NCBI GenBank assembly: GCA_963708135.1
Contig: OY970192.1
Location: 4,768,001 to 4,832,000, forward strand
Source of the DNA: an uncultured Gemmatimonadales bacterium
Lineage (GTDB): Bacteria; Gemmatimonadota; Gemmatimonadetes; Longimicrobiales; RSA9
Reading direction: 5' to 3'
DNA: 64,000 nt
In this document: one piece after another, positions 1 to 64,000 of the stretch
How positions within the stretch are numbered: the stretch's first letter is position 1
Layout: each line of letters opens with the position of its first letter
Position numbers and translations under genes: made by a program
The notes under the pieces: generated by a model
Told to the model about the DNA's origin: nothing
Databases searched by the model: none
Seen by the model: only the letters and a program-made list of their open reading frames with translations

Positions 1-3000
1 CTTCTGAAGGACTTCGCCAAGACCGAGGCGCGGGCCAAGCACATCTTCAACGATGATGCCGTCCTGCCGCTGCTCGGCAAGGTGACCGGGGTCCCCAAGC
101 AAGAGGTGGAGCGACTCGTGTACGGCCAGCTGCCGGCTCCGGTCGGCGGAGCGGCCGAGGCGGCGCTGACCGAGGAGATGGCTGATGCGCTGCTCGCCCA
201 CGAGGTCGCGGGCCGCGGGAACGCCTTCGCAGAACTCTTCCAGGTTCACATAGATGAGCGAGCGCTCGCCAACGAGCTGACCCGCCCCGAGTTCGGCTTC
301 AAAGCGAAGGAGGGGAAGACCGACACGTACTTCACCCCGAACTGCGAAGTGTCCGTCGTTGGGTTAGTCGAGGCTCTCCGTGCCTTCTCCGTTGCGGTCG
401 GGGGCGCTCCTGGCGCGGCCGGCGATTTCGTCGTCTACGCCGACCTAGAGCAGTGGGGCGAGCAGCTAGCGGCGCTCTATCCGCGCGAAGGTATCGAGTT
501 CGCGGCCGAGTCGCTCCACCGGATCTTCTCGAAGCCCGAGTACCGGGTCGATGGCACTCGGTTCATCGGGATGTCGTTTCGGCTCTGGCGAGAGTTCAAC
601 AAGCTCCTGGTTTCGGCGGCCGAGAGCGTTCGCTTCTTCAAGGACGGCAAGTACGAGGCCTCCCTCGACCAGTACGTCAGAGGCGTCAGCCAGACGAAAG
701 CGAAGCGCGGGACGGCGATCTGCCTGGGCCTCGCGAAGCTCCTCGACGACCACCTCAAGGACGATGACACGAAGCAGGTCTCGGGGCTCAAGGACGTCCC
801 GCACCAGGCCTTCGCGTCCACCTTCGGCTCGCCGTCGCTCGATGGGCTTCGGGTCACGCCGGACGGTCGGTGCACGATCGTGTACTGCCTTGACCCCCAG
901 GAGACCCTCGACAAGCTCCGCGCCTACATCGGCCTCGAGCGGGTCCACCCGATCCTTGTGCTGTTTCCGGCGAGCGCGGACGTAGCCTCGTTCGAGCTGC
1001 AGCTCGATGCCTCGCCGGCCCTTCGCCGGTGCGTCCTGACACGGCGCCTCCTGTCGCAGGAGGAGGAGTTCCTTCTCAAGTACTCGGGCCGGGGCTCGGC
1101 CTACAACGCCCACGAGGCACGCCTGAGTAAGGTCGCGAAGGGGCTTGAGGGTTCCTACCGCGACGAGTGGCAGGGGAAGAGCCGGGAGTGGGCGAACGGC
1201 CTCCGAAAGACCGGCTACCTGCTGGCGCCCATCTGGAGCCGCAAGACCGGCAACAACACGGCCGACTTCGCAAAGGGCTACCGCTACATGCTGGCGAAGG
1301 ACTGCTCGCTCGATGCGGCGGTCAACACGGCAGGCGGACCGCTCAACAACGTGGAGTTCGAGAACTGCCGGCAGGCGGCGAAGAAGAACATCGATGCGCC
1401 GGCCGCGTGGAAGTACGGCGACCTCCTCGGCGTGTTGACGACCGATGGTAGCCTGCTGCCGAAGGTGCCCCGGTGCTTCTTCGCGCTCCTCCAGGAGCTC
1501 AAGACGCAGTCGGCCGTGAGCAAGCTCGCCAACGGCTTCTTCTTCGCGGTGCCCGACAGCGAGATGAAGGCGCCGCAGCAGCTCGAGCAGATCCTCGAGG
1601 TACTCATCGGCATCGGGCTCATCCGCAAGAAGAACGACCTCTACAAGGCCGTCGACCGGACGATGCTCGAGAGCCGGCGTCAGTCGGCCTCGACCTGGCT
1701 CGAGGGAGAGTGCAAGGACTCGATCAAGAAGCTCCATGACCTGTTCCCCACCCAGGCCAGCATTCTCCTGAGCAACAACTACCCCACCGCCAAGCAGCAG
1801 CTGGTGACGGCGGAGAAGCAGATCCAGCAGGTGAGCTCGGATCACCTGACCGCGGACATCGACAGCCTGACGGAGGACTCGCTGAAGACGGTCGTCGCTC
1901 AGATCCTCGACATCGAGGAGCGCATCCTCGGGGTGTGCCCGCTCGAGATCGGCGAGACGACGTTCGACTTCGACTGCTCGCCGGCGCGAATCCTGTCGTA
2001 CGAGAACCGGTACTCGAGCCTCTCGCTGTGGGAGCGCGTCGCCTTCCTCGCGTGGCTGAAGAAGACGTTCCTCGAGACGCGGGACGAGATGATCGGCGAG
2101 ATCGATGATTTGCTCGGCGAGGCCGCCACACTCGATGAGGCCGAGGGCCACCCGTTCCCGGTCGCCCCAGTTACGCTGCCGCTGAAGGCCATCAAGTCCG
2201 AGCTCGAGAACGCCGTGAAGGGGCCTGCCGCGGCAGGCACCCAGACACGCATGGCCACGATCCCTGTGGCGACGTACACGCTCATGATCGACCAGTACCT
2301 GGTCAACTCGCAGTACGAGCACGCGTGGAAGCGCATGGACGCGCTGAAAGACCTCATCAGCAAGGAGAGGCCCGGTAGCTTCTTCGCACGGTTCAAGAAG
2401 CTCCATGAGCAGTGGTCGAAGGCGGTCAAGGACTTCAAGGCCGCCGCGTCTGCGTGGCAATCGCTGGCCGACTTCACGGCCGACGCTCCGCAGTCGGTGC
2501 AGGGCTCGCTGAACCCGCTCAAGCTCGAGGTTCAGAAGTTCCGCGGACTTGTTGAGGGGGGCCTGAAACAGCAGGTGCAGTCGCTGATCGACCAGGTGGC
2601 GGAGACCGAGCTCTTGAAGAGCTTGGAGACCGAGGTCGTGGCGACCGCGCAAGCGGTCCAGGGGCTGCCGCAGCAAGTCACCGAGAAGCTCGAGGAGTTC
2701 AAGTCGGGGCTCCGGCAGGTGATCCGGCAGAAGGAACTGCGAGCGCTCAACCGAGTCCTGAAGTCGAACGGGAAGCCGGCCAAGGCGGAGCCGACGCCGG
2801 CCGCGACCTTCGGCACCACCAAATCGCGCTACGAGGCGTTCAACGGCCAGGTCTCGCAGGAGGGGGCAGGCTTCTTCGAGGGCGCGGGCAAGGTCATTCA
2901 CTTCGGTTTGTGGGTCAACATCTCCGGCGACCTGGAGGCCGACTCCTACGACGAAGACCAGCATCCAGACCACGCCGACGCGATTCGCGAGCTCAAGGAG

Positions 3001-3036
3001 ATGAAGCTCATCCGCTCGAAGCTGGAGCTCCGATGA
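1..3036 (+). CDS. Large hypothetical protein (>1000 aa, 5'-truncated by the window), first visible gene of a putative defence operon
   Basis: Frame is open from position 1 (LLKDFAKTEARAK...). Strong GC3 codon bias and a helical/coiled-coil-like C-terminal half. Its stop overlaps the next ATG (ATGA 3033-3036). No catalytic motif recognised in the visible part. Confidence 0.85.
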   Translation, partial: LLKDFAKTEARAKHIFNDDAVLPLLGKVTGVPKQEVERLVYGQLPAPVGGAAEAALTEEMADALLAHEVAGRGNAFAELFQVHIDERALANELTRPEFGFKAKEGKTDTYFTPNCEVSVVGLVEALRAFSVAVGGAPGAAGDFVVYADLEQWGEQLAALYPREGIEFAAESLHRIFSKPEYRVDGTRFIGMSFRLWREFNKLLVSAAESVRFFKDGKYEASLDQYVRGVSQTKAKRGTAICLGLAKLLDDHLKDDDTKQVSGLKDVPHQAFASTFGSPSLDGLRVTPDGRCTIVYCLDPQETLDKLRAYIGLERVHPILVLFPASADVASFELQLDASPALRRCVLTRRLLSQEEEFLLKYSGRGSAYNAHEARLSKVAKGLEGSYRDEWQGKSREWANGLRKTGYLLAPIWSRKTGNNTADFAKGYRYMLAKDCSLDAAVNTAGGPLNNVEFENCRQAAKKNIDAPAAWKYGDLLGVLTTDGSLLPKVPRCFFALLQELKTQSAVSKLANGFFFAVPDSEMKAPQQLEQILEVLIGIGLIRKKNDLYKAVDRTMLESRRQSASTWLEGECKDSIKKLHDLFPTQASILLSNNYPTAKQQLVTAEKQIQQVSSDHLTADIDSLTEDSLKTVVAQILDIEERILGVCPLEIGETTFDFDCSPARILSYENRYSSLSLWERVAFLAWLKKTFLETRDEMIGEIDDLLGEAATLDEAEGHPFPVAPVTLPLKAIKSELENAVKGPAAAGTQTRMATIPVATYTLMIDQYLVNSQYEHAWKRMDALKDLISKERPGSFFARFKKLHEQWSKAVKDFKAAASAWQSLADFTADAPQSVQGSLNPLKLEVQKFRGLVEGGLKQQVQSLIDQVAETELLKSLETEVVATAQAVQGLPQQVTEKLEEFKSGLRQVIRQKELRALNRVLKSNGKPAKAEPTPAATFGTTKSRYEAFNGQVSQEGAGFFEGAGKVIHFGLWVNISGDLEADSYDEDQHPDHADAIRELKEMKLIRSKLELR

Positions 3037-3941
3037 AAGCGCGCATCATTGAAGCACAAACTGACCTGTTCGAGGTCGGCGTCCTGTCGCAGACGGCCGA
3101 GGTCGAGAGCATTTCGATGGACCGGATCCTGGCTGATCCGTCGGGGCCTCCGCTCGTCGTTGTTGGTGGACTGCTGGGGGCCGAGCGCCTCGCCGACATG
3201 CGTAAGCTGTCGTCCGCGCTCGCACGGGCGGGGGTCGCGGTCATCGTCGTGCCGCCGTTCACGGATCTGGATGTCGGCCGCTACTTCGAGACGCCGGTCC
3301 AGCTGGGAGTCCGACGTCGTACCGCGGAGCCGGTTGCCCGCGTCAACGAGGGAGTGCTCGAGGAGGTGCTCGGCGGAAGGGTGAAGGTCCGCTCAGACCA
3401 CTTCGTCGACACGGCTCTCGGCGCAGGCGTGCTCGCCGTGGATGCCCAGGGCAAACCCGTGCTCATCCGGTACCAGGCGACCAACACGGCCGGGCCGGTG
3501 TTCTTCTCCGCACTCCAGTTGCTCACCTACACGGCGCTGACCGACGAGGCGCATCGCCAGGCACTCCTCGGCCACCTCTTGGCGTGGACGCCGACCGTCG
3601 CGACGGAGGCCCTGGAGGCCGCCCGGCAGCCGTCGAGCCCGCCGAGGGCCGAGGCGGTGGGCGAAGGGGTGCTCGTCCTCGTGGCGCTTCTTCTCGCGGC
3701 CGGGGGCGGGCAGGCGGCGGAGCAGCTGCGGTCTCGAGCCGGGACTCTCCTTGGCGCGGACCTCAGCGCTACTGACGCCGCACGCGCCGTGGAGGAGCTC
3801 GCGCGTCGGGGCCTGCTGGCCGCCGATGCACCGGCACCGAGCGATCGCGGGGCCCTCGTCCGGTTTCTCGAGCAGCGCGGGATGCACCCGTACCTGCGTG
3901 AGCTTGGGCCCCTGCTCGCTTCCGAGGGGACGACCACATGA
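3033..3941 (+). CDS. Hypothetical protein, possible C-terminal winged helix
   Basis: ATGA overlaps at both ends. Starts MKARIIEAQ. C-terminal DAARAVEELARRGLL resembles a wHTH recognition helix and wing. Confidence 0.75.
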   Translation: MKARIIEAQTDLFEVGVLSQTAEVESISMDRILADPSGPPLVVVGGLLGAERLADMRKLSSALARAGVAVIVVPPFTDLDVGRYFETPVQLGVRRRTAEPVARVNEGVLEEVLGGRVKVRSDHFVDTALGAGVLAVDAQGKPVLIRYQATNTAGPVFFSALQLLTYTALTDEAHRQALLGHLLAWTPTVATEALEAARQPSSPPRAEAVGEGVLVLVALLLAAGGGQAAEQLRSRAGTLLGADLSATDAARAVEELARRGLLAADAPAPSDRGALVRFLEQRGMHPYLRELGPLLASEGTTT

Positions 3942-5077
3942 AGAGCATCGAGCTGGCTCGCGCACTCGCCGCGGCGATGAGCCTGCGGCTTCCCGGCACC
4001 GTCGGGAAGATCGCAAACAAGATGCGGTACATCGACTCGAAGGCCCCGCTCTTCGTGCGTGGCGGCATCATCCGCAGCATCGAGTCGCGCCGGTTCGATC
4101 GCGTCTACGCCGTTGGCGTCTCCTCCAAGAGCCGGAGCATGCCCGCCTTGGGCGGCATCCTCTATGGAGCCGCGGCGCTCCGCCACGACATCGTCGTGAC
4201 CGGCAACCAGGTGACGGAGGGTTTCCAGGACAGCCGGGTCAACATCAACGACATGAACTTTCTCGACGCCTCCGAGCGACTGGTATGGAAGGAGTACATC
4301 CTCGTCTACCAGCTCCTGACGGACCTGCTGGATTCGGACACAAAGCCGGATGTCATCTTCGTCAACATCCCGCTCCTGGTCCCACGTGCCGAGCAGAGCC
4401 TCAGCCTCGCCGAGCCCGACGTCGAGGGGGAGTGGCACGAGCTCATCGAGGTCATGGAGGCGTTCTGGCAGCGCTTCCTGCCGTCGATCTACCCGAACGA
4501 CCCGAACGGGCCGTTCCTCGTCTCGCTCCAGTCGCGCCGCGACCTCAACGCCGCTGTCTTGAACGCGTTGCGCGAGAAGGGCCTGGCGGGTTCGCCCGAG
4601 GCGATCAGCAGTGAGGCGCTGGACCTCGTGCAGAGCGAGTGGGTGCAGCTGCGGCGGGTCGGCATTCTTCGCTTTCTACGTGGTGCCCTACGTGCAGGGC
4701 ATCGGACCGCCGCCTACTACTACGAGGCGCTGGGGCGCCAGATGAAGCGCTTCGAGCCTCGAACGGTCGCTAACCACGGCCTTATCGGCTTCCACATTCA
4801 AGTGGGCCTCCGAACTCCGATCTGGAAGATCGAGACCGTCGGTGCTCCCGGGCAATGGGATTCCGAGGCACTCGACAAGCTGGCCAGCGTCACCGCCTTC
4901 CTGACCCTGAACGACAACCCGCGGATGAAACCGCTGCCGCTCTGGTATGCCGAAGAGCTCGTGAAGATGCCACGCGAGGTCCTGTCCAACTACCTGCGTT
5001 CAACCTTGGGCATGCTCAAGGACCGCGCCGTTGATCGAGCCTGGCTCGAGGGCGTTAACACCATGGATGAGGAGTGA
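3938..5077 (+). CDS. NurA-like protein, apparently catalytically degenerate
   Basis: Lies directly upstream of HerA and is about 380 aa. NurA-like layout: VYAVGVSS (canonical AVDGS), DVIFVNIPLL (canonical lDGsL) and C-terminal PLPLWYAEELVK (canonical YPxPLxxAH). Confidence 0.7.
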   Translation: MKSIELARALAAAMSLRLPGTVGKIANKMRYIDSKAPLFVRGGIIRSIESRRFDRVYAVGVSSKSRSMPALGGILYGAAALRHDIVVTGNQVTEGFQDSRVNINDMNFLDASERLVWKEYILVYQLLTDLLDSDTKPDVIFVNIPLLVPRAEQSLSLAEPDVEGEWHELIEVMEAFWQRFLPSIYPNDPNGPFLVSLQSRRDLNAAVLNALREKGLAGSPEAISSEALDLVQSEWVQLRRVGILRFLRGALRAGHRTAAYYYEALGRQMKRFEPRTVANHGLIGFHIQVGLRTPIWKIETVGAPGQWDSEALDKLASVTAFLTLNDNPRMKPLPLWYAEELVKMPREVLSNYLRSTLGMLKDRAVDRAWLEGVNTMDEE

Positions 5078-6774
5078 GCATGTTCGAAGATGACGACAAC
5101 TACATTGGCAAGCTGGTTGGCAACACCGGAGAGCCCAACAAGCTGACAATCGCGCTACGTACGAGCTTTTCGGCACGGCGCGGCGAGTTCGTGCGGGTGG
5201 CCCACCAGGAGCGGGAGTCTGAGTCGCAGATCGACGTGCTGGGCCGCGTCGTGGGGCTCTCGCGGTCGAACATCCTGTTCAGTCCGGCGCTCGGCGAAGG
5301 GATCAGTGAAGTCGAGCTGCTCCCACAGTCGCGGCTCTCGGGCGAGACCGTCTACGCGACGCTCGAACTGGTCGGCTACAAGGACCCGTATACCGGTGAG
5401 ATCCGTATCCCACGACGTCCCCTGACGCCAGGGACCAAGGTCTACGGGGTCGACTACGCCTTCCTCACGAGCTTCTACGAATTCTCAGAGGATACCAGCA
5501 TCCACCTGGGGAACCTCGTCGGCTACGAGAAAGGCGAGAACATCGTCCCGGTCTTCCTCGACGCTAACACGCTGGTGACTGAGCACCTCGCGGTGCTTGC
5601 AATGACGGGCTCGGGAAAGAGCTACACGGTCGGGCGCGTGATCGAGCGGCTCGTCTCGCAGCTCAATGCGTCAGTCGTGGTCTTCGACCCGCATGGCGAG
5701 TACGGCAAGGCCTTCCGAACCGGCAAGCTCAATTTCAACGACCGGCTCGACAAAGTGGAGGATCCTCGGGATCGGCAGAAGCTGGCGGAGATTCAGGATT
5801 CGCTCCAGCAGTTGCAGGATCGCGGGGGCGGCATCAAGGTCTACACGCCGCAGCTGCGTAGCTTCGACGAGAAGTACGCGGGGAAGAACACGCGTCTGGC
5901 GCTTCAGCTCGACCACTTCGACGTGGACGAGTTCTCGGGTGTGCTTCCTGGCCTGACGGAGCCGCAGCAGCGCGTGCTCGACGTCGCGCTGCGCTACTGG
6001 AAGGAGAACGTCGACGAGCCTCGCGACATTCAGGAGCTCTTCGGAGTCCTCGACGATCTCGATCGCCTGAAGGAGTGGGTGACGGAGTCCGGCAGCCAGG
6101 GCGAGGCGAACGCGCTGCGCGGAGGAAGTGCCAACATCGCCGCCATCCGTCTTCGGCGCATGATCAACGAAGCCCAGAGCTTCTACTCGCGCGCGGCTGG
6201 TGACCCCTTCGACGTGTACGAGATGGTCGGCGACGATAACGCCGAGGCCGGACGGCTCTGCATCATCGACCTCCAAGGGCTCTCGAACACGGCAAGGCAG
6301 GTCATCGTCGCGCTCATCTCGAGCGAGCTCATGAAGGCGGCGGCCGACAAGCAGCGTCCGACCCGACCGGTGTTCATCGTCTACGAGGAAGGGCACAACT
6401 TTGCGCCCGCCGGCGAAGCGGCGATCTCGAAGAACATCATCAAGCGCATCGCGGCCGAGGGCCGAAAGTTCGGCGTCGGATTCGCGATCGTCAGCCAGCG
6501 GCCGAGCAAGCTCGACTCCGACGTGACGAGTCAGTGCAACACCATCGTCGCGATGCGCATCAAGAACCCCGACGACCAGCGGTTCATCCAGAAAACCTCC
6601 GACTACTTCTCTGCAGCGGATCTGGCGGAGCTTCCGACGCTATCGACCGGCGAGGCACTGATCTGCGGACGCGCGATCATCGCGCCGCTCGTCGTGAAGG
6701 TCGGCACCAAGGCGCTCATTCACGGCGGTGAGTCACCACGCGTGTGCGAGCGGTGGGGGCGGGCGAGCGGATGA
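5074..6774 (+). CDS. herA: HerA/FtsK-superfamily ATPase (HAS barrel + DUF87)
   Basis: N-terminal YIGKLVG HAS-barrel region, Walker A AMTGSGKS, VFDPHGEY, Walker B FIVYEEGHNFAP, and EGRKFGVGFAIVSQRPSKLD. Start is GTG 5074 or ATG 5080. Confidence 0.9.
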   Translation: MSMFEDDDNYIGKLVGNTGEPNKLTIALRTSFSARRGEFVRVAHQERESESQIDVLGRVVGLSRSNILFSPALGEGISEVELLPQSRLSGETVYATLELVGYKDPYTGEIRIPRRPLTPGTKVYGVDYAFLTSFYEFSEDTSIHLGNLVGYEKGENIVPVFLDANTLVTEHLAVLAMTGSGKSYTVGRVIERLVSQLNASVVVFDPHGEYGKAFRTGKLNFNDRLDKVEDPRDRQKLAEIQDSLQQLQDRGGGIKVYTPQLRSFDEKYAGKNTRLALQLDHFDVDEFSGVLPGLTEPQQRVLDVALRYWKENVDEPRDIQELFGVLDDLDRLKEWVTESGSQGEANALRGGSANIAAIRLRRMINEAQSFYSRAAGDPFDVYEMVGDDNAEAGRLCIIDLQGLSNTARQVIVALISSELMKAAADKQRPTRPVFIVYEEGHNFAPAGEAAISKNIIKRIAAEGRKFGVGFAIVSQRPSKLDSDVTSQCNTIVAMRIKNPDDQRFIQKTSDYFSAADLAELPTLSTGEALICGRAIIAPLVVKVGTKALIHGGESPRVCERWGRASG

Positions 6775-7397
6775 TGCGCGGCCGCTCGACATCACCGTCG
6801 GACTTGGTGTTCGGCGGGATCACCAACCGCGACCTGATGGTCGAGCATTTCCCGATGCTGCTGTCTTCGGGGATTCCGGACATGGGGCTTACGGTTCACT
6901 CACACTTCCTCACGTTGCTGGCGAGCGCGGGGCAGTTGCAGGGCTACTCTGCCGTGGCGGAGTGCCCAATCTGTTGGACGCGCGACAATGGTCTTGGAGA
7001 CGTCCGCGTGGACTCGGTGTGGTTCGAGAAGCAATCGGGCGAAGCCTCGCTCGCGTTTGAATTCGAACGGTTCGAGCGCGGCGACAAAGGGAAGCTGCGG
7101 GGCAAGGTCGAGAACCTTGCAGTCGCGTCGACCGCGGCCCCGAGTCTGAAGCTGTGTGTCCTGATCTACTGGGTGCGCAGCGGCTCGGCTCCGCGGAGCA
7201 TGGACGCGATCATCGCGAGCTACCGCGACGGCTTCCGGCGACGTGGCATTGTTGTGGCCCCGGCGCGCACGCCGTTGATGATCATCAAGTGCGTGATGCG
7301 CCCGGTACCCAATTCCGACCGGCTGGTGTTCGGCGAGTTCTTGCGCGACGAGCGCAACGAGAGGCTTGCGCTGGGCAGGGCAGAGCCGTGGCGCTGA
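6771..7397 (+). CDS. Small putative PD-(D/E)XK-like nuclease-fold protein
   Basis: ATGA overlap with the herA stop. Pattern AECPI...RVDSVWF...LAFEFE resembles the E...D...ExE restriction-endonuclease-like core. Confidence 0.6.
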   Translation: MMRGRSTSPSDLVFGGITNRDLMVEHFPMLLSSGIPDMGLTVHSHFLTLLASAGQLQGYSAVAECPICWTRDNGLGDVRVDSVWFEKQSGEASLAFEFERFERGDKGKLRGKVENLAVASTAAPSLKLCVLIYWVRSGSAPRSMDAIIASYRDGFRRRGIVVAPARTPLMIIKCVMRPVPNSDRLVFGEFLRDERNERLALGRAEPWR

Positions 7398-8968
7398 TCC
7401 TATTCCGTGGCAAACCCGGCGAGGAGCTGGGCGATCGGTTTCGCTTGCTGGCCGAGCTCGGCAAAGGGAGCTTCGGCGAGGTGTGGCAGGCACGTAGACT
7501 GAAGGATGGTGCCACGGTCGCGATCAAGATCCCGAAGGACCAGGAGAAGGGCGAGGAGGTGCTTCGCAAGGAGTCGGACATCATCAGGGACATTCACCAT
7601 CCGAACATCGTTCGCGTCCAAGGCTTCCACAACATCAGCGAGCTTTTCGTGATAGAGATGGAGTTCGTCAATGGCTATGACTTGGCGAAGGTCCTCGATA
7701 GCGTCAGTACCCGGGCGCCGCTCACCTTCGAACAAATGCTCGAATGGACGCTGCAGATTCTCGACGGTTTGGCTGCCGTCCACGCCGCGAACATATCGCA
7801 CAACGATCTGAAGCCGCAGAACATCCTCGTCGATAAGGCGTCCGGGGTAGCGAAGATCACTGATTTCGGATTGAGCCGCCGGCTCGAGGATGTCTGGGTG
7901 TGGACCAAGCGCCACGGCACGGAGGCGTACATGGCCCCTGAGGTCGCTCTCGAGGGGAAGCGCGCTCGGGACGTGACCGACATCTACTCGATCGGCGTCC
8001 TACTCTACGAGATGGCCACGGGACGGCTGCCGTATTCTACCCCGCATCAACTGCTCACCGGGGTGCAGATCGCAAAGCCTCGTGAGGTCAACCGCGATGT
8101 GCCCGCCGACCTGGAGGACGTGATCCTTCGTGCGATGGCGCGGCGGCCCGAGAGCCGTTTTCAGACCTGCGGATCGATGCGCGCCGCCGTGCAAACATGC
8201 CTTGTCCGGCTGCGCGCCGACGCGGCAACGGCAGCCATGCCGGCTCGCTCGGAGCCCAGCCAGCTCGGCTTCCGGCCGCCCTCGTCCAGCCCGCTTTACT
8301 ACCTCGAGCTTGCTAAGCAACGACTGGCCGCGGGCGATGCTGAGGGCGCCCTGGGGGCGGCGGAGGCGGCTGTGGATCGAAGCGACGGCCATCCGCAGTA
8401 CCTGCGAATGCTCGGCGGCATCTGCTTACGTTTGGGTTACGACCGCAAAGCAGCCGAAGCATACGAGCAGCTGCTCGCCGCCTTCGATCGGGGCTACCCG
8501 GTGGAAGGACATCTACGAAGGGACGTGTTCGAGCGACTTGGTCAGCTGTACATCAACCTTCAGCGGTACGGAGAAGCCGTAGCGATCTACGAGCGCCTCG
8601 TAGACGCCCTTGACCGGCCATTCTCCCGCTTCCGACTGGCTGTCGCTGTGGGTCTCGATGGCGACTATGGGCGCGCGATTCAGTTGCTCGAATCCGTTCG
8701 AGCAGAGCGGCCAGACGCCGTCGTCGTCTACTCCAAGCTCGGGTGGGCCCACGCGCTCAACGGGAACGATCGTGTCGCGCTCAGCTTCTACAACCAGGCC
8801 CTGGCCCGGGACGCCTTTGACCTGTTCAGCCTCTTCGAGCTCGGGAAGTACTACTACATGCTTGGTAGCCGCCGACGCGCTCGGGAGTACTTCGAGCGGG
8901 TCATGGACGCAGACAAGCAGGGGGGCTACGCCGATCGCGTGCGTGAGCTCACTAACTCCAGTGCGTGA
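7388..8968 (+). CDS. Ser/Thr protein kinase with C-terminal TPR repeats
   Basis: LGKGSFGEV, VAIK, HNDLKPQNIL, DFG and GTEAYMAPE motifs, followed by TPR-like helical repeats. GTG 7388 overlaps the previous gene. No TM segment seen. Confidence 0.9.
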   Translation: MALILFRGKPGEELGDRFRLLAELGKGSFGEVWQARRLKDGATVAIKIPKDQEKGEEVLRKESDIIRDIHHPNIVRVQGFHNISELFVIEMEFVNGYDLAKVLDSVSTRAPLTFEQMLEWTLQILDGLAAVHAANISHNDLKPQNILVDKASGVAKITDFGLSRRLEDVWVWTKRHGTEAYMAPEVALEGKRARDVTDIYSIGVLLYEMATGRLPYSTPHQLLTGVQIAKPREVNRDVPADLEDVILRAMARRPESRFQTCGSMRAAVQTCLVRLRADAATAAMPARSEPSQLGFRPPSSSPLYYLELAKQRLAAGDAEGALGAAEAAVDRSDGHPQYLRMLGGICLRLGYDRKAAEAYEQLLAAFDRGYPVEGHLRRDVFERLGQLYINLQRYGEAVAIYERLVDALDRPFSRFRLAVAVGLDGDYGRAIQLLESVRAERPDAVVVYSKLGWAHALNGNDRVALSFYNQALARDAFDLFSLFELGKYYYMLGSRRRAREYFERVMDADKQGGYADRVRELTNSSA

Positions 8969-9095
8969 GCCGTCACACGGCGCCCACCTGCAGACGAGTC
9001 ACAAGCAACACTCACACGGAAGGCCGGCACGCCGAAACTCTCTTGTCGTAGCCAGCCGGCCAGCGGCTCGTGAAAGCCGCCGGCCGGCCGTCAAT

Positions 9096-11375
9096 TCAGC
9101 GGAGACGTGCCCCAACTTCTTGGGCAGCTGCCTCCACCTCAGCGACCACTTCCCTGAGGAAGAGGTTTCGGTCGGGTGACGGGACGACATCCGGGACAGG
9201 TGCTGCCGGCTCGTAAATGTCGTCACCGATGATCCGCGCACGCACGAAGGTTGAGCCAGTGCCGTGCTTGTCGTAGGCGTCTCGCCATTCGTTCGCGCGA
9301 TCCCGCCACACACGGCGCGTTGACAGCTCCATCAGTCGGCTCGCGATGTTCTCGGCGATGGCGTCGTACGTGGCCTGCTCCTCGTCTTCAGTAGGTTCCG
9401 GCCCCTCCCATTCAAGCGGGTTCTGGACGAAAACGTAGATCTTCTGGGTCAGCTCGCGCCGGAGATCAGCAACGGGCTTCAACGTGTCGTATTCGTCCGC
9501 CATCCCGGTGGCAAGCCGCCTGCTCAACGCCTTGACGCGGGTCCAGTGTTCCTTGGTCATAGCCACGCCAGACTCCAGGCCCAGCCGCTGCCGCCATGCA
9601 TGCTGGAACGCTTCGGCTGCGCTGCGGATCCCGAGTACGAGATCCATTCTATCATATACCGGTTGAGCAGATGCCGGCTGCGGACGATCTACCACGTCTT
9701 CGATCGCTTGCAGCAGGCCGCGAAGTTGCTTTACCGTTCGCCTTCCTGCGGCGGTATTCGTTGCCAGTGGCTCGTGTAGGCCGCCTAGGAAGAAGCGTGC
9801 ACCATCTAGGCGCTTTCGCACTGCACGCTCCGCATGCGCACCCAGTTCCTCGCCGAACGCAGCCAGCACGTTCTCGGCCGACGCCAGAACGTGTTGAGCC
9901 TTTGCATCAGCGTTAGGGAGGTTGTCACCTTTCACCTCATCGAAATGGGTGAACGCGACGATGAGCTTACGCGCGTTGCCAGTGGATATGATTTCGCGCA
10001 TTGCCGCGACGGGCGCGGCCTGCATCGGCTGCGTTGCGTTGTCGATCAACAAGACGGCGTCGACCACTTCAATGCGACGGCTCACTCCTGTTGAGACAGA
10101 GGATGCTGATGTCGGAGTGTGGCCGAGTCCTTCACCGTCCAGGATGACGAGCTTCGGAGGACTCTGCCCCTCCAGCCATGTGGGTGTGAAGGGGCCGGAT
10201 ACCCGAACTCCGTTGACCAGGGGAGTCAGGAGGCGACCGTAGTAGGGCGCGTAGTTGCTGGAGAACCTGGTGATCGCCTTCAGGAAGTCACGGCGAGCAT
10301 CGGTATCCCATTCGGCGTGCCATGAAAGCGGCCAGCCTTGCTTTGTCTTCTTGACCGTACCCTGCGGTAGGAGTTCGAAGCGCTTCTCGATCTCGTCCAT
10401 CAGAGCGTCGGCAACAGCGTGGAACTCCTCGTCGTCCCGGAGCAGATTATCGAGCTCTTCCTCGAACAGTTCTTCGAGGACACGCTCGTCCCCTTCATCG
10501 GCAGCGGCAAGCTCGTCCCGGAGGCGCTCTCCGAGGCGCTGTGAGACACTTCGCAGCTGAGACACAACGCGCTGGAGCAGTTCTGCGGTTACGTCCATGT
10601 CAATGTCGCCGAGTTCCTCCGCGGTAAAGAGCTCGTCGTCGCCCTGGTCGTCTTCGTCCTCGTCATCAAGGCCGAAGGCGACGCTCTTCACGCTCGGCCC
10701 CGTCCCGAGGACGTAGCTGAAGCGATACCGCTGGTTCACATGGTTCAAGAGGCGCCGCAGGATCGTTGCGTCGTCCGCGCCCTTTGATGCGGCCAGTACA
10801 GCCGCCGAAATGCATTCATTCAGGTACTCTCGGATCTCGTCGGAAGTCGCAAATGTGACAATCGCCCGCCATGGCCCGTCGTCGACGATGATCTCGGTAT
10901 CGTGAATGGTCGTCTTTGCCGTTGAGGTTGACGGAAAGCGCTCCGTCGCCGGGTCGGTTCCGATCAGTTGCCGCACGACAGTTGTCTTGCCGGCTCCCGT
11001 CGTGCCCAACAGCAGCACACGACGATACCCGTCAGGCGAGGAAGGCGGCAGAGCAACCGCTTCGTCGCGGATCCGAGCAAAGTCGACCTCCTCGGGCACC
11101 ATCTTATCGAAAAAGATGTTGACGACTCTCTGGTCGAAACGCCGTTCGGCCTCCGGACGGGCGGCTGCGTCATGGAACAGCGTGTCCCGGAGGAGTTCGT
11201 TGAGTTGATCGCGCAGTCGCCCTGCCTCGGCCACGTCGCGGGTCCCGAGACCTTTGCGCACACGAACGCCGGGCTTTCCTGTCGCCTCATCTCGGCGTAC
11301 AGGATGCCGGAAGATCACGGTGTAGCCGGACCGGCCCTGAGTCTGGCTCAGACTGGCGGTGTACCGCTTGCTCAT
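9096..11375 (-). CDS. Dynamin/GBP-like P-loop GTPase with an N-terminal putative DNA-binding domain
   Basis: G1 GTTGAGKT, G2-like STAKTT, G3 LDGEG, G4-like THFD. ATG at 11375 with GGAGG upstream. N-terminus ...RVRKGLGTRDVAEAGRL resembles integrase N-terminal arm-binding-type domains. Confidence 0.75.
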   Translation of the reverse strand: MSKRYTASLSQTQGRSGYTVIFRHPVRRDEATGKPGVRVRKGLGTRDVAEAGRLRDQLNELLRDTLFHDAAARPEAERRFDQRVVNIFFDKMVPEEVDFARIRDEAVALPPSSPDGYRRVLLLGTTGAGKTTVVRQLIGTDPATERFPSTSTAKTTIHDTEIIVDDGPWRAIVTFATSDEIREYLNECISAAVLAASKGADDATILRRLLNHVNQRYRFSYVLGTGPSVKSVAFGLDDEDEDDQGDDELFTAEELGDIDMDVTAELLQRVVSQLRSVSQRLGERLRDELAAADEGDERVLEELFEEELDNLLRDDEEFHAVADALMDEIEKRFELLPQGTVKKTKQGWPLSWHAEWDTDARRDFLKAITRFSSNYAPYYGRLLTPLVNGVRVSGPFTPTWLEGQSPPKLVILDGEGLGHTPTSASSVSTGVSRRIEVVDAVLLIDNATQPMQAAPVAAMREIISTGNARKLIVAFTHFDEVKGDNLPNADAKAQHVLASAENVLAAFGEELGAHAERAVRKRLDGARFFLGGLHEPLATNTAAGRRTVKQLRGLLQAIEDVVDRPQPASAQPVYDRMDLVLGIRSAAEAFQHAWRQRLGLESGVAMTKEHWTRVKALSRRLATGMADEYDTLKPVADLRRELTQKIYVFVQNPLEWEGPEPTEDEEQATYDAIAENIASRLMELSTRRVWRDRANEWRDAYDKHGTGSTFVRARIIGDDIYEPAAPVPDVVPSPDRNLFLREVVAEVEAAAQEVGARLR

Positions 11376-11387
11376 TTGCCGCCTCCA

Positions 11388-11470
11388 CGTTGTTCCTTTG
11401 TTGTTCCGACGGAAGAGTAAGGCCGTAGCAGCCGGCACGCAAGAGTCTCGGGAACAACCAAGGAACAACG
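11388..11470. promoter_or_regulatory. 20-bp inverted repeat (1 mismatch, 43-nt loop) in the GTPase leader
   Basis: cgttgttcctttgttgttcc (11388-11407) versus ggaacaaccaaggaacaacg (11451-11470). Each arm holds two GGAACAAC units. Confidence 0.75.
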
Positions 11471-11587
11471 GAAGCGCCGGCGCAGCTGTCTCACCCAGCT
11501 TGTGTCAGAATCCGATCCGTGTTCTAAGGTGTTGTCAATCCGCGCCTTCCGAGCTTGATCTCAAAACGGGTGAGTCGATACAGGACC

Positions 11588-12028
11588 CAGGAGGTGTGTC
11601 CGTGGAATTCGGCGAAAATCGTTCAGCTCACGGCTGGCCTGGACTTTTTCCCGCGGGCCGGGGAACCGCCGGATTCGGATTCCGCGCCTGCGGCGCTGGA
11701 TTCGGATTCGGATTCGTTGCGGGCGGGGCAGGACGCGGCGCGCGGCGTCGTGCTGCCGGGTACGGATGCGCCATCGCTCGTTCGGCTCATGCGGATGACG
11801 CGGGAGGAGTGGGACCGGTGGACGCGCGGGTCGGCGATCCGGCGCGCCGGCTACGAGGGGTTCCGGCGCAACGTGGCGGTGGCGCTTGGGAACTGGCTGG
11901 CATCCGGGGCTGAGGCACCGGAGGATGCGGTGGCGGTGCTCCGGGATGCTCTCGAGGACGAGAGCGAGCTGGTGCGGGAGCACGCGGCGTGGGCGCTGCG
12001 GCGCGCGGGTCGATCCGGCGGCGGCTGA
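11588..12028 (+). pseudogene. queG: 3' fragment of epoxyqueuosine reductase
   Basis: QEVCPWN (from the CQxVCPWN Fe-S motif, first Cys missing), AIRRAGYEGFRRNVAVALGNW and HEAT-like VREHAAWAL. No N-terminal part upstream. Confidence 0.8.
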
Positions 12029-12227
12029 GCCTCCCACCGAGCCAGCTCCGACGCGGTGGTCCAGCCGGACCGAGATTGGCTCACCCGCAAGCTGTCCGTG
12101 TACGCGGAGCCAGAGTTCCTCGAGATCCGCGACGTGATGCGCGGCCCGGCGACGACGCGCTGCCGGGCGAGTTCTACGACGCACGCAACGAGCAGTCGTC
12201 CGGCGGAGGCTTTCCGGGCGACGCCGA

Positions 12228-12602
12228 CTACCAGAGAGAGTTGATGATCGGTGATGCAGGCGTGCCGTACAGGCTGCACTTGCCGAGCCACTCGACCAGC
12301 GCCGGAAAGTCCTCCCAGCTCTCCTGCGCCCGCTGGAAGTGGTCTGCAACACCAGCATCCGTCTCGTAGACTTCCGCGAGCACGTAGCACATGTTGCCGG
12401 TAGGCGCAGAACCCGTGTCCATCGGGTTTTCCAGCTCCGGGGCTCTGGACACCTCGTAGCTCAGCAGGGCCCGGTCTCCGCTGCGATGGTGCGTCCGCTC
12501 CATCCACTTCTTGTGGCTCCGGAAGATCCGATCACCCTCCGCGACGTGCTCCTCGGGAGCAATGATCACGTAGTTGAGGTGGGTCTTGCCCTCGTGCGCC
12601 AT
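12228..12602 (-). CDS. Hypothetical protein (possible dimeric alpha/beta barrel)
   Basis: MAHEGKTHLNYVII..., with GGAGG RBS and good codon usage. Confidence 0.7.
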   Translation of the reverse strand: MAHEGKTHLNYVIIAPEEHVAEGDRIFRSHKKWMERTHHRSGDRALLSYEVSRAPELENPMDTGSAPTGNMCYVLAEVYETDAGVADHFQRAQESWEDFPALVEWLGKCSLYGTPASPIINSLW

Positions 12603-12741
12603 CGTGGCCTCCATTGTGGGGGAAAATGCCTTCGGAATGTGCAAGGTAGGCTTGCGTGCGCGGAGGCACCACCGCGGCGCGCCGGAATCCACGAGGCAAA
12701 GGCGGCGGCCAGAGCGAGACCGCGCCACACGACGCTGGCTG

Positions 12742-12936
12742 CCACGGTGGAGCTGGTAGAGGTCGATGCGCTCGACGCCGAGCCGGCGCAGGCTCGCTTC
12801 CGCGTTCTTCCGCACGTTCTCCGGCGCGCCGCCATCCGCCATGCCGCCGCTGGACGAGCCGAACTTCGTCGCGATCACGGCTCGCTCCCGTTTCCCGCGC
12901 AGCGCCCGTCCCGGATACTCCTCGCTCGTGCCGCCG
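12742..12936 (-). pseudogene. Aldo/keto reductase internal fragment
   Basis: GGTSEEYPGRALRGKRERAVIATKFG...EASLRRLGVERIDLYQLHR. Confidence 0.8.
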
Positions 12937-13020
12937 TTCTCGGGCTTCCACCTTCACTTCCCGCGCCGCCGGAACCGGCCGGCAGCGCTGCGGGTGCTGA
13001 TCGAGGACGTGCGTCGGGAG
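12928..13020 (+). pseudogene. LysR-type regulator C-terminal fragment
   Basis: PPFSGFHLHFPRRRNRPAALRVLIEDV resembles the CrgA-like LysR C-terminus. Confidence 0.55.
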
Positions 13021-13048
13021 ATCCGAGGGCAGGGCGACGGTGAGGCGT

Positions 13049-13510
13049 CTAATCGATTCTGAAGAGCAGCTCCGTCACGTCGTCCTCCGGGTCGGCCGGG
13101 ACCGTCTCGATCTGCACGAACCCGCACTTCTCCAGGACGCGCCGGGAGCCGACGTTGCGCTCGGCCACGCGCGCGAAGAGGGGGCGCGCCGGGACTTCGG
13201 CGAGCAGCCGCACGAGGGCCGCAGTGGCGATCCCCCTTCCCCAGAACGGGCGGCCGAGCCAATAGCCGACGTTCAGGACGTCGTGTTGCGGAAAGCAGGC
13301 GATATACCCCGCCACGTCCCCGGCCACCAGGATGGTCCATGTGCGGTTCCCGGGATCCTCGAGCACACGGGTCCAGTGGGTCAGAAAGGCCTCCCGGTGC
13401 CGCGGCGGGAATGCCGCCATTGCCAGTGCATCCGCGTCAGTCTGGTGCTCGAAGAAGATGTCGAGGTCGTCTGCCTGGACGTCCCGCAGGTGAACGAGGG
13501 ACGCTGTCAT
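13049..13510 (-). CDS. GNAT (RimJ/RimL-like) N-acetyltransferase
   Basis: VGYWLGRPFWGRGIATAAL and NVGSRRVLEKCGF. Confidence 0.9.
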   Translation of the reverse strand: MTASLVHLRDVQADDLDIFFEHQTDADALAMAAFPPRHREAFLTHWTRVLEDPGNRTWTILVAGDVAGYIACFPQHDVLNVGYWLGRPFWGRGIATAALVRLLAEVPARPLFARVAERNVGSRRVLEKCGFVQIETVPADPEDDVTELLFRID

Positions 13511-13796
13511 TTCTCGTCCGGGGCGCCACAGGGCGCGTTGTCGAGCGTGGGAAAGGCCGGAATCAGAGGGGTCAGGGGCAGGCGGCGCTGCATGAATCGC
13601 TCCGGCTCGAAGTCCCGTGCCTGCGCCGCATGATATCACTGCGCAGCGGGTTCCGCACGGATGGTCCTGATCCGCCTCGCCTCGCCTTCGCGAGCAGTTC
13701 GTCGAGCCGACGATCGGCGTGTCCGCGACCACGGGGTGCACGACCTGCGTCGGCCGCGCGGGCAAGAAGTCAGCCGGGCTCTGGAAGAGGTGCCAG

Positions 13797-13900
13797 TCAC
13801 ATTCCGGACGTGTGCGTGACCTCCCAATCCTCCGCGATCTTGCCGTCAACGATCCGGCTGATGACCCTGCCCTCGGTCGTCCAGATCCGAGTGCCGGCGG
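13797..13900 (-). pseudogene. SnoaL/NTF2-like protein C-terminal fragment
   Basis: Reads ...WTTEGRVISRIVDGKIAEDWEV...* with no start. Confidence 0.45.
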
Positions 13901-13973
13901 TTCAGGGCGAAGCGAAGGCTGCCGTAGTCTCCGACCGCACCTCCCGCCGCAGCCGCATTGGCTGTTCCCGCCG

Positions 13974-15566
13974 TCACTTCGGCGGCGCCACGACCCCCTT
14001 CCCGTTGCAGTGGTCCGCGCGCTTGTGTGGCGGCGGGATGAAGACCGGCTCCAGGCAGCCGGATGCGAAGGTGCTCCCCGCCGTGAAGACCGTGCCGTAG
14101 GGGGCGCCCTCGCTGGTGACGTCGGGAGTGAGCGTTACCCTGCTGAGCCCGCCGTTCGATGCGGTGAGCGTCACGGCCCCGGGTTTCCGGCCGCCCCAGG
14201 CGGCTACCCCTGCGTCGCGGATCGCGGCGTGGTCGAAGTATGCCTGGCTATCGTGGACCTGGATGCCCCGCCACCGGGTGTCGTCGCCGCGGAGCGTCAC
14301 GGGCTTCCCGGCCGTGCCCATCAGGGCGAGGAAGCCACCCTTGATGATCGAGAAGCCCATGCCGGCGCCGAACCGGATCTCCACGCCCGACTGGATGCGG
14401 AGCGCCGCCCCCTCCAGGTCGAGCTCGTTGGGGGCACCGGCCCTGATGCGGTACGGCACGCCGAGGTCACGCCACGTGGCATCCTTGCGGATGTTGTTGA
14501 TTCCACCCCCGTTGGTCACGGTGATGAAGTCGGCGTCGTTGCCGGTGTAGACGCCATCGTCGAGGATGCCATCCACGGCCGGCGGCGCTAGCAGTGCGGG
14601 GCCCAGAGTGTTCGCGGTGAGGGTGTCCTTGCTGAAGTTCGTCACCTCGTCCTCGCCGCGGATCCAGAGGCCGTACCCGGCGCTCTCACGCAGCACCGAA
14701 CTGGTCACCGCGACCCTGCTGCGCAGTGCGCTCGTGCTGTGGGTGACCATCAGATCCGCGTCCGGAATCGATCCCGACCCCCCGGGGCCTCCGCCGTACT
14801 CGATCGTCACGTGGTCCAGCCGATTCGTGGCGCTTCCGCTGTCGGTGAAGCGGAGCCCGCGCCAGGCGCCCCGCCGCCGCTCGACGCCGGTGAGCCGGAT
14901 CGGCCGTGTCGCCGTGCCCACCGCGGAGAGCGCCGCGTCGCGGCTTACGACGAGCTCCGCACCGTTGCTGAACCCGACCACCGTTCCCGGCTGGATCCTG
15001 AGCACGCCACCCGTCCACTCGACGGCCCCCCGGGACTCGTAGTCGAAGCAGCTCGGATCCAGGATCCAGTCTTCCCACGTGGCATTCTGCCGCCCGCCAG
15101 TGGGGACGACCCGCGGCGCCGGGCACTCGATCGTGAGCAGGACGGACGCCGAGTGGCGGTGGTCAGCCGTGCTCCTCGCCCGGATCGAGACCTTTCCGGT
15201 GCGCACGGCGGTGACCAGCCCCGCGGCATCGACAACGGCGACGGTCGTATCCGCGCTGGACCAGCTCACCTTCTGCGGCGCGCTGGGCGGCTCCACCTTC
15301 GCGCGGAGGCGCACGGTGCCGCCCGCCTTCACCGTCCGCTTCGGCGCGGCGATGGTCACGCCCGTGACCGTGTCCTCCCCTGCCGTCGGCAGGCGGCGCG
15401 CGGCGTGTCCCGTCCGAGGCAGGGGGCCGCGGGTATGGCGGCCGGCCTCCGGTCTCGCGTGGCGGGAAGCGCGGTATCTCCCGGCGGGAGTGGCCGCCGC
15501 CCGCGCGCCAGTGGCCAGCGCCAGGGTCGCGGCGGCGGTGATGAGGAGCGGACCGGCTCTGCACAT
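13974..15566 (-). CDS. Secreted protein with Ig-like (Big_2) domain and beta-helix-like region
   Basis: Signal-peptide-like N-terminus and Big_2 pattern VSWSSADTTVAVVDAAGLVTAV. Two repeats of a GTAxxPI/VxL.G...WRG unit. Confidence 0.75.
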   Translation of the reverse strand: MCRAGPLLITAAATLALATGARAAATPAGRYRASRHARPEAGRHTRGPLPRTGHAARRLPTAGEDTVTGVTIAAPKRTVKAGGTVRLRAKVEPPSAPQKVSWSSADTTVAVVDAAGLVTAVRTGKVSIRARSTADHRHSASVLLTIECPAPRVVPTGGRQNATWEDWILDPSCFDYESRGAVEWTGGVLRIQPGTVVGFSNGAELVVSRDAALSAVGTATRPIRLTGVERRRGAWRGLRFTDSGSATNRLDHVTIEYGGGPGGSGSIPDADLMVTHSTSALRSRVAVTSSVLRESAGYGLWIRGEDEVTNFSKDTLTANTLGPALLAPPAVDGILDDGVYTGNDADFITVTNGGGINNIRKDATWRDLGVPYRIRAGAPNELDLEGAALRIQSGVEIRFGAGMGFSIIKGGFLALMGTAGKPVTLRGDDTRWRGIQVHDSQAYFDHAAIRDAGVAAWGGRKPGAVTLTASNGGLSRVTLTPDVTSEGAPYGTVFTAGSTFASGCLEPVFIPPPHKRADHCNGKGVVAPPK

Positions 15567-15667
15567 GGACGGCCTCCGGGTTCGGGTGTGCCTGCGGGCA
15601 TCGTACCAAGCGATGGCGCTCGCTCAGCCCGCCGGGAGCGCATGGAACGTTCAGGTCAGCCCGTCAA

Positions 15668-18600
15668 TCACGGGACGGTGCACTTGAAGTCGAAGGTCGG
15701 CCCCACCAGTCCTGGATCGTAGTCCGGTGGCACGCTGATCTCGAACGTCGCCTGGATCGGCGCTTCCGTGCGATCTCTGGCGTCCTGCCCGCCGTTGCAG
15801 TCCAGCGGTGTCTTGGGATAACAGCCCGGGTCGAGGACCACGGTTCCCGAGACGGAGCCGATCAGCCTCTGCCCGAGATCGTATGCCTGGACCGTGAGCC
15901 AGGCCTGCGGGGGCACCTCGTTACCGTTCTCGTCCCCCTCGAGGGTGTAGTAGGGATCGGAGAAACCGTCCGGCCGGCCGAGCTCGCCGGCGAGTCCGAC
16001 GGGGTAGGTCCCGGGACTCAGGATCACGAAAGGCGACTGGGGCTGGATGTCGAGTACCCCACCGGTCTGTGCATCCGACAGCTCGACGACATAGAGCTGA
16101 CCGTTGTAGGTCGGGCTCAGGACGACGTCCTGGAAGAGCGCCGCATCCCCGGCGTCCCCCACGACCGGCGTGCCGCCCGTGACCTGCACGCCGAACTGGC
16201 AGCGGCAGCCGAGATCGATCGTGACCGTTCCACTAACCCCTGGATCGTCCGCGCTCGTGGCCGTGATCCTCGCCACACTGCCGGCGGGGAAGCTGGAGGG
16301 CGCCGTGTAGGTCGCACTCAGTCCCGACCCCACGATGGTGCCCACGTCGGCGCTCCACACGATCGACGTGGTGTCCGGCAAACCGATCGGGGAGGCCGTG
16401 AGGGTCTGCATTGCGCCTTCGGCCAGACAGGTGAAGCCGGGCGAGATCACGATCTGGCCGCAATCCAGCTGGACCGTCGCGGTGTCGGCGATCGTCGGAT
16501 GGTTGGCACTCGAGGCGACGACCGTCGCCACACCGCTCGCGGGAGGTGTGGTGGGCGCGGTGTAGGTGACCTGGAGTCCGGTTCCGGGGATGCTCCCCGC
16601 GTCGGTGCGCCACGCGATGGTGGTGGAGTCGGGCAGGCCGACCAGCGCGGCCGTGAACGTCTGCTGGGCGCCCGGCGCGAGGCAGATCGTCCGCGGCCTC
16701 ACGAGGATGTGGCCGAAGCGGATCGTGGCGGTCGCGGTCGGCTCGACGCCCGAAGCGGCGAGCGCGCCGGTCGTGGCGACGTCCCGCACGGTGAGCAGGT
16801 CGGGCGTGGACACGTCGGGATTCTTCGGCGCCTGATAGAAGACGGTGTCAACGGTGTCGTTGCCGAGCTTGATGTTGGCGAGTCCCTGGAGAGGGGAGCT
16901 CGCGTCGATCTCGACCTGCTCCGGGTGAGCCGCGTTGTGGACGGTCAGCTTGAACCTGATGAAGTCCTCCGGCGCGGCGAGCGTGTCCGTGGGAGCGATG
17001 CCCAGCTCGATCTGCGTGACTTCGATCGGCATCGGCTCCGAGCGGATCTGCTGGAACCCGAACTGCCCGTCGTCGGGATCCACGGTGCGCACCTCGAGGT
17101 GCGAGATGCCCACCTGTCGGGGGACGTACGCTCCGTGCGAGACCAGCTCCACGGAGTTGCCCGAGACGATCGCCTGGTCGCTCCAGGCGGGATCCGTCAC
17201 GTCCACCGGACCGGCGAGCTTCGGCGCGACCTCGATGAAGTCGGAGCCGGCGGTCGAGTCGATGAACGCCTGAATGATCGTGTTGAGCACGAAGTCCGCG
17301 ATGGCGGAGCCCTGCAGAGTCGGGAAACGGTCGAGGAAGGCGTCCAGCCCCTCGCCGGCGGTTCCCACGTACTGGAAGATGGTGTTGAGCACCGCCTTGT
17401 CCATCTTCCACCCGATGCTCGTCGCCGTGGCCCGTGCCCGGGTCCACTCCCCCGGCCCGGCCTCGTCCTCGAGGAAGACGGACTTGTAGTCGAACGTGAG
17501 GGAAACGAACTGCGAGGGGAGAATGCCGGCCATCCCCTCCAGCGTCGTCTGGCGCAGCCAGACAAGGGCGCCGATGACTTTCGCCGCGAGCTTCGTCGGA
17601 GGCGTGGGGATCTCGCCGATCACGGCGAAGCTGTCACCGAGGTCCGAAGTGATCTTCGCCGTCGCGCCGCTGCCCTGGAACTTCGCCGCGACCGCCATGC
17701 GCATGCAGCGGTCGAGCTCGGCCACGTCGGCCAGCCCGATGACGGTGCATTCCACGACCGCGTCCGCCGACTCGGTCCGGATCGCGGCCGGAGCCGCCAC
17801 GCTTCCGGAGCGGAGCGGTGCGGGAGCGAGCTGATCCTGAAGCATCTCGAGGATCCCGATCCTGGCGAGCAGGGCGTCCAGGAGCGCCTCGGTCTCGGGG
17901 TCCAGGCCGCCCCCGGCGAGGGTGGTGAGGGAATTCGGGTTCGTCGAGTCCGCGACGATGCTCTGCATCACCGCGACCGGGATCAGGTAGCCCGGAAGGC
18001 TCGTGGGATCCGACAGCAGCTCGTCGGGGGCCACGCCGGCGAGGCCCGCCTGCCGCTGCACGATCGCTTCCAGCGCGGCCACGACGCGGCCGAACTCGCC
18101 CGGCGCGGGCGGCAGCGGGTCAATGGTGAACGACACCGCGGCGCACGCCCGGGTCCCGTCGGTGAAGCGTAGCGTCACCTTGCCGCCACCCGGATCCCCG
18201 GACGGGTGGAGCGGCGCGACGAGAACGGCGGTCCCGTCCTCCGCCCGGATCAGCGGCGCCGGAGCGGCCTCGCCGCCGGTGCCGGTGACCAGAGCGTACG
18301 GCGTGGCGTCGAATTCGTCCGGGAACCGACCGACGGCCACCCTGTCCAGCGGCAGAGCGTTCGCCTCGGCAAGGGAAAGATCCGGGCACGGGATGGTGAC
18401 GAAGTCGTCGCCGGCGCCGCACATGGCGATCGGGTGCGTCACGTACGTGGCCCAGCTACCCCTCGGTGCGATGCGTTCCGCGTCCGTGCCGCCCGCCCAC
18501 GCCCCTTCCTGGCGGTCACCGAGCGCGACGTCCGCATGCGCGGCGACGATGACGGGGTCCGCCGATCCGAGCGTCGACCGCGCAATCGCGTACGTGTAGG

Positions 18601-19000
18601 ACGTGACTCCCGCGCCGTGCGCGGCGGCGTATGGAAAGCGGCCCGGCACCGGGTTCCCCGCCTGATTCACCGGGATCGCCTCCGCCGAGGCGCCGACGAA
18701 GAGGTGCGTGTCTTCGAGCTTCCACCCGTCCCGGGTCGAGAAGGTGACGAAGACGGTGTTGTCGTCGTTGGCGATGCTCACCGAGCCGACGACCTGGCGG
18801 CCGTTCCCAGCCACCAGGTTGACGACCGTGGGGCTGCCGCACGCGGAAGAAGGATCGGCAGCCGGAGATACGCCGGCATCGACCGTCGGCACCTGTCGCC
18901 GACCCGGCTGCGTCGCGGAGTCGCCGCAGGCGGCGGAGAGAAGCGCGAGGAAGAGGCCGGTCATCAGCGCCGGGACGGGTCGTGCGCGTCGCGTAGGCAT
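15668..19000 (-). CDS. Large surface lipoprotein with repeated Ig-like domains
   Basis: Lipobox LSAAC. Two C-terminal repeats (CLAxGAxQTxTA...W..D.G.I.G.GL..TYTAP). Confidence 0.75.
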   Translation of the reverse strand: MPTRRARPVPALMTGLFLALLSAACGDSATQPGRRQVPTVDAGVSPAADPSSACGSPTVVNLVAGNGRQVVGSVSIANDDNTVFVTFSTRDGWKLEDTHLFVGASAEAIPVNQAGNPVPGRFPYAAAHGAGVTSYTYAIARSTLGSADPVIVAAHADVALGDRQEGAWAGGTDAERIAPRGSWATYVTHPIAMCGAGDDFVTIPCPDLSLAEANALPLDRVAVGRFPDEFDATPYALVTGTGGEAAPAPLIRAEDGTAVLVAPLHPSGDPGGGKVTLRFTDGTRACAAVSFTIDPLPPAPGEFGRVVAALEAIVQRQAGLAGVAPDELLSDPTSLPGYLIPVAVMQSIVADSTNPNSLTTLAGGGLDPETEALLDALLARIGILEMLQDQLAPAPLRSGSVAAPAAIRTESADAVVECTVIGLADVAELDRCMRMAVAAKFQGSGATAKITSDLGDSFAVIGEIPTPPTKLAAKVIGALVWLRQTTLEGMAGILPSQFVSLTFDYKSVFLEDEAGPGEWTRARATATSIGWKMDKAVLNTIFQYVGTAGEGLDAFLDRFPTLQGSAIADFVLNTIIQAFIDSTAGSDFIEVAPKLAGPVDVTDPAWSDQAIVSGNSVELVSHGAYVPRQVGISHLEVRTVDPDDGQFGFQQIRSEPMPIEVTQIELGIAPTDTLAAPEDFIRFKLTVHNAAHPEQVEIDASSPLQGLANIKLGNDTVDTVFYQAPKNPDVSTPDLLTVRDVATTGALAASGVEPTATATIRFGHILVRPRTICLAPGAQQTFTAALVGLPDSTTIAWRTDAGSIPGTGLQVTYTAPTTPPASGVATVVASSANHPTIADTATVQLDCGQIVISPGFTCLAEGAMQTLTASPIGLPDTTSIVWSADVGTIVGSGLSATYTAPSSFPAGSVARITATSADDPGVSGTVTIDLGCRCQFGVQVTGGTPVVGDAGDAALFQDVVLSPTYNGQLYVVELSDAQTGGVLDIQPQSPFVILSPGTYPVGLAGELGRPDGFSDPYYTLEGDENGNEVPPQAWLTVQAYDLGQRLIGSVSGTVVLDPGCYPKTPLDCNGGQDARDRTEAPIQATFEISVPPDYDPGLVGPTFDFKCTVP

Positions 19001-19222
19001 TCGCGGCTCCGGGTGAGATTGGGGCGACTCGATGGTGACCGTCAGCTCGATCAGGGCCCTATAGACGCCGTCGACGGCGTCGCCGGGTACGGGCCTCAGG
19101 ACGCGCGGGGCTTCCGCCGCCCACATTCCAAGAGCGAGAAAACCGGCGGAGGTCCGCCACGTGGGGACCAGCGCGTGGGGCAGGCGAGCTGTGGTGCGGC
19201 TGCCGAGCGGTGGGGCAGGATC

Positions 19223-19298
19223 AGGAAATCCAGACGCCGTTTCGGCTGCTTTCGGCAGGTACGGTGGGGGATCGGCGGGTCAAGGGTGAGGGCGAGGG
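19223..19298 (-). repeat. ~76-bp direct repeat copy 1 (putative promoter/leader)
   Basis: Near-identical to 20007-20085; lies upstream of the 19000 gene. Confidence 0.8.
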
Positions 19299-19396
19299 GC
19301 CGATGAGGCGCCTGGGAGCGGGGGAGGGGCCGGAATCGAGGCGAGGGGAGCGGGAACCGCTTCGTCGAGCGTATGCCTCCTTACGCGTGTTTGTTG

Positions 19397-19960
19397 CTAG
19401 ATCTGGCCTGAAATCTTCTTTGCCAGGCTCTGGAGCGCGTCCGCCTTGCTTTTCTGGAATGGGTTGGATTCATATTTCAAGTCAAAGAAGTTGCCGTTCT
19501 GAACCCAATAGATATTTATCGACATGGTGGTTTCGTCTATGATCAATTGGCTATCGTCACCCAGATTGAGTGGCGGGGCGTTGTCGACCTTGAAATAATG
19601 GTCGCCTGGATTGGTCATGACCTTGATGGACAGTTGCTGGGTCTCCTCGCTCCCGACCCAGCCCCACTGGCAGGCCCCGACTTGGTCGGGGAGGGGAGCC
19701 ATTTCCGGCTTCTGGGAACTGGCGGGCTTGCCGAAAAGAGCCGTGGCGTCTGGCCTGGTCAACAGCTTGCAGGCGTCCACCGAACTGCTCCCGCTCGTAT
19801 TTGCAGTCGCCGCAGACGTATTCGCTACTGGGGGCGGATTATGTCCTCTCGCCGAGGAAGTGTCCGCGTTATTGCCGCCGCAACTTGCCAGCGCCAGCAC
19901 GAGTACAACGTTGCCCATTAATGGAAACACGTATCTGCATGCGTGCCCGTATCTCTTCAT
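19397..19960 (-). CDS. Lipoprotein (DUF3558-like), lower GC than its neighbours
   Basis: Lipobox LASC, DACKLLT and a second Cys in ACQW. GGAGG RBS. Visibly more AT-rich than flanking genes. Confidence 0.75.
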   Translation of the reverse strand: MKRYGHACRYVFPLMGNVVLVLALASCGGNNADTSSARGHNPPPVANTSAATANTSGSSSVDACKLLTRPDATALFGKPASSQKPEMAPLPDQVGACQWGWVGSEETQQLSIKVMTNPGDHYFKVDNAPPLNLGDDSQLIIDETTMSINIYWVQNGNFFDLKYESNPFQKSKADALQSLAKKISGQI

Positions 19961-20006
19961 TATTCAGCACCTCCGTTGCTGCGGCCGTCCCTGCTGCCGA
20001 AGGGAT

Positions 20007-20085
20007 AGGAAATCCGAACGGGGTTTCGGCTGCTTTCGGTAGGGTACGGGGTGGGGGATCGGCGGGTCAAGGGTGAGGGCGAGGG
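20007..20085 (-). repeat. ~79-bp direct repeat copy 2 containing a sigma70-like promoter
   Basis: Minus strand reads TTGACC-N18-TACCCT; lies upstream of the 19960 gene. Confidence 0.7.
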
Positions 20086-20220
20086 CGAGGGCCTCGCCGT
20101 CGCGGCGCTGCTGGCGGTGGTGGGCGTGGTGGCGAGCTACGCGCCGGCATGGACCCCGTCTCGGCGCTGCGGACGGTCTGAGCGCCGCCGCCAGTCGTCG
20201 TTCAGTACCCAGGCGCGAGG

Positions 20221-21063
20221 TCACGACCGCGCGGCGACGGCCAAGGCCTTCCGGCACCGCTCCGGCAGCCGCGGATCGCCGAGCCGCTCGATCCAGCCCT
20301 CGAGCTCCGGCCGGGGTCCTCTCCAGCGAAGCGCCTCGATGTCCTCGAATAGCGGAGCATCGGTGCGCAGCGTCGCGAGCCGCTTGAACAGCAGGGCCAG
20401 CTTGTGGTCCGTCTCGTCGAGCACGCCCCGGGGGAAGTCCTCGATGGGTCCGTGCCGGAGCAGAAGCCTGGCCGCCGTCCTCGCCCCGATGCCGCCGATG
20501 CCCGGATAGCCGTCGGCCGCGTCGCCGACCAGGGCGAGGCGATCGGGGATGAGCGCGGGCGGGACGCCGAACTTCGACTGTACGCCCGCCGCGTCAAAGA
20601 TCCGGCCGCTGCGCCGATCCACCTGCACCACCCGGTCGCCCACGACACACTGCGCCAGGTCCTTGTCCGGCGACCAGATCGACACCTTCGCCACGCGACG
20701 GTCCGCCGCCGCGAGGCGGGCAGCGGAGGCGAGGCCGTCGTCCGCCTCCAGCTCGACCATCGGCCATACCGGCACGCCCAGAGCCGCGAGCGCCTCCTCG
20801 AGCGGCTGGAACTGGCCCCACAGCGCCGGCTCGAGCCCCGCCCCCGTCTTGTAGCCCGGCCACAGCTGATTGCGGAACGACTCGACCACGTGGTCCGTCG
20901 CCACACCGAGATGCGTGGCACCCTCCTCGTACATCTTCAGCACCGTGCGCAGGACGTTGAGGACCGCGCCGAGCGGCGGATCCCGGCCGTCCTTCACGAA
21001 GCGCCTGAGGCCGTAGAAGTGGCGGAAGAGCTCGTAGGTGCCGTCGATCAGGTGGACGATCAT
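20221..21063 (-). CDS. Stand-alone 5'-3' exonuclease / flap endonuclease
   Basis: HLIDGT, EADD, SPDKDLAQ, and H3TH motif LVGDAADGYPGIGGIG. Confidence 0.9.
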   Translation of the reverse strand: MIVHLIDGTYELFRHFYGLRRFVKDGRDPPLGAVLNVLRTVLKMYEEGATHLGVATDHVVESFRNQLWPGYKTGAGLEPALWGQFQPLEEALAALGVPVWPMVELEADDGLASAARLAAADRRVAKVSIWSPDKDLAQCVVGDRVVQVDRRSGRIFDAAGVQSKFGVPPALIPDRLALVGDAADGYPGIGGIGARTAARLLLRHGPIEDFPRGVLDETDHKLALLFKRLATLRTDAPLFEDIEALRWRGPRPELEGWIERLGDPRLPERCRKALAVAARS

Positions 21064-21160
21064 TGCGGCAAGATAGGCAACTCGCCCGAAGAACGCCCGG
21101 CGCCCCGCCGCGCAGGGCGGACGACTCCATGAGGGCGGCCGTCGCGCGGGCCGTGCGAGT

Positions 21161-24100
21161 CTATGCGGCCGTTCGCGAGCCCGGGGCCGGGAGCCGGACG
21201 AGAACCTGATGGTCCATCCCGTCGTCCACGAGGGGGATGTCGGGGCCGTCGAGGACCCGGCCATCGAGCGTCACCTCCGCCCGTGTGTCGGCCGCGAATC
21301 TGCCAGGCTCCTCGACGACGATCGTGTATCTCGCGCTGCCGAAGCGATAGTCGATGGTCAGCTCCGGCCAGGCTGCGGGCACGCGCGGCTCGATGCGCAG
21401 CACGTTGCCGCGGCGGTCGAAGCCGAGGATGGCCTCGAGTCCCACACGATACATCCAGCCCGCGGCGCCCGTGTACCAGGTCCAGCCGCCCCGACCCACG
21501 TGGCCGGGCGCCGTGTAGACGTCCGCCGCGATGACGTACGGCTCGACCTTGTAGGTCGCGACTTCCTCGGGGGTCCGGGTGTGCAGCAGCGGATTGAGCA
21601 TCTGGAACAGCTCGAACGCCCGGCCGCCCTCGCCCGATCGCGCGGTGGCGAGCACGGCCCAGGCGGCGGCGTGCGTGTACTGGGCGCCGTTCTCCCGTAC
21701 GCCGGGCAGATACCCCTTGATGTAGCCGGGATCGCGCGGCGACTTGTCGAACGGCGGCGCGAGCAGGCGGATGAGCCGGGCATCCTCGTCCACCAGGTGC
21801 TCCTCGAGGGCGCGCATGGCGCGGGCCTGGCGCTCCGGCGCGCCGGCGCCGGAGATCACGCTCCAGCTCTGGGCGATGGAGTCGATGCGGCATTCATCGC
21901 TCCGGCTGGAGCCGAGCGGCGTGCCGTCGTCGAAGAAGGCGCGCAGGTACCAGTCGCCGTCCCAGCCGTGCGTTTCCACGGCGGACGCGTACGCGTCCGC
22001 ACGTCGCCGCAGCTCGCCGGCGACCTCCTCATCGCCGCGCCCCGCGGCTCGGACGGCGAACGAGCGGAGACTCGCGATGAGGAACCATGCCAGCCATACG
22101 CTCTCGCCGCGTCCCTCAACGCCGACGCGGTTCATGCCGTCGTTCCAGTCGCCCGTGCCGATCAGCGGCAGGCCGTGGGGGCCCGAGGTGGACGCGCGCC
22201 GGAGCGCGCGCAGGCAGTGCTCGTAGACGCTGCCGTGCTCGTCGCTGATACCCGGCACATCGTAGATCTCGTCCTCCCCCGGCTCGAGCGGGCGCATGGT
22301 CAGGAAGGGCACGTACTCGTCGAGCACCGAGCCATCGCCGGTCCGGGTGACATACTCGTCGACGACCCAGGGCAGCCAGGCGAGGTCGTCGGAGAAGCGG
22401 GAGCGCACGCCGGCGCCCGTGTGGGGATGCCACCAGTGCTGGACATCGCCCTCGAGGAACTGGCGTGCGGCGGCGCGCAGGATATGCTCGCGGGCCAGCG
22501 CCGGCTCCGCGTGGACGACGGCGAGGACGTCCTGGAGCTGGTCGCGGAACCCGTAGGCGCCGCTGCTCTGATAGAGAGCGGAACGGGCCCACAGCCGGCA
22601 GGACAGCGTCTGATACGGCAGCCACCGGTTGAGCAGCGCGTCGAAGGCGGCCTCGGGGGTGCGCACGGTGATGACCGACAGGCGCTGGCGCCACTGTTCG
22701 ACGGTACGCCCGGCCGCCGCCGTGGCGGCGTCGATGCTGCGGAACAGGCTCGCGAGCTGGCGCGCGTCGGCATCGGTGCCGCCGGCGCCGAGGGCCACGA
22801 CCACATCGCGTGACTCGCCGGGGGCGAGGACGAGGACGCACTGGAGCGCGGCGCACGGGTCGAGGCCGGTACCGGTCGTGCCGGAGAGGTCACGGCCCCC
22901 GAGGGCGGCGGGCCCCTGCACGCTCCCGTTCCGGCCGAGGAACTCGCGGCGGTCGCCGGTGTGGCCGGTGACCGGCTCGCTCAGCGCGCAGAACGCGACG
23001 CGGCCGTGGAAGTGCGGGTCGAAGTGGTTCCGGGCGAGAACCGCGCCGAGCCCCGGCTCGAAGGTGGTGCGCACGTGGTGCTGCGTGCGCTCGCGCTGTG
23101 CGCCGAGCGTCCATTCCACGTACGCGGTCAGGCGGATCCTGCGCTCGACGGCGTCGCGGTTCGTGACCCGGAGCATGGACAGCCGCACCGGCTCGTCAGC
23201 GGCCATGGTCAGCGTGAGGCGGGTGGCGATGCGGTTGCGCTCGGCCTCGAACACCGAGATGCCGGCGCCGTGGCGCACCGTGTACTCGGTCTCGTGTCCG
23301 AGCGGTGCGGGCGTGGCGCTCCACAGGTCGCCAGACGCCTCGTCCCGGAGGTAGAGAACATCCGAGATCGGGTCACTGACAGGATCGTTGTGCCACGGGG
23401 TGAGTCGGAAGAAGTAGCTGCTGTCCGCCCAGGTGCAGCCCGCGCCGCGCTCGCTGACGATGAACCCGCCGCGCCCGTGCGCGACGACGTTGACCCAGGG
23501 GGCGGGCGGCAGGGCGTCGCCTGCGACACGGATCACGTAGTCGCCGTTCGCGTCGAGGCCGCCCGTTCCATTGTCGAACCCGAGGCCGGCGCGACGGCCG
23601 TCGAGGGCGGCCTTCCGCGCCGGCCGGTCTGCCGGCGGTCGGACGGGCCGGCGGGCGTGGGTCCAGCGCTCGAGGGCGGAAAGGGGGGTCGCCTGTCGCT
23701 CGAGAATCCGGGGCGCCGGCGCGGACGGCGCGGTGTCGGGCTGGCCGGTCGCCGGCTCCATGAGCAGGTCTTCGAGGTGCGTGAGCGAGCGACCGTCGCA
23801 CGGGAGGACGAGCCGGGCCGTGGCTCGCAGCATGAGCAGCGTCTCCGCATCCAGCGACTCGACGTTCCGGAGAAAGGCACCGCCGGGCCGATCCATGGCC
23901 GTGCCGCCGATGGCGAACAGGGTCTCCATGATGCGGTCCTGCAGCTCCTGCCGGTAGGACGCGGGCTGCGCGAAGAGGATCACCAGGTCAACCACGAGGC
24001 CGCGGCGGCGCCAGAACTGATGCGCGGCCCCGACCTGCCGCAACGTCGGGAGCCCGTCCACGCCATCGATGGTGGCGAGCACGATGCGCCGGTCACCGGA

Positions 24101-27100
24101 TATGCCGGCGGACCACAGCAGCGGCTGCGCGCCGCGGTTGCGGTCTACTTCCTCCGGGCTCGCGCGGAGATCCCGGTGGGGAAAGAGCAGGCAGCCGGCG
24201 AGCTCCTGAAAGATGGCGGCGTCGGCGGGCGTCAGGTCCCGCTCGCGCAGCTCCACCTGTTGGGACGCCCATGCCAGGTCCAGGGCGCGCTGCGCCGTAT
24301 GCGGATCGTGATACCGGTCGGCCAGGCGGAATGCGTCCTCGCGCGTGGCGGCGACCAGCGTCGTGAAGGTGACCGTGGCCGAGTCTCCGGGGGCGAGTCG
24401 GAGCCGCGTCCGCAGCGCGAAGATCGGGTCGAGCACGGCACCGGTGGTGCCGGAGAGCGGACCGGCACCGTCGAGGGCTGCGGGTGCGCGGGTGGTCCGG
24501 CCGCGGCCGATGAAGCGGGCGCGGTCCGTCTCGCAGGAAACGGGGCCGACCCGGCCGGTGCCGGCGTCCATCACGTGCACGCACCAGAGGGACGGCTCCG
24601 CCGCGGAACGCGGGCGCCGCGTGGCGGTGAGGGCCGAACACCACTCGTGCCATTCCGTCTCGACGAACAGGTTGGCGAAGGCCGGGTGCGCCCGATCGGC
24701 CTCCGCCGGACCGAGCACCACCTCGCCGTAGCTCGTGAGCTCGACCTCCCGCGGGGAATGGGCATGATTCGTGACCGTCACGCAGCGCACCTCGGCGGCG
24801 TCGTCGGGCACCACGGTGATCTCGGTGCGCGTCTCGATGTCTCCATCGGCGCGGTTGAACGTCACGCGGTCGCTGGCGAGCAGCGCCCGGTACGCATCGG
24901 CTGGAGCGCACACCGGCTGGTGGGCCGTCGACCACACCCGGTCGCTGGTGACATCCCTCACGTAGCAGAACTGGCCCATGGCGTCCGTGGTGCCGTCAGC
25001 GCGCCAGCGGGTGACCGCCATGTCCTCGTACCGGGAGAACCCGGACCCCGTGTGCGTCACCATCACGGTGTAGGGCTGACGGCCGAGCAGCGCGACGTGC
25101 GGCCGCGGGGTGTCGGGCCGCGTGAGCTCGCGCACGGCCTGATTCTCGTCCTCCGGGCGTGAAAGCGCCCCGGCGGCGCCCGCCGGCCTGGCGGGGTGCA
25201 GCACGATGCGGCGCGGGATCCGCTCCTGGAGCAGGAGCTCGGCCGACTGCACGAGGGGATCGGAGTGGAACCGTCGTTGCCACACGTCATCGGTGAGCAC
25301 GTTCGTCAGTGCGACGAGGCTCATGCCGATGTGGTGGGCCATGTAGTTGCGGACCACGGCGTGATCCTCGCCTGGCTCCGGCCGGGCGTAGTCGATGGCG
25401 TCGCGGAAGCCATAGGGCCCGAGGGCCTCCATTCCGGCGAGCACGGAGAGGTTCTCCAGCGCGCGATCCGGCTCCACCAGCAGGGCCAGTGCGGAGGCGT
25501 ACGGAGCGATCACGAGGTCACGGCCGAGCCCGCGCTTGAGGCCCAGGTCCGGCACGCCGAACGCCCGGTACTGATAGGTGAGCTGATGATCGCGCAGGTT
25601 GTACGCGCTCTCGCTCACTCCCCAGGGGACGCCGCGCCGGGCGCCGTAGGCGATCTGCCGCCGGACCGCACCGCGGTAGGTCTGGTCGAGGAGCGTGGAC
25701 GGATAGGAGCGCATGACAAGCGCCGGCATCAGGTACTCGAACATGCTGCCGCTCCAGGAGACGAGCGCGGTGGCGCCCGACGCGTGGGTCAGCGAGCGAC
25801 CGAGCCGGAACCAGTGGTCGAGCGGCACGTCGTTCTTCGCGACCGCGACAAAGCTCGCGACGCGCGACTCCGAGGCGAGCAGGTCGTAATGCGACACATC
25901 CAGCGACTGGCTGGCGAGCTGATAGCCGATGGAGAAGAGCTCGCGATCCCCGTCGAAGAGGAAGCGGAAGTCCATCTCGGCGACGTAATCGCCGGCGCGG
26001 TCGGCCAGCGCGTCCAGCCGGGCGGGCAGCTCGGGACCGGCCGCCCCCTCGTCTCCGGGCCTGGGGCGGGCATCCAGACAGGCCTGCCGCACGGCGAGCA
26101 GGTGGCCCGCGAGGTTGCCGCTGTCCACCGTGGAGATGTAGGCCGGCTCGAGGACGCTCAGGTCGTGCAGGTCGTACCAGTTGAAGAAGTGCCCGCGGAA
26201 GCGCCGCATGCGCTCCAGGGAACGGAACACGCGCTCCAGTCGCCGCGTCATCTCCTCGGTGGTGATGAAGCCGAGGTCGCGGGCGCTCCCGATCGCGAGC
26301 AACTGAAGGCCGATGTTCGTCGGCGACGTGCGCATGGCGACGGCGGCGCCGGGCTCTTCCTGCACGTTGTCCGGCACCAGCCACTGCGTGCCGGCAGCGA
26401 CGAAGTCGTCGAAATAGCGCCAGTGCCGCCGCGCGAGGTCCCTGGCCGTGGCGGCCTGTGGCGCCGTGAGCTGTCGGCGCCGTGGCACGGCCGGGCGGCC
26501 GAGGGCATGGGCGATGGCGGGCGACGCGGCCCACAGCAGGGCTAGGACACCGATGGCCAGCACATCGGGCCACCAGAGGACCCCCGCGCCCGGGCCTGCC
26601 GACCGGGCGATCGCGATCAGTGCGACGGCCACCCCGGCGATTGCCGCCGGCGACATCGCCCGCCACACGAGGGCCCGGCCCGTACGCGGGTCTCGTTCCG
26701 CGGTCGATGCGGTCTGCCACTCGAGCAGGTTCCGCCTCGTGACACCGAGGCGCCAGAGGGTGCGGATGATCGCATCGGCCGACACCCACGCCTGGTGGGG
26801 CAGGAAGGCGATGGCCAGCAGGAGCTGCCGCACGGCCGTGCGCGCGTCGCGGGCGACGGATGCGTAGTACGCGCGCCACGAGCGGTCGAGCGGCGGGCGC
26901 AGCGCGGCGAGCAGGACCGAGACGATCCAGGGCGCGCCGACAATGGTCAGTGCCAGCGCGGTCCAGCGGAGCGCCGAGCCCGGTAGCAGCACCCAGCCGG
27001 CGAAGAGAAAGAGCACCAGCCCGATCTCCACCGTGCTGCGCCGCAGGTTGTCGAAGATCTTCCAGCGCGAGAGGAGCGACAGCCGGTTGGCCTCCGGCCC

Positions 27101-29365
27101 CTCGGGCCCCGGCACCCGCGGCGACAGCCACCGGAGCAGCTGCCAGTCGCCCCGTATCCAGCGATGCTTCCGCCGGGTGAACGTGAGGTAGCGCGCGGGA
27201 TAGTCGTCGTAGACCATGATGTTGGTGACGAGCCCCGCGCGGGCGTAGCTGCCCTCGATCAGGTCGTGCGACAGCAGCGTGTTCTCGGGGAACCGGCCGC
27301 GCATCGCCCGCTCGAAGACCTCCACATCGTAGATGCCCTTCCCCGTGAAGCTGCCCTCGCCGAACAGGTCCTGGTACACGTCGGAGGTGGCGCTCGTGTA
27401 CGGGTCCACGCCCGGATGCCCGGAGTGGATGGACGAGAAATGGGTCCGGTACGCGCTGGGCAGCGTAACCCCCACGCGCGGCTGGAGGATGCCGTAGCCG
27501 CGCACCACACGGCTCCGACCCGGGTCGTACACGGCGCGATTGAGCGGGTGCGCCAGCGTGCCGATGAGTGCCGCGGCACTGCCCGGTGGCAGCACGGTAT
27601 CCGCGTCCAGCGTGATCACATACCGGACAGAGCCCAGCGGCTCTACGTTGCCGGCAATGGTGGCGAACGCGCCCGCAGCTCCGTCGCGCAGGAAGTGATT
27701 GAACTCGGCCAGCTTGCCGCGCTTGCGCTCCCAGCCCATCCAGACGCCCTGGCGCGCGTTCCAGCGGCGGGGCCGATGAAAGAGCTGGAACGCATCCCGG
27801 TCAAGGGGCGCATAGCGGTCGTTGAGGTCGTGGACGCGCGCCACGGCCGCGGCGACGATGGCCGCATCGGTCTCGCGGGTCTGCTCCGCCGCGTCGGTGA
27901 AGTCGCTCAGGACGCAGAAATGCAGGTGCGCTCCCCGGTTGGCGAGGAACTGGACCTCGAGGTGATCGAACGCTTCGTCCACGGCCGCGATGCTGTCGAA
28001 CAGCGTAGGCACGACCACGGCGGTGCGGAGCTCCGCGGGCACGCCGTCGCAAGGGCCGAGGTCGAGCCTGGGGAGCGTGCGCGGCGGCAGCAGCACCGTG
28101 ACCAGCTGGTCGACGACGACGCTGGCGACGTGGCTCGCGGGGATGAGCGCGAGGATGAGGATCGGAATCCATGCGCCGCGGGCGGCGGGCCCGGCCAGCC
28201 ACAGCACGGCGGCGAGTGCCGCGACGAAGCCGGTGAGCACGCTTGCGGCGAACGCGGTGTCCGGGTGCCTCAGCACCCACCGGTGGAGTGCCTCGCGCGC
28301 CCGGGGCCGATACCCCGCGGCGGCCTCCAGCTCCCGGAGCCCGTCGTCCACGAGGAAGTAGCCGACGTGAGAGCGGACGTGGTCCGGCCCGTGGTCCTGC
28401 GCCGCGGCGCGGGCGAGGTCCACGGCCATCCGCGCCACGTCCTCCTCCGGTTGACGCGTCCGGCGCGCGACGCGCTCGACCACGTGGCGGTAATGGTCAC
28501 GCGTCCCGAACGCCATGCGGGCATGGTACCCCGCAGGGTCGGTGAGCAGAACGGCCTCCAGCACGCTGTGCCGCTCGACGAACATTCGCCAGTCCAGCTG
28601 TGCGATCGTGCGCAGGCTCGTGATGCTGTGGGCCATGATCACCTGCGTCAGGGCCAGGTGCTGCGCCGCCCGCGCCGACGCCACTTCGTCGGTCACCATC
28701 CGCTCGCTGATCCACTCCTCGATCTCGACGAGCGGGAGAATCGCGCCGCGGGTGAGACGCAGCTGGTGCAGGAAGCGCGCGATGAATACCGCCGTCAGCC
28801 GCGGCGGCGCCTGGACGAACGCATCCAGGGCCCCCCCCAGCTCGACCGCCCCCTGCTCGCTCGCGGTCTCGATGCGCAGGGCCCACGCGTCCGCCTCCTC
28901 GATCTCCCTCATCCGGCGCATGGTGCGCAGCGTCATGCGCCGTACGCTCTCGATCAGCCCGATCCGGAACATCGCGGGCAGCGCCCACAGTTCGCCGATC
29001 GTGAGGGGCGTGACCGATTGGTAGGCGGAGACGAAGAGGTCCAGGTTGTCAACGTCGATGCGCGCTTCGGAGTGGGAGATCAGCGCAATCGCGAGCTCGT
29101 ACACGCGCGGGTATCCGGCCAGCCGCCCGCTCGCCAGCTCGGGCAGCTCCCGGTAGTAGCCTCGCGGGAGCGCCTCGTGCACTTCCCGGACGTGCTCCTG
29201 CACTATGTGGAAGTTGTCCAGCAGCCATTCGCCGGCCGGGCCGACGTCGACATCCCGGGCCGCGCCCGCGGACAGGGCCGCGTGCGCGTCGTCCAGGATG
29301 CGTCGCGTGCGGGACAGGCGAAGGAGGAGGGCGGCCTCGCGGCGGGACCGCGGTGGCGGCTGCAC
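21161..29365 (-). CDS. ndvB: Cyclic beta-1,2-glucan synthase (NdvB/ChvB/Cgs; GT84 + GH94); true start probably near 29509
   Basis: About 2750 aa with WLLDNF, WMGWERKRGK, LSHDLIEG, RWIRGDWQL, SWSGSMFEY, YQSSGAYGFRDQLQD, GDWNDGMN and ENGAQYTH. Confidence 0.93.
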   Translation of the reverse strand: MQPPPRSRREAALLLRLSRTRRILDDAHAALSAGAARDVDVGPAGEWLLDNFHIVQEHVREVHEALPRGYYRELPELASGRLAGYPRVYELAIALISHSEARIDVDNLDLFVSAYQSVTPLTIGELWALPAMFRIGLIESVRRMTLRTMRRMREIEEADAWALRIETASEQGAVELGGALDAFVQAPPRLTAVFIARFLHQLRLTRGAILPLVEIEEWISERMVTDEVASARAAQHLALTQVIMAHSITSLRTIAQLDWRMFVERHSVLEAVLLTDPAGYHARMAFGTRDHYRHVVERVARRTRQPEEDVARMAVDLARAAAQDHGPDHVRSHVGYFLVDDGLRELEAAAGYRPRAREALHRWVLRHPDTAFAASVLTGFVAALAAVLWLAGPAARGAWIPILILALIPASHVASVVVDQLVTVLLPPRTLPRLDLGPCDGVPAELRTAVVVPTLFDSIAAVDEAFDHLEVQFLANRGAHLHFCVLSDFTDAAEQTRETDAAIVAAAVARVHDLNDRYAPLDRDAFQLFHRPRRWNARQGVWMGWERKRGKLAEFNHFLRDGAAGAFATIAGNVEPLGSVRYVITLDADTVLPPGSAAALIGTLAHPLNRAVYDPGRSRVVRGYGILQPRVGVTLPSAYRTHFSSIHSGHPGVDPYTSATSDVYQDLFGEGSFTGKGIYDVEVFERAMRGRFPENTLLSHDLIEGSYARAGLVTNIMVYDDYPARYLTFTRRKHRWIRGDWQLLRWLSPRVPGPEGPEANRLSLLSRWKIFDNLRRSTVEIGLVLFLFAGWVLLPGSALRWTALALTIVGAPWIVSVLLAALRPPLDRSWRAYYASVARDARTAVRQLLLAIAFLPHQAWVSADAIIRTLWRLGVTRRNLLEWQTASTAERDPRTGRALVWRAMSPAAIAGVAVALIAIARSAGPGAGVLWWPDVLAIGVLALLWAASPAIAHALGRPAVPRRRQLTAPQAATARDLARRHWRYFDDFVAAGTQWLVPDNVQEEPGAAVAMRTSPTNIGLQLLAIGSARDLGFITTEEMTRRLERVFRSLERMRRFRGHFFNWYDLHDLSVLEPAYISTVDSGNLAGHLLAVRQACLDARPRPGDEGAAGPELPARLDALADRAGDYVAEMDFRFLFDGDRELFSIGYQLASQSLDVSHYDLLASESRVASFVAVAKNDVPLDHWFRLGRSLTHASGATALVSWSGSMFEYLMPALVMRSYPSTLLDQTYRGAVRRQIAYGARRGVPWGVSESAYNLRDHQLTYQYRAFGVPDLGLKRGLGRDLVIAPYASALALLVEPDRALENLSVLAGMEALGPYGFRDAIDYARPEPGEDHAVVRNYMAHHIGMSLVALTNVLTDDVWQRRFHSDPLVQSAELLLQERIPRRIVLHPARPAGAAGALSRPEDENQAVRELTRPDTPRPHVALLGRQPYTVMVTHTGSGFSRYEDMAVTRWRADGTTDAMGQFCYVRDVTSDRVWSTAHQPVCAPADAYRALLASDRVTFNRADGDIETRTEITVVPDDAAEVRCVTVTNHAHSPREVELTSYGEVVLGPAEADRAHPAFANLFVETEWHEWCSALTATRRPRSAAEPSLWCVHVMDAGTGRVGPVSCETDRARFIGRGRTTRAPAALDGAGPLSGTTGAVLDPIFALRTRLRLAPGDSATVTFTTLVAATREDAFRLADRYHDPHTAQRALDLAWASQQVELRERDLTPADAAIFQELAGCLLFPHRDLRASPEEVDRNRGAQPLLWSAGISGDRRIVLATIDGVDGLPTLRQVGAAHQFWRRRGLVVDLVILFAQPASYRQELQDRIMETLFAIGGTAMDRPGGAFLRNVESLDAETLLMLRATARLVLPCDGRSLTHLEDLLMEPATGQPDTAPSAPAPRILERQATPLSALERWTHARRPVRPPADRPARKAALDGRRAGLGFDNGTGGLDANGDYVIRVAGDALPPAPWVNVVAHGRGGFIVSERGAGCTWADSSYFFRLTPWHNDPVSDPISDVLYLRDEASGDLWSATPAPLGHETEYTVRHGAGISVFEAERNRIATRLTLTMAADEPVRLSMLRVTNRDAVERRIRLTAYVEWTLGAQRERTQHHVRTTFEPGLGAVLARNHFDPHFHGRVAFCALSEPVTGHTGDRREFLGRNGSVQGPAALGGRDLSGTTGTGLDPCAALQCVLVLAPGESRDVVVALGAGGTDADARQLASLFRSIDAATAAAGRTVEQWRQRLSVITVRTPEAAFDALLNRWLPYQTLSCRLWARSALYQSSGAYGFRDQLQDVLAVVHAEPALAREHILRAAARQFLEGDVQHWWHPHTGAGVRSRFSDDLAWLPWVVDEYVTRTGDGSVLDEYVPFLTMRPLEPGEDEIYDVPGISDEHGSVYEHCLRALRRASTSGPHGLPLIGTGDWNDGMNRVGVEGRGESVWLAWFLIASLRSFAVRAAGRGDEEVAGELRRRADAYASAVETHGWDGDWYLRAFFDDGTPLGSSRSDECRIDSIAQSWSVISGAGAPERQARAMRALEEHLVDEDARLIRLLAPPFDKSPRDPGYIKGYLPGVRENGAQYTHAAAWAVLATARSGEGGRAFELFQMLNPLLHTRTPEEVATYKVEPYVIAADVYTAPGHVGRGGWTWYTGAAGWMYRVGLEAILGFDRRGNVLRIEPRVPAAWPELTIDYRFGSARYTIVVEEPGRFAADTRAEVTLDGRVLDGPDIPLVDDGMDHQVLVRLPAPGSRTAA

Positions 29366-29787
29366 GCGTTCGCGCCCGGCGACCTCGCGGGCCTTTTCGG
29401 CGAGTTGATCGGTGCCGAGAAGCGCACCGCGGATGGGGCCGGTCAGAAGCTCGTCCCGACCGGATTTCCGGGCCGGACGGACGAAGGCCTGAAGGCGCTG
29501 GAACCCTATTGCTGAATCGTCATGGAGCGCATCGTCCTTTGGCGAAGGCTGAGGCGACCGTGCTGGCCGAAAGAAGACTACCCCGCTGGCGTGGGGGGGT
29601 TACGCTGTCGCCGCGGTCGCTCATGACGGGCCCGTCGTGCTCGCGTCGCGCCGGTCCTCCTCGTCCGTCACCTTCTCCAGCCCGTCCACCACCTTGTCCG
29701 GCGGTCTTGCATCGAACGCATCGCGGCCCCATGGTCCACCATTCCCCCGCGCCGCTCGGCGGCGCCCCACCCTTACAAGGATGTCCG

Positions 29788-31182
29788 ATGCGTCGATCGT
29801 CCTTCGTCCTGGCAGCGCTCGCCTCCCTGGCCGGCGCAAGCGTGCTCTGCGCGCAGGACCCCGGGAGCTCCGTGGTGCCCTTCAACAAGAAGGCCGGTGG
29901 CAGCAAATCCGTCACCATGGTTGCGCACGTCGTCACCCACCCCGGCGCCTGGAAGCTCTCGGACGTCGAGATGGAGCAGGACCGCGGGCGGCCGTACGTC
30001 TACGCGTCCGGCTTCACGAACTTCGACTTCCAGGTCTACGACGTGAGGGACCCGTCGCACCCGAAGAAGGTCTACGACTGGACGATTCCGAATGCCGAGC
30101 TGCACCGCGGCATCGGGGCGATGGACGGGAAGTACTTCAAGATCGGGGACCGGTACTACTACGCGCAGTCGTACCAGTTCATGCAGGGCAGCCCCGATGC
30201 GGACCTGGGGGCGGTGATCTTCGATGTGACCGGGCTGCCGGATGCGTCGAAGGTGAAGAAGGTCGCCGAGATCCGGTATCCGCAGGCGCCGGGCGGGTTC
30301 CACAACACCTTCGCCTACAAGCACTCCGACGGCCACGTGTACTACATCACGACGGCCAACGAGGGTGACGCGCTGGTGTGGGACGCCGACAAGATCGTGA
30401 GCGGCGCGCCCGAGAGCGAGTGGCTCGCCGGCAAGATTCCGAATCCCACCCCGTTCAGGCAGATGGGCACCGGCAGCTACCACGACTTCTACGTGGGCTA
30501 CGAGCCGGCTTCGCACGAGGACAAGTTCTACGGCGCCGGCCTGGGCGGCTATTCGGTGTGGAACATCACCGACGTCAAGGACCCGAAGCAGCTGTTCACC
30601 ATCACGGGCCTCGGCCTCGACATCGCGCACACGTTCACGCCGTCGCCCGACGGACACTACGCCGTGACGGAGACGGAGTACGAGTACACGCCGCTGCGCA
30701 TCTGGGATCTCGAGCCCGGGCAGAGCGGCAAGACCAAGAACATCGACGTGCCGATCGCCGGCTGGGCCGCCGACTGGCGGGATCTGGCGCACAACCACGA
30801 AGTCCGGTGGCCCTACGTGTTCGTGTCGGCGTACGAGGATGGATTCCAGGTGTTCGACCTCAAGAATCCGCGCGAGCCGCATACCGACGGCTGGTACTTC
30901 ACGTGTAACGTCCATTGCGAGCACATGCACGGCTTCGGCGGCACGCCGAACAACGGCTACGAGAGCACGGTCAGCGTCGAGCAGGGCGCCTTCGGCGTCA
31001 ATGTGCGCAACTACGACGGGCTGATCGCGCTGTCCGACATGCGCTCGGGGCTCTGGCTCTTCCACCTCCAGGGCTTCGACGGGTGGAATGGAGCGAAGGA
31101 GGGCGTGGCGAACATCTCCAGCGTCCAGGACTTCGACCACGGGCCGGCGGCCGCGGCGACCCGGAGCGCCGGGCAGAACTGA
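29788..31182 (+). CDS. Secreted LVIVD-repeat/beta-propeller protein
   Basis: Signal peptide, repeats such as FQVYDVRDPSHP and FQVFDLKNPREP, and several conserved-looking His residues. Confidence 0.75.
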   Translation: MRRSSFVLAALASLAGASVLCAQDPGSSVVPFNKKAGGSKSVTMVAHVVTHPGAWKLSDVEMEQDRGRPYVYASGFTNFDFQVYDVRDPSHPKKVYDWTIPNAELHRGIGAMDGKYFKIGDRYYYAQSYQFMQGSPDADLGAVIFDVTGLPDASKVKKVAEIRYPQAPGGFHNTFAYKHSDGHVYYITTANEGDALVWDADKIVSGAPESEWLAGKIPNPTPFRQMGTGSYHDFYVGYEPASHEDKFYGAGLGGYSVWNITDVKDPKQLFTITGLGLDIAHTFTPSPDGHYAVTETEYEYTPLRIWDLEPGQSGKTKNIDVPIAGWAADWRDLAHNHEVRWPYVFVSAYEDGFQVFDLKNPREPHTDGWYFTCNVHCEHMHGFGGTPNNGYESTVSVEQGAFGVNVRNYDGLIALSDMRSGLWLFHLQGFDGWNGAKEGVANISSVQDFDHGPAAAATRSAGQN

Positions 31183-31223
31183 TCGTGGAGCGAGGAGGAC
31201 GTGCGGCCGGCACACACCGTGGC

Positions 31224-31745
31224 GTGACGCCGCGTGTGCCGGCCGCGCTTGGACGGGTGGCGGCGACGCTCGCGCTGATGGGGCTTCCGGCCGCCCTGCA
31301 CGCCCAGGCCCCGGGCCACCGCGAGGGGCCGTACGACATCCCGCTGTTCAACACGCCGCGGACCGCCGGGGCGTCGGGAGCGGCGCGCCTGGTCTACGCG
31401 TCCTCTCCCTTCGGCGTGGCGGTCACCGTGGACGGGATCGACCGCTACGACGTCCGCACGACCATCCAGGGGTTGCCCGCTCCCGCGTCACTGGGACCGT
31501 ACAGGGCCTACGTGGCCTGGGCGGTGACCACCGACCTCTCGAAGTGGGACCGCCTGGGCGCGGTGCAGAACGGCACGACCGTCGTCGGCACCACCGCGAT
31601 GAACAAGTTTCTGCTGGTCGTCACGGCCGAAGCCAACCCGACCGTCGCCGTGCACGCTGGGCCGACCGTGCTGCACGGCACATCGCCGAGCGGCTGGCTG
31701 GAGAACTTCCTGACGCACGACGCGTTCTTCCGTGGGGTCTATTAG
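31224..31745 (+). CDS. Hypothetical secreted protein (start uncertain, 31185-31236)
   Basis: Signal-like segment ending ALHA, then YVAWAVT...LLVVTAE; sits between two co-oriented genes. Confidence 0.6.
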   Translation: MTPRVPAALGRVAATLALMGLPAALHAQAPGHREGPYDIPLFNTPRTAGASGAARLVYASSPFGVAVTVDGIDRYDVRTTIQGLPAPASLGPYRAYVAWAVTTDLSKWDRLGAVQNGTTVVGTTAMNKFLLVVTAEANPTVAVHAGPTVLHGTSPSGWLENFLTHDAFFRGVY

Positions 31746-31748
31746 CCG

Positions 31749-33527
31749 ATGAAGATGTCGCTGGTCCTGGCGCTAGCGCTGGCCCTCGCGGTGCGGGCGG
31801 CGCCCGCGGTGGCGCAGCAGCCGCCGCACAAGCCGCCGCCGGCCGCGGACAGCAGCGCGGGCCGGAGCCCGATGCCATCCGACAGCGGCATGGCGGGCAT
31901 GGAGATGGGCGGTCACGCCGACATGGGGATGCCCATCCCGATGCCGAAGGGCATGCCAATGTTCGGTGCGCTCAGGGGGCTCACACCGCCCATCACGCCC
32001 TTCCTGCCGGGGGAGGGCGTGGATGCCTCCACGCTGCCGATGGCCAGGCGGTCGCAGATCGTGCGCATGAACGACGGCGACACGCTCGACCTCACGGCCA
32101 TGCTCCTGCGCCGCAGGATCGAGGGACGTACCTACGTGATGTACGGCTACAACGGGCAGTCGCCGGGGCCGCTCATCCGGGTGCCGCAGAACGCGACGAT
32201 CGTCGTGCGGTTCCACAACCACATCGATCTGCCGAGCACGGTGCACTGGCACGGCGTGCGCCTCGACAACCACTTCGACGGGGTGCCGGGCGTGACGCAG
32301 GAGCAGGTGGCGGTGGGGAACAGCTTCACCTACGAGGTCCACTTCCCCGATGCGGGCGTCTACTGGTATCACCCGCACGTCAGCACCTACATCGAGCAGG
32401 CGATGGGGCTGTTCGGCAACATGATCGTCGACTCCCCGGACCCGGCCTACTATTCCCCGGCGAACGACGAGCAGGCGCTGATGCTCGACGATCTGCTCGT
32501 GAACGCGGACACGCTGATCCCGTTCGGAAAGCACTCGCCGGACTTCGCCCTCATGGGACGGCTGGGCAACGTGCTGCTGGTGAACGGCGAGCAGCGCCAC
32601 GACCTGGAGGTGCACCAGGGCGCGGTGGTGCGATTCGCGCTCACGAACTCGTCCAGCTCGCGCACCTACAACCTCTCGTTCAGCGGGGCACCGATCAAGC
32701 TGCTGGCCGGCGACCTGAGCCGGTTCGAGCACGAGCAGATGGTCTCGAGCGTCGTGCTCGGGGTGGCCCAGCGCTACGTCGTGGAGGTCCGCTTCCCCAG
32801 GCCGGGGCGCTACGCCCTCGTGAACGCCGTACAGGCGATGTACCACTCCCAGGGCGAGTTCGCCCGGGAGGTTGACACCCTCGGCATCGTGACCGTGGAT
32901 TCCACCCCCGCGGCGCCCGACTACGCCGCGCAGTTCGCCACGCTGCGCACCAACGCGGCGGTGGTGAAGGACATCGACCAGTACCGGCAGTACTTCGACC
33001 GGCCGCCCGACAAGCACTTCACGCTGAGCATCCGCCCAGGCGACCTGCCGCTGGGGACGATCCAGTTCATGAACGTGGATACGGCGTACTACCAGCCCGT
33101 GGAGTGGATGGACGGCATGCCGATGATGAACTGGCTGTCGACGGGCACGGAGCTGAAGTGGATCATCCGCGATGACGCGACGGGCAAGGAGGACATGGAC
33201 ATCGACTGGCACGTCAAGCAGGGCTCGGTGGTCAAGCTCCGCATCTTCAACGACCCGTTCTCCTTCCACCCCATGCAGCACCCGATCCACCTGCACGGGC
33301 AGCGCATGCTCGTCGTCGACCGCGACGGCGTGCCCACGAAGGACTTCAGCTGGGAGGACACCGTCATCATCCCGGTAGGGTCCACCGTGGACCTGCTGAT
33401 CGACGCCTCCAACCCGGGGGACTGGCTGATGCACTGCCACATCTCCGAGCACATCGCGTCCGGGATGGAGACCGTGTTCCACGTGGACCCGGTGGCCGGC
33501 ATGGCGGGGCCTTCGACCGGACACTAG
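31749..33527 (+). CDS. Multicopper oxidase with Met-rich N-terminus
   Basis: All four Cu-binding motifs: HWHG, WYHPH, HPIHLHG and HCHISEH...M. Confidence 0.93.
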   Translation: MKMSLVLALALALAVRAAPAVAQQPPHKPPPAADSSAGRSPMPSDSGMAGMEMGGHADMGMPIPMPKGMPMFGALRGLTPPITPFLPGEGVDASTLPMARRSQIVRMNDGDTLDLTAMLLRRRIEGRTYVMYGYNGQSPGPLIRVPQNATIVVRFHNHIDLPSTVHWHGVRLDNHFDGVPGVTQEQVAVGNSFTYEVHFPDAGVYWYHPHVSTYIEQAMGLFGNMIVDSPDPAYYSPANDEQALMLDDLLVNADTLIPFGKHSPDFALMGRLGNVLLVNGEQRHDLEVHQGAVVRFALTNSSSSRTYNLSFSGAPIKLLAGDLSRFEHEQMVSSVVLGVAQRYVVEVRFPRPGRYALVNAVQAMYHSQGEFAREVDTLGIVTVDSTPAAPDYAAQFATLRTNAAVVKDIDQYRQYFDRPPDKHFTLSIRPGDLPLGTIQFMNVDTAYYQPVEWMDGMPMMNWLSTGTELKWIIRDDATGKEDMDIDWHVKQGSVVKLRIFNDPFSFHPMQHPIHLHGQRMLVVDRDGVPTKDFSWEDTVIIPVGSTVDLLIDASNPGDWLMHCHISEHIASGMETVFHVDPVAGMAGPSTGH

Positions 33528-33578
33528 GGCCGCCGCCGGCGTGCCGCGCTCCTGGCGACGACCCGTAGCCGTCCGCAG

Positions 33579-34019
33579 CTAAGTCCCGGGGCTCCGGTCC
33601 GCCTCGCACGCCGCGCCTTCGCTGCCTTCGGCCGGCCGCGCCTGCGTAGGCTCGGTGCGCGTGAAGCGGGCGCCCATGAGGGTCGCGGATTCGGCCCGCC
33701 CGCCGCGCTTCGGGAACGAGAACGTCACCACCGCGCCGGAGCCGGCGCCGGCGAGCGCGAGGATCCCGGCCAGCATGAGCAGCTCGATGCCGCTGACGCG
33801 CTGGCTCCCCTTCTCGCTGTGGTACCAGGCAAGAACCAGGACGACGGGCAGCCCGAGCGCCAGCAGTACGGTGGCCACGCGCATCACCAGATCGGGCCAG
33901 GCGAACGGCTGCGCCAGCATCGAGAGGAGCTGGAGCAGCAGCCATGCGGCGCCGAGGTACGCCAGCCCCCACTGGCCGAGCTTGCGCTCCTTCAGGTGCG
34001 CGAGGAAGGAGGGGTTCAT
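33579..34019 (-). pseudogene. Truncated membrane N-terminus of a TolB-like/adenylate-cyclase-type protein
   Basis: FLAHLKERKLGQWGLAYLGAAWLLLQ...LGLPVVLVLAW, then the sequence degenerates after the third TM helix. Confidence 0.55.
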
Positions 34020-34116
34020 TGCGAGGCGGACTCCCAGTTCGTGACCAGGGAGCCCAGTTCGCCCTGGACGCGATAGCGGCCGGCCAGTGCCGCGCGAAGC
34101 ACGCCCGCCGCTCCGT

Positions 34117-36684
34117 TCACCGCGCTCCCTCGATGACGAAGAGCTGAGACGTATACTGCAGAGCGTCGTACGCGTACACGCGTGGATCGTCCGCGAGCGT
34201 CACGGCAAAGATCTGGAGCATGCCGGGATCGGCTCGCGGCACCAGCGTCTCGAGGCGCTCCCGGTGCCCGGTCGTGATGTCGACCCGGTTGACGGGGATC
34301 GGCAGCGTGTCGGCGCGCCAGACCCAGATCGACTCCCCGTCCGGACTCCAGCGGATCAGACGATCCCTGGCGCGCAGACCGCTCACCAGCCGTGAGGAGC
34401 CATCCCGCAGGTCGTGCAGTCGGGCTCTGCCGCTTGCGCTGACCGTGAGCACCCGCTGCCCGTCAGGCGATGCCAGGCCTGCATCGACGCCACCGCTGGT
34501 CAGCGCGCGCCACTTGGTGTCGGACGCTGTACGGAAGAAGCACTGTGGGGTGCGTGAGCTGATCGTGCCGCATGCCAGGATCGAATCCTCGCCGGGTCCC
34601 CATACCTGGGCGTGGTCCAGCGCGCTGAAGGCGCCGAGATCCAGGCGTCGCGTGCCTCCCACACCCACGGGGTACAGGCGCAGCTGGGCGGGCGTGGTCG
34701 GAACGAGCGCAACCACCGAGCGTCCGTCGGGTGAGAAGCCCTCGACCGAACCCTCCCCCAGCCGAACCGCCGGAGAGCCATCGGTCTTCCGCACGATCGC
34801 GCCGTAATCCGCGCCAGCGGCCTCGCCGACGTCCTCGAGCCCGAGCAGGCGACCATCGCGCGACAGCTTGGGAAAGATCGAGCTGTCGAGCCAGGACAGG
34901 TCCATCTCGTCGCCGCCCCCCGGCGGACGGACGCGGATCCGGTGCCTCTTGCTGTCCCGCGTCGCCAGCCAGCGCCCGCCACGCGAGACATCCTGGATCG
35001 TCGTCATGCCCGGCGTCGCGATCGCGATGCGGGCGCCCCCGCGCAGGCTCGCCTCGTGGATCTGGAGGCCCGGTCCGGCATGGGCGGACGAGAAGAGGAC
35101 CAAGCGGCCATCGGCCGACCACGCGAGTCCCTCCTCCGCTTCGAATCCCGCCGCGAGCACCGTCCGGTGCCGCGCCCGGTCCACCACGTCCACCGATCCG
35201 CGGTCGTCGTATCGCGTGGGGTGCTCGAGGAACGCGAGTTGCTGCCCGTCAGGCGAGATGCGCAAGTCACTCAGGTATCCCGGCGCATCGTAGAGCAGCG
35301 TGCCGATCGGGTACTCGAGACGGTCGCGCCCGCCGACCTCGCGAATGATCGCGAGCGTCGTTCCATCCGGCGACCAGTCGGCCTCGCGCACGCTGTCGAG
35401 CATCTCGCGCGGCGTCCCGCCCTCGAGTGGCACGCGTGCCAGGGTGCCGACGAAGAGGCGGTGAGTCCCGAGGTAGTGCGCATGCGTGAGCAGGGCGAGC
35501 TCGCTGCGCGAGGAGACGGCCAGCAGATGCGTGTCGTCGAGGCCGAGTGGCCTCGCCTCGGGGTAGTCGGGACGCACCACGTACAGCGCGGGCACGCTCC
35601 CCTCCCGCGCCGCGTCGAAGACGACCGTCCGGCCGTCGGGGGCGAAGCGGGCGTTGAAGATCGCCTCGCTGGCGAACGTCACCTGGTGGTAAGCGACGCT
35701 CGCCTGCGCGGCGCGGTGGTGGTCCCCGACCAGGAACCCGGCCGCGGCGGTCGCAAGGAATGCGAGACCCCCGATGGCCAGCACTCCCCACCGCGCCCGA
35801 CGTCCGCCGCGCGACCCGGGACCAGCGCCGCGCAGGATCGGTTCTCCCGGGCGAATGAGCGCCTCGGCGAAGTCGCTCGCGGCGGCGAATCGATCCGCCG
35901 GCAGCTTCTCGAGCGCCTGCGCCACCGCCGCCTCCACGTGCGCCGGCACCGACTTCCGCTGCAGTGTGAGTGCGCGCGGCGATTCCGTCATCACGCGGGC
36001 GACGATGGCCTGCGCGTTGGGCCCGGTGAACGGGGCCTCGCCGGCGAGCATCTCGTAGGTCACCGCGCCCAGCGCGTAGACGTCCGCGCGGCCATCGATG
36101 CGCGTCTCGCCCATGGCCTGCTCCGGCGCCATGTACTGCGGCGTGCCGAGGGATAGCCCCGTCTGCGTCATGCGCGCCCCACCCGCGTACTCCACGGCGA
36201 GCGCGATCCCGAAATCCGCGACGAGCGCATGGCCGTTCTGCAGCAGGATGTTCTCGGGCTTGATGTCCCGGTGGATGACGCCCCGCTCGTGCGCGTACTG
36301 CAGCGCAACGGCGGCTTCGGTGGCGATGCGCAACACGTCCGCGATGGCGAGCTGCTTCTCCCGCTCGAGCCGCGCGCGCAGCGTCTCACCCTCCACGAAC
36401 GGCATCACGTAGTAGAGCAGCCCATTGGCCGAGCCCGAGTCGAAGAGCGGCAGGATGTGGGGGTGTTGCAGCGATGCCGTGAGCTCGATCTCCTTCAGGA
36501 ACCGCTCGGGCCCGAGAACCGCCGAAAGCTCAGCGTGCAGCACCTTGATCGCAACATTGCGATGGTGCCTCAGGTCCTCGGCCAGGTAGACGGTGGCCAT
36601 GCCGCCCGCGCCGAGCTCGCGCTCCACGCGGTAGCGCCCGGCCAGCTCCGTTTCCAGCCGCGCCAACAGCTCCGCGGTCGTCAT
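34117..36684 (-). CDS. Ser/Thr kinase + TM + PD40/TolB-like beta-propeller (paralogue 3 of tandem array)
   Basis: LGAGGMATVY, HRDIKPENIL, DFG, GTPQYMAPE, and repeated xSPDG motifs. Confidence 0.9.
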   Translation of the reverse strand: MTTAELLARLETELAGRYRVERELGAGGMATVYLAEDLRHHRNVAIKVLHAELSAVLGPERFLKEIELTASLQHPHILPLFDSGSANGLLYYVMPFVEGETLRARLEREKQLAIADVLRIATEAAVALQYAHERGVIHRDIKPENILLQNGHALVADFGIALAVEYAGGARMTQTGLSLGTPQYMAPEQAMGETRIDGRADVYALGAVTYEMLAGEAPFTGPNAQAIVARVMTESPRALTLQRKSVPAHVEAAVAQALEKLPADRFAAASDFAEALIRPGEPILRGAGPGSRGGRRARWGVLAIGGLAFLATAAAGFLVGDHHRAAQASVAYHQVTFASEAIFNARFAPDGRTVVFDAAREGSVPALYVVRPDYPEARPLGLDDTHLLAVSSRSELALLTHAHYLGTHRLFVGTLARVPLEGGTPREMLDSVREADWSPDGTTLAIIREVGGRDRLEYPIGTLLYDAPGYLSDLRISPDGQQLAFLEHPTRYDDRGSVDVVDRARHRTVLAAGFEAEEGLAWSADGRLVLFSSAHAGPGLQIHEASLRGGARIAIATPGMTTIQDVSRGGRWLATRDSKRHRIRVRPPGGGDEMDLSWLDSSIFPKLSRDGRLLGLEDVGEAAGADYGAIVRKTDGSPAVRLGEGSVEGFSPDGRSVVALVPTTPAQLRLYPVGVGGTRRLDLGAFSALDHAQVWGPGEDSILACGTISSRTPQCFFRTASDTKWRALTSGGVDAGLASPDGQRVLTVSASGRARLHDLRDGSSRLVSGLRARDRLIRWSPDGESIWVWRADTLPIPVNRVDITTGHRERLETLVPRADPGMLQIFAVTLADDPRVYAYDALQYTSQLFVIEGAR

Positions 36685-39395
36685 TGCCCGTCTCCGCCGC
36701 CGGACGCCTTGCCGGCGCTCGGGGCCGCGCGCAGCATCGCCGGCCAGCCGGTCACGACGTCGATCCGGTCCGCGACGCCATCGTCCTGCACCATCAGGAA
36801 GTGCCGGCCATCCGGCGCGACGTCGTACGGCGTCCAGCGGCCGTTGCGCACGTACTGGCCCGTGAACAGCTCCATCGGGCGGCCGAAGCGCGGGGGATCC
36901 CCCGCCGGATCGACCGGCACGGCGTACAGCGCCTCGCCGCTCACGAAGTAGATCTCGCGCCCGTCGCGCCGCCACAGCGGCGACGTGCCGCCCTGCAGCG
37001 AGATCTGCCAGCGGCCACCGCCATCCGGGTACGACCGCACGTAGATCTCGTTCCGCCCGCTCTCGTCGGACACGTACGCCAGCAGCCGGCCGTCGGGCGA
37101 GAGCATGGGCGAGAGCTCGCTCGCCGGCGTCGCCAGCACCGCGCGCGGCGTGTGGTCCGTCCCGCCCACGGGCACCGCGACGATGTCGAGGCCGGTCGCG
37201 GGCAACGTCTCCCGGAAGAGCAGTGTCTTCCCGTCGGGAGTGAAGGAGCTGGGGAAGCCGAGATAGACGCTGTTGACGAGCTGCTCGGCCGTGCCCGTTC
37301 CGTCCGCGCGGATCCAGAACGGCGCTGCACGGCCCGTCGTGCTCCCCCGCCGCGACGCGAAGGCGATCCGGTCGCCGGCGGGCGTCCAGACCGGGTAGAA
37401 GTTGTCCGACTGGAAGGTGAGGCGCGTCCGGCTCCCGCGCTCGAGGTCCAGCACCCAGATGTCGCGGGCGCCGCGCTGCTCGTCCGTCTGGGTGAAGGCG
37501 ATCCGATGGCCGTCGGGGGAGAACTTCGCGCTCTCGTACGCCCCGGGCTCCAGCGGTACCGGTTTCGCGGCGCCGGTACGGTCGACGAGCACCAGACTGC
37601 GGCGCGGCGTCCCCGCCGGCACATAGACGAGCACACCGGTCCGCGACACGGCGAAAGACGTCCCGTTCGGCCCCCCGCGGCCGCTTCGCAGCAGTGGGAT
37701 GGGAGTGCCGCGGACCATGCCGCGGCGCGCGTCGAACGGGACGGCCGAGACGGAGAGATCCTGGTCCTGGACCAGGAGGTAACCCGGTGCGGCATACTTC
37801 GCCGCGACGGCTCCGCCCAGCAGATCCGAGTGCCCGACATGGCTGCGCGCGCCTGTCCGCAGAGAGAGGAGCTGCAGCTTCGGCCCGCCGCCATCGTAGG
37901 CGAGGACGATCGCCGTGGCGCCGCCGGGGAGGATCTCCGGTCTCGCGAGCTTCACGGGGTGGCCGTCCGCGCGGCGCGGCCGCGCCAGCCGCAGGGGGGC
38001 AGGTGCGCCGCCGCCGCTCGCGACGCGGTACGCTCGACCGCCCTGCACGAAGAGGATCGTGCCGTCGTCGCCCCAGCTCATCCCGTCCAGGATCTCCGGG
38101 CCGCGGGGCAGGTGGCACAGGGTCAGCATGTGCCCGCTGGCGAGCTCGACCTTGCGCAGCTCGCCCGCGGCGACGAACGCGACCCACTGGCCATCCGGCG
38201 AGAACGTGGGAAAATCCGCACCTTCGGTACCCGGCACCGGCCGCGGCTCGGGGTCGGCCAGGTCGCGCTCGACGAGCTGCCGCTCGACCGAGCTCACCGC
38301 GAGGTAGACAATGCGGCGGCCGTCCGGCGAGATGGCGACGTCGTTCCCGACCGCGGTATGGACGTCCACCGGCTGCCCGCTGGGGAGCACCATGCGGAAG
38401 TGCACGGGAGCCGGTGTGGAGTCCGGCGCGGGGCGCCACCACCGTGCGGAGGCGAGCACCATGCCGGCGCCGAGCAGGGCGCCGGTCGCCGTGGCGAGCG
38501 CCAGCGGACGCCACACGTGGCGGCGCTGGCGCGAACGTGTCGGGCCGCCGAAGGGGAGCGGGGCAGTACCGGCCAGCGCGGTGCCGAATGCGGCGGGCGT
38601 GGGGAAGCGGTCGGCAGGGAGCTTCTCGAGCGCAGTGTGCACCGCGTGCTCCACCTGCGGCGGCACGGTCCGGCGCAGCTCGCCGAGCAGGCGCGGCGAT
38701 TCCGTCATCGCGCGGGCGATGATCGCCTGCGCGTTGGGCCCGGTGAACGGGGCCTCGCCGGCGAGCATCTCGTACGTGACCGCGCCGAGCGCGTAAACGT
38801 CCGCCCGGCCGTCGATGCGCGCCTCGCCCATGGCCTGTTCGGGCGCCATGTACTGCGGCGTGCCCAGGCTCAGCCCCGTCTGCGTGAGACGGCTCCCGCC
38901 CGCCTGCTCCACCGCGAGCGCGATCCCGAAGTCGGCGACGAGCGCGTGGCCGTTCTGCAGCAGGATGTTCTCGGGCTTGACGTCCCGGTGGATGACGCCC
39001 CGCTCGTGCGCGTACTCGAGGGCGTCGGCGACCTCCGCCGCGATCCGCACGGCGTCGCTCACCGGCAGCTGCCGCTCCCGCTCGAGCCGCGCGCGCAGCG
39101 TCTCACCGTCCACGAACGGCATCACGTAATAGAGCAGGCCGTCGGCCGAGCCGGAGTCGAAGAGCGGCAGGATGTGCGCGTGCTGCAGGCTGGCGGTGAG
39201 CTCGATCTCCTTCAGGAAGCGCTCGGGGCCGAGCATGGCCGAGAGCTCCGGATGCAGCACCTTGATGGCGACGCGGCGGTGGTGCCGTACGTCCTCCGCG
39301 AGCCAGACCGTGGACATGCCGCCCGCGCCGAGCTCGCGCTCGAGGCTGTAGCGCCCCGCGAGGGCGGCAGCGAGCGACGGCTGAGCGGACGTCAC
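36681..39395 (-). CDS. Ser/Thr kinase + TM + PD40/TolB-like beta-propeller (paralogue 2)
   Basis: Same kinase motifs. GTG start at 39395; 4-bp overlaps with both neighbours. Confidence 0.9.
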   Translation of the reverse strand: MTSAQPSLAAALAGRYSLERELGAGGMSTVWLAEDVRHHRRVAIKVLHPELSAMLGPERFLKEIELTASLQHAHILPLFDSGSADGLLYYVMPFVDGETLRARLERERQLPVSDAVRIAAEVADALEYAHERGVIHRDVKPENILLQNGHALVADFGIALAVEQAGGSRLTQTGLSLGTPQYMAPEQAMGEARIDGRADVYALGAVTYEMLAGEAPFTGPNAQAIIARAMTESPRLLGELRRTVPPQVEHAVHTALEKLPADRFPTPAAFGTALAGTAPLPFGGPTRSRQRRHVWRPLALATATGALLGAGMVLASARWWRPAPDSTPAPVHFRMVLPSGQPVDVHTAVGNDVAISPDGRRIVYLAVSSVERQLVERDLADPEPRPVPGTEGADFPTFSPDGQWVAFVAAGELRKVELASGHMLTLCHLPRGPEILDGMSWGDDGTILFVQGGRAYRVASGGGAPAPLRLARPRRADGHPVKLARPEILPGGATAIVLAYDGGGPKLQLLSLRTGARSHVGHSDLLGGAVAAKYAAPGYLLVQDQDLSVSAVPFDARRGMVRGTPIPLLRSGRGGPNGTSFAVSRTGVLVYVPAGTPRRSLVLVDRTGAAKPVPLEPGAYESAKFSPDGHRIAFTQTDEQRGARDIWVLDLERGSRTRLTFQSDNFYPVWTPAGDRIAFASRRGSTTGRAAPFWIRADGTGTAEQLVNSVYLGFPSSFTPDGKTLLFRETLPATGLDIVAVPVGGTDHTPRAVLATPASELSPMLSPDGRLLAYVSDESGRNEIYVRSYPDGGGRWQISLQGGTSPLWRRDGREIYFVSGEALYAVPVDPAGDPPRFGRPMELFTGQYVRNGRWTPYDVAPDGRHFLMVQDDGVADRIDVVTGWPAMLRAAPSAGKASGGGDGQ

Positions 39396-42037
39396 CGCTG
39401 CGCCTCCCCCGCCGCGAGCAGTGCGCGCCACTGGTTGACGAAAACGACGTGCGCCCTTCCCGGCCCGGCGTCCCGCCTCTCGAGCATCAGGAAGTCGCCT
39501 CCGGGCAGCACGTCGTAGGCGACGGCGCCGAGGCCCTGTTCGAAGCGATCCATGGAGAAGAGGGCGCGGCGGGAGCGCACGGTGAATCCGCCCGCGGTCG
39601 TCACCTCGGCGGCCATGAGGCTCTCACCGCCGAGGTAGAACAGCTCGCGGCCGTCGAGGGACCAGCGGGGCGTCCTTCCGCCGCCGACAGAGACTTGCCA
39701 GAGATCGGCGCGCGACGGGTCGGTGGACCGCACCTACACTTCGCCCGCGGACACGTACGCCAACCAGCGCCCGTCGGGCGAGGGACTGGGGGAGTGGACG
39801 CGCGCCGGCAAGGCGATGATCACCCGGTCGGCGGCGGCGGGCTGATCGAGGGCGTGCGCGTAGATGGCGCTCCGGCCCGGCCGGAATCTCAGGTAGTAGA
39901 GCGTACGCCCGTCCGCCGAGGGTGCCGGGGCTCCGAGGTTGGTCGCCGTATCACGCACGATGCTGCGCGGGGGCGATGCGCTGCCCACGGTCGCCTGGAA
40001 GATCTCGGCCCCCTGGGCATTGTTGGCGGCGAAGAACAGGGTGCGGCCGTCGGCGCTGAAGGCCGGATCGCTCGTCACGGTCGTGGGGACCGTGATCCGG
40101 CTGGCGGCGCCGCTGCGCAGATCGCGCACCAGGATGTCCCAGGTGCCGAGCTCGACCGAGGCCGCTGCATGAGTGCCATCGGGCGAGGCCGCGACGTCGC
40201 GTGCGTACCCCACCCACGTGGAGTCGAGGAACGGCACGGCACCGTTGCGGCGGACGCGCGCGAAGCTCAGCCGCGGCGTATGCGAGCCACCCGTCGCGTA
40301 CACGAGCTGCCCGGTCCGCGCGACGGCGATCTGCGGGAACGCACCGGCGTCGATCGTGGTCGCTGTCACAATCGGCACCGGCGGGCCCGTGAGACGGCGC
40401 TTTGCCGCGTCGAAAGGCGCAGCCACCAGCGTGCTGTCGGGCCGCACCACGAGGAGGTATCCGGGCTCCACGTAGCGGGCCCAGAAGCCGGGCATGAGCA
40501 CGCGGTGTCGCCCCGTGGCCGGATCGGACACGGCGATGCGGAAGCGCGAGTTGTCGCCGTAGTTGCGCGGCACCACGACGAACAGGATCGCGTTGCCGCC
40601 GGGGAGCGGGCTGCCGCCGGTGTGGAAGACCTCGCCGGCAACGGTATCCAGGCTGGTGACCTGCTCCCACGCGCCGCCGCGCACCGGCACCCGCACGATT
40701 CCGGAGTGGCCGCTGATGAGCAGGTGGTCGTTGTCATCCCATTCGATCACCGAATAGCTGGGCAGCGTGTCGGTCACCGTCGTGACGGGTCCGCCGGTGG
40801 GCGACACCAGGCGAAGCGTGTGGCCGGCAACGAATGCGACCTGGCGTCCGTCCGGCGAGACCGCCGGGTAGCTCGCGCTGTCGGTTCTCGGCAGCGGGCG
40901 CGGATCGAGCGCGTCAGCGTCCCGCACCCAGAGCTCGGGTCCTCCCGACGCGTGCGCCACGTACACGAGCCTCGATCCGTCCGGCGACAGCGCGAAGGAG
41001 CCTTCGGGCGGCGCGCTGTCCGGGAACGAAAGCGTCGCAAGCCACGGCCGGCCGGCGGCGGCCGCAGCGCCGACGCGGTCGGCGGCCACCCTGCCCCAAC
41101 CCCACACCGCCGCCACGACGGCCGCGATGGCGACCGCACCGGCGACGATCGCAGGGCGGTTCCGTCGCCAGCCGGGCGCCGTTCCCGCGCCGGGCCATGC
41201 GGCGGACCCTGGCGTCACGAGCGCGGTCGCGAACTCGCCGGCGCTGCCGAAGCGGTCGGCCGGGAGCCTTTCCAGTGCGGTCCGCACCGCCGCGTCCACC
41301 TGCGCGGGAACACGCCGGCGCAGGAGCGTCAGCGGCCGCGGCTCGGCGGTGAGCACCTGGGCCAGGATGGCCTGCGCGGTGGGACCGGTGAACGGCGGCT
41401 CGCCGGCGAGCATCTCGTAGGTGACGGCCCCGAGCGCATAGATGTCGGCGCGCGGCCCGACGGTGAGCTCCCCCGTCGCCTGCTCGGGAGCCATGTACTG
41501 CGGCGTACCCAGCGAGAGACCGGTCTGCGTCAGGCGCGAGCCGCCCGCCTGCTGTACGGCGAGCGCGATGCCGAAATCCGCCACGAGCGCGTGGCCGTTC
41601 TGCAGCAGGATGTTCTCGGGTTTCACGTCCCGGTGCACCACGCCGCGCTCGTGTGCATACTCGAGGGCGTCAGCGACCTCCGCCGCGATGCGCACGCCGT
41701 CGCTCACCGGCAGCTGGCGCTCGCGCTCGAGCCGCGCGCGCAGCGTCTCGCCCTCCACGAAGGGCATGACGTAGTAGAGCAGACCGTCGGCGCTTCCGGA
41801 GTCGAACAGCGGCAGGATGTGCGGGTGCTGCAGGCTGGCGGTGAGCTCGATCTCCTTCAGGAACCGCTCGGGGCCGAGCATGGCCGAGAGCTCGGGGTGC
41901 AGCGCCTTGATGGCGACACGGCGGTGGTGCCGCACGTCCTCGGCGAGCCAGACCGTGGCCATGCCGCCGGCGCCGAGCTCGCGCTCGATGCGGTAGCGGC
42001 CCGCGAGGGCGCCGGCGAGGCCGGTGGGCTCAAGCAC
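39392..42037 (-). pseudogene. Ser/Thr kinase + beta-propeller (paralogue 1) with in-frame TAG at 39734-39736
   Basis: AYVSAGEV*VRSTD...WQVSVGGGRTPRWSLDGRELFY continues in frame; paralogue 2 has EIYVRS at this position. Confidence 0.8.
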
Positions 42038-42220
42038 TCGGGCCGAGCCCCCGCCACGCACGGCAACGCCCACGAGCGATTGGCTGGGCCATCGCTCCTC
42101 CGTCGGTCGGCAAGATTGGGATGGATTGTGGGAAAGACTCCGAGCTCATTCGGGGCCAGCAAAGAGCATAGCGGGAAGTCACGCGGGGGGCAACGCCGCC
42201 GTGGCCGGGCTATAGCATGG

Positions 42221-42781
42221 TCACGTGCCGCTACTCGCCGGCATGGCGCGGTCGTCCCCCTGGTCCACCAGGTATAATGCCGTCCCGATGATCGCGCCCG
42301 CCAACGCGTTCGCGAGCAGAACGCGAGGCAGCCCCAGCACGTCGAGGGCGACCGGCGTGTCCGCGAACCAGAGGACCAGGTAGAGAAGGCCCGTGCACGT
42401 GACGCTCGTGTATGCAACACCGCCGGCGAGGGACCTCCAGAAGCCCGACCCGTTCAGCACGAGGGCGGCGCTCGCGCCGACCGCCGCGAAGACCGTCACG
42501 TGCACGACGGTATATGCGAGGATTTCGAGGGGCAGGAGGAAGTAGGAGCCAAGCGACCCCGCTGCTCCCGAGCCGGCGCTCCCTCCACTGAACAACGCCG
42601 ACGCGAGCGCCGCCGGGACGGTGAGCGGGTGCAGAGCCAACGCTCCCTGCAGGAAGAACAGGGCCGCGACGGCGACGGCGCCGAGCAGCCCGCCGGCCGC
42701 CCCCGCCTGCACACGGTGCAGGTATCTCGTGACACTGCCGGGCCGGTTCGCGGCGGACGGCCGAACGCGATGTTCGTTCAT
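42221..42781 (-). CDS. Hypothetical membrane protein (about 4 TM)
   Basis: Hydrophobic helices; GGAGG RBS. Confidence 0.7.
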   Translation of the reverse strand: MNEHRVRPSAANRPGSVTRYLHRVQAGAAGGLLGAVAVAALFFLQGALALHPLTVPAALASALFSGGSAGSGAAGSLGSYFLLPLEILAYTVVHVTVFAAVGASAALVLNGSGFWRSLAGGVAYTSVTCTGLLYLVLWFADTPVALDVLGLPRVLLANALAGAIIGTALYLVDQGDDRAMPASSGT

Positions 42782-42984
42782 GAGCCGGATCCTCCGTTCA
42801 TTGCAGTTTCGCCAGCGGAGCGAGCCGCCACCTGGCGACGTTCAATTGCTCGCGATGCTGAGGATCCCCGGGGGCGCTCGAGATGCCCGCAGACGCTACC
42901 GCCGCCGCTCAGCGCGAGGCTTCCGCGATGAGCTCGTCCTCAAACGTGAAGTCGAGGTCTCGCCCAGGCGCCTGGCTGGCGTAC

Positions 42985-43085
42985 CACTCGGTCGTACGCC
43001 AGGTCGAAGACAGCGTCGAAGCGGCGGCCGGCGAGGGCGCGCTGCACGGACGGGGGATCGTTGCGGTCGGCCACGGCGTTCGGGA
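42985..43085 (-). pseudogene. NAD-dependent epimerase/dehydratase fragment
   Basis: ADRNDPPSVQRALAGRRFDAVFDLAYD. Confidence 0.45.
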
Positions 43086-43214
43086 TCAGGAAATCCAAGC
43101 GCTGTTTGCGGCTACTCTCGAAGGATGGGCCGTGTACGGAGAGCGGGGCAAGGGGCAAGGCCGCGCGGGGCGGGGAGGTCGGCGACGCTGCTCCCGGCGG
43201 AGGGATCGCGGGGG

Positions 43215-43393
43215 CGGCGGCACGCCAACGGCGGGACATTAACGGCGGCACATTAACGGCGGCACATTGACGGCGGCACATTGACGGCGGCACCACCTGC
43301 CAGCGGCGGCACCTCAACGGCGGCACGTTAACGGCGGCACGTTAACGGCGGCACGTTAACGGCGGCACATTAGGAGCGGCACCTCGACGGCGG
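43215..43393 (+). repeat. Tandem array of about 12 imperfect 14-bp units (cggcggcacRttaa)
   Basis: Directly visible 14-nt periodicity with one 19-nt unit. Confidence 0.9.
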
Positions 43394-43475
43394 TAATGAC
43401 GGGTGGGGGTGCGGGGCGGGAGGGATTGGCGCGGGGGGCTATCGCAATGCCCCGATCGTGCAGCGATCCTGGAGG

Positions 43476-43823
43476 ATGAGCTTTGAGCGGCTACGGGTCT
43501 ACCAGGCGGCTGAGCGGCTGGACGCGGAGGTGCAGGCGTTGATCGCACGGCTTGCGCCGGGATTCAGCAGGGACGTCAACCAGCTTCGGCGGGCGGCGGG
43601 ATCCGTCCTTTACAACATCGCCGAGGCGTACGGCTCCGAGCAACCGGGCCGGAAGCGCAACCATCTCGAAATTGCACGCGGCTCCGTGGATGAGACCCGG
43701 GCGATCGTGCGCCGGCTGGCCGCCTCCGGCGCGTTCCCGCTCCGCGCGACGTTCCCGGCGACCGGCCTCGCCGTCACGATCGCGAAGATGCTCACGTCCT
43801 GGATCCGTACCCTCCCGCCCTGA
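43476..43823 (+). CDS. Four-helix bundle protein (23S rRNA IVS protein / Avd-like family)
   Basis: MSFERLRVYQAA...NQLRRAAGSVLYNIAEAYG...LEIARGSVDE matches the family signature. Confidence 0.88.
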   Translation: MSFERLRVYQAAERLDAEVQALIARLAPGFSRDVNQLRRAAGSVLYNIAEAYGSEQPGRKRNHLEIARGSVDETRAIVRRLAASGAFPLRATFPATGLAVTIAKMLTSWIRTLPP

Positions 43824-43845
43824 CCGCCCCGCCCCCCACCCCGCA

Positions 43846-43956
43846 GTTCCGCCGTTGTTGTGCCGCAGTTGCCTGTGCCGAAGTACATGTGCCGAAGTTC
43901 ATGTGCCGAAGTTCATGTGCCGCAGTCGAAGTGCCGCAGTCGAAGTGCCGCAGTCT
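43846..43956 (-). repeat. Tandem array of about 8 imperfect 14-bp units (gtgccgMagtYsaW), inverted relative to the upstream array
   Basis: Reverse complement atgaacttcggcac versus upstream attaacggcggcac. Confidence 0.85.
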
Positions 43957-43999
43957 GCCGTCCCCCCCGTCTTTTTGGCGACTTCCGGCAGGATCCGAG

Positions 44000-44632
44000 C
44001 TAATGGCCGGACCGGCTGAAGCGCTGGACGATCCGGGCGCCGCGGGCCTGGCTGATCTCGGGAGGCGTCAGGGTGACGCCAGGGACGGACATCCCGGGAT
44101 TCATCAGGTCGTGGATATCGCCCTGGTGCTCCAGCCCGAGGAGATGCCCGAATTCGTGCGCGAGGCCGTTGTCGTTGGCGGCGTCGCCGACCGCGCAGAC
44201 GCCCAGGCGCTCGACGGCCGCACCAGCTTCGCTGCCGACGAAGCGACGGACGAGCAGGAGGCTCACGGAATCGTGCATGGGAAAGCTCGCCGCCAGCATC
44301 AGGAACCCCTGGTCGTCGAGCGCCTCGGATCCATGCGGCGCCTCGGTGTGGTCGGTGGTGGTCCTGCGGACCTGGAACTCGATATCGGCAGCGCCGAAGA
44401 TCCGGTTCACTTCGTGGAGCGACTGCGTGAGGGCGGCCGGCGTACGGGTGGTCGAGATCTCGCGCGTGCGCATGACCCGCTCGTGCTGCACACGCGTTTG
44501 GCGGCCGACCTGCACGTTGCGCGCGACGATCTCCGGCGTGGAAACGGTCAGCGTAATGAAGTGAGCGTGAACGGGTATCACGACCATGTCTACCTCCATC
44601 TCGACATGTGGCGGCTCTTGCGCCTCGCTCAC
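44000..44632 (-). CDS. Metzincin-type zinc metalloprotease domain protein
   Basis: HEFGHLLGLEH followed by Met-turn DLMNP; overlaps the pepT stop. Confidence 0.75.
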   Translation of the reverse strand: MSEAQEPPHVEMEVDMVVIPVHAHFITLTVSTPEIVARNVQVGRQTRVQHERVMRTREISTTRTPAALTQSLHEVNRIFGAADIEFQVRRTTTDHTEAPHGSEALDDQGFLMLAASFPMHDSVSLLLVRRFVGSEAGAAVERLGVCAVGDAANDNGLAHEFGHLLGLEHQGDIHDLMNPGMSVPGVTLTPPEISQARGARIVQRFSRSGH

Positions 44633-45894
44633 ATCCCTTCGGCGAAGAGCTGCACGAGGTTAAGGATGGTGCATGCCGACTGGGCCAGCACGCGGGTGGA
44701 GATCCACTCCGAGGGCCCGTGGAAGTCAACGCCGCCCGCGAAGATGTTGGGCGTGGGCATGCCCATCTCGGTCAGCCGGGAGCCGTCCGTCCCCCCGCGG
44801 ATGGGCTCGAGCCTGGGGGTGATCCCCGCGGCACGCACCGCCTCCTCCAGCTTCCTGGTCACGTCGGGGTGGCGGCTCAGCACGTCGTACATGTTCCGGT
44901 ACTGCTTCGTGATCTCGACCTTCACGTCGAGGCGGGGCTCCTCGGCCATGAGCCCGGCGCACATGCGCTCCAGCCTGCGGCCCCGCTCCTCGAGGACCTT
45001 CGTGTCGAAGTCGCGCAGGATCATCTGCACGCTGCAGGAGGCCGCATCGCCTGACGCCGCGACGGGGTGGTAGAAGCCTTCCCGCGCGTCCGTCGTCTCG
45101 GGCGCCTCGCCCATGGGCAGCCGGTCCAGGAGCTTCCCCATCCAGGTGAGGGCGTTCACCATCTTGCCGCGCGCCGTGCCGGGATGCACGGAGACGCCGG
45201 TGAAGGTGACCACGGCCTTGTCGGCGGAGAAGGTCTCCACGTTGATCTCGCCCGTGAAGCTGCCGTCGATGGTGAAGGCCAGTGCACAGTCGAAGCGCTC
45301 CAGGGGGAAGCGGTCGGCGCCCCGGCCGATCTCCTCGTCGGGGTTGAAGCACACGCGCACCACGGGCCGCCGGACCTCCGGCTGCTGCACCAGGATCTCG
45401 AGCGCGCCCATGATGGCCGCGATCCCCGCCTTGTCGTCGGCACCGAGCAGCGTCGTCCCGTCGGTGGTGATGATGGTGTCGCCGATGCACTGCTTCAGCT
45501 CAGGCGTGTCGGCCGGGTCCAGGACGACGCCGTGGCCCACCTCGATCGCTCCGCCGTCGTACTGCTGAAGGATCTGCGCTCTCACGCCGGTGCCGGTGAA
45601 CTGCGGTGCCGTGTCGATGTGGGCGCAGAGGCCGATCCGCCCCGGTGCCGTGCCGGGGAGCTCCGCCAGGACGTAGCCATTCTCGTCCATCGAGACCTCG
45701 GCCTCGCCCACGCCCCGGAGTCCCAGCTCCTTCAGCTCGTCCACCAGGCGACGCGCCAGCTCGAGCTGCTTCGCGGTGCTCGGGCACGTTTCGCTGGCTT
45801 CGTCCGACTGCGTATCGAGGCGCACGTAGTCGAGGAGGCGCTCCACGATGCGGGTCCGGCTCAGGACGACGGAGGGGTCATCGAAGGCGAGCAT
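44629..45894 (-). CDS. pepT: Peptidase T (M20B tripeptidase)
   Basis: AHIDT, TLLGADDKAG, PDEEIGRG, IRGGTDG, PNIFAGG..FHG. Confidence 0.93.
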   Translation of the reverse strand: MLAFDDPSVVLSRTRIVERLLDYVRLDTQSDEASETCPSTAKQLELARRLVDELKELGLRGVGEAEVSMDENGYVLAELPGTAPGRIGLCAHIDTAPQFTGTGVRAQILQQYDGGAIEVGHGVVLDPADTPELKQCIGDTIITTDGTTLLGADDKAGIAAIMGALEILVQQPEVRRPVVRVCFNPDEEIGRGADRFPLERFDCALAFTIDGSFTGEINVETFSADKAVVTFTGVSVHPGTARGKMVNALTWMGKLLDRLPMGEAPETTDAREGFYHPVAASGDAASCSVQMILRDFDTKVLEERGRRLERMCAGLMAEEPRLDVKVEITKQYRNMYDVLSRHPDVTRKLEEAVRAAGITPRLEPIRGGTDGSRLTEMGMPTPNIFAGGVDFHGPSEWISTRVLAQSACTILNLVQLFAEGM

Positions 45895-46001
45895 TATGCG
45901 CTCCCGTGGTTGAAAGGGCAGATGATAGTGGCGCCACGGCGGCCGGGAGGGGAAATTAGGGAGCCACCCACCCGGCGATCCACGGACCCAGGGAAACGAA
46001 C

Positions 46002-47501
46002 ATGACGACAGCGGCGCAGGCGCCCTCGCGGACGAGGGGATTCACCACCCTCTTCCTCATCGAGCTGTGGGAGAGGTTCGGCTACTACGGCATGACGGCG
46101 GTGGTCGTGCTGTTCATGGTACAGCAGCTCGGCTACACGGACGACCGTGCCAACCTCACGTTCGGCGCCTTCGCGGCACTCGCCTACACCGTTCCGGCGG
46201 TCGGCGGCTGGATCGGCGACAAGCTGCTGGGCAGCCGGCGCACGATGCTGCTCGGCGCGCTGACGCTGGCGCTCGGCTACATCGGCCTCGCGATTCCGAA
46301 CCACCCCGGCCTGCTCTTCCCCGCGCTGGCCATCGTGGCCGTCGGCGGCGGCGTCTTCAAGGCCAACCCCGCCAACATGATCTCGAAGCTGTACGAGGGC
46401 GACTCCGCCAAGATCGACAGCGCGTTCACCATGTACTACATGGCGGTCAACATCGGTGCGACCGCGTCGCAGCTCGCGACGCCGCTCATCGCGGTCAAGG
46501 TGGGATGGCACGTCGCGTTCGCGGTGTCCGCTGGCGGCCTCGTCGTCGGCATCGTGAACTACCTCGCGATGAGCCGCTATCTCAGCCACGTGGGCTCCGC
46601 GCCGGACTTCCAGCCCCTCAATGTGACTCGCCTCGTCCTGGTGGTCGGCGGAATGATCGCGGGCATCGTGCTCGTGTCGTTCATCATTCAGAATCTCGCC
46701 GTCGCACGGGGCACCGTCGTGCTCGGGTTCTTCACCATGCTCGCCATCTTCGGGTTCATGATGAAGCGTGGCAGCGAGCGCGAGCGCAAGGGGCTCATCG
46801 CCGTGCTGATCCTGACGGGCCTCGGCATGCTCTTCTTCATCTTCTACCAGCAGATGTCGACGTCGCTCACACTCTTCTCGCTGCGCAACGTGGACCTCGA
46901 CTTCTTCGGCTACCACGTCCCCGCCGGGCAGGTCCAGGCGCTGAACCCCATCTGGATCTTCATCCTGAGCCCGGGGCTCGCCTGGCTCTACACCAGTCTC
47001 GGCAAGGGGAAGGGCGGAGACTTCCACATCTCCACGAAATTCGCGATGGGCTTCGCCGTGCTTAGTCTCGGGTTCTTCATCTACGGATTCAGCGGTCACT
47101 TTGCCAGCGCGGGCAAGATCTCGTTCTGGTGGATGATCACGGGCTATGGCTTCCAGTCGGTGGGAGAGCTCCTCATCAGCGGTCTCGGCCTCGCGGTCGT
47201 CGCGCGCTACGTCGGCCCGTCGCTGCGCGGCTTCATCATGGGCGTCTGGTTCCTCGCGACCGGAATCTCCCAGTACCTCGGGAGCTACGTCGCGACGTTC
47301 GCGAGCGTGCCCAGGGACGTGACGAGCCCCGTCGCCACGCTGCCGCTCTATACGAACCTGTTCACGAGGCTTGGCATCGTGGCCCTGATCGGAACCGCGA
47401 TCGCCGCCGCGCTGGTCCCGACGATGAAGAAGCTGTCGGCCGTGAGCGAAGGGCCGTGGGAGGAGGCGGCCATTGCCCGCACGGCCCCGGTGGAGGCCTG
47501 A
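46002..47501 (+). CDS. POT/PTR-family proton-dependent oligopeptide transporter
   Basis: ExxERFGYYG motif, FTMYYMAVNIG, and many TM helices; divergent from pepT. Confidence 0.92.
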   Translation: MTTAAQAPSRTRGFTTLFLIELWERFGYYGMTAVVVLFMVQQLGYTDDRANLTFGAFAALAYTVPAVGGWIGDKLLGSRRTMLLGALTLALGYIGLAIPNHPGLLFPALAIVAVGGGVFKANPANMISKLYEGDSAKIDSAFTMYYMAVNIGATASQLATPLIAVKVGWHVAFAVSAGGLVVGIVNYLAMSRYLSHVGSAPDFQPLNVTRLVLVVGGMIAGIVLVSFIIQNLAVARGTVVLGFFTMLAIFGFMMKRGSERERKGLIAVLILTGLGMLFFIFYQQMSTSLTLFSLRNVDLDFFGYHVPAGQVQALNPIWIFILSPGLAWLYTSLGKGKGGDFHISTKFAMGFAVLSLGFFIYGFSGHFASAGKISFWWMITGYGFQSVGELLISGLGLAVVARYVGPSLRGFIMGVWFLATGISQYLGSYVATFASVPRDVTSPVATLPLYTNLFTRLGIVALIGTAIAAALVPTMKKLSAVSEGPWEEAAIARTAPVEA

Positions 47502-47611
47502 GAACCCGCCCGGCCGCCGGCTGCACAACGATTGGAACACGGGACTCCCGGCATCACCCCGGCCACGAACGAGCGTGCGCCGGCTTTCCTCTCGCAAAAG
47601 GAGCGACAGCC

Positions 47612-47884
47612 ATGTACCTGATCTGGATGCTGGTCCTCGGGCTGATCGCCGGGGCGATCGCCAAGCTGATCATGCCGGGGAAGGATCCGGGCGGGATCAT
47701 CGTGACGATGCTTATCGGTATCGCCGGTTCGTTCGTAGGCGGGTTCCTCGGCCGGCTGCTGGGTGTCGGACGTGGCGGGCAGGGAAGCCTCACGGCGGGG
47801 CTGATCGGCTCGATCATCGGCGCGATCATCCTGCTGGCGATCTACCGCGTCGTGATGAAGAATCGCACGACCACGGCCCCGTAG
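47612..47884 (+). CDS. GlsB/YeaQ/YmgE (transglycosylase-associated) membrane protein
   Basis: GLIAGAIAKLIMPGKDPGG...GSIIGAIILL; AAGGAG RBS. Confidence 0.9.
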   Translation: MYLIWMLVLGLIAGAIAKLIMPGKDPGGIIVTMLIGIAGSFVGGFLGRLLGVGRGGQGSLTAGLIGSIIGAIILLAIYRVVMKNRTTTAP

Positions 47885-47946
47885 CCGCGTGCGCCGCCGG
47901 GCTGCGTGGCGAATCCCGTCGCCACGCAGCCTCTGCGGGCCGCGCC

Positions 47947-48485
47947 TCAGTGGCCGGAGGACGTGACCAGACGTGTTGCGTCGAAGCCCTGTGCGGTGGC
48001 CGTCGCCACCATGCGCTGGTAGGTCGCGTCGTCCAGCTCGGGCGTGCGGGCCAACACCCACAGGTACCGGCGGTCGGGTGAGCCGACGAGGGCGGCGCCG
48101 TAGTCCTCCGTCAGGTCGAGAATCCAGTAGTCGCCCCAGACGAAGGGCAGGAACGAGAGCAGCCGGGGCGCGAAGCGAACCTCGAGCACCGAGGAGGGCC
48201 CACCCGGACGAGCGAGCCGCGCGCGGCCCTCGACCCGGCTGATACCGCCATCCGCGCGGCGACAGGAATTCACCACGCGGATCTGTCCGTCGGGCAGCAG
48301 CTCGTAGTCGGCGGTCACGGCGGCGGCGCATCCCGCCTGGAAGCGGTTGGGGAAGCGGGCGATCTCATACCACCGGCCCGCGTAGCGGGCGAGGTCCACG
48401 CGCGCCACAGGCCGTACGGGCGCGCGCGGCTGTCCTGAACGGCGGCCAGCGCGACGACGAAGGCGAGAGGGAGGGATGCGATCAC
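47947..48485 (-). pseudogene. blc: Lipocalin (Blc-like) with an apparent frameshift after the signal peptide
   Basis: VDLARYAGRWYEIARFP, GDYWIL and YLWVLAR motifs. The signal peptide (GTG 48485 with GGAGA RBS; IASLPLAFVVALAA) is in another frame, and the span is 539 nt. Confidence 0.7.
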
Positions 48486-48499
48486 GGTCTTCTCCCCGG

Positions 48500-49039
48500 T
48501 CAGCGACGTCCGAGCAGCCCACCCAGCACGTTGCCGAGAGCTGATGCGCCACCCTGGCCGCCGACCAGTCCGCCGAGCATTCCACCCACGCCGGAACTGC
48601 CCAGCGCGCCACCGCCCGCGGCGGCCTTGGAGTGGCGAGCCAGAGCGCCCATGGCCAGTGTGGCCACGAGGGGCAGCATCTGCTTCAGGATGGCCGGGTC
48701 GATGCCGGTCTGCGCTGACGCCTGACCGGCTACCTGGCGACTCACGTCCTTGCTGCCCAGGACGTGGGCGAGGATCGCGTTGCCGTCCTCGGTGGTGGCT
48801 TGCTGCGTGAGGGCTGCGGGGTTCTCGAGGTAGGCTTCGTGCTTGCCCGTTCCGAGCGCCGAAGCGAGCGAGCCAAGGCCCTCCTCGCTCGTCACGTTCT
48901 TCTGGAGTCCGTTCGCCAGCGCCGGCATGAGCGCACCGACGGCGGAAGAGGCCTGGTCCGGGCTGAGCCCGAATTGCGCGGCCAGCTGGGCGACTGCACC
49001 GCCATTGGCGGCGCCGAGTACGGTATTGAGGATGTCCAT
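48500..49039 (-). CDS. DUF937-family protein
   Basis: QLAAQFGLS...GNAILAHVLGSKDVSR...LKQMLPLVA, with a Gly-rich tail. Confidence 0.8.
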   Translation of the reverse strand: MDILNTVLGAANGGAVAQLAAQFGLSPDQASSAVGALMPALANGLQKNVTSEEGLGSLASALGTGKHEAYLENPAALTQQATTEDGNAILAHVLGSKDVSRQVAGQASAQTGIDPAILKQMLPLVATLAMGALARHSKAAAGGGALGSSGVGGMLGGLVGGQGGASALGNVLGGLLGRR

Positions 49040-49519
49040 TTTGTCCCTTTCGTGTGGGTCCGCCGGTTCGGCGGACGGGTGACATCACACCAGCGCACCA
49101 GGCGCGAGTGGTCGGTCACCGGGGGGCTCGGAGGAAGGAGGGCGGCGGGCACAGGCCCGAGGCAGCCTGGCCCTCGCCAGCGGGTCGGGTCGGCGGGGGC
49201 GCCCGCAGCTACCCGGACCGTCCCGGCGCGCGTGGGTGCGCTCCGAGGCCGCGGGCGCTCTCCACGGAAGCGATGCCGTTCTCCATGGCCCCCGGCGACG
49301 AATACATCTCGCTCTGCCCGACCACCTGTGGCAAGGAGCTGAGCGCCCCAGTCCAGGCGTCGAGGCGACGCTGGCATCAGACGAGTCGAGCGGCTCGGAG
49401 CTTGGCGCGGTGCCGGGCCCCTGACGCCCGGTGGCGAGGAACTCGCTCGAGGCCGCCTTGCGGCGCGGCGCCGCCGGTGGGATCATGAGCCGGGGCACAC
49501 AGTGGGGTCGGAGGACGCA

Positions 49520-51961
49520 ATGGGCGGGAAGCCGGGCGAGCTTTGCATTGGCGGCGTCGTGGACGCCGGGACGGGGAAGCGCACGGGCAATGCGCTCGTG
49601 GTCGACTCCGCCGACCTGACCACGCACGCGGTCATCGTCGGCATGACGGGCTCCGGCAAGACGGGCCTCGGCGTCGTGCTCCTCGAGGAGGCGCTCCGGG
49701 CCGGCGTGCCGTCCCTCGTGCTCGACCCGAAGGGGGACATGGGGAACCTGCTCCTCGAGTTCCCCGACCTGGCCCCGGCCGACTTCGCGCCGTGGGTGGA
49801 TGCCGATGCGGCGCGCCGGGAAGGCATCACTCCGGACGACCTCGCCGCCCGGACTGCGGAAACGTGGCGCGAGGGCCTCGCCGGCTGGGACCTCGGTGGC
49901 GACGACATCCGGGCGCTGAAGCAGGGCTCGGAGGCCGTCGTCTACTCGCCCGGCTCCACGATGGGGGTGCCCCTCGACCTGGTCGGCTCGCTGGCCGCAC
50001 CGGGCCTCGACTGGGACATGCAGGCGGAGACGCTCCGGGACGAGATCGAGGGCCTCGTGTCCGGCCTCATGACCCTTGCCGGTCACGACGCCGATCCTGT
50101 CTCCGATCCCGGTCACATCCTCCTCGCCACCGTCATCGAGAACGAGTGGCGGGCGGGACGGAGTCTGGACATGGCCTCGCTCATCGGGCTCGTCCAGAAC
50201 CCGCCGATCCGCAAGCTCGGCGTCTTCCCCCTGGAGCAGGTCATTCCGGAGAAGGAACGCCGCGCGCTGGCGATGAGCCTGAACTCCCTCGTCGCCTCCC
50301 CATCCTTCAGCTCCTGGATGCAGGGGCAGCCCGTGGACATCGGGGCGCTCCTGTGGACGCCCGACGGCCGTCCCCGCGCCGCCGTCGTCTACCTGGCCCA
50401 CCTCTCCGAGCCGGAGCGCCAGTTCGTCGTCACGCTCCTGCTCGGTCGCTTCGTCACCTGGATGCGGCAGCAGCCCGGCACGTCTGCGCTCCGGGCCCTC
50501 ATCTACATGGACGAGATGTTCGGGTTCGCGCCGCCCACCGCCGCGCCACCGAGCAAGAAGCCAATTCTCACGCTCTTCAAGCAGGCACGCGCCTACGGCG
50601 TCGGCTTCATCGCCGCCACGCAGAACCCGGTCGACCTCGACTACAAGGCCATGTCCAACGCCGGCACCTGGATGATCGGCCGGCTGCAGACGGAACGGGA
50701 CAAGGCGCGCATCCTGGAAGGCCTCTCGGACGCCGCCGGCGGCACCGACGCGTCCGCCATGGACACGCGCCTGAGCGGCCTGCGCAAGCGCGAGTTCGTG
50801 CTGCGCTCGACCCATGTGCCCGAGCCCGTCGTCTTCACGACCCGCTGGGCGATGGCGTACCTGCGGGGGACGCTGACACGCGAGGAGATCATCCGACTGA
50901 GGAAGGAGCGGGAGGCGAGGGTCGGAGCGCCCGGGGCGACGTCGCCCGCGGGATCACCGGCTGGATCCACCTCCGGCGCGGCCGGGGCCGCCGCCGCATC
51001 GATCTCGCACAACGAATCCGCGCCGACCGCGCCGAGCGCGGACGAGAGCGTGGTCGCCCCGCCCGTCGCCTCGTCCGTGCCGGTCCGCTACCTCGACCCC
51101 TCCGCCTCGTGGAGCGACGACGTGGGCGCCGTTCCCGGCTCCGTCCGCCTGGGGGCCGCGCTCGTCGCCCGGGTGGGGCTCCTGTTCGACGACGCCAAGG
51201 CCGGGATCGAGCACCGCGAGGAATGGGAAGCCGTCTATTTCCCGTTGCCGGAGCGATTCGACCCGGCGGCCGGGATCGCCGTCGATTACGACGACCGCGA
51301 CCTGCGTCCCGAGCCGCCGGACGGGGCGCGCTACGTCCTGCCCCGGGCGCCGGTGGGCGACGCCGCCTACTTCCGGGACGCCCAGCGGGCCATCATCGAC
51401 TGGCTCGTGCGGGAGCGGACCGTCGAGGTGCAGGCAAACCGGGAGCTCGGCCTCTATTCCCGCGTGGGCGAGTCGGCCGACGATTTCCGCGCCCGCTGCG
51501 CGGCCGCTGCCTCCACGAAGGCGGACGAGGAGACGGCGAAGCTGAAGGAGCGCTACGCGTCCAGGATCGACCGGGTGAAGGACGTGCTCGCCCGCGCCGA
51601 GGACCGGCTCCGGGAGGTGCAGGTCGATGCCAGCTCCCGCAAGCAGCAGGAGCTGATCGCCGGCGCGGGGCAGGTCCTCTCCATGTTCCTGCGCGGCCGG
51701 AGCAGCGCCCGGTCCCTGTCCGGGTTCGCGTCGCGGCGGTCCATGACGCGGCGCACCGAGGAGCGCATGCAGACCGCGGAAGGCCGCGTCGCGGAGGAGC
51801 AGGCCGAGCTGGCGGACCTCGAGAAGGAGCTCGGCGACGAGGTGCAGGCGATCGTCGGCAGGTGGGAGGACGCCGCGTCGAAGGCCGAGACCGTGAAGAT
51901 CCCGCTGGAGAAGTCCGACGTCTCCGTGGAGCAGGTCGGACTGGTGTGGATCGGATGTTGA
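49520..51961 (+). CDS. HerA-like (DUF87/DUF853) ATPase with C-terminal coiled coil
   Basis: THAVIVGMTGSGKT, LDPKGD, YMDEMFG, ATQNPVDLDYK. Confidence 0.85.
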   Translation: MGGKPGELCIGGVVDAGTGKRTGNALVVDSADLTTHAVIVGMTGSGKTGLGVVLLEEALRAGVPSLVLDPKGDMGNLLLEFPDLAPADFAPWVDADAARREGITPDDLAARTAETWREGLAGWDLGGDDIRALKQGSEAVVYSPGSTMGVPLDLVGSLAAPGLDWDMQAETLRDEIEGLVSGLMTLAGHDADPVSDPGHILLATVIENEWRAGRSLDMASLIGLVQNPPIRKLGVFPLEQVIPEKERRALAMSLNSLVASPSFSSWMQGQPVDIGALLWTPDGRPRAAVVYLAHLSEPERQFVVTLLLGRFVTWMRQQPGTSALRALIYMDEMFGFAPPTAAPPSKKPILTLFKQARAYGVGFIAATQNPVDLDYKAMSNAGTWMIGRLQTERDKARILEGLSDAAGGTDASAMDTRLSGLRKREFVLRSTHVPEPVVFTTRWAMAYLRGTLTREEIIRLRKEREARVGAPGATSPAGSPAGSTSGAAGAAAASISHNESAPTAPSADESVVAPPVASSVPVRYLDPSASWSDDVGAVPGSVRLGAALVARVGLLFDDAKAGIEHREEWEAVYFPLPERFDPAAGIAVDYDDRDLRPEPPDGARYVLPRAPVGDAAYFRDAQRAIIDWLVRERTVEVQANRELGLYSRVGESADDFRARCAAAASTKADEETAKLKERYASRIDRVKDVLARAEDRLREVQVDASSRKQQELIAGAGQVLSMFLRGRSSARSLSGFASRRSMTRRTEERMQTAEGRVAEEQAELADLEKELGDEVQAIVGRWEDAASKAETVKIPLEKSDVSVEQVGLVWIGC

Positions 51962-52007
51962 GCTGCCGCAACGCCACGGCGGGCGAGTTGTTCTCCCTGG
52001 CGGGCCG

Positions 52008-53888
52008 CTAGTCCCCCGCGCTCCGGTCCCGCGCCTCGGCCGCCGCCTCGACGCGGCGCCTCCAGCGCGCGTAGCGGAGGGCCAGGACCGCCGAGCCAAC
52101 CAGGGCCGCCACCCCGGATGCCGCCAGCACGCTCAGCTTGGCCAGGGCCAGGGTGGCGCGGTCGGTGAAGCTGAGGTCGGCAATGAAGAACGCCATGGTG
52201 AAGCCGATGCCGCAGAGGGCGCCCGCGCCGGCCACCTGCGTCCAGGCAACATCGTCCGGCCGCGCGGCCACGCCCAGCCGGGTGGCGATCCATGCTCCCG
52301 CGGTGATGCCGAGCGGCTTCCCCAGGAGAAGGCCCAGGGCGATGCCCAGGCTCACCGGCTGGAGGAGGTCCCGGGCGTGCGCCTCCAGCGCGATGCCGGA
52401 GTTGGCGAAGGCGAACAGGGGGAGCACCACGTACGCAGACCACGGCTGCAGGGTGCGGGCGAGACGCTGGGCCGGCGACAACAGCCGGTCCACCATGGTC
52501 TCCAGCGCTCCCACGGCGGCGTGGTAGCTCCCGGCGGTCACTTCGCCCACCGGCGGCGCCTCGACACTCTGCAGGAGCGACTCGGTCTGCCGGAGGAGCG
52601 CGGCCGGGCTCGGCGGCCCCCGGGTGGGAATGGCGAACGCCAGGAGCACGCCGGCCAGCGTCGGGTGCACCCCGGCATCCAGCACCGCCAGCCACAGGAG
52701 GATCCCGATCACCACGTAGGGGAGCGCCGCGTACACCCTCCCCCGGTTCAGCGCGAGCGCCAGCAGCCAGAGCAGGAGGGCCGCGCCCAGGCTCGGGAAG
52801 GCGATGTGCTGCGTGTAGAAGAGGGCGATCACGGCGATGGAGCCCATGTCGTCGGCGATGGCGGCAGCCGCCACGAACACGCGCAGGGAGAGGGGCACCC
52901 GCGGCCCCAGCAGGGCGAGCAGCCCGAGGGCGAAAGCGGTGTCCGTACCCATGGGCACGCCCCAGCCGTGGGCCGCGCCGCCGCCGGCATTGAACGCCAG
53001 GTAGATGAGGGCAGGGGCGGTCATGCCGCCCAGCGCGGCGGCGATGGGCAGGGCGGCCTTTCGGCGCGTCGTGAGGGCGCCCACCGTGACCTCGCGTCGG
53101 ATCTCCAGGGAGACCACGAGGAAGAAGATCACGACGAGACCGTCGTTGACCCACGCCTTCAATGGCATGGCCAGGACGTGGCCCCCCACGCCCAGCGCGA
53201 GGGGGGTCACCCAGAGCCGGTGGTAGGCGCCGCGCCACGGCGAGTTGGCCCAGACGAGCGCCGCCACCACCCCCAGGAGCATCAGGATCCCGCTGGACAT
53301 GGACAGCCCCGCGAACTGCTCGGCCAGCAGGCGCAGCCGCCAGCCCAGGGGCTTGCGGATGGTGTTGACCAGGGACTCCTCGTCCCAGGGCCCGTCGTAG
53401 CGGCGTCCGTCCACATAGAAGGTGGGGGTCGCGCGGGCGCCGCTCGCCTGAGCGCTCGCCAGATCCTCCTCCACGCGCGGGGCGTAGCGGTCGTCGTCCA
53501 GCTCCCGGGCAAAGCGCTCCACGTCCAGCCCCAGCTCGGCGGCGATGCGCACCAGCGCCTCCCGGTCCAGCACCTCCCGGCTGGTGAAGAGCCGGTCGTG
53601 CATCTCCCAGAAGCGGCCCTGGGCCGCCGCGCACTCCGACGCTTCGGCGGCGAGGCGGGCGTGCGGGTGGATGTTGCGGTTGGGAAGGTGGCGGAAGACG
53701 TAGCGCACCTGGCCCGGCATGCGCTCGTCGCGCAGCCGGATCACCCCCTCGTGGGCGCCGCGGCAGTGGGGGCACTCGAAGTCGCCGAACTCGACCAGCG
53801 TGACGGCCCCGTCCCGGGCTCCCGAGACGTGGTCCCGCTGCGGGTCCACGGGAGGCCGGAGGTGGGGCGTGGCGACCCTGGCGGGCAT
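52008..53888 (-). CDS. nhaA: Na+/H+ antiporter NhaA with N-terminal DsbA/thioredoxin domain
   Basis: FGDFECPHC thioredoxin motif, then WVNDGL, MGTDTAF, AIADD, GKPLG and LCGIGFTM. Confidence 0.9.
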   Translation of the reverse strand: MPARVATPHLRPPVDPQRDHVSGARDGAVTLVEFGDFECPHCRGAHEGVIRLRDERMPGQVRYVFRHLPNRNIHPHARLAAEASECAAAQGRFWEMHDRLFTSREVLDREALVRIAAELGLDVERFARELDDDRYAPRVEEDLASAQASGARATPTFYVDGRRYDGPWDEESLVNTIRKPLGWRLRLLAEQFAGLSMSSGILMLLGVVAALVWANSPWRGAYHRLWVTPLALGVGGHVLAMPLKAWVNDGLVVIFFLVVSLEIRREVTVGALTTRRKAALPIAAALGGMTAPALIYLAFNAGGGAAHGWGVPMGTDTAFALGLLALLGPRVPLSLRVFVAAAAIADDMGSIAVIALFYTQHIAFPSLGAALLLWLLALALNRGRVYAALPYVVIGILLWLAVLDAGVHPTLAGVLLAFAIPTRGPPSPAALLRQTESLLQSVEAPPVGEVTAGSYHAAVGALETMVDRLLSPAQRLARTLQPWSAYVVLPLFAFANSGIALEAHARDLLQPVSLGIALGLLLGKPLGITAGAWIATRLGVAARPDDVAWTQVAGAGALCGIGFTMAFFIADLSFTDRATLALAKLSVLAASGVAALVGSAVLALRYARWRRRVEAAAEARDRSAGD

Positions 53889-54348
53889 GGCGGAGAGGAG
53901 CTCCGGCGCGGCGGCTCAGGTGGACGGCGCCCGGCCGGAGGCCGGGGGATGCCGCTCGAGGTCCGCCCGGGGCCAGTGGCCCGGGTCCGCGGCCACTGCC
54001 CTTGTGCGCTCCGCGAACGCCAGCACCTGGGCGTCGGGGTCGTCGGCGGGGAGGGCCGGCCAGGGCTGCATGTTGCCGGCCGGCCTGGCCGCATCCCGCG
54101 CTTCGCTGCTGCTCATCGACATCGTCCGAGCCAGGGAAGTCTGGCAGAACAGGTATCATCGTCGCCTCCGCTCGTCGCGACAAGGTGCGGGTCGCTCAAC
54201 GCGCGTCCCCTCATCGCGGGCGCGGCGCGGCGCGCTCCCGCCCCTGCCGGGGGTCGAAACGCCGCCGTCGCACCGGTGTACGCATGCACGGCCGGCGAGA
54301 CATCTCGATTCCTCGCACGCCCGCGCTTCCCCTCAACCCGCGCACACC

Positions 54349-55389
54349 ATGTACTCCACCTGCGTGTTCTGCAACAAGCCGCTGGGCGCGAACGAGAGCC
54401 TCGAGGCCTTCCCGGTCGGCCGCCGCATCGCGTTCGACGCGGCGAAGGGGCGGCTGTGGGTGGTGTGCAGGCAGTGCGAGCGGTGGAACCTCTCGCCGCT
54501 GGAGGAGCGCTGGGAGACCATCGAGGAGGCCGAGCGGCTGTATCACGACACGCGACGTCGCGTCGCGACGGAGCACGTCGGGCTCGCCCGCCTGCGCGAC
54601 GGCACCGACCTGGTCCGCATCGGCGCTCCGCTGCGCCCGGAGTTCGCCGCGTGGCGCTACGGCGACCAGTTCGGGCGGCGGCGGAAGCGCCAACTGCTCG
54701 TCGCGGGCGCGGGCGTGGGCGCCGTGGGCGCAGTGGTGATCGGCGGCGCCGTGGCCGGCGTCGGAATGGGTGCCTTCGGCTTCGGGATCTGGAAGCTCGC
54801 GGAGGGCGCGATCCACGGGCTCGGCGACACCGTCGTGGCGCGCGTGAAGACCGAGGACGGAACGCTGCTGCGGGTGCGGCGTCGCCATCTCGCGGAGACG
54901 CGGCTCATGCGCGGCCAGGACGGACCGCTCGCGATGGACCTGCGGTTCGCCGGCGGCGCGACGCACCTCGACGGAGCCGAGGCGATGCGCGTCGCCTCGC
55001 TCATCGTGCCGAAGGTCAACCGCTTCGGCGGCGCGCAGCGGATCGTCGGGCAGGCAGTGGCGACCATCGAGGAGGGCGGCAGCGCGGAGGCGTTCCTCGA
55101 TCGGTTCTCTCAGGTCGCCCACATCCGGACCGAGCCAGCCCGGATCCGCAAGGGCCGAAGCAACTGGGACAACAAAATCAGAAAGCACGGCCTCTTCGGC
55201 CTTCAGCCGGTCGAACGCCTGGCGCTCGAGATGGCGCTGCACGAGGATGCCGAGCGCGAGGCGCTGACGGGAGAGCTCGAGGCGCTCGAGCAGGCATGGC
55301 GGGACGCCGAGCAGATCGCCGCCATCTCGGACGACCTGCTGCTGCCACGCTCGGTGATCGAGCGGATCCGCCGCTGGCGGGGGATGTGA
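54349..55389 (+). CDS. Hypothetical protein with N-terminal Zn-ribbon (CxxC...CxxC)
   Basis: MYSTCVFC...VVCRQCERWNL, a central TM segment and C-terminal EIAAI-like helix. Confidence 0.75.
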   Translation: MYSTCVFCNKPLGANESLEAFPVGRRIAFDAAKGRLWVVCRQCERWNLSPLEERWETIEEAERLYHDTRRRVATEHVGLARLRDGTDLVRIGAPLRPEFAAWRYGDQFGRRRKRQLLVAGAGVGAVGAVVIGGAVAGVGMGAFGFGIWKLAEGAIHGLGDTVVARVKTEDGTLLRVRRRHLAETRLMRGQDGPLAMDLRFAGGATHLDGAEAMRVASLIVPKVNRFGGAQRIVGQAVATIEEGGSAEAFLDRFSQVAHIRTEPARIRKGRSNWDNKIRKHGLFGLQPVERLALEMALHEDAEREALTGELEALEQAWRDAEQIAAISDDLLLPRSVIERIRRWRGM

Positions 55390-55834
55390 GGGGGCAGGGT
55401 GATGCGATCCTCCCGGGGCCACAGATAGACCACCCGCCACCACTCACGTGGGTTTCGCCGCCCAGCGGCGGCTCGAAACCCGTGTGCGGGTGCGTGTGCG
55501 AAGGTTCGTGCCCGGCACCTGCGATCAGGAGCATGGCCAGGCCCAGGATCCGGACGGCGGCGTCCGTTGCCACCACTCCAGCCGACAGGCCCGCGCCCCG
55601 CGCCAGCATCGCCACTGCCCCTGCCAGCCGTGCTCCTCCGACCAGGAGCAGGAGCACCGCCGAGACCGGCCGGAGCCACCGACCTCTCTCCTCGTCCGTC
55701 ACCGCCCCTCCTGCGCGCACGTCAGCAGATGGTCTCGCCCTTCCGCAGCATGGCGAACCCCGCCTCGATCAGCCGGAGCGCCGCCTCCCGGCTTCGCCGC
55801 GACCACCTGCTGCGCGCGGTCCGCGTCCGAGGCT

Positions 55835-55864
55835 ATTGACCAAGTGGTTAATGAAGCGTATATT
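55835..55864 (+). promoter_or_regulatory. Sigma70-like promoter overlapped by a palindromic operator
   Basis: TTGACC (55836)-N17-TATATT (55859). Palindrome ATTGACCA-ag-TGGTTAAT (55835-55852) in an AT-rich patch. Confidence 0.55.
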
Positions 55865-56158
55865 ATGTGATCATCTGGTCTTTAGACGGGGCTAACGCCG
55901 GTCCTCGCGTCACTTCGACGCCGCAGGGCCAGGCGTTTTTCTGTTGCAGGAGATCATAATGCAGAGTGTGCAGAAGTGTTGTACTCGCGGCGAGCGAGCC
56001 ATTTTCTCGGCCTGGAATTCATTTCAGTCGTCCGGGCGGTCCAGGTGAGCGGCCGCGTCCGCCGGCGCAGTGACGCCGGGGCGGCACAACACCCCCGCCG
56101 GAGCCGAGTCCCGGCGCATGAGGGCGCTGGCTCATCCAAGAGAACTGGAGAGATCACC

Positions 56159-56824
56159 ATGAAGCGATCCACGAAGGCGCTGCTTGCGCTGCTGGCCCTG
56201 CTGCCGCTGTCGGCGGGGTGCGCAACGCTGAGCCGTAAAGAGAAGGGCGCGATCATCGGGGCGGGGGCGGGCGCGGGGGCCGGCGCCGTGGTCGGGAAGC
56301 TGACCGGCTCGACGACGCGGGGTGCCATCATCGGCGCCATCGTCGGCGGCGCGGCGGGGGCGATCATCGGCCACCAGATGGACCAGCAGGCCAAGGAGCT
56401 CGCGTACGACATGCCCGGTGCGACGGTGCAGCGCGTGGGCGAGGGCATCGCGGTGACGTTTCCCGATGGGCTGCTCTTCGCGTATGACTCGGACGTGATC
56501 CTTGGCGGCGCGAGGGCGGACCTGGACCGGTTCGCCGCCAGCATGTCCAAGTATCCGGGTACGCGGGCGATGATCGTGGGGTATACGGACGCGACCGGCG
56601 CCGCCGACTACAACCAGGGGCTGTCGGAGCGGCGGGCGCAGTCTGCGGCGTCGGTGCTCACCGGGCAGGGCATCGATGCAGCCCGCCTGGGCACGGTTGG
56701 CCGTGGAGAGAGCGAACCGATCGGCGACAATCTGACCGACGCGGGCCGCCAGCAGAACCGGCGCGTCGAGGTGGCGATCTACGCCGACGAGGCGTTCCGC
56801 CGCCAGGCGAAGACGGGCAGCTAG
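56159..56824 (+). CDS. OmpA-family lipoprotein with glycine zipper
   Basis: Lipobox SAGC, GAIIGA repeats, GYTD...YNQGLSERRA and NRRVEV. Confidence 0.92.
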   Translation: MKRSTKALLALLALLPLSAGCATLSRKEKGAIIGAGAGAGAGAVVGKLTGSTTRGAIIGAIVGGAAGAIIGHQMDQQAKELAYDMPGATVQRVGEGIAVTFPDGLLFAYDSDVILGGARADLDRFAASMSKYPGTRAMIVGYTDATGAADYNQGLSERRAQSAASVLTGQGIDAARLGTVGRGESEPIGDNLTDAGRQQNRRVEVAIYADEAFRRQAKTGS

Positions 56825-56873
56825 ACGGCGGCGACCGGCCGCGCTCCCACGGGGTGCGCGGCCGGTCGATCGC

Positions 56874-59414
56874 ATGACGAGAGGCAGAGGATACGTGGCC
56901 ACGGCCCACCGGCGCGTCAGCGACGCGTCCCCGATCACGAAGAATGACCCCCTGCGCGCGGAGACTCTGCTGAAAGCCGGGGCCCTGCAGCGCGCGATCT
57001 TCAACAGCGCCAACTTCTCGAGCATTGCCACCGACGCGAAGGGCGTCATCCAGATCTTCAACGTGGGCGCCGAGCAGATGCTGGGCTACGCCGCCGCGGA
57101 GGTGGTGAACCGGATCACGCCCGCGGAGATCTCCGATCTCGCTGAGCTGATCGCCCGCGCCCGGGCACTGAGCGCGGAGCTGAGCACGCCCATCACGCCC
57201 GGCTTCGAGGCGCTGGTGTTCAAGGCCTCGCGCGGAATCGAAGACATCTACGAGCTCACCTACATCCGCAAGGACGGGACGCGGTTCCCCGCCGTGGTCT
57301 CCGTTACGGCGCTGCGCGACGCGGAGGAGTCGATCATCGGCTACCTGCTGATCGGCACCGACAACACCGCGCGCAAGCAGGTCGAGGAGGAGCGGATGAA
57401 GCTCGACCAGCGCCTGCGCGACCAGCATTTCTACACGCGCTCGCTGATCGAGTCCAACATCGACCCCATGATGAGCATCGATCCGCGCGGCATCATCATC
57501 GACGTCAACAAGGAGACGGAGGGTCTGACCGGCTGCACGCGAGACGAGCTGATCGGCTCGCCCTTCAAGAACTACTTCACCGATCCGGATCGCGCCGATG
57601 CCGGCATCGAGTGCGTGCTGGCCGAAGGCCGAGTCTTCGACTACGAGCTGACGGCGCGCGCCCGCGACGGGACGCTCACGGAGGTCTCCTACAACGCCAC
57701 CACGTTCTTCGACCGTGACCGGGTGCTGCAGGGCGTGTTCGCCACGGCCCGCGATATGACCGACCTGAAGCGGTTCGAGCGGACGCTGCAGCAGAAGAAC
57801 GTCGAGCTGGAAGAGGCCAGTCGCATGAAGTCGGAGTTCCTCGCCAACATGTCGCACGAGCTGAGGACACCGCTCAACGCCATCATCGGGTTTTCCGAGA
57901 TTCTCCAGGATGGCCTGGTCGGCGTCATGACCGATCAGCAGCGCAAGTACACCGGCAATATCTTCAGCAGCGGCAAACACCTTCTCTCCCTCATCAACGA
58001 CATTCTCGACCTCTCCAAGGTGGAAGCCGGCAAGATGACGCTGGAGCTGGAGGCGGTGCCCGTCACCTCAGTGCTCGCCAACAGCATGTCCATCATCCGG
58101 GAGAAGGCGTTTACGAGCCATGTCGAGCTCGACCTGGAGGTCCCGGAGGAGCTGGGTCTCATCCAGGCCGACGCGCGGATGCTCCGGCAGATCCTCTACA
58201 ACCTGCTCTCGAACGCGGTCAAATTCGCTGACGAAGGCGGACGGGTGACGCTACGGGCCATCCGGGCGAAGCGTGCCGACGTCGGCAGGCTTCCGGGTCC
58301 CTGGCAGGGGGTCAGCTTCCCCCTGCCCGACAATGACTTCCAGGAATTCCTCCAGATCGGCGTCACCGACACCGGCATCGGCGTGGCCGAGGCCGACCGC
58401 GACCGGCTCTTCCAGCCGTTCAGCCAGATCGACAGCGGCCTGGCCCGCAAATTCGAGGGCACCGGTCTCGGGCTGGCGATGGTGAAGCTCCTGGCGGAGC
58501 TGCACGGCGGCACCGTGGCCATGGCCAGCGCCGTCGGCGAGGGCTCCTGCTTCACGGTGTGGCTGCCGCTGCGGCCGGCGCTGGAAGAAGGAGCGAGCGG
58601 CTCGCCCGCAGCAGCCGCGCCCATCGTCGCCGGACCCCTCGCTGAGCTACCCGCCGGCGGCCGCACGGCCCTGGTGGTGGAGGACGATGTCAGATCCGCG
58701 GAGCTGATCCGGGTCCAGCTCGAGGCGGAGGGCTTTACCGTCCTGGTCGCTGGCTCCGGCGACGAAGCACTCCGGCTGGCCTCGCGCCAGCCGCTGACGC
58801 TCATCACGCTCGACGTCATGCTGCCGGACATGGACGGCTGGGAGTTCCTCTCGCTCATCAAGCAGATCCCGGAGCTGCAGCGCATCCCCGTCGTCATCGT
58901 CTCCATCGTGGCGGACGCCACTCGCGGTTTTTCGCTGGGCGCGGCGGCCGTCATGCAGAAGCCGATCTCGCGTCAGGATCTGTGCGACTCCCTGGCGGAC
59001 GTCGGCCTGTTCCCCATGGCGCAGGAGAAGATCCTGAAGGTCCTCCTGGTGGATGACGACCGCGACGCCGTGGAGCTGCTGGCGCTGGGCATGGAGGGCG
59101 TCGCCAGTACCGTCCTGCGCGCCTATGGCGGTCGCGAGGCCATCGAGGCCGCGCTGCGGGAGCTGCCCGACGTCATCGTGCTCGACCTCATGATGCCGGA
59201 TATGAACGGCTTCGACGTCGTGACGGCGCTCGTCGCGCACCCCGAAACCGCCCGCATTCCGATCCTGGTGGTCACCTCCAGGAAGATCACCGCCGACGAC
59301 CGGACGAGGCTGAACGGCTTCGTGAGCGCCATCGTGCGCAAGGGCGATTTCAGCCCCAGCCGCATCCGCGAAGAAGTCCGGCGCGCCATGGCGGGCCGCC
59401 GGAAGGCGGCCTGA
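56874..59414 (+). CDS. Hybrid sensor histidine kinase (PAS-PAS-HisKA-HATPase-REC-REC)
   Basis: FLANMSHELRTPL, NLLSNAVKF, DTGIG, GTGLGL, and two receiver domains. Confidence 0.92.
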   Translation: MTRGRGYVATAHRRVSDASPITKNDPLRAETLLKAGALQRAIFNSANFSSIATDAKGVIQIFNVGAEQMLGYAAAEVVNRITPAEISDLAELIARARALSAELSTPITPGFEALVFKASRGIEDIYELTYIRKDGTRFPAVVSVTALRDAEESIIGYLLIGTDNTARKQVEEERMKLDQRLRDQHFYTRSLIESNIDPMMSIDPRGIIIDVNKETEGLTGCTRDELIGSPFKNYFTDPDRADAGIECVLAEGRVFDYELTARARDGTLTEVSYNATTFFDRDRVLQGVFATARDMTDLKRFERTLQQKNVELEEASRMKSEFLANMSHELRTPLNAIIGFSEILQDGLVGVMTDQQRKYTGNIFSSGKHLLSLINDILDLSKVEAGKMTLELEAVPVTSVLANSMSIIREKAFTSHVELDLEVPEELGLIQADARMLRQILYNLLSNAVKFADEGGRVTLRAIRAKRADVGRLPGPWQGVSFPLPDNDFQEFLQIGVTDTGIGVAEADRDRLFQPFSQIDSGLARKFEGTGLGLAMVKLLAELHGGTVAMASAVGEGSCFTVWLPLRPALEEGASGSPAAAAPIVAGPLAELPAGGRTALVVEDDVRSAELIRVQLEAEGFTVLVAGSGDEALRLASRQPLTLITLDVMLPDMDGWEFLSLIKQIPELQRIPVVIVSIVADATRGFSLGAAAVMQKPISRQDLCDSLADVGLFPMAQEKILKVLLVDDDRDAVELLALGMEGVASTVLRAYGGREAIEAALRELPDVIVLDLMMPDMNGFDVVTALVAHPETARIPILVVTSRKITADDRTRLNGFVSAIVRKGDFSPSRIREEVRRAMAGRRKAA

Positions 59415-59791
59415 TGGCCAGAGTCCTGATCATCGAAGACAACCCGAGCAACATGACGTTGGCCACGTTCCTGCTCGAGTCCGTCGGGCACTCGGTCCTC
59501 GGCGCCACCGACGCCGAGGCCGGGATGCTCCTGGCGCACGAGGAGCTGCCCGCCCTGATCCTCATGGACATCCAGCTCCCCGGCATGGACGGCCTGCAGG
59601 CGACGTCGTTGCTCAAGCACGACCGCGCCACCCGTGCGATCCCCGTGATCGCCCTGACCGCGCTCGCCATGAAAGGCGACGAGGAGCGCATCCGTGCCGC
59701 CGGGTGCGATGACTACATCGCCAAGCCCTGGCGCTATCCCGCGTTCCTCGCCGCCGTCGCGGGCCAGCTCGAGCGCACTCCGGTCACCTAG
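59414..59791 (+). CDS. Single-domain response regulator (DivK-like)
   Basis: IIEDN, LMDIQLPGMDG, ALTA, YIAKP. Confidence 0.9.
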   Translation: MARVLIIEDNPSNMTLATFLLESVGHSVLGATDAEAGMLLAHEELPALILMDIQLPGMDGLQATSLLKHDRATRAIPVIALTALAMKGDEERIRAAGCDDYIAKPWRYPAFLAAVAGQLERTPVT

Positions 59792-60039
59792 GTCCGCCCG
59801 GGAGGCGAGGTTCGGGGATTCGCGAACGTCCGCAGGCCGACAGCGTCCGTTGCGCGTTCCCGACGCGCGCGGACCGATGTATGCGGTGTGCGATCGACGA
59901 CCCTGTCCCACCCGACCTTGCCCGGCTCGCGCTGTGTCCGCGCTGCACCGACGCAGCTTCGCGTCCGGGACGGGTGCGACCCCGATCGGACGAGCCGCGC
60001 ATGACTCCGTCGGACGACGTCGTCTTTCTCCTTGACTGT

Positions 60040-61365
60040 CACTACTGTCCCGTTAACGGATGTTTCTGATGCTGCAAGTGCCTGAACACCAATGGCTTGC
60101 GCCACGTTCGCAGGTGTCACGGACTTGAGCGCGCGTTCTGCCCGGTCCATCGTGCCGCTTCCCTGCACTCCGGGAGTGGCCGATGTACACCGGACCGACC
60201 GTCTTCGCTCAGCTCATGGCTCACCTGCCGCGGCACACCTTCCGCCGCGCCGTCCGGCGCTACCACGGCGATCGACGGGTGCGCAGCTTCACGTGCTGGC
60301 ACCAGTACCTCTGCATGGCCTTCGCTCAGCTCACCTACCGCGAAAGCCTGCGCGACATTGAAGCATGCTTCCGCGCCGTGCCCGACAAGTTGTACCACAT
60401 GGGCCTCGGCGGCGGTGTGGCCCGAAACACCCTGGCGGTGGCGAACGAGAAGCGCGACTGGCGGATCTACGCCGATTTCGCTCAGCCCCTCATCTCGAGC
60501 GCTTGCCAGCTCTACGTGGACGAACCGATCGGCCTCGAGCTCGACCGGACCGCCTACGCGCTCGATGCCACGACGATCGATCTGGCTCTCTCGCTCTTCC
60601 CTTGGGCGCACTTCCGCACCACGAAGGCGGGCGTCAAGCTGCACACCCTACTGCAGCTGGCCGGCAGCATTCCCTCGTACGCTTGGATTACGGACGCGAA
60701 GACGCACGACGTGCGCATTCTCGACGTGCTCGTGCCCGAACCGGGTGCCATCTACATCATGGACCGCGGCTACATCGACTTCGGACGGCTTCACCGCTTA
60801 CACCGCGCCCGTACGACGTTTATCGTGCGCGCGAAGGCCAACCTCCAGTTCCGCCGGCTCTACTCGCATCCCGTGGACCGGACCACCGCACTCCGCTGCG
60901 ATCAGACGATCCGCCTGACGGTCCAGCGCTCGGCTCAGGCCTACCCGGACAAGCTCCGCCGCATCCGCTCGCGGGATCCCGACACCGGCAACGAGGTCGT
61001 GCTACTGACCAACGATTTCCTCCTCCCGGCGGCCACAGTCGCCGGCCTGTACCGGTGCCGCTGGCAAATCGAGCTCTTCTTCAAGTGGATCAAGCAGCAC
61101 CTGCGGATCAAGCGCTTCTATGGAACGAGCCCCAACGCCGTGCGGACGCAAATCTGGATCGCGATCAGTGTGTACGTGCTCGTCGCAATCGTGAGAAAAC
61201 GGCTGCACATCCAGCGCGACCTCTACACTTTGCTCCAGATCCTGAGCGTCTGTCCGTTCGAGCAAGTCTCGCTCCCACAGGTACTTGCGACACCCGGCTA
61301 CGCTGCCACAGACGCCGATATTCGTAACCAGTTGCAGCTCTTTGACTTATGACGGGACACTACTG
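60040..61365 (+). mobile_element. IS4-family insertion sequence (1326 bp) with 9-bp TSD
   Basis: IRL CACTACTGTCCCGT; IRR (reverse complement) CAGTAGTGTCCCGT. TSD CTTGACTGT at 60031-60039 and 61366-61374. Confidence 0.92.
60183..61352 (+). CDS. IS4-family DDE transposase (DUF4372 N-terminus)
   Basis: ALDATTI, MDRGY, and YREK motif YRCRWQIELFFKWIKQHL. Confidence 0.93.
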   Translation: MYTGPTVFAQLMAHLPRHTFRRAVRRYHGDRRVRSFTCWHQYLCMAFAQLTYRESLRDIEACFRAVPDKLYHMGLGGGVARNTLAVANEKRDWRIYADFAQPLISSACQLYVDEPIGLELDRTAYALDATTIDLALSLFPWAHFRTTKAGVKLHTLLQLAGSIPSYAWITDAKTHDVRILDVLVPEPGAIYIMDRGYIDFGRLHRLHRARTTFIVRAKANLQFRRLYSHPVDRTTALRCDQTIRLTVQRSAQAYPDKLRRIRSRDPDTGNEVVLLTNDFLLPAATVAGLYRCRWQIELFFKWIKQHLRIKRFYGTSPNAVRTQIWIAISVYVLVAIVRKRLHIQRDLYTLLQILSVCPFEQVSLPQVLATPGYAATDADIRNQLQLFDL

Positions 61366-61593
61366 CTTGACTGTGACAACACACTGCTCGACAACGACCG
61401 CGTGCAGGTCGATCTCAAGGAGCAGCTCACGCGCGAGTTCGGGGGCGAAAGCCGGGATCGGTATTGGAGCATCCTCGAGCAGCTGCGGTCCGAGGTGGGA
61501 TACGTGGATTACCTGGGCGCCTTGCAGCGCTACCGGCTCGACGCCCGCAGCGACCCCCGATTGCTGCTGATCTCCTCGTTCCTGGTGGACTAT

Positions 61594-62064
61594 CCCGCCG
61601 TCGACCTGGTGCGGGGGCAGTATGCCGGCTATCGGAGGGAGCCCAACGTCGCCCGGCATTCGGATGTCGAGACGTTCTGCGCCTTGCGACTGTTCATCGA
61701 TTCCTGGCGCTGGGAGGGCGTGCCCTGGTACCTGCGCTCCGGCAAACGGCTACCCGCCACCTTTGCCGAAGTGATCGTGCAATTGAAGCCGCCCCCGCAG
61801 CGGCTCTTCGCCGATTCGACGCCCCCGGCCGGCCGGGCCGACTATCTGCGCTTCCGCCTCTCCCCCAACTCCGCCGTCGCCCTGGCCGCTCGCGTCAAGC
61901 ATGCCGGCAAGGAGTTCGTGGGCGCGTTGCGGGAGCTATACCTCATGGATCATGAGCCGGGAGAGGAGGCGCCCTACGAGCGCCTCCTGACCGACGCCAT
62001 GGCCGGCGATGGAGCGCTCTTCACCCGGGAGGACACGGTCGAGGCCGCCTGGGCGGTGGTCGAT
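61594..62064 (+). pseudogene. zwf: Glucose-6-phosphate dehydrogenase C-terminal fragment fused in frame to the HAD remnant
   Basis: VRGQY.GY...VETF.AL...SWRWEGVPWYLRSGKRL...PYERLL.DAM.GD..LF. Confidence 0.8.
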
Positions 62065-62156
62065 GACCTCGTCGTCGATTGCGACAACGGGTGCGACAAC
62101 CTCTTCCGCGAGCAGGGCTGGGGTGCGGCGCTGCGCGGGCTGGACTCAAGGGGCGC

Positions 62157-63353
62157 TCACTCGACAGGCAGCGCCACCGAGAACGTGCTGCCGTTGCCGA
62201 GCTCGGATTCGGCCCAGATGCGTCCGCGATGGGCCTCCACGATCAGGCGCGCGATGTAGAGCCCGAGCCCCATGCCCTCGACGCGCGAGCCCGGATCGAC
62301 GCGGTAGAAGCGCTGGAACAGCCTGGAGAGGCTTTCCGGCGAAAGGCCGGCCCCGCGGTCTGTCACGGACAGGATGAGCTCGCCCCCGCGCTCGCGGAGC
62401 CGCACCGTGACCGGAGCGTCGGGCGGCGAATACTTGAGCGCGTTGGTGATCAGGTTCATGATCACGCGCTCGAAGCGCTCGTGATCGACAAAGACGCGGA
62501 CCCGGCTGTCGCCGGCCTCGAGGAGGATGCGGGACCGGGAGGCGGGCGCGGGGAGTTGCGCCAGGACGTTCAGGGTCAGCGCCCGCAGGAACGCCGGCTC
62601 CTTGCGGAGCTGCAGCGTCCCCGATTCCAGGCGGGTGGACTCGACCAGGTCATCGATCATGGCGGCCATCTGCTTCGCCGCGTACTCGATTCGCTCCATC
62701 CACAGCGCGGCCCTGCCCGTCGCGTCACTCGCGGGGACCATCCGGAGCAGCTCCGCGTATCCGATGATGCTGGTGAGCGGGGCGCGCAGGTCATGCGCGG
62801 TGAGCGCGATGTAGTCCGAGCGCAGCTCGTCGAGCTGCCGCTTGGCCGTGACCTCGTAGAGTACCAGAATCGCCAGGCTCATCCCGTCGCCCTCACGGTC
62901 CTCGATCGCGCTGCCGTTGAACGAGAACCGGGCCACCTCGCCGCCGGCGCGGAGCAGACGCAGCTCGAGGTCGGCGAAGCGCTCGCCCCGAAGGAGCCGC
63001 TCGAAGGGGTGGTCGCCGGCCGCAAGCGCGGAGCCATCCGGGCATCGCAGGTCGAGCTCCCGGAATCGTGCGGCCAATTCGGCGTCAGTCACAGCGGGCA
63101 GGCCCAGCATCTGGTGGGCCGGCGCATTGGCCATCACGACGGTACCCGTTCCGTCGAGGACGAGAACACCCGCGGCCTGGCTCGTGATCAGGTCGCCGAT
63201 GCGCCGGGAGCGATCGCGCGACTGCTCGGCCAGCTCGAGCTGCCGCAGACCGGCGAGCAGGAGCTGCTCGTTGGCCGCGCGGATCTGATCGCTGAGCATG
63301 AAAGGCTGCTCGGGCTCCTGAGCCTGCGGCTCCACAGGGTCTCTTTCTTTCAT
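62157..63353 (-). CDS. PAS sensor histidine kinase
   Basis: AHDLRAPL, NLITNALKYS, DRGAG, GMGLGL. Confidence 0.9.
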   Translation of the reverse strand: MKERDPVEPQAQEPEQPFMLSDQIRAANEQLLLAGLRQLELAEQSRDRSRRIGDLITSQAAGVLVLDGTGTVVMANAPAHQMLGLPAVTDAELAARFRELDLRCPDGSALAAGDHPFERLLRGERFADLELRLLRAGGEVARFSFNGSAIEDREGDGMSLAILVLYEVTAKRQLDELRSDYIALTAHDLRAPLTSIIGYAELLRMVPASDATGRAALWMERIEYAAKQMAAMIDDLVESTRLESGTLQLRKEPAFLRALTLNVLAQLPAPASRSRILLEAGDSRVRVFVDHERFERVIMNLITNALKYSPPDAPVTVRLRERGGELILSVTDRGAGLSPESLSRLFQRFYRVDPGSRVEGMGLGLYIARLIVEAHRGRIWAESELGNGSTFSVALPVE

Positions 63354-63421
63354 CGCTCCCGCGCTCCTTTCCCCTTGCGTAGGTCGAATCGACTGCACCG
63401 GTAACCGGCTGCCGGGCACGG

Positions 63422-64000
63422 CTATGGCTCCTGCGTCGCGTCGCCCGGTTGCGCCTGGTAGTGGTACGTCGGCTCGCCGGCTTCGATGGTCTCGTCGAGG
63501 AAACCCAGGGTGACCAGGTGCTTCAGGATCGGGAGCAGCTTCGCCCGGACGATGCCGGTCTCCCGCTCGAGGGTCTCCGCGGTGGCGTCGCGCAGCTCCA
63601 TGAGCGACTGCAGCACCGCGCTCTCGGGGCCGGTCAGCCCCAGGAACGCCGGAGAGGCCACGGCGCCACGCTGGACCGGCACGCCGGTGACGATCCCGTC
63701 ATAGCCGCGCAGCACGCCATCCATGACCAGTCCTCCGGGCGTGATCTGGTAGAGGCGAAGCGCGCGGCTGTGCCCGCTGCGCCGCATCTTCACGACGCCG
63801 ATCACGCTCTGGATGTGCCCGTTCAGCTCGACGAAGCGCTGCATAACGATGTCGTCGGTGAGGAACGAGACGGCGTGCGCGGTGAAGCGCGGGGGCGCGA
63901 ACGCCTCGGCCACCTCGGCGGTCATGACCACCGTGACCCCGAGACCGGTGAGTGTCGCGATCATGCGGTAGAGCGATTGGCGCATCTCGCCACTTTCCGT
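63422..64000 (-). CDS. KaiC/RAD55-like ATPase, C-terminal part with wHTH tail (5'-truncated)
   Basis: GVTVVMT, VSFLTDDIV, VVKMRRSGHS; C-terminal ATAETLERETG...LVTLGFL. Confidence 0.75.
   Translation of the reverse strand, partial: TESGEMRQSLYRMIATLTGLGVTVVMTAEVAEAFAPPRFTAHAVSFLTDDIVMQRFVELNGHIQSVIGVVKMRRSGHSRALRLYQITPGGLVMDGVLRGYDGIVTGVPVQRGAVASPAFLGLTGPESAVLQSLMELRDATAETLERETGIVRAKLLPILKHLVTLGFLDETIEAGEPTYHYQAQPGDATQEP

Follow-up and report, generated by a model that had tools for sequence, protein, structure and literature searches.

A predicted NurA-fold protein lacking the first catalytic aspartate is encoded with HerA in a defence-like island

Gene C, located in the window analyzed here (64,000 nucleotides of contig OY970192.1), encodes a protein that is predicted to adopt the NurA fold, and the gene overlaps that of a HerA-family ATPase. 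The explanation that we favor, with modest confidence, is that this protein is a dedicated, translationally coupled partner of HerA within a defence-like island, that it forms a nuclease-degenerate ring, and that cutting is performed by the product of gene E. This reading concerns the following conserved block of genes:

1..3036, + strand: gene A, P-loop ATPase of 1359 aa, represented by its last 1011 codons
3033..3941, + strand: gene B, 302 aa, with ATGA overlaps with genes A and C
3938..5077, + strand: gene C, predicted NurA-fold protein of 379 aa and putative HerA partner, intact ORF of 379 codons
5074..6774, + strand: gene D, HerA ATPase (herA), 566 aa, HAS barrel and both Walker motifs (A, GSGKS; B, VYEEGH) intact
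6771..7397, + strand: gene E, 208 aa, restriction-endonuclease-like (PD-(D/E)xK) predicted fold, candidate cutter, ATGA overlap with herA
7388..8968, + strand: gene F, Ser/Thr protein kinase, 526 aa, HND..N and DFG motifs, C-terminal TPR repeats

Gene C is coupled to herA in a conserved block

The start of gene C overlaps the end of gene B (ATGA, at 3938) and its stop overlaps the start of herA (GTGA, 5074-5077); overlaps of these two kinds link A, B, C, D and E throughout. The first-pass annotation had described an intact ORF that is coupled to herA and carries the strings AVGVSS and FVNIPL, and all of this is read in the translation, where the residues as deposited are A58-V-G-V-S-S63, F141-V-N-I-P-L146 and E339. 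In 16/16 loci herA follows gene C, and the gene C protein is 92-96% identical from Actinomycetota to Myxococcota and Gammaproteobacteria. Gene C is under strong purifying selection, with dN/dS values of 0.05-0.11 (0.03-0.05 for HerA) at dS 0.28-0.68. A tblastn search with gene C against 72,556 plasmids gave no match, and no plasmid vehicle was found in this way.

The two genes upstream are less readily classified. Gene A begins outside the window, 1043 nt upstream of it (L022:16957), and carries Walker A (GDWGLGKT) and Walker B (IIVDEVE) motifs; it matched none of the Pfam or PADLOC models, its Atlas lead was to AAA_22/STAND-type clusters (0.91), and it is 87-95% identical in 14 loci. Gene B, which is 70-84% identical in 14 loci, gave no family match in Pfam, NCBIfam or PADLOC. 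Gene D was recognized by Pfam (DUF87, 1.5e-38; HerA_C; HAS-barrel) and by PADLOC (HerA, 2.3e-58; mad8, 4.7e-29), and its HAS barrel and both Walker motifs are all present, in agreement with the intact HerA that had been reported to adjoin gene C. Its score against NCBIfam helicase_HerA (NF040819, the DSB-repair HerA) was 202.6 bits, below the cut-off of 970, and the anti-phage HerA models gave 143.7 and 109.9 bits against cut-offs of 850 and 800. Judged from its sequence, gene D is thus a HerA-family ATPase that falls outside all named subfamilies.

Gene F closes the conserved block A-F. It matched Pkinase (1.8e-49) and TPR families in Pfam, and mad6 (1.5e-64) and PD-T4-6 in PADLOC; its score against the NCBIfam equivalog MAD6 (NF047741) was 165.4 bits, below the cut-off of 460. 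The 526-aa form of gene F was found in 5 loci.

The model of the gene C protein is closest to NurA

The AF2 model of the gene C protein has a pLDDT of 92.4, and in a Foldseek search ranks 1-10 were occupied by NurA chains only, with 2ygk_A as the best match (2e-12). When the model was compared by VIA, Sulfolobus (Sso) NurA (2ygk_A) gave a Z score of 20.7 (rmsd 4.7, 295/319 residues aligned), followed by Tko NurA (9x1n_G, Z 19.6), Pfu NurA (3tai_B, Z 17.9), TM1739 (1zup_A, Z 13.4) and D. radiodurans NurA (7f6d_G, Z 12.8), and chain G of TdpAB (PDB 8wfd/8wet) gave 15.7 and 14.0. In this model-based comparison the NurA Z scores stand well above those of the non-NurA folds, which reached 11.5 for EndoV and about 10-11 for Argonaute PIWI. 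The first-pass annotation had called the protein NurA-like from its letters and proposed a structure prediction; both the Foldseek and the VIA results on the model bear out this assignment. Complex prediction of HerA with the gene C protein, in two runs without controls, gave a score of 0.00 and is uninformative either way.

Sequence comparison does not reveal this relationship. The gene C protein matched no model of Pfam, NCBIfam or PADLOC, even at E<=10; this includes Pfam NurA (PF09376), for which the gathering score was not reached, and which matched 3/26 members of the gene C family, at best with an E-value of 7.4e-4. In searches with Pfam NurA, 0 matches were obtained in the genome of the window itself and 2/201 genomes of the phylum were positive. 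A profile of gene C searched against the PDB found 2ygk weakly (E 0.6), and phmmer searches of the PDB sequences with two distant members (P0167 and P0138) returned 0 matches at E<=10. Profile-profile comparison of the gene C family with a canonical bacterial NurA clade (L004 and 21 of the 120 matches listed) gave a probability of 0.2 and involved only a spurious C-terminal stretch. The gene C protein is therefore NurA-like by its predicted fold, a likeness that sequence families do not show.

The resemblance to NurA of the HerA-NurA end-resection complex (2ygk, 3tai/3tal/3taz, 9x1l-n, 1zup, 7f6d) extends in the model over nearly the whole chain. The proteins are similar in size, and gene C lies beside herA and overlaps it; its family keeps the Asp after strand beta-4, and near the C-terminus a P-x-P-L..A motif is matched to PFPLLKA of 2ygk in the profile alignment. 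The differences are the missing Pfam NurA match, the lack of conservation of the beta-1 Asp and the C-terminal His, and the genomic setting, which is a 13-gene methylase/kinase island and not the vicinity of mre11-rad50.

The family lacks the first catalytic aspartate and keeps the second

Residues of gene C were mapped to the NurA active site by strand topology (beta-1, residues 55-70; beta-4, residues 139-142) and by a profile alignment in which 2ygk scores weakly (E 0.6), so that the mapping is based on topology and profile and not on residue-level structural superposition. The site of the first catalytic Asp is the following:

4115..4126, + strand: codons G60-V61-S62-S63, strand beta-1, site of the first catalytic Asp in NurA

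In the profile alignment, D58 of 2ygk falls on S62 of gene C. This region reads GVSS or GISS in 119/119 close homologues, with 0/119 acidic; among 25 distant full-length relatives, position 62 is A, S, T or C in 24 and D in one, and it is acidic in 1/43 fragments. On these alignments, the beta-1 Asp (Sso D58 / Tko D49) is replaced by a small residue family-wide.

The position just past beta-4 behaves differently. Asp143 is found in 119/119 close homologues, in 15/15 related loci and in 23/25 distant full-length relatives (92%), and Asn in 0/119, 0/15 and 1/25, respectively. As read from the alignments, D143 is retained almost everywhere, and no other acidic residue of the family is so well conserved. 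The claim that the protein lacks both catalytic aspartates therefore stands for the first, which is acidic in 2/187 family sequences, and fails for the second: the first-pass annotation had itself named retention of the Asp residues in close homologues as evidence against it, and all 119 retain D143.

Other acidic positions are frequent in the distant relatives (D107, 80%; D98, 72%; D/E105 is also common), and D98 is present in 119/119 close homologues. No acidic column is invariant in the family, whose invariant residues are P186, R256, G302, P332 and P334. At the C-terminus, the weak profile alignment places the segment ...PLLKAH of 2ygk, and we take the catalytic His of NurA to be located at the equivalent of position 339. 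The Glu that had been noted there is E339 in the window and occurs in 118/119 close homologues; this position varies among R, K, Q, E and N across the family, so that E339 is unconserved beyond the close clade and, by alignment, the His position is unconserved in the family.

Asn143 belongs to a pattern of GTCGAC to GTCAAC changes

The Asn at position 143 of the window results from a private G>A change at a CpG within a former GTCGAC site. It is accompanied in gene C by two comparable changes:

4364..4366, + strand: codon 143, AAC (Asn), just past beta-4, with a private A at 4364; GAC (Asp) in all relatives but a few distant ones
4238..4243, + strand: GTCAAC, private D102N, GTCGAC in 14/14 related loci
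5054..5059, + strand: GTTAAC, private D374N plus a silent change, GTCGAC in 14/14 related loci

Contigs of run X1, which are at least 99% identical to the window, read G at 4364. In their aligned parts of 3000-7500 they differ from the window at five positions, of which 4364 is one, and each is A/T in the window and G/C at a CpG in the contigs. Runs X2, X4 and X6, which offered only relatives at 88-95%, also read G at 4364. GTCGAC is present in at least 7/14 loci at each of 17 sites, where the window carries seven GTCAAC and one GTTAAC. Each of these eight changes, located in genes A and C, converts a conserved Asp to Asn, and the proteins concerned have dN/dS values of around 0.05. Outside these sites there is no excess of replacement changes in gene C and HerA. 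Discrepancies of a similar kind occur elsewhere in the genome: its two 16S copies differ at a single position (ACGA versus ACAA), and among six IS copies, C/T and G/A differences recur at TCG sites.

With seven other conserved Asp residues of genes A and C turned to Asn by the same change, Asn143 is quite probably an assembly or basecalling error, or failing that a very recent mutation. Its membership of this set of eight and its absence from near-identical contigs show that it is no part of the design of the gene C family. Against an error stand the genome-wide count of GTCAAC, which is near expectation (1.17-fold), a genuine and old avoidance of GTCGAC (0.37 of expected) that is mostly met synonymously, and four ancestral GTCGAC sites of the operon that are unchanged in the window. 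GTCAAC outnumbers GTTGAC (989 versus 726), a strand asymmetry that might have pointed to error; we dismissed this possibility, as CTCAAC/GTTGAG follows the same replichore-linked pattern.

Upstream of the block, the g363 orthologue and the EVE gene are frameshifted relative to L006, L008 and L011, each through an identical C>TT change within one shared 14-nt word. We asked whether GCACCTGA is subject to systematic error across the genome, which would explain both frameshifts, and rejected this because 196 copies of the word remain and there are only 7 copies of GCATTCTGA.

These observations call for caution when sequence is read by itself, as the apparent loss of a catalytic residue arose here from a single-base discrepancy that is tied to a motif, with GTCAAC in place of GTCGAC, and is repeated throughout this genome record.

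A candidate nuclease is encoded directly after herA

The first-pass annotation had passed the cutting step to the downstream gene, and a candidate is indeed present there. The AF2 model of gene E (pLDDT 87.0) has the restriction-endonuclease-like 3ijm_A as its best Foldseek match (5.8e-3), and in VIA BamHI comes first (Z 8.1), then OkrAI, BstYI, SfsA and NucC, with neighbors that are almost all restriction endonucleases. Atlas leads were MunI (0.85) and PDDEXK_11 (0.83), and no sequence family of Pfam, PADLOC or NCBIfam matched. The structural matches of the model are only middling, with Z at most 8.1 and a Foldseek E-value of 5.8e-3 at best. In the alignment, residues E64, D81, E97 and E99 are invariant in 11/11 orthologues, and the spacing of this E...D...ExE set resembles what we take to be the BamHI arrangement, Glu77/Asp94/Glu111/Glu113. 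The PD-(D/E)xK enzymes BamHI, OkrAI and BstYI are the best structural neighbors of the model (Z 8.1-7.4); in contrast to such enzymes, gene E belongs to a HerA operon and is not placed beside a methylase of its own.

The island is related to known defence systems and distinct from them

The island spans about 20 kb and 13 genes: a Type-I-like methyltransferase, a specificity subunit, a small unassigned gene, kinase 1, an unassigned gene, an Mrr_N-EVE-DUF7669 reader and a further unassigned gene, followed by ATPase A, B, the NurA-like C, HerA (D), the restriction-endonuclease-like E and the kinase-TPR protein F. Genes A-F are syntenic in 16/16 loci from five phyla, and in the genome of the window the island is flanked by an IS and truncated M/S genes. 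It looks like a horizontally spreading island of the defence type, a function that is suggested by gene content alone.

A known system of similar composition is MADS (10.1101/2023.03.30.534895; PMC13662399), which likewise has a methyltransferase, a specificity subunit, a Ser/Thr kinase and a HerA-like ATPase within a single operon. PADLOC matches in the island were to mad2 (7.4e-17), mad5 (1.9e-10), mad6 (1.5e-64 and 4.4e-29) and mad8 (4.7e-29), and mad1, mad3, mad4 and mad7 had no match in the 19 proteins scanned or in 26 members of the gene C family; only four of the eight mad families are thus represented. Compared with MADS, the island lacks the OLD-type MAD3/MAD4 pair. Beyond the MADS set it contains the EVE reader, a further kinase, the 1359-aa ATPase and the restriction-endonuclease-like gene. 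MAD7-MAD8 is termed an ATPase-nuclease module in PMC13662399, and MADS has been reported from Streptomyces among other genera.

A hexameric motor of the HerA family together with an effector is also found in TdpAB, SIR2-HerA and DUF4297-HerA, and chain G of TdpAB resembles the gene C model. In TdpAB and other HerA-effector pairs the system consists of two genes and the effector is active; the island differs from pairs of the TdpAB type in that its NurA-like partner has no beta-1 Asp and lies in a much larger operon. In the literature searched, MAD7 domain assignments excepted, neither this gene set nor a NurA devoid of the first Asp was found to be described; the nearest topics were MADS, SIR2-HerA, BREX-related systems and Dnd, none matching the gene set. 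The 2023 PADLOC models recognize the island only in four generic parts.

Discussion

In the explanation that we favor, the gene C family would have lost the canonical two-metal nuclease chemistry of NurA and would still act on HerA as a ring or adaptor that guides or separates the DNA pumped by the motor. Cleavage would be carried out by the BamHI-like protein E, and the kinases and the methylation/EVE module may decide when and on which DNA this takes place. According to PMC12977600, the D49A substitution in T. kodakarensis NurA abolishes cleavage, and the HerA-NurA(D49A) complex retains DNA-stimulated ATPase activity and strand separation. The nuclease-dead NurA ring proposed in the first-pass annotation agrees in part with our data: the predicted fold, the coupling to herA, the purifying selection on gene C, the missing beta-1 acid and the unconserved His speak for it, and the second Asp, kept by the family, speaks against. 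Conservation of D143 would be odd in a purely structural ring, which leaves room for non-canonical catalysis.

It is from this point that an alternative may be drawn, in which the family has stayed nuclease-active by means of a rebuilt, non-canonical site and HerA-C is a true cutter of the HerA-NurA type. Metal would be bound by D143 together with D105/D107 and D98, joined in the close clade by E339; the Ser/Thr residues at 62-63 would help via water, and Asn143 of the window would be an error or an inactivating change. The high frequencies of D143 (23/25 distant, 119/119 close), D107 (80%), D98 (72% and 119/119 close) and E339 (118/119 close) are consistent with such a site, as are the strong purifying selection on gene C and the occurrence elsewhere of HerA-NurA-like pairs that are ATPase-nuclease modules, namely MAD7-MAD8 as termed in PMC13662399, together with the TdpAB chain G likeness (Z 15.7). 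However, the beta-1 Asp, whose loss kills Tko NurA (D49A), is absent in all but 2/187 family sequences, no other acidic column is invariant, E339 is restricted to the close clade, and a complete site of the restriction-endonuclease type is encoded next door, in gene E. We regard this alternative as doubtful.

A different question is whether Asn143 is real and the island copy in the window is decaying or switched off, for instance by deamination of methylated CpG cytosines in WCGW/GTCGAC sites. The two frameshifted upstream genes (relative to L006, L008 and L011), the eight conserved Asp>Asn changes, the avoidance of GTCGAC by the host genome, the recurrent CpG transitions of the IS copies, and the IS and truncated M/S genes beside the island would all fit such a process. 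Yet the X1 contigs, otherwise identical where aligned, carry none of the five changes, and one 16S copy shows the same kind of change where the other reads ACGA; gene C and HerA have no replacement excess outside these sites, and an identical C>TT change occurring twice in one 14-nt word looks systematic and not like random decay. We thus find decay unlikely, somewhat more so than a rebuilt site. Adaptive loss of both catalytic Asp residues, as first suggested, would account for S62 and N143 as deposited, but it is contradicted by the counts (N143 in 0/119 close homologues, 0/15 loci and 1/25 distant relatives) and is most improbable.

Taken together with its neighbors, the coupled pair of HerA and a NurA-derived partner may be part of an undescribed, MADS-related multi-gene defence system, a broader proposal that we put forward tentatively. 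In such a system HerA would carry a non-cutting, NurA-derived ring without the beta-1 Asp, which would act as a DNA gate or strand separator and pass the DNA on to a BamHI-like nuclease encoded by another gene. Two Ser/Thr kinases would license all of this together with a large STAND/AAA-type ATPase and with self-marking through an m6A methylase and EVE reader, and the cassette would move between phyla almost unchanged. Since it is recognized in only those four generic PADLOC parts and occurs in at least five phyla with little change in its proteins, the island is a good candidate for a new defence system, and a good candidate for one that is experimentally tractable in Streptomyces and relatives. 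If the family-level reading of gene C holds, the family would be nature's equivalent of the D49A/D58A mutants of NurA made in the laboratory. It would mean that the NurA ring serves HerA in a way that does not depend on cutting, and that evolution can split the 'motor gate' and the 'blade' into two genes.

Gene C has a NurA fold and is coupled to herA

Gene C (window 3938-5077, + strand) is an intact, uninterrupted ORF coupled to herA, as the first-pass annotation had reported. It has 379 codons; its ATG start shares ATGA with the stop of gene B upstream and its stop shares GTGA with the GTG start of herA (gene D). The strings quoted there are likewise all found in the translation, which reads A58-V-G-V-S-S63 and F141-V-N-I-P-L146, with Glu (E339) at the His position. 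At the sequence level the protein is barely NurA-like: NCBIfam, the PADLOC defence-gene models and Pfam, the last even at E<=10, all give no match, and its family is small (107 proteins at E<=1e-3 when all 1.84 billion representatives were searched with HMMER). Pfam NurA is reached by three of the 26 full-length members (best E 7.4e-4), and the best PDB sequence for the family profile is Sulfolobus NurA 2ygk (E 0.6). The predicted structure, in turn, is clearly NurA-like. In Foldseek searches with an AF2 model built from the 26-sequence family alignment (pLDDT 92.4, pTM 0.88), ranks 1-10 were all NurA chains, with a best value of 2e-12, and the claim of NurA likeness therefore holds by fold.

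Structure comparison of the gene C model (VIA-align)
2ygk_A, Sulfolobus NurA: Z 20.7, 295/319 residues aligned
9x1n_G, T. kodakarensis NurA in complex with HerA: Z 19.6
3tai_B, P. furiosus NurA: Z 17.9
8wfd_G, TdpAB chain G: Z 15.7
1zup_A, TM1739: Z 13.4
7f6d_G, D. radiodurans NurA: Z 12.8
5aoy (best), Endonuclease V: Z 11.5
Several Argonaute PIWI domains: Z about 10-11

Gene C belongs to a conserved 13-gene island

The window begins inside gene A, and the conserved block, of about 19.8 kb, extends from the upstream DNA (L022:7146) to window 8968 (G000:C1:4757146-4776968 in the whole genome).

Genes of the island besides gene C
L022 7146-9221: M, N6-methyltransferase (PADLOC MTase_I 8.1e-115, mad2 7.4e-17)
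L022 9221-10678: S, specificity subunit (3.6e-37, mad5 1.9e-10)
L022 10678-11136, +: g152, 152 aa, no family assigned
L022 11115-12269: kinase 1, Ser/Thr kinase (Pkinase 1.7e-26)
L022 12402-13493: g363, 363 aa, N-terminus frameshifted
Upstream of g391: EVE gene, Mrr_N-EVE-DUF7669, frameshifted, its tail a 263-aa ORF
L022 15785-16960: g391, 391 aa, no family assigned
L022 16957 to window 3036: A, 1359 aa, Walker A/B, Atlas lead to AAA_22/STAND clusters
Window 3033-3941: B, 302 aa, no family assigned
Window 5074-6774: D, HerA
Window 6771-7397: E, REase-like
Window 7388-8968: F, kinase with TPR repeats

HerA matches Pfam DUF87 (1.5e-38), HerA_C, the HAS barrel and PADLOC HerA (2.3e-58), with Walker A (GSGKS) and Walker B (VYEEGH) intact, and kinase 1 and F both carry HRD/HND plus DFG motifs. 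When one genome per species was scanned, the A-F order was kept in 16/16 loci from five phyla, in Actinomycetota (Amycolatopsis, Micromonospora, Streptomyces, Actinomadura, Saccharothrix, Actinokineospora, Actinacidiphila), Myxococcota, Gammaproteobacteria, Syntrophobacteraceae and Anaerolineae. Protein identity of C is 92-96% for 14 of the loci, and 76% and 53% for the other two; against the group of 14, nucleotide identity of C is 0.855-0.928 and dS 0.28-0.68, indicating recent cross-phylum transfer plus strong constraint.

The g363 and EVE genes are frameshifted relative to their orthologues in the related loci L006, L008, L011 and L015 (at L022 about 12446 and about 14948). Both frameshifts show an identical TGGCA[C>TT]CTGACGC, each within a paralogous stretch that codes for W-H-L-T, and could represent systematic error, gene conversion or real inactivation. 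The g152 protein, which has no Pfam or PADLOC match, begins MNVLGIAPSSTGFKWALLDG; by eye this start resembles the N-terminal strand of a RuvC-type RNase-H-fold resolvase with Ala for Asp, making g152 a possible second degenerate RNase-H-fold protein of the island.

To the left of the island lie an insertion sequence (IS) and truncated M/S-like ORFs. The latter (L022:4168-6833, +) are a second, apparently truncated methylase (N6_Mtase match only to residues 311-405) and a specificity-like ORF with lower GC3; they separate the IS from the intact M gene and may have been left behind by an older or rearranged copy. The IS (DUF4372 + DDE_Tnp_1) has at least six genome copies, 99.2-99.8% alike, including:
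L022:2571-3740, -: copy at the left flank of the island
Window 60183-61352, +: copy beside a G6PD C-terminal fragment (61285-62259)

The C family lacks the first Asp and the C-terminal His

In the C model, strand beta-1 spans residues 55-70 and beta-4 residues 139-142, so that G60-S63 and N143 occupy the first and third acidic positions of RNase-H-fold nucleases. The family profile alignment places 2ygk D58 onto S62 and PFPLLKAH onto P332-L-P-L-W-Y-A-E339 (match E 0.6). A profile-profile comparison with a canonical bacterial NurA clade yielded no residue correspondence, and this active-site map is a topological one.

Position 62 is A/S/T/C in 24 of 25 distant full-length relatives (D in one) and acidic in 1/43 family fragments, while close homologues read GVSS or GISS at beta-1 in 119/119 cases. 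The His position, 339, is R/K/Q/E/N across the family. Position 143, by contrast, is Asp in 23/25 distant full-length relatives, 23/28 fragments, 119/119 close homologues and 15/15 loci. These counts indicate a family that has lost the first Asp and the His and kept the second Asp. The earlier proposal that both catalytic Asp residues and the active-site His are missing is thus borne out family-wide for the His and for the first Asp (none of the 119 close homologues is acidic at 62), and fails for the second, Asn143 occurring only in this record. Full invariance in the family alignment is limited to P186, R256, G302, P332 and P334, so to no acidic column. Our literature search, whose coverage stopped short of the MADS supplements (maybe relevant to MAD7), turned up no account of a NurA family that lacks the first Asp.

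Asn143 and the GTCGAC sites

Codon 143 is AAC in the window and GAC in all relatives compared, and Asn143 is private to this genome record. X1, a run whose contigs match the window at 99% identity or more, possibly comes from the very sample behind the window. Aligned pieces over 3000-7500 show only five differences (4241, 4364, 5056, 5057, 7086); each falls at a CpG, where the window has A or T against G or C in X1 and in three runs that are more distant, and three of the five lie at what were GTCGAC sites. If X1 is indeed the same sample, the differences amount to a disagreement between two data sets on one organism.

We compared genes A-D of the window with 14 loci, keeping sites that are GTCGAC in at least 7/14. 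The window reads GTCGAC unchanged at four of these 17 sites, GTCAAC at seven, GTCGAT at two, and GTTAAC, CTCGAC, GCCGAC and ATCGAC at one each. All eight G>A cases turn a conserved Val-Asp into Val-Asn, in gene A (D175, D226, D298, D790, residue 1321) and gene C (D102, D143, D374); with dN/dS about 0.05 in the affected proteins, these changes have not been filtered by selection. Of the remaining five losses, four are silent as judged from codon frames and one is Val to Ala in B; the two covered by X1 (3192 and 6642) are common to both.

Similar differences occur elsewhere in the record, the identical C>TT change in g363 and the EVE gene being one example. Four of the 13 variable columns (of 1326) among six IS copies are recurrent C/T or G/A at TCG, one being a GTCGAC/GTTGAC/GTTAAC site, and the two 16S copies differ once, AAACGATGG vs AAACAATGG (G000:C1 about 103,800 and about 1,596,240). 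No 23S-like sequence follows the copy at 103,801 in alignment with the other.

We regard Asn143 as probably an assembly or basecalling error, and give a real, very recent CpG transition the lesser chance. Motif-linked substitution errors are documented for nanopore-only assemblies (PMC10687267), although this genome's platform may differ. Against a pure artefact, GTCGAC is genuinely and anciently avoided in the genome (1062 observed vs 2842 expected) and GTCAAC is enriched merely 1.17-fold genome-wide. The avoidance operates mostly via synonymous changes (codon pair GTC-GAC 646 vs GTG-GAC 3080; half of the Asp codons following GTC are GAT), which suggests long-standing SalI-type restriction pressure in the host; despite it, the island on arrival still had 17 GTCGAC sites. 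Whether error or recent mutation, Asn143 is not a property of the C family.

Gene E is a candidate nuclease

Residues E64, D81, E97 and E99 are invariant in 11/11 E orthologues, a spacing that resembles what we take to be BamHI Glu77/Asp94/Glu111/Glu113. With the AF2 model (pLDDT 87.0), the best Foldseek match was the REase-like 3ijm_A (5.8e-3), none falling below 1e-3, and VIA returned BamHI (Z 8.1), followed by OkrAI, BstYI, SfsA and NucC. The scores are middling and the list homogeneous, nearly all neighbours being PD-(D/E)xK restriction enzymes. E is the best candidate for the cutting protein of the island.

Relation to known systems and to the rest of the window

By analogy, the island may work like a HerA-NurA module inside an R-M-like defence system. 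Among named systems MADS, the methylation-associated defence system, comes closest; the preprint (10.1101/2023.03.30.534895) describes it as an eight-gene operon with a methylase, a specificity subunit and a kinase, and its MAD7-MAD8 are termed an ATPase-nuclease module (same preprint; PMC13662399). PADLOC recognises only four generic parts of the island, matching the mad2, mad5, mad6 and mad8 models, whereas no island gene scanned matches mad1, mad3, mad4 or mad7 (no C-family member matches mad7), and kinase F and HerA miss the MAD6 and HerA equivalog cut-offs by wide margins. We thus file the island as MADS-like in composition, not as MADS. Passages from work on HerA 'capture systems' and on systems related to BREX deal with other HerA-anchored islands, which differ from this one in gene set, and our literature search found no description of this 13-gene island.

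Other genes of the window:
9096-11468, -: convergent 790-aa P-loop NTPase directly after the island, with weak nSTAND5, AAA_22 and mad8 (4e-4) matches; the 16 other loci do not conserve it next to the island
21161-29365, - and 36681-42073, -: 2734-aa GH94/glycosyltransferase protein (cyclic-glucan-synthase-like), multicopper oxidase, and two tandem Ser/Thr kinases with PD40 beta-propeller repeats; the window here resembles ordinary chromosome, as does the remainder
49502-51961, +: 819-aa protein matching the HerA/DUF87 P-loop over a short stretch (2.5e-8); besides HerA, no other protein of the genome passes the Pfam cut-off for DUF87, and this one may be an FtsK/TraB-type translocase

A proposed non-cutting NurA ring

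In the mechanism that we propose, C would sit on HerA, at its HAS face, as a ring of the NurA type, would no longer cut by the two-metal route, and would guide or split DNA pumped by HerA, while E would do the cutting; the M/S mark and the EVE reader would distinguish self from non-self DNA, with ATPase A and the kinases licensing the reaction. A non-cutting ring has a direct precedent in T. kodakarensis, where, according to PMC12977600, NurA D49A is nuclease-dead and HerA-NurA(D49A) keeps DNA-stimulated ATPase activity and strand separation. The main rival is that C is still a non-canonical nuclease, employing D143 with D98/D105/D107, a view favoured chiefly by how highly D143 is conserved.

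The first-pass observation is half right: it holds across the family for the NurA fold, for the coupling to herA and for the absence of both the first Asp and the His, and the absent second Asp is a one-base peculiarity of the record, probably an error. That C is a ring which no longer cuts, its blade having passed to a gene downstream, is a plausible hypothesis, for which E is now a concrete candidate.
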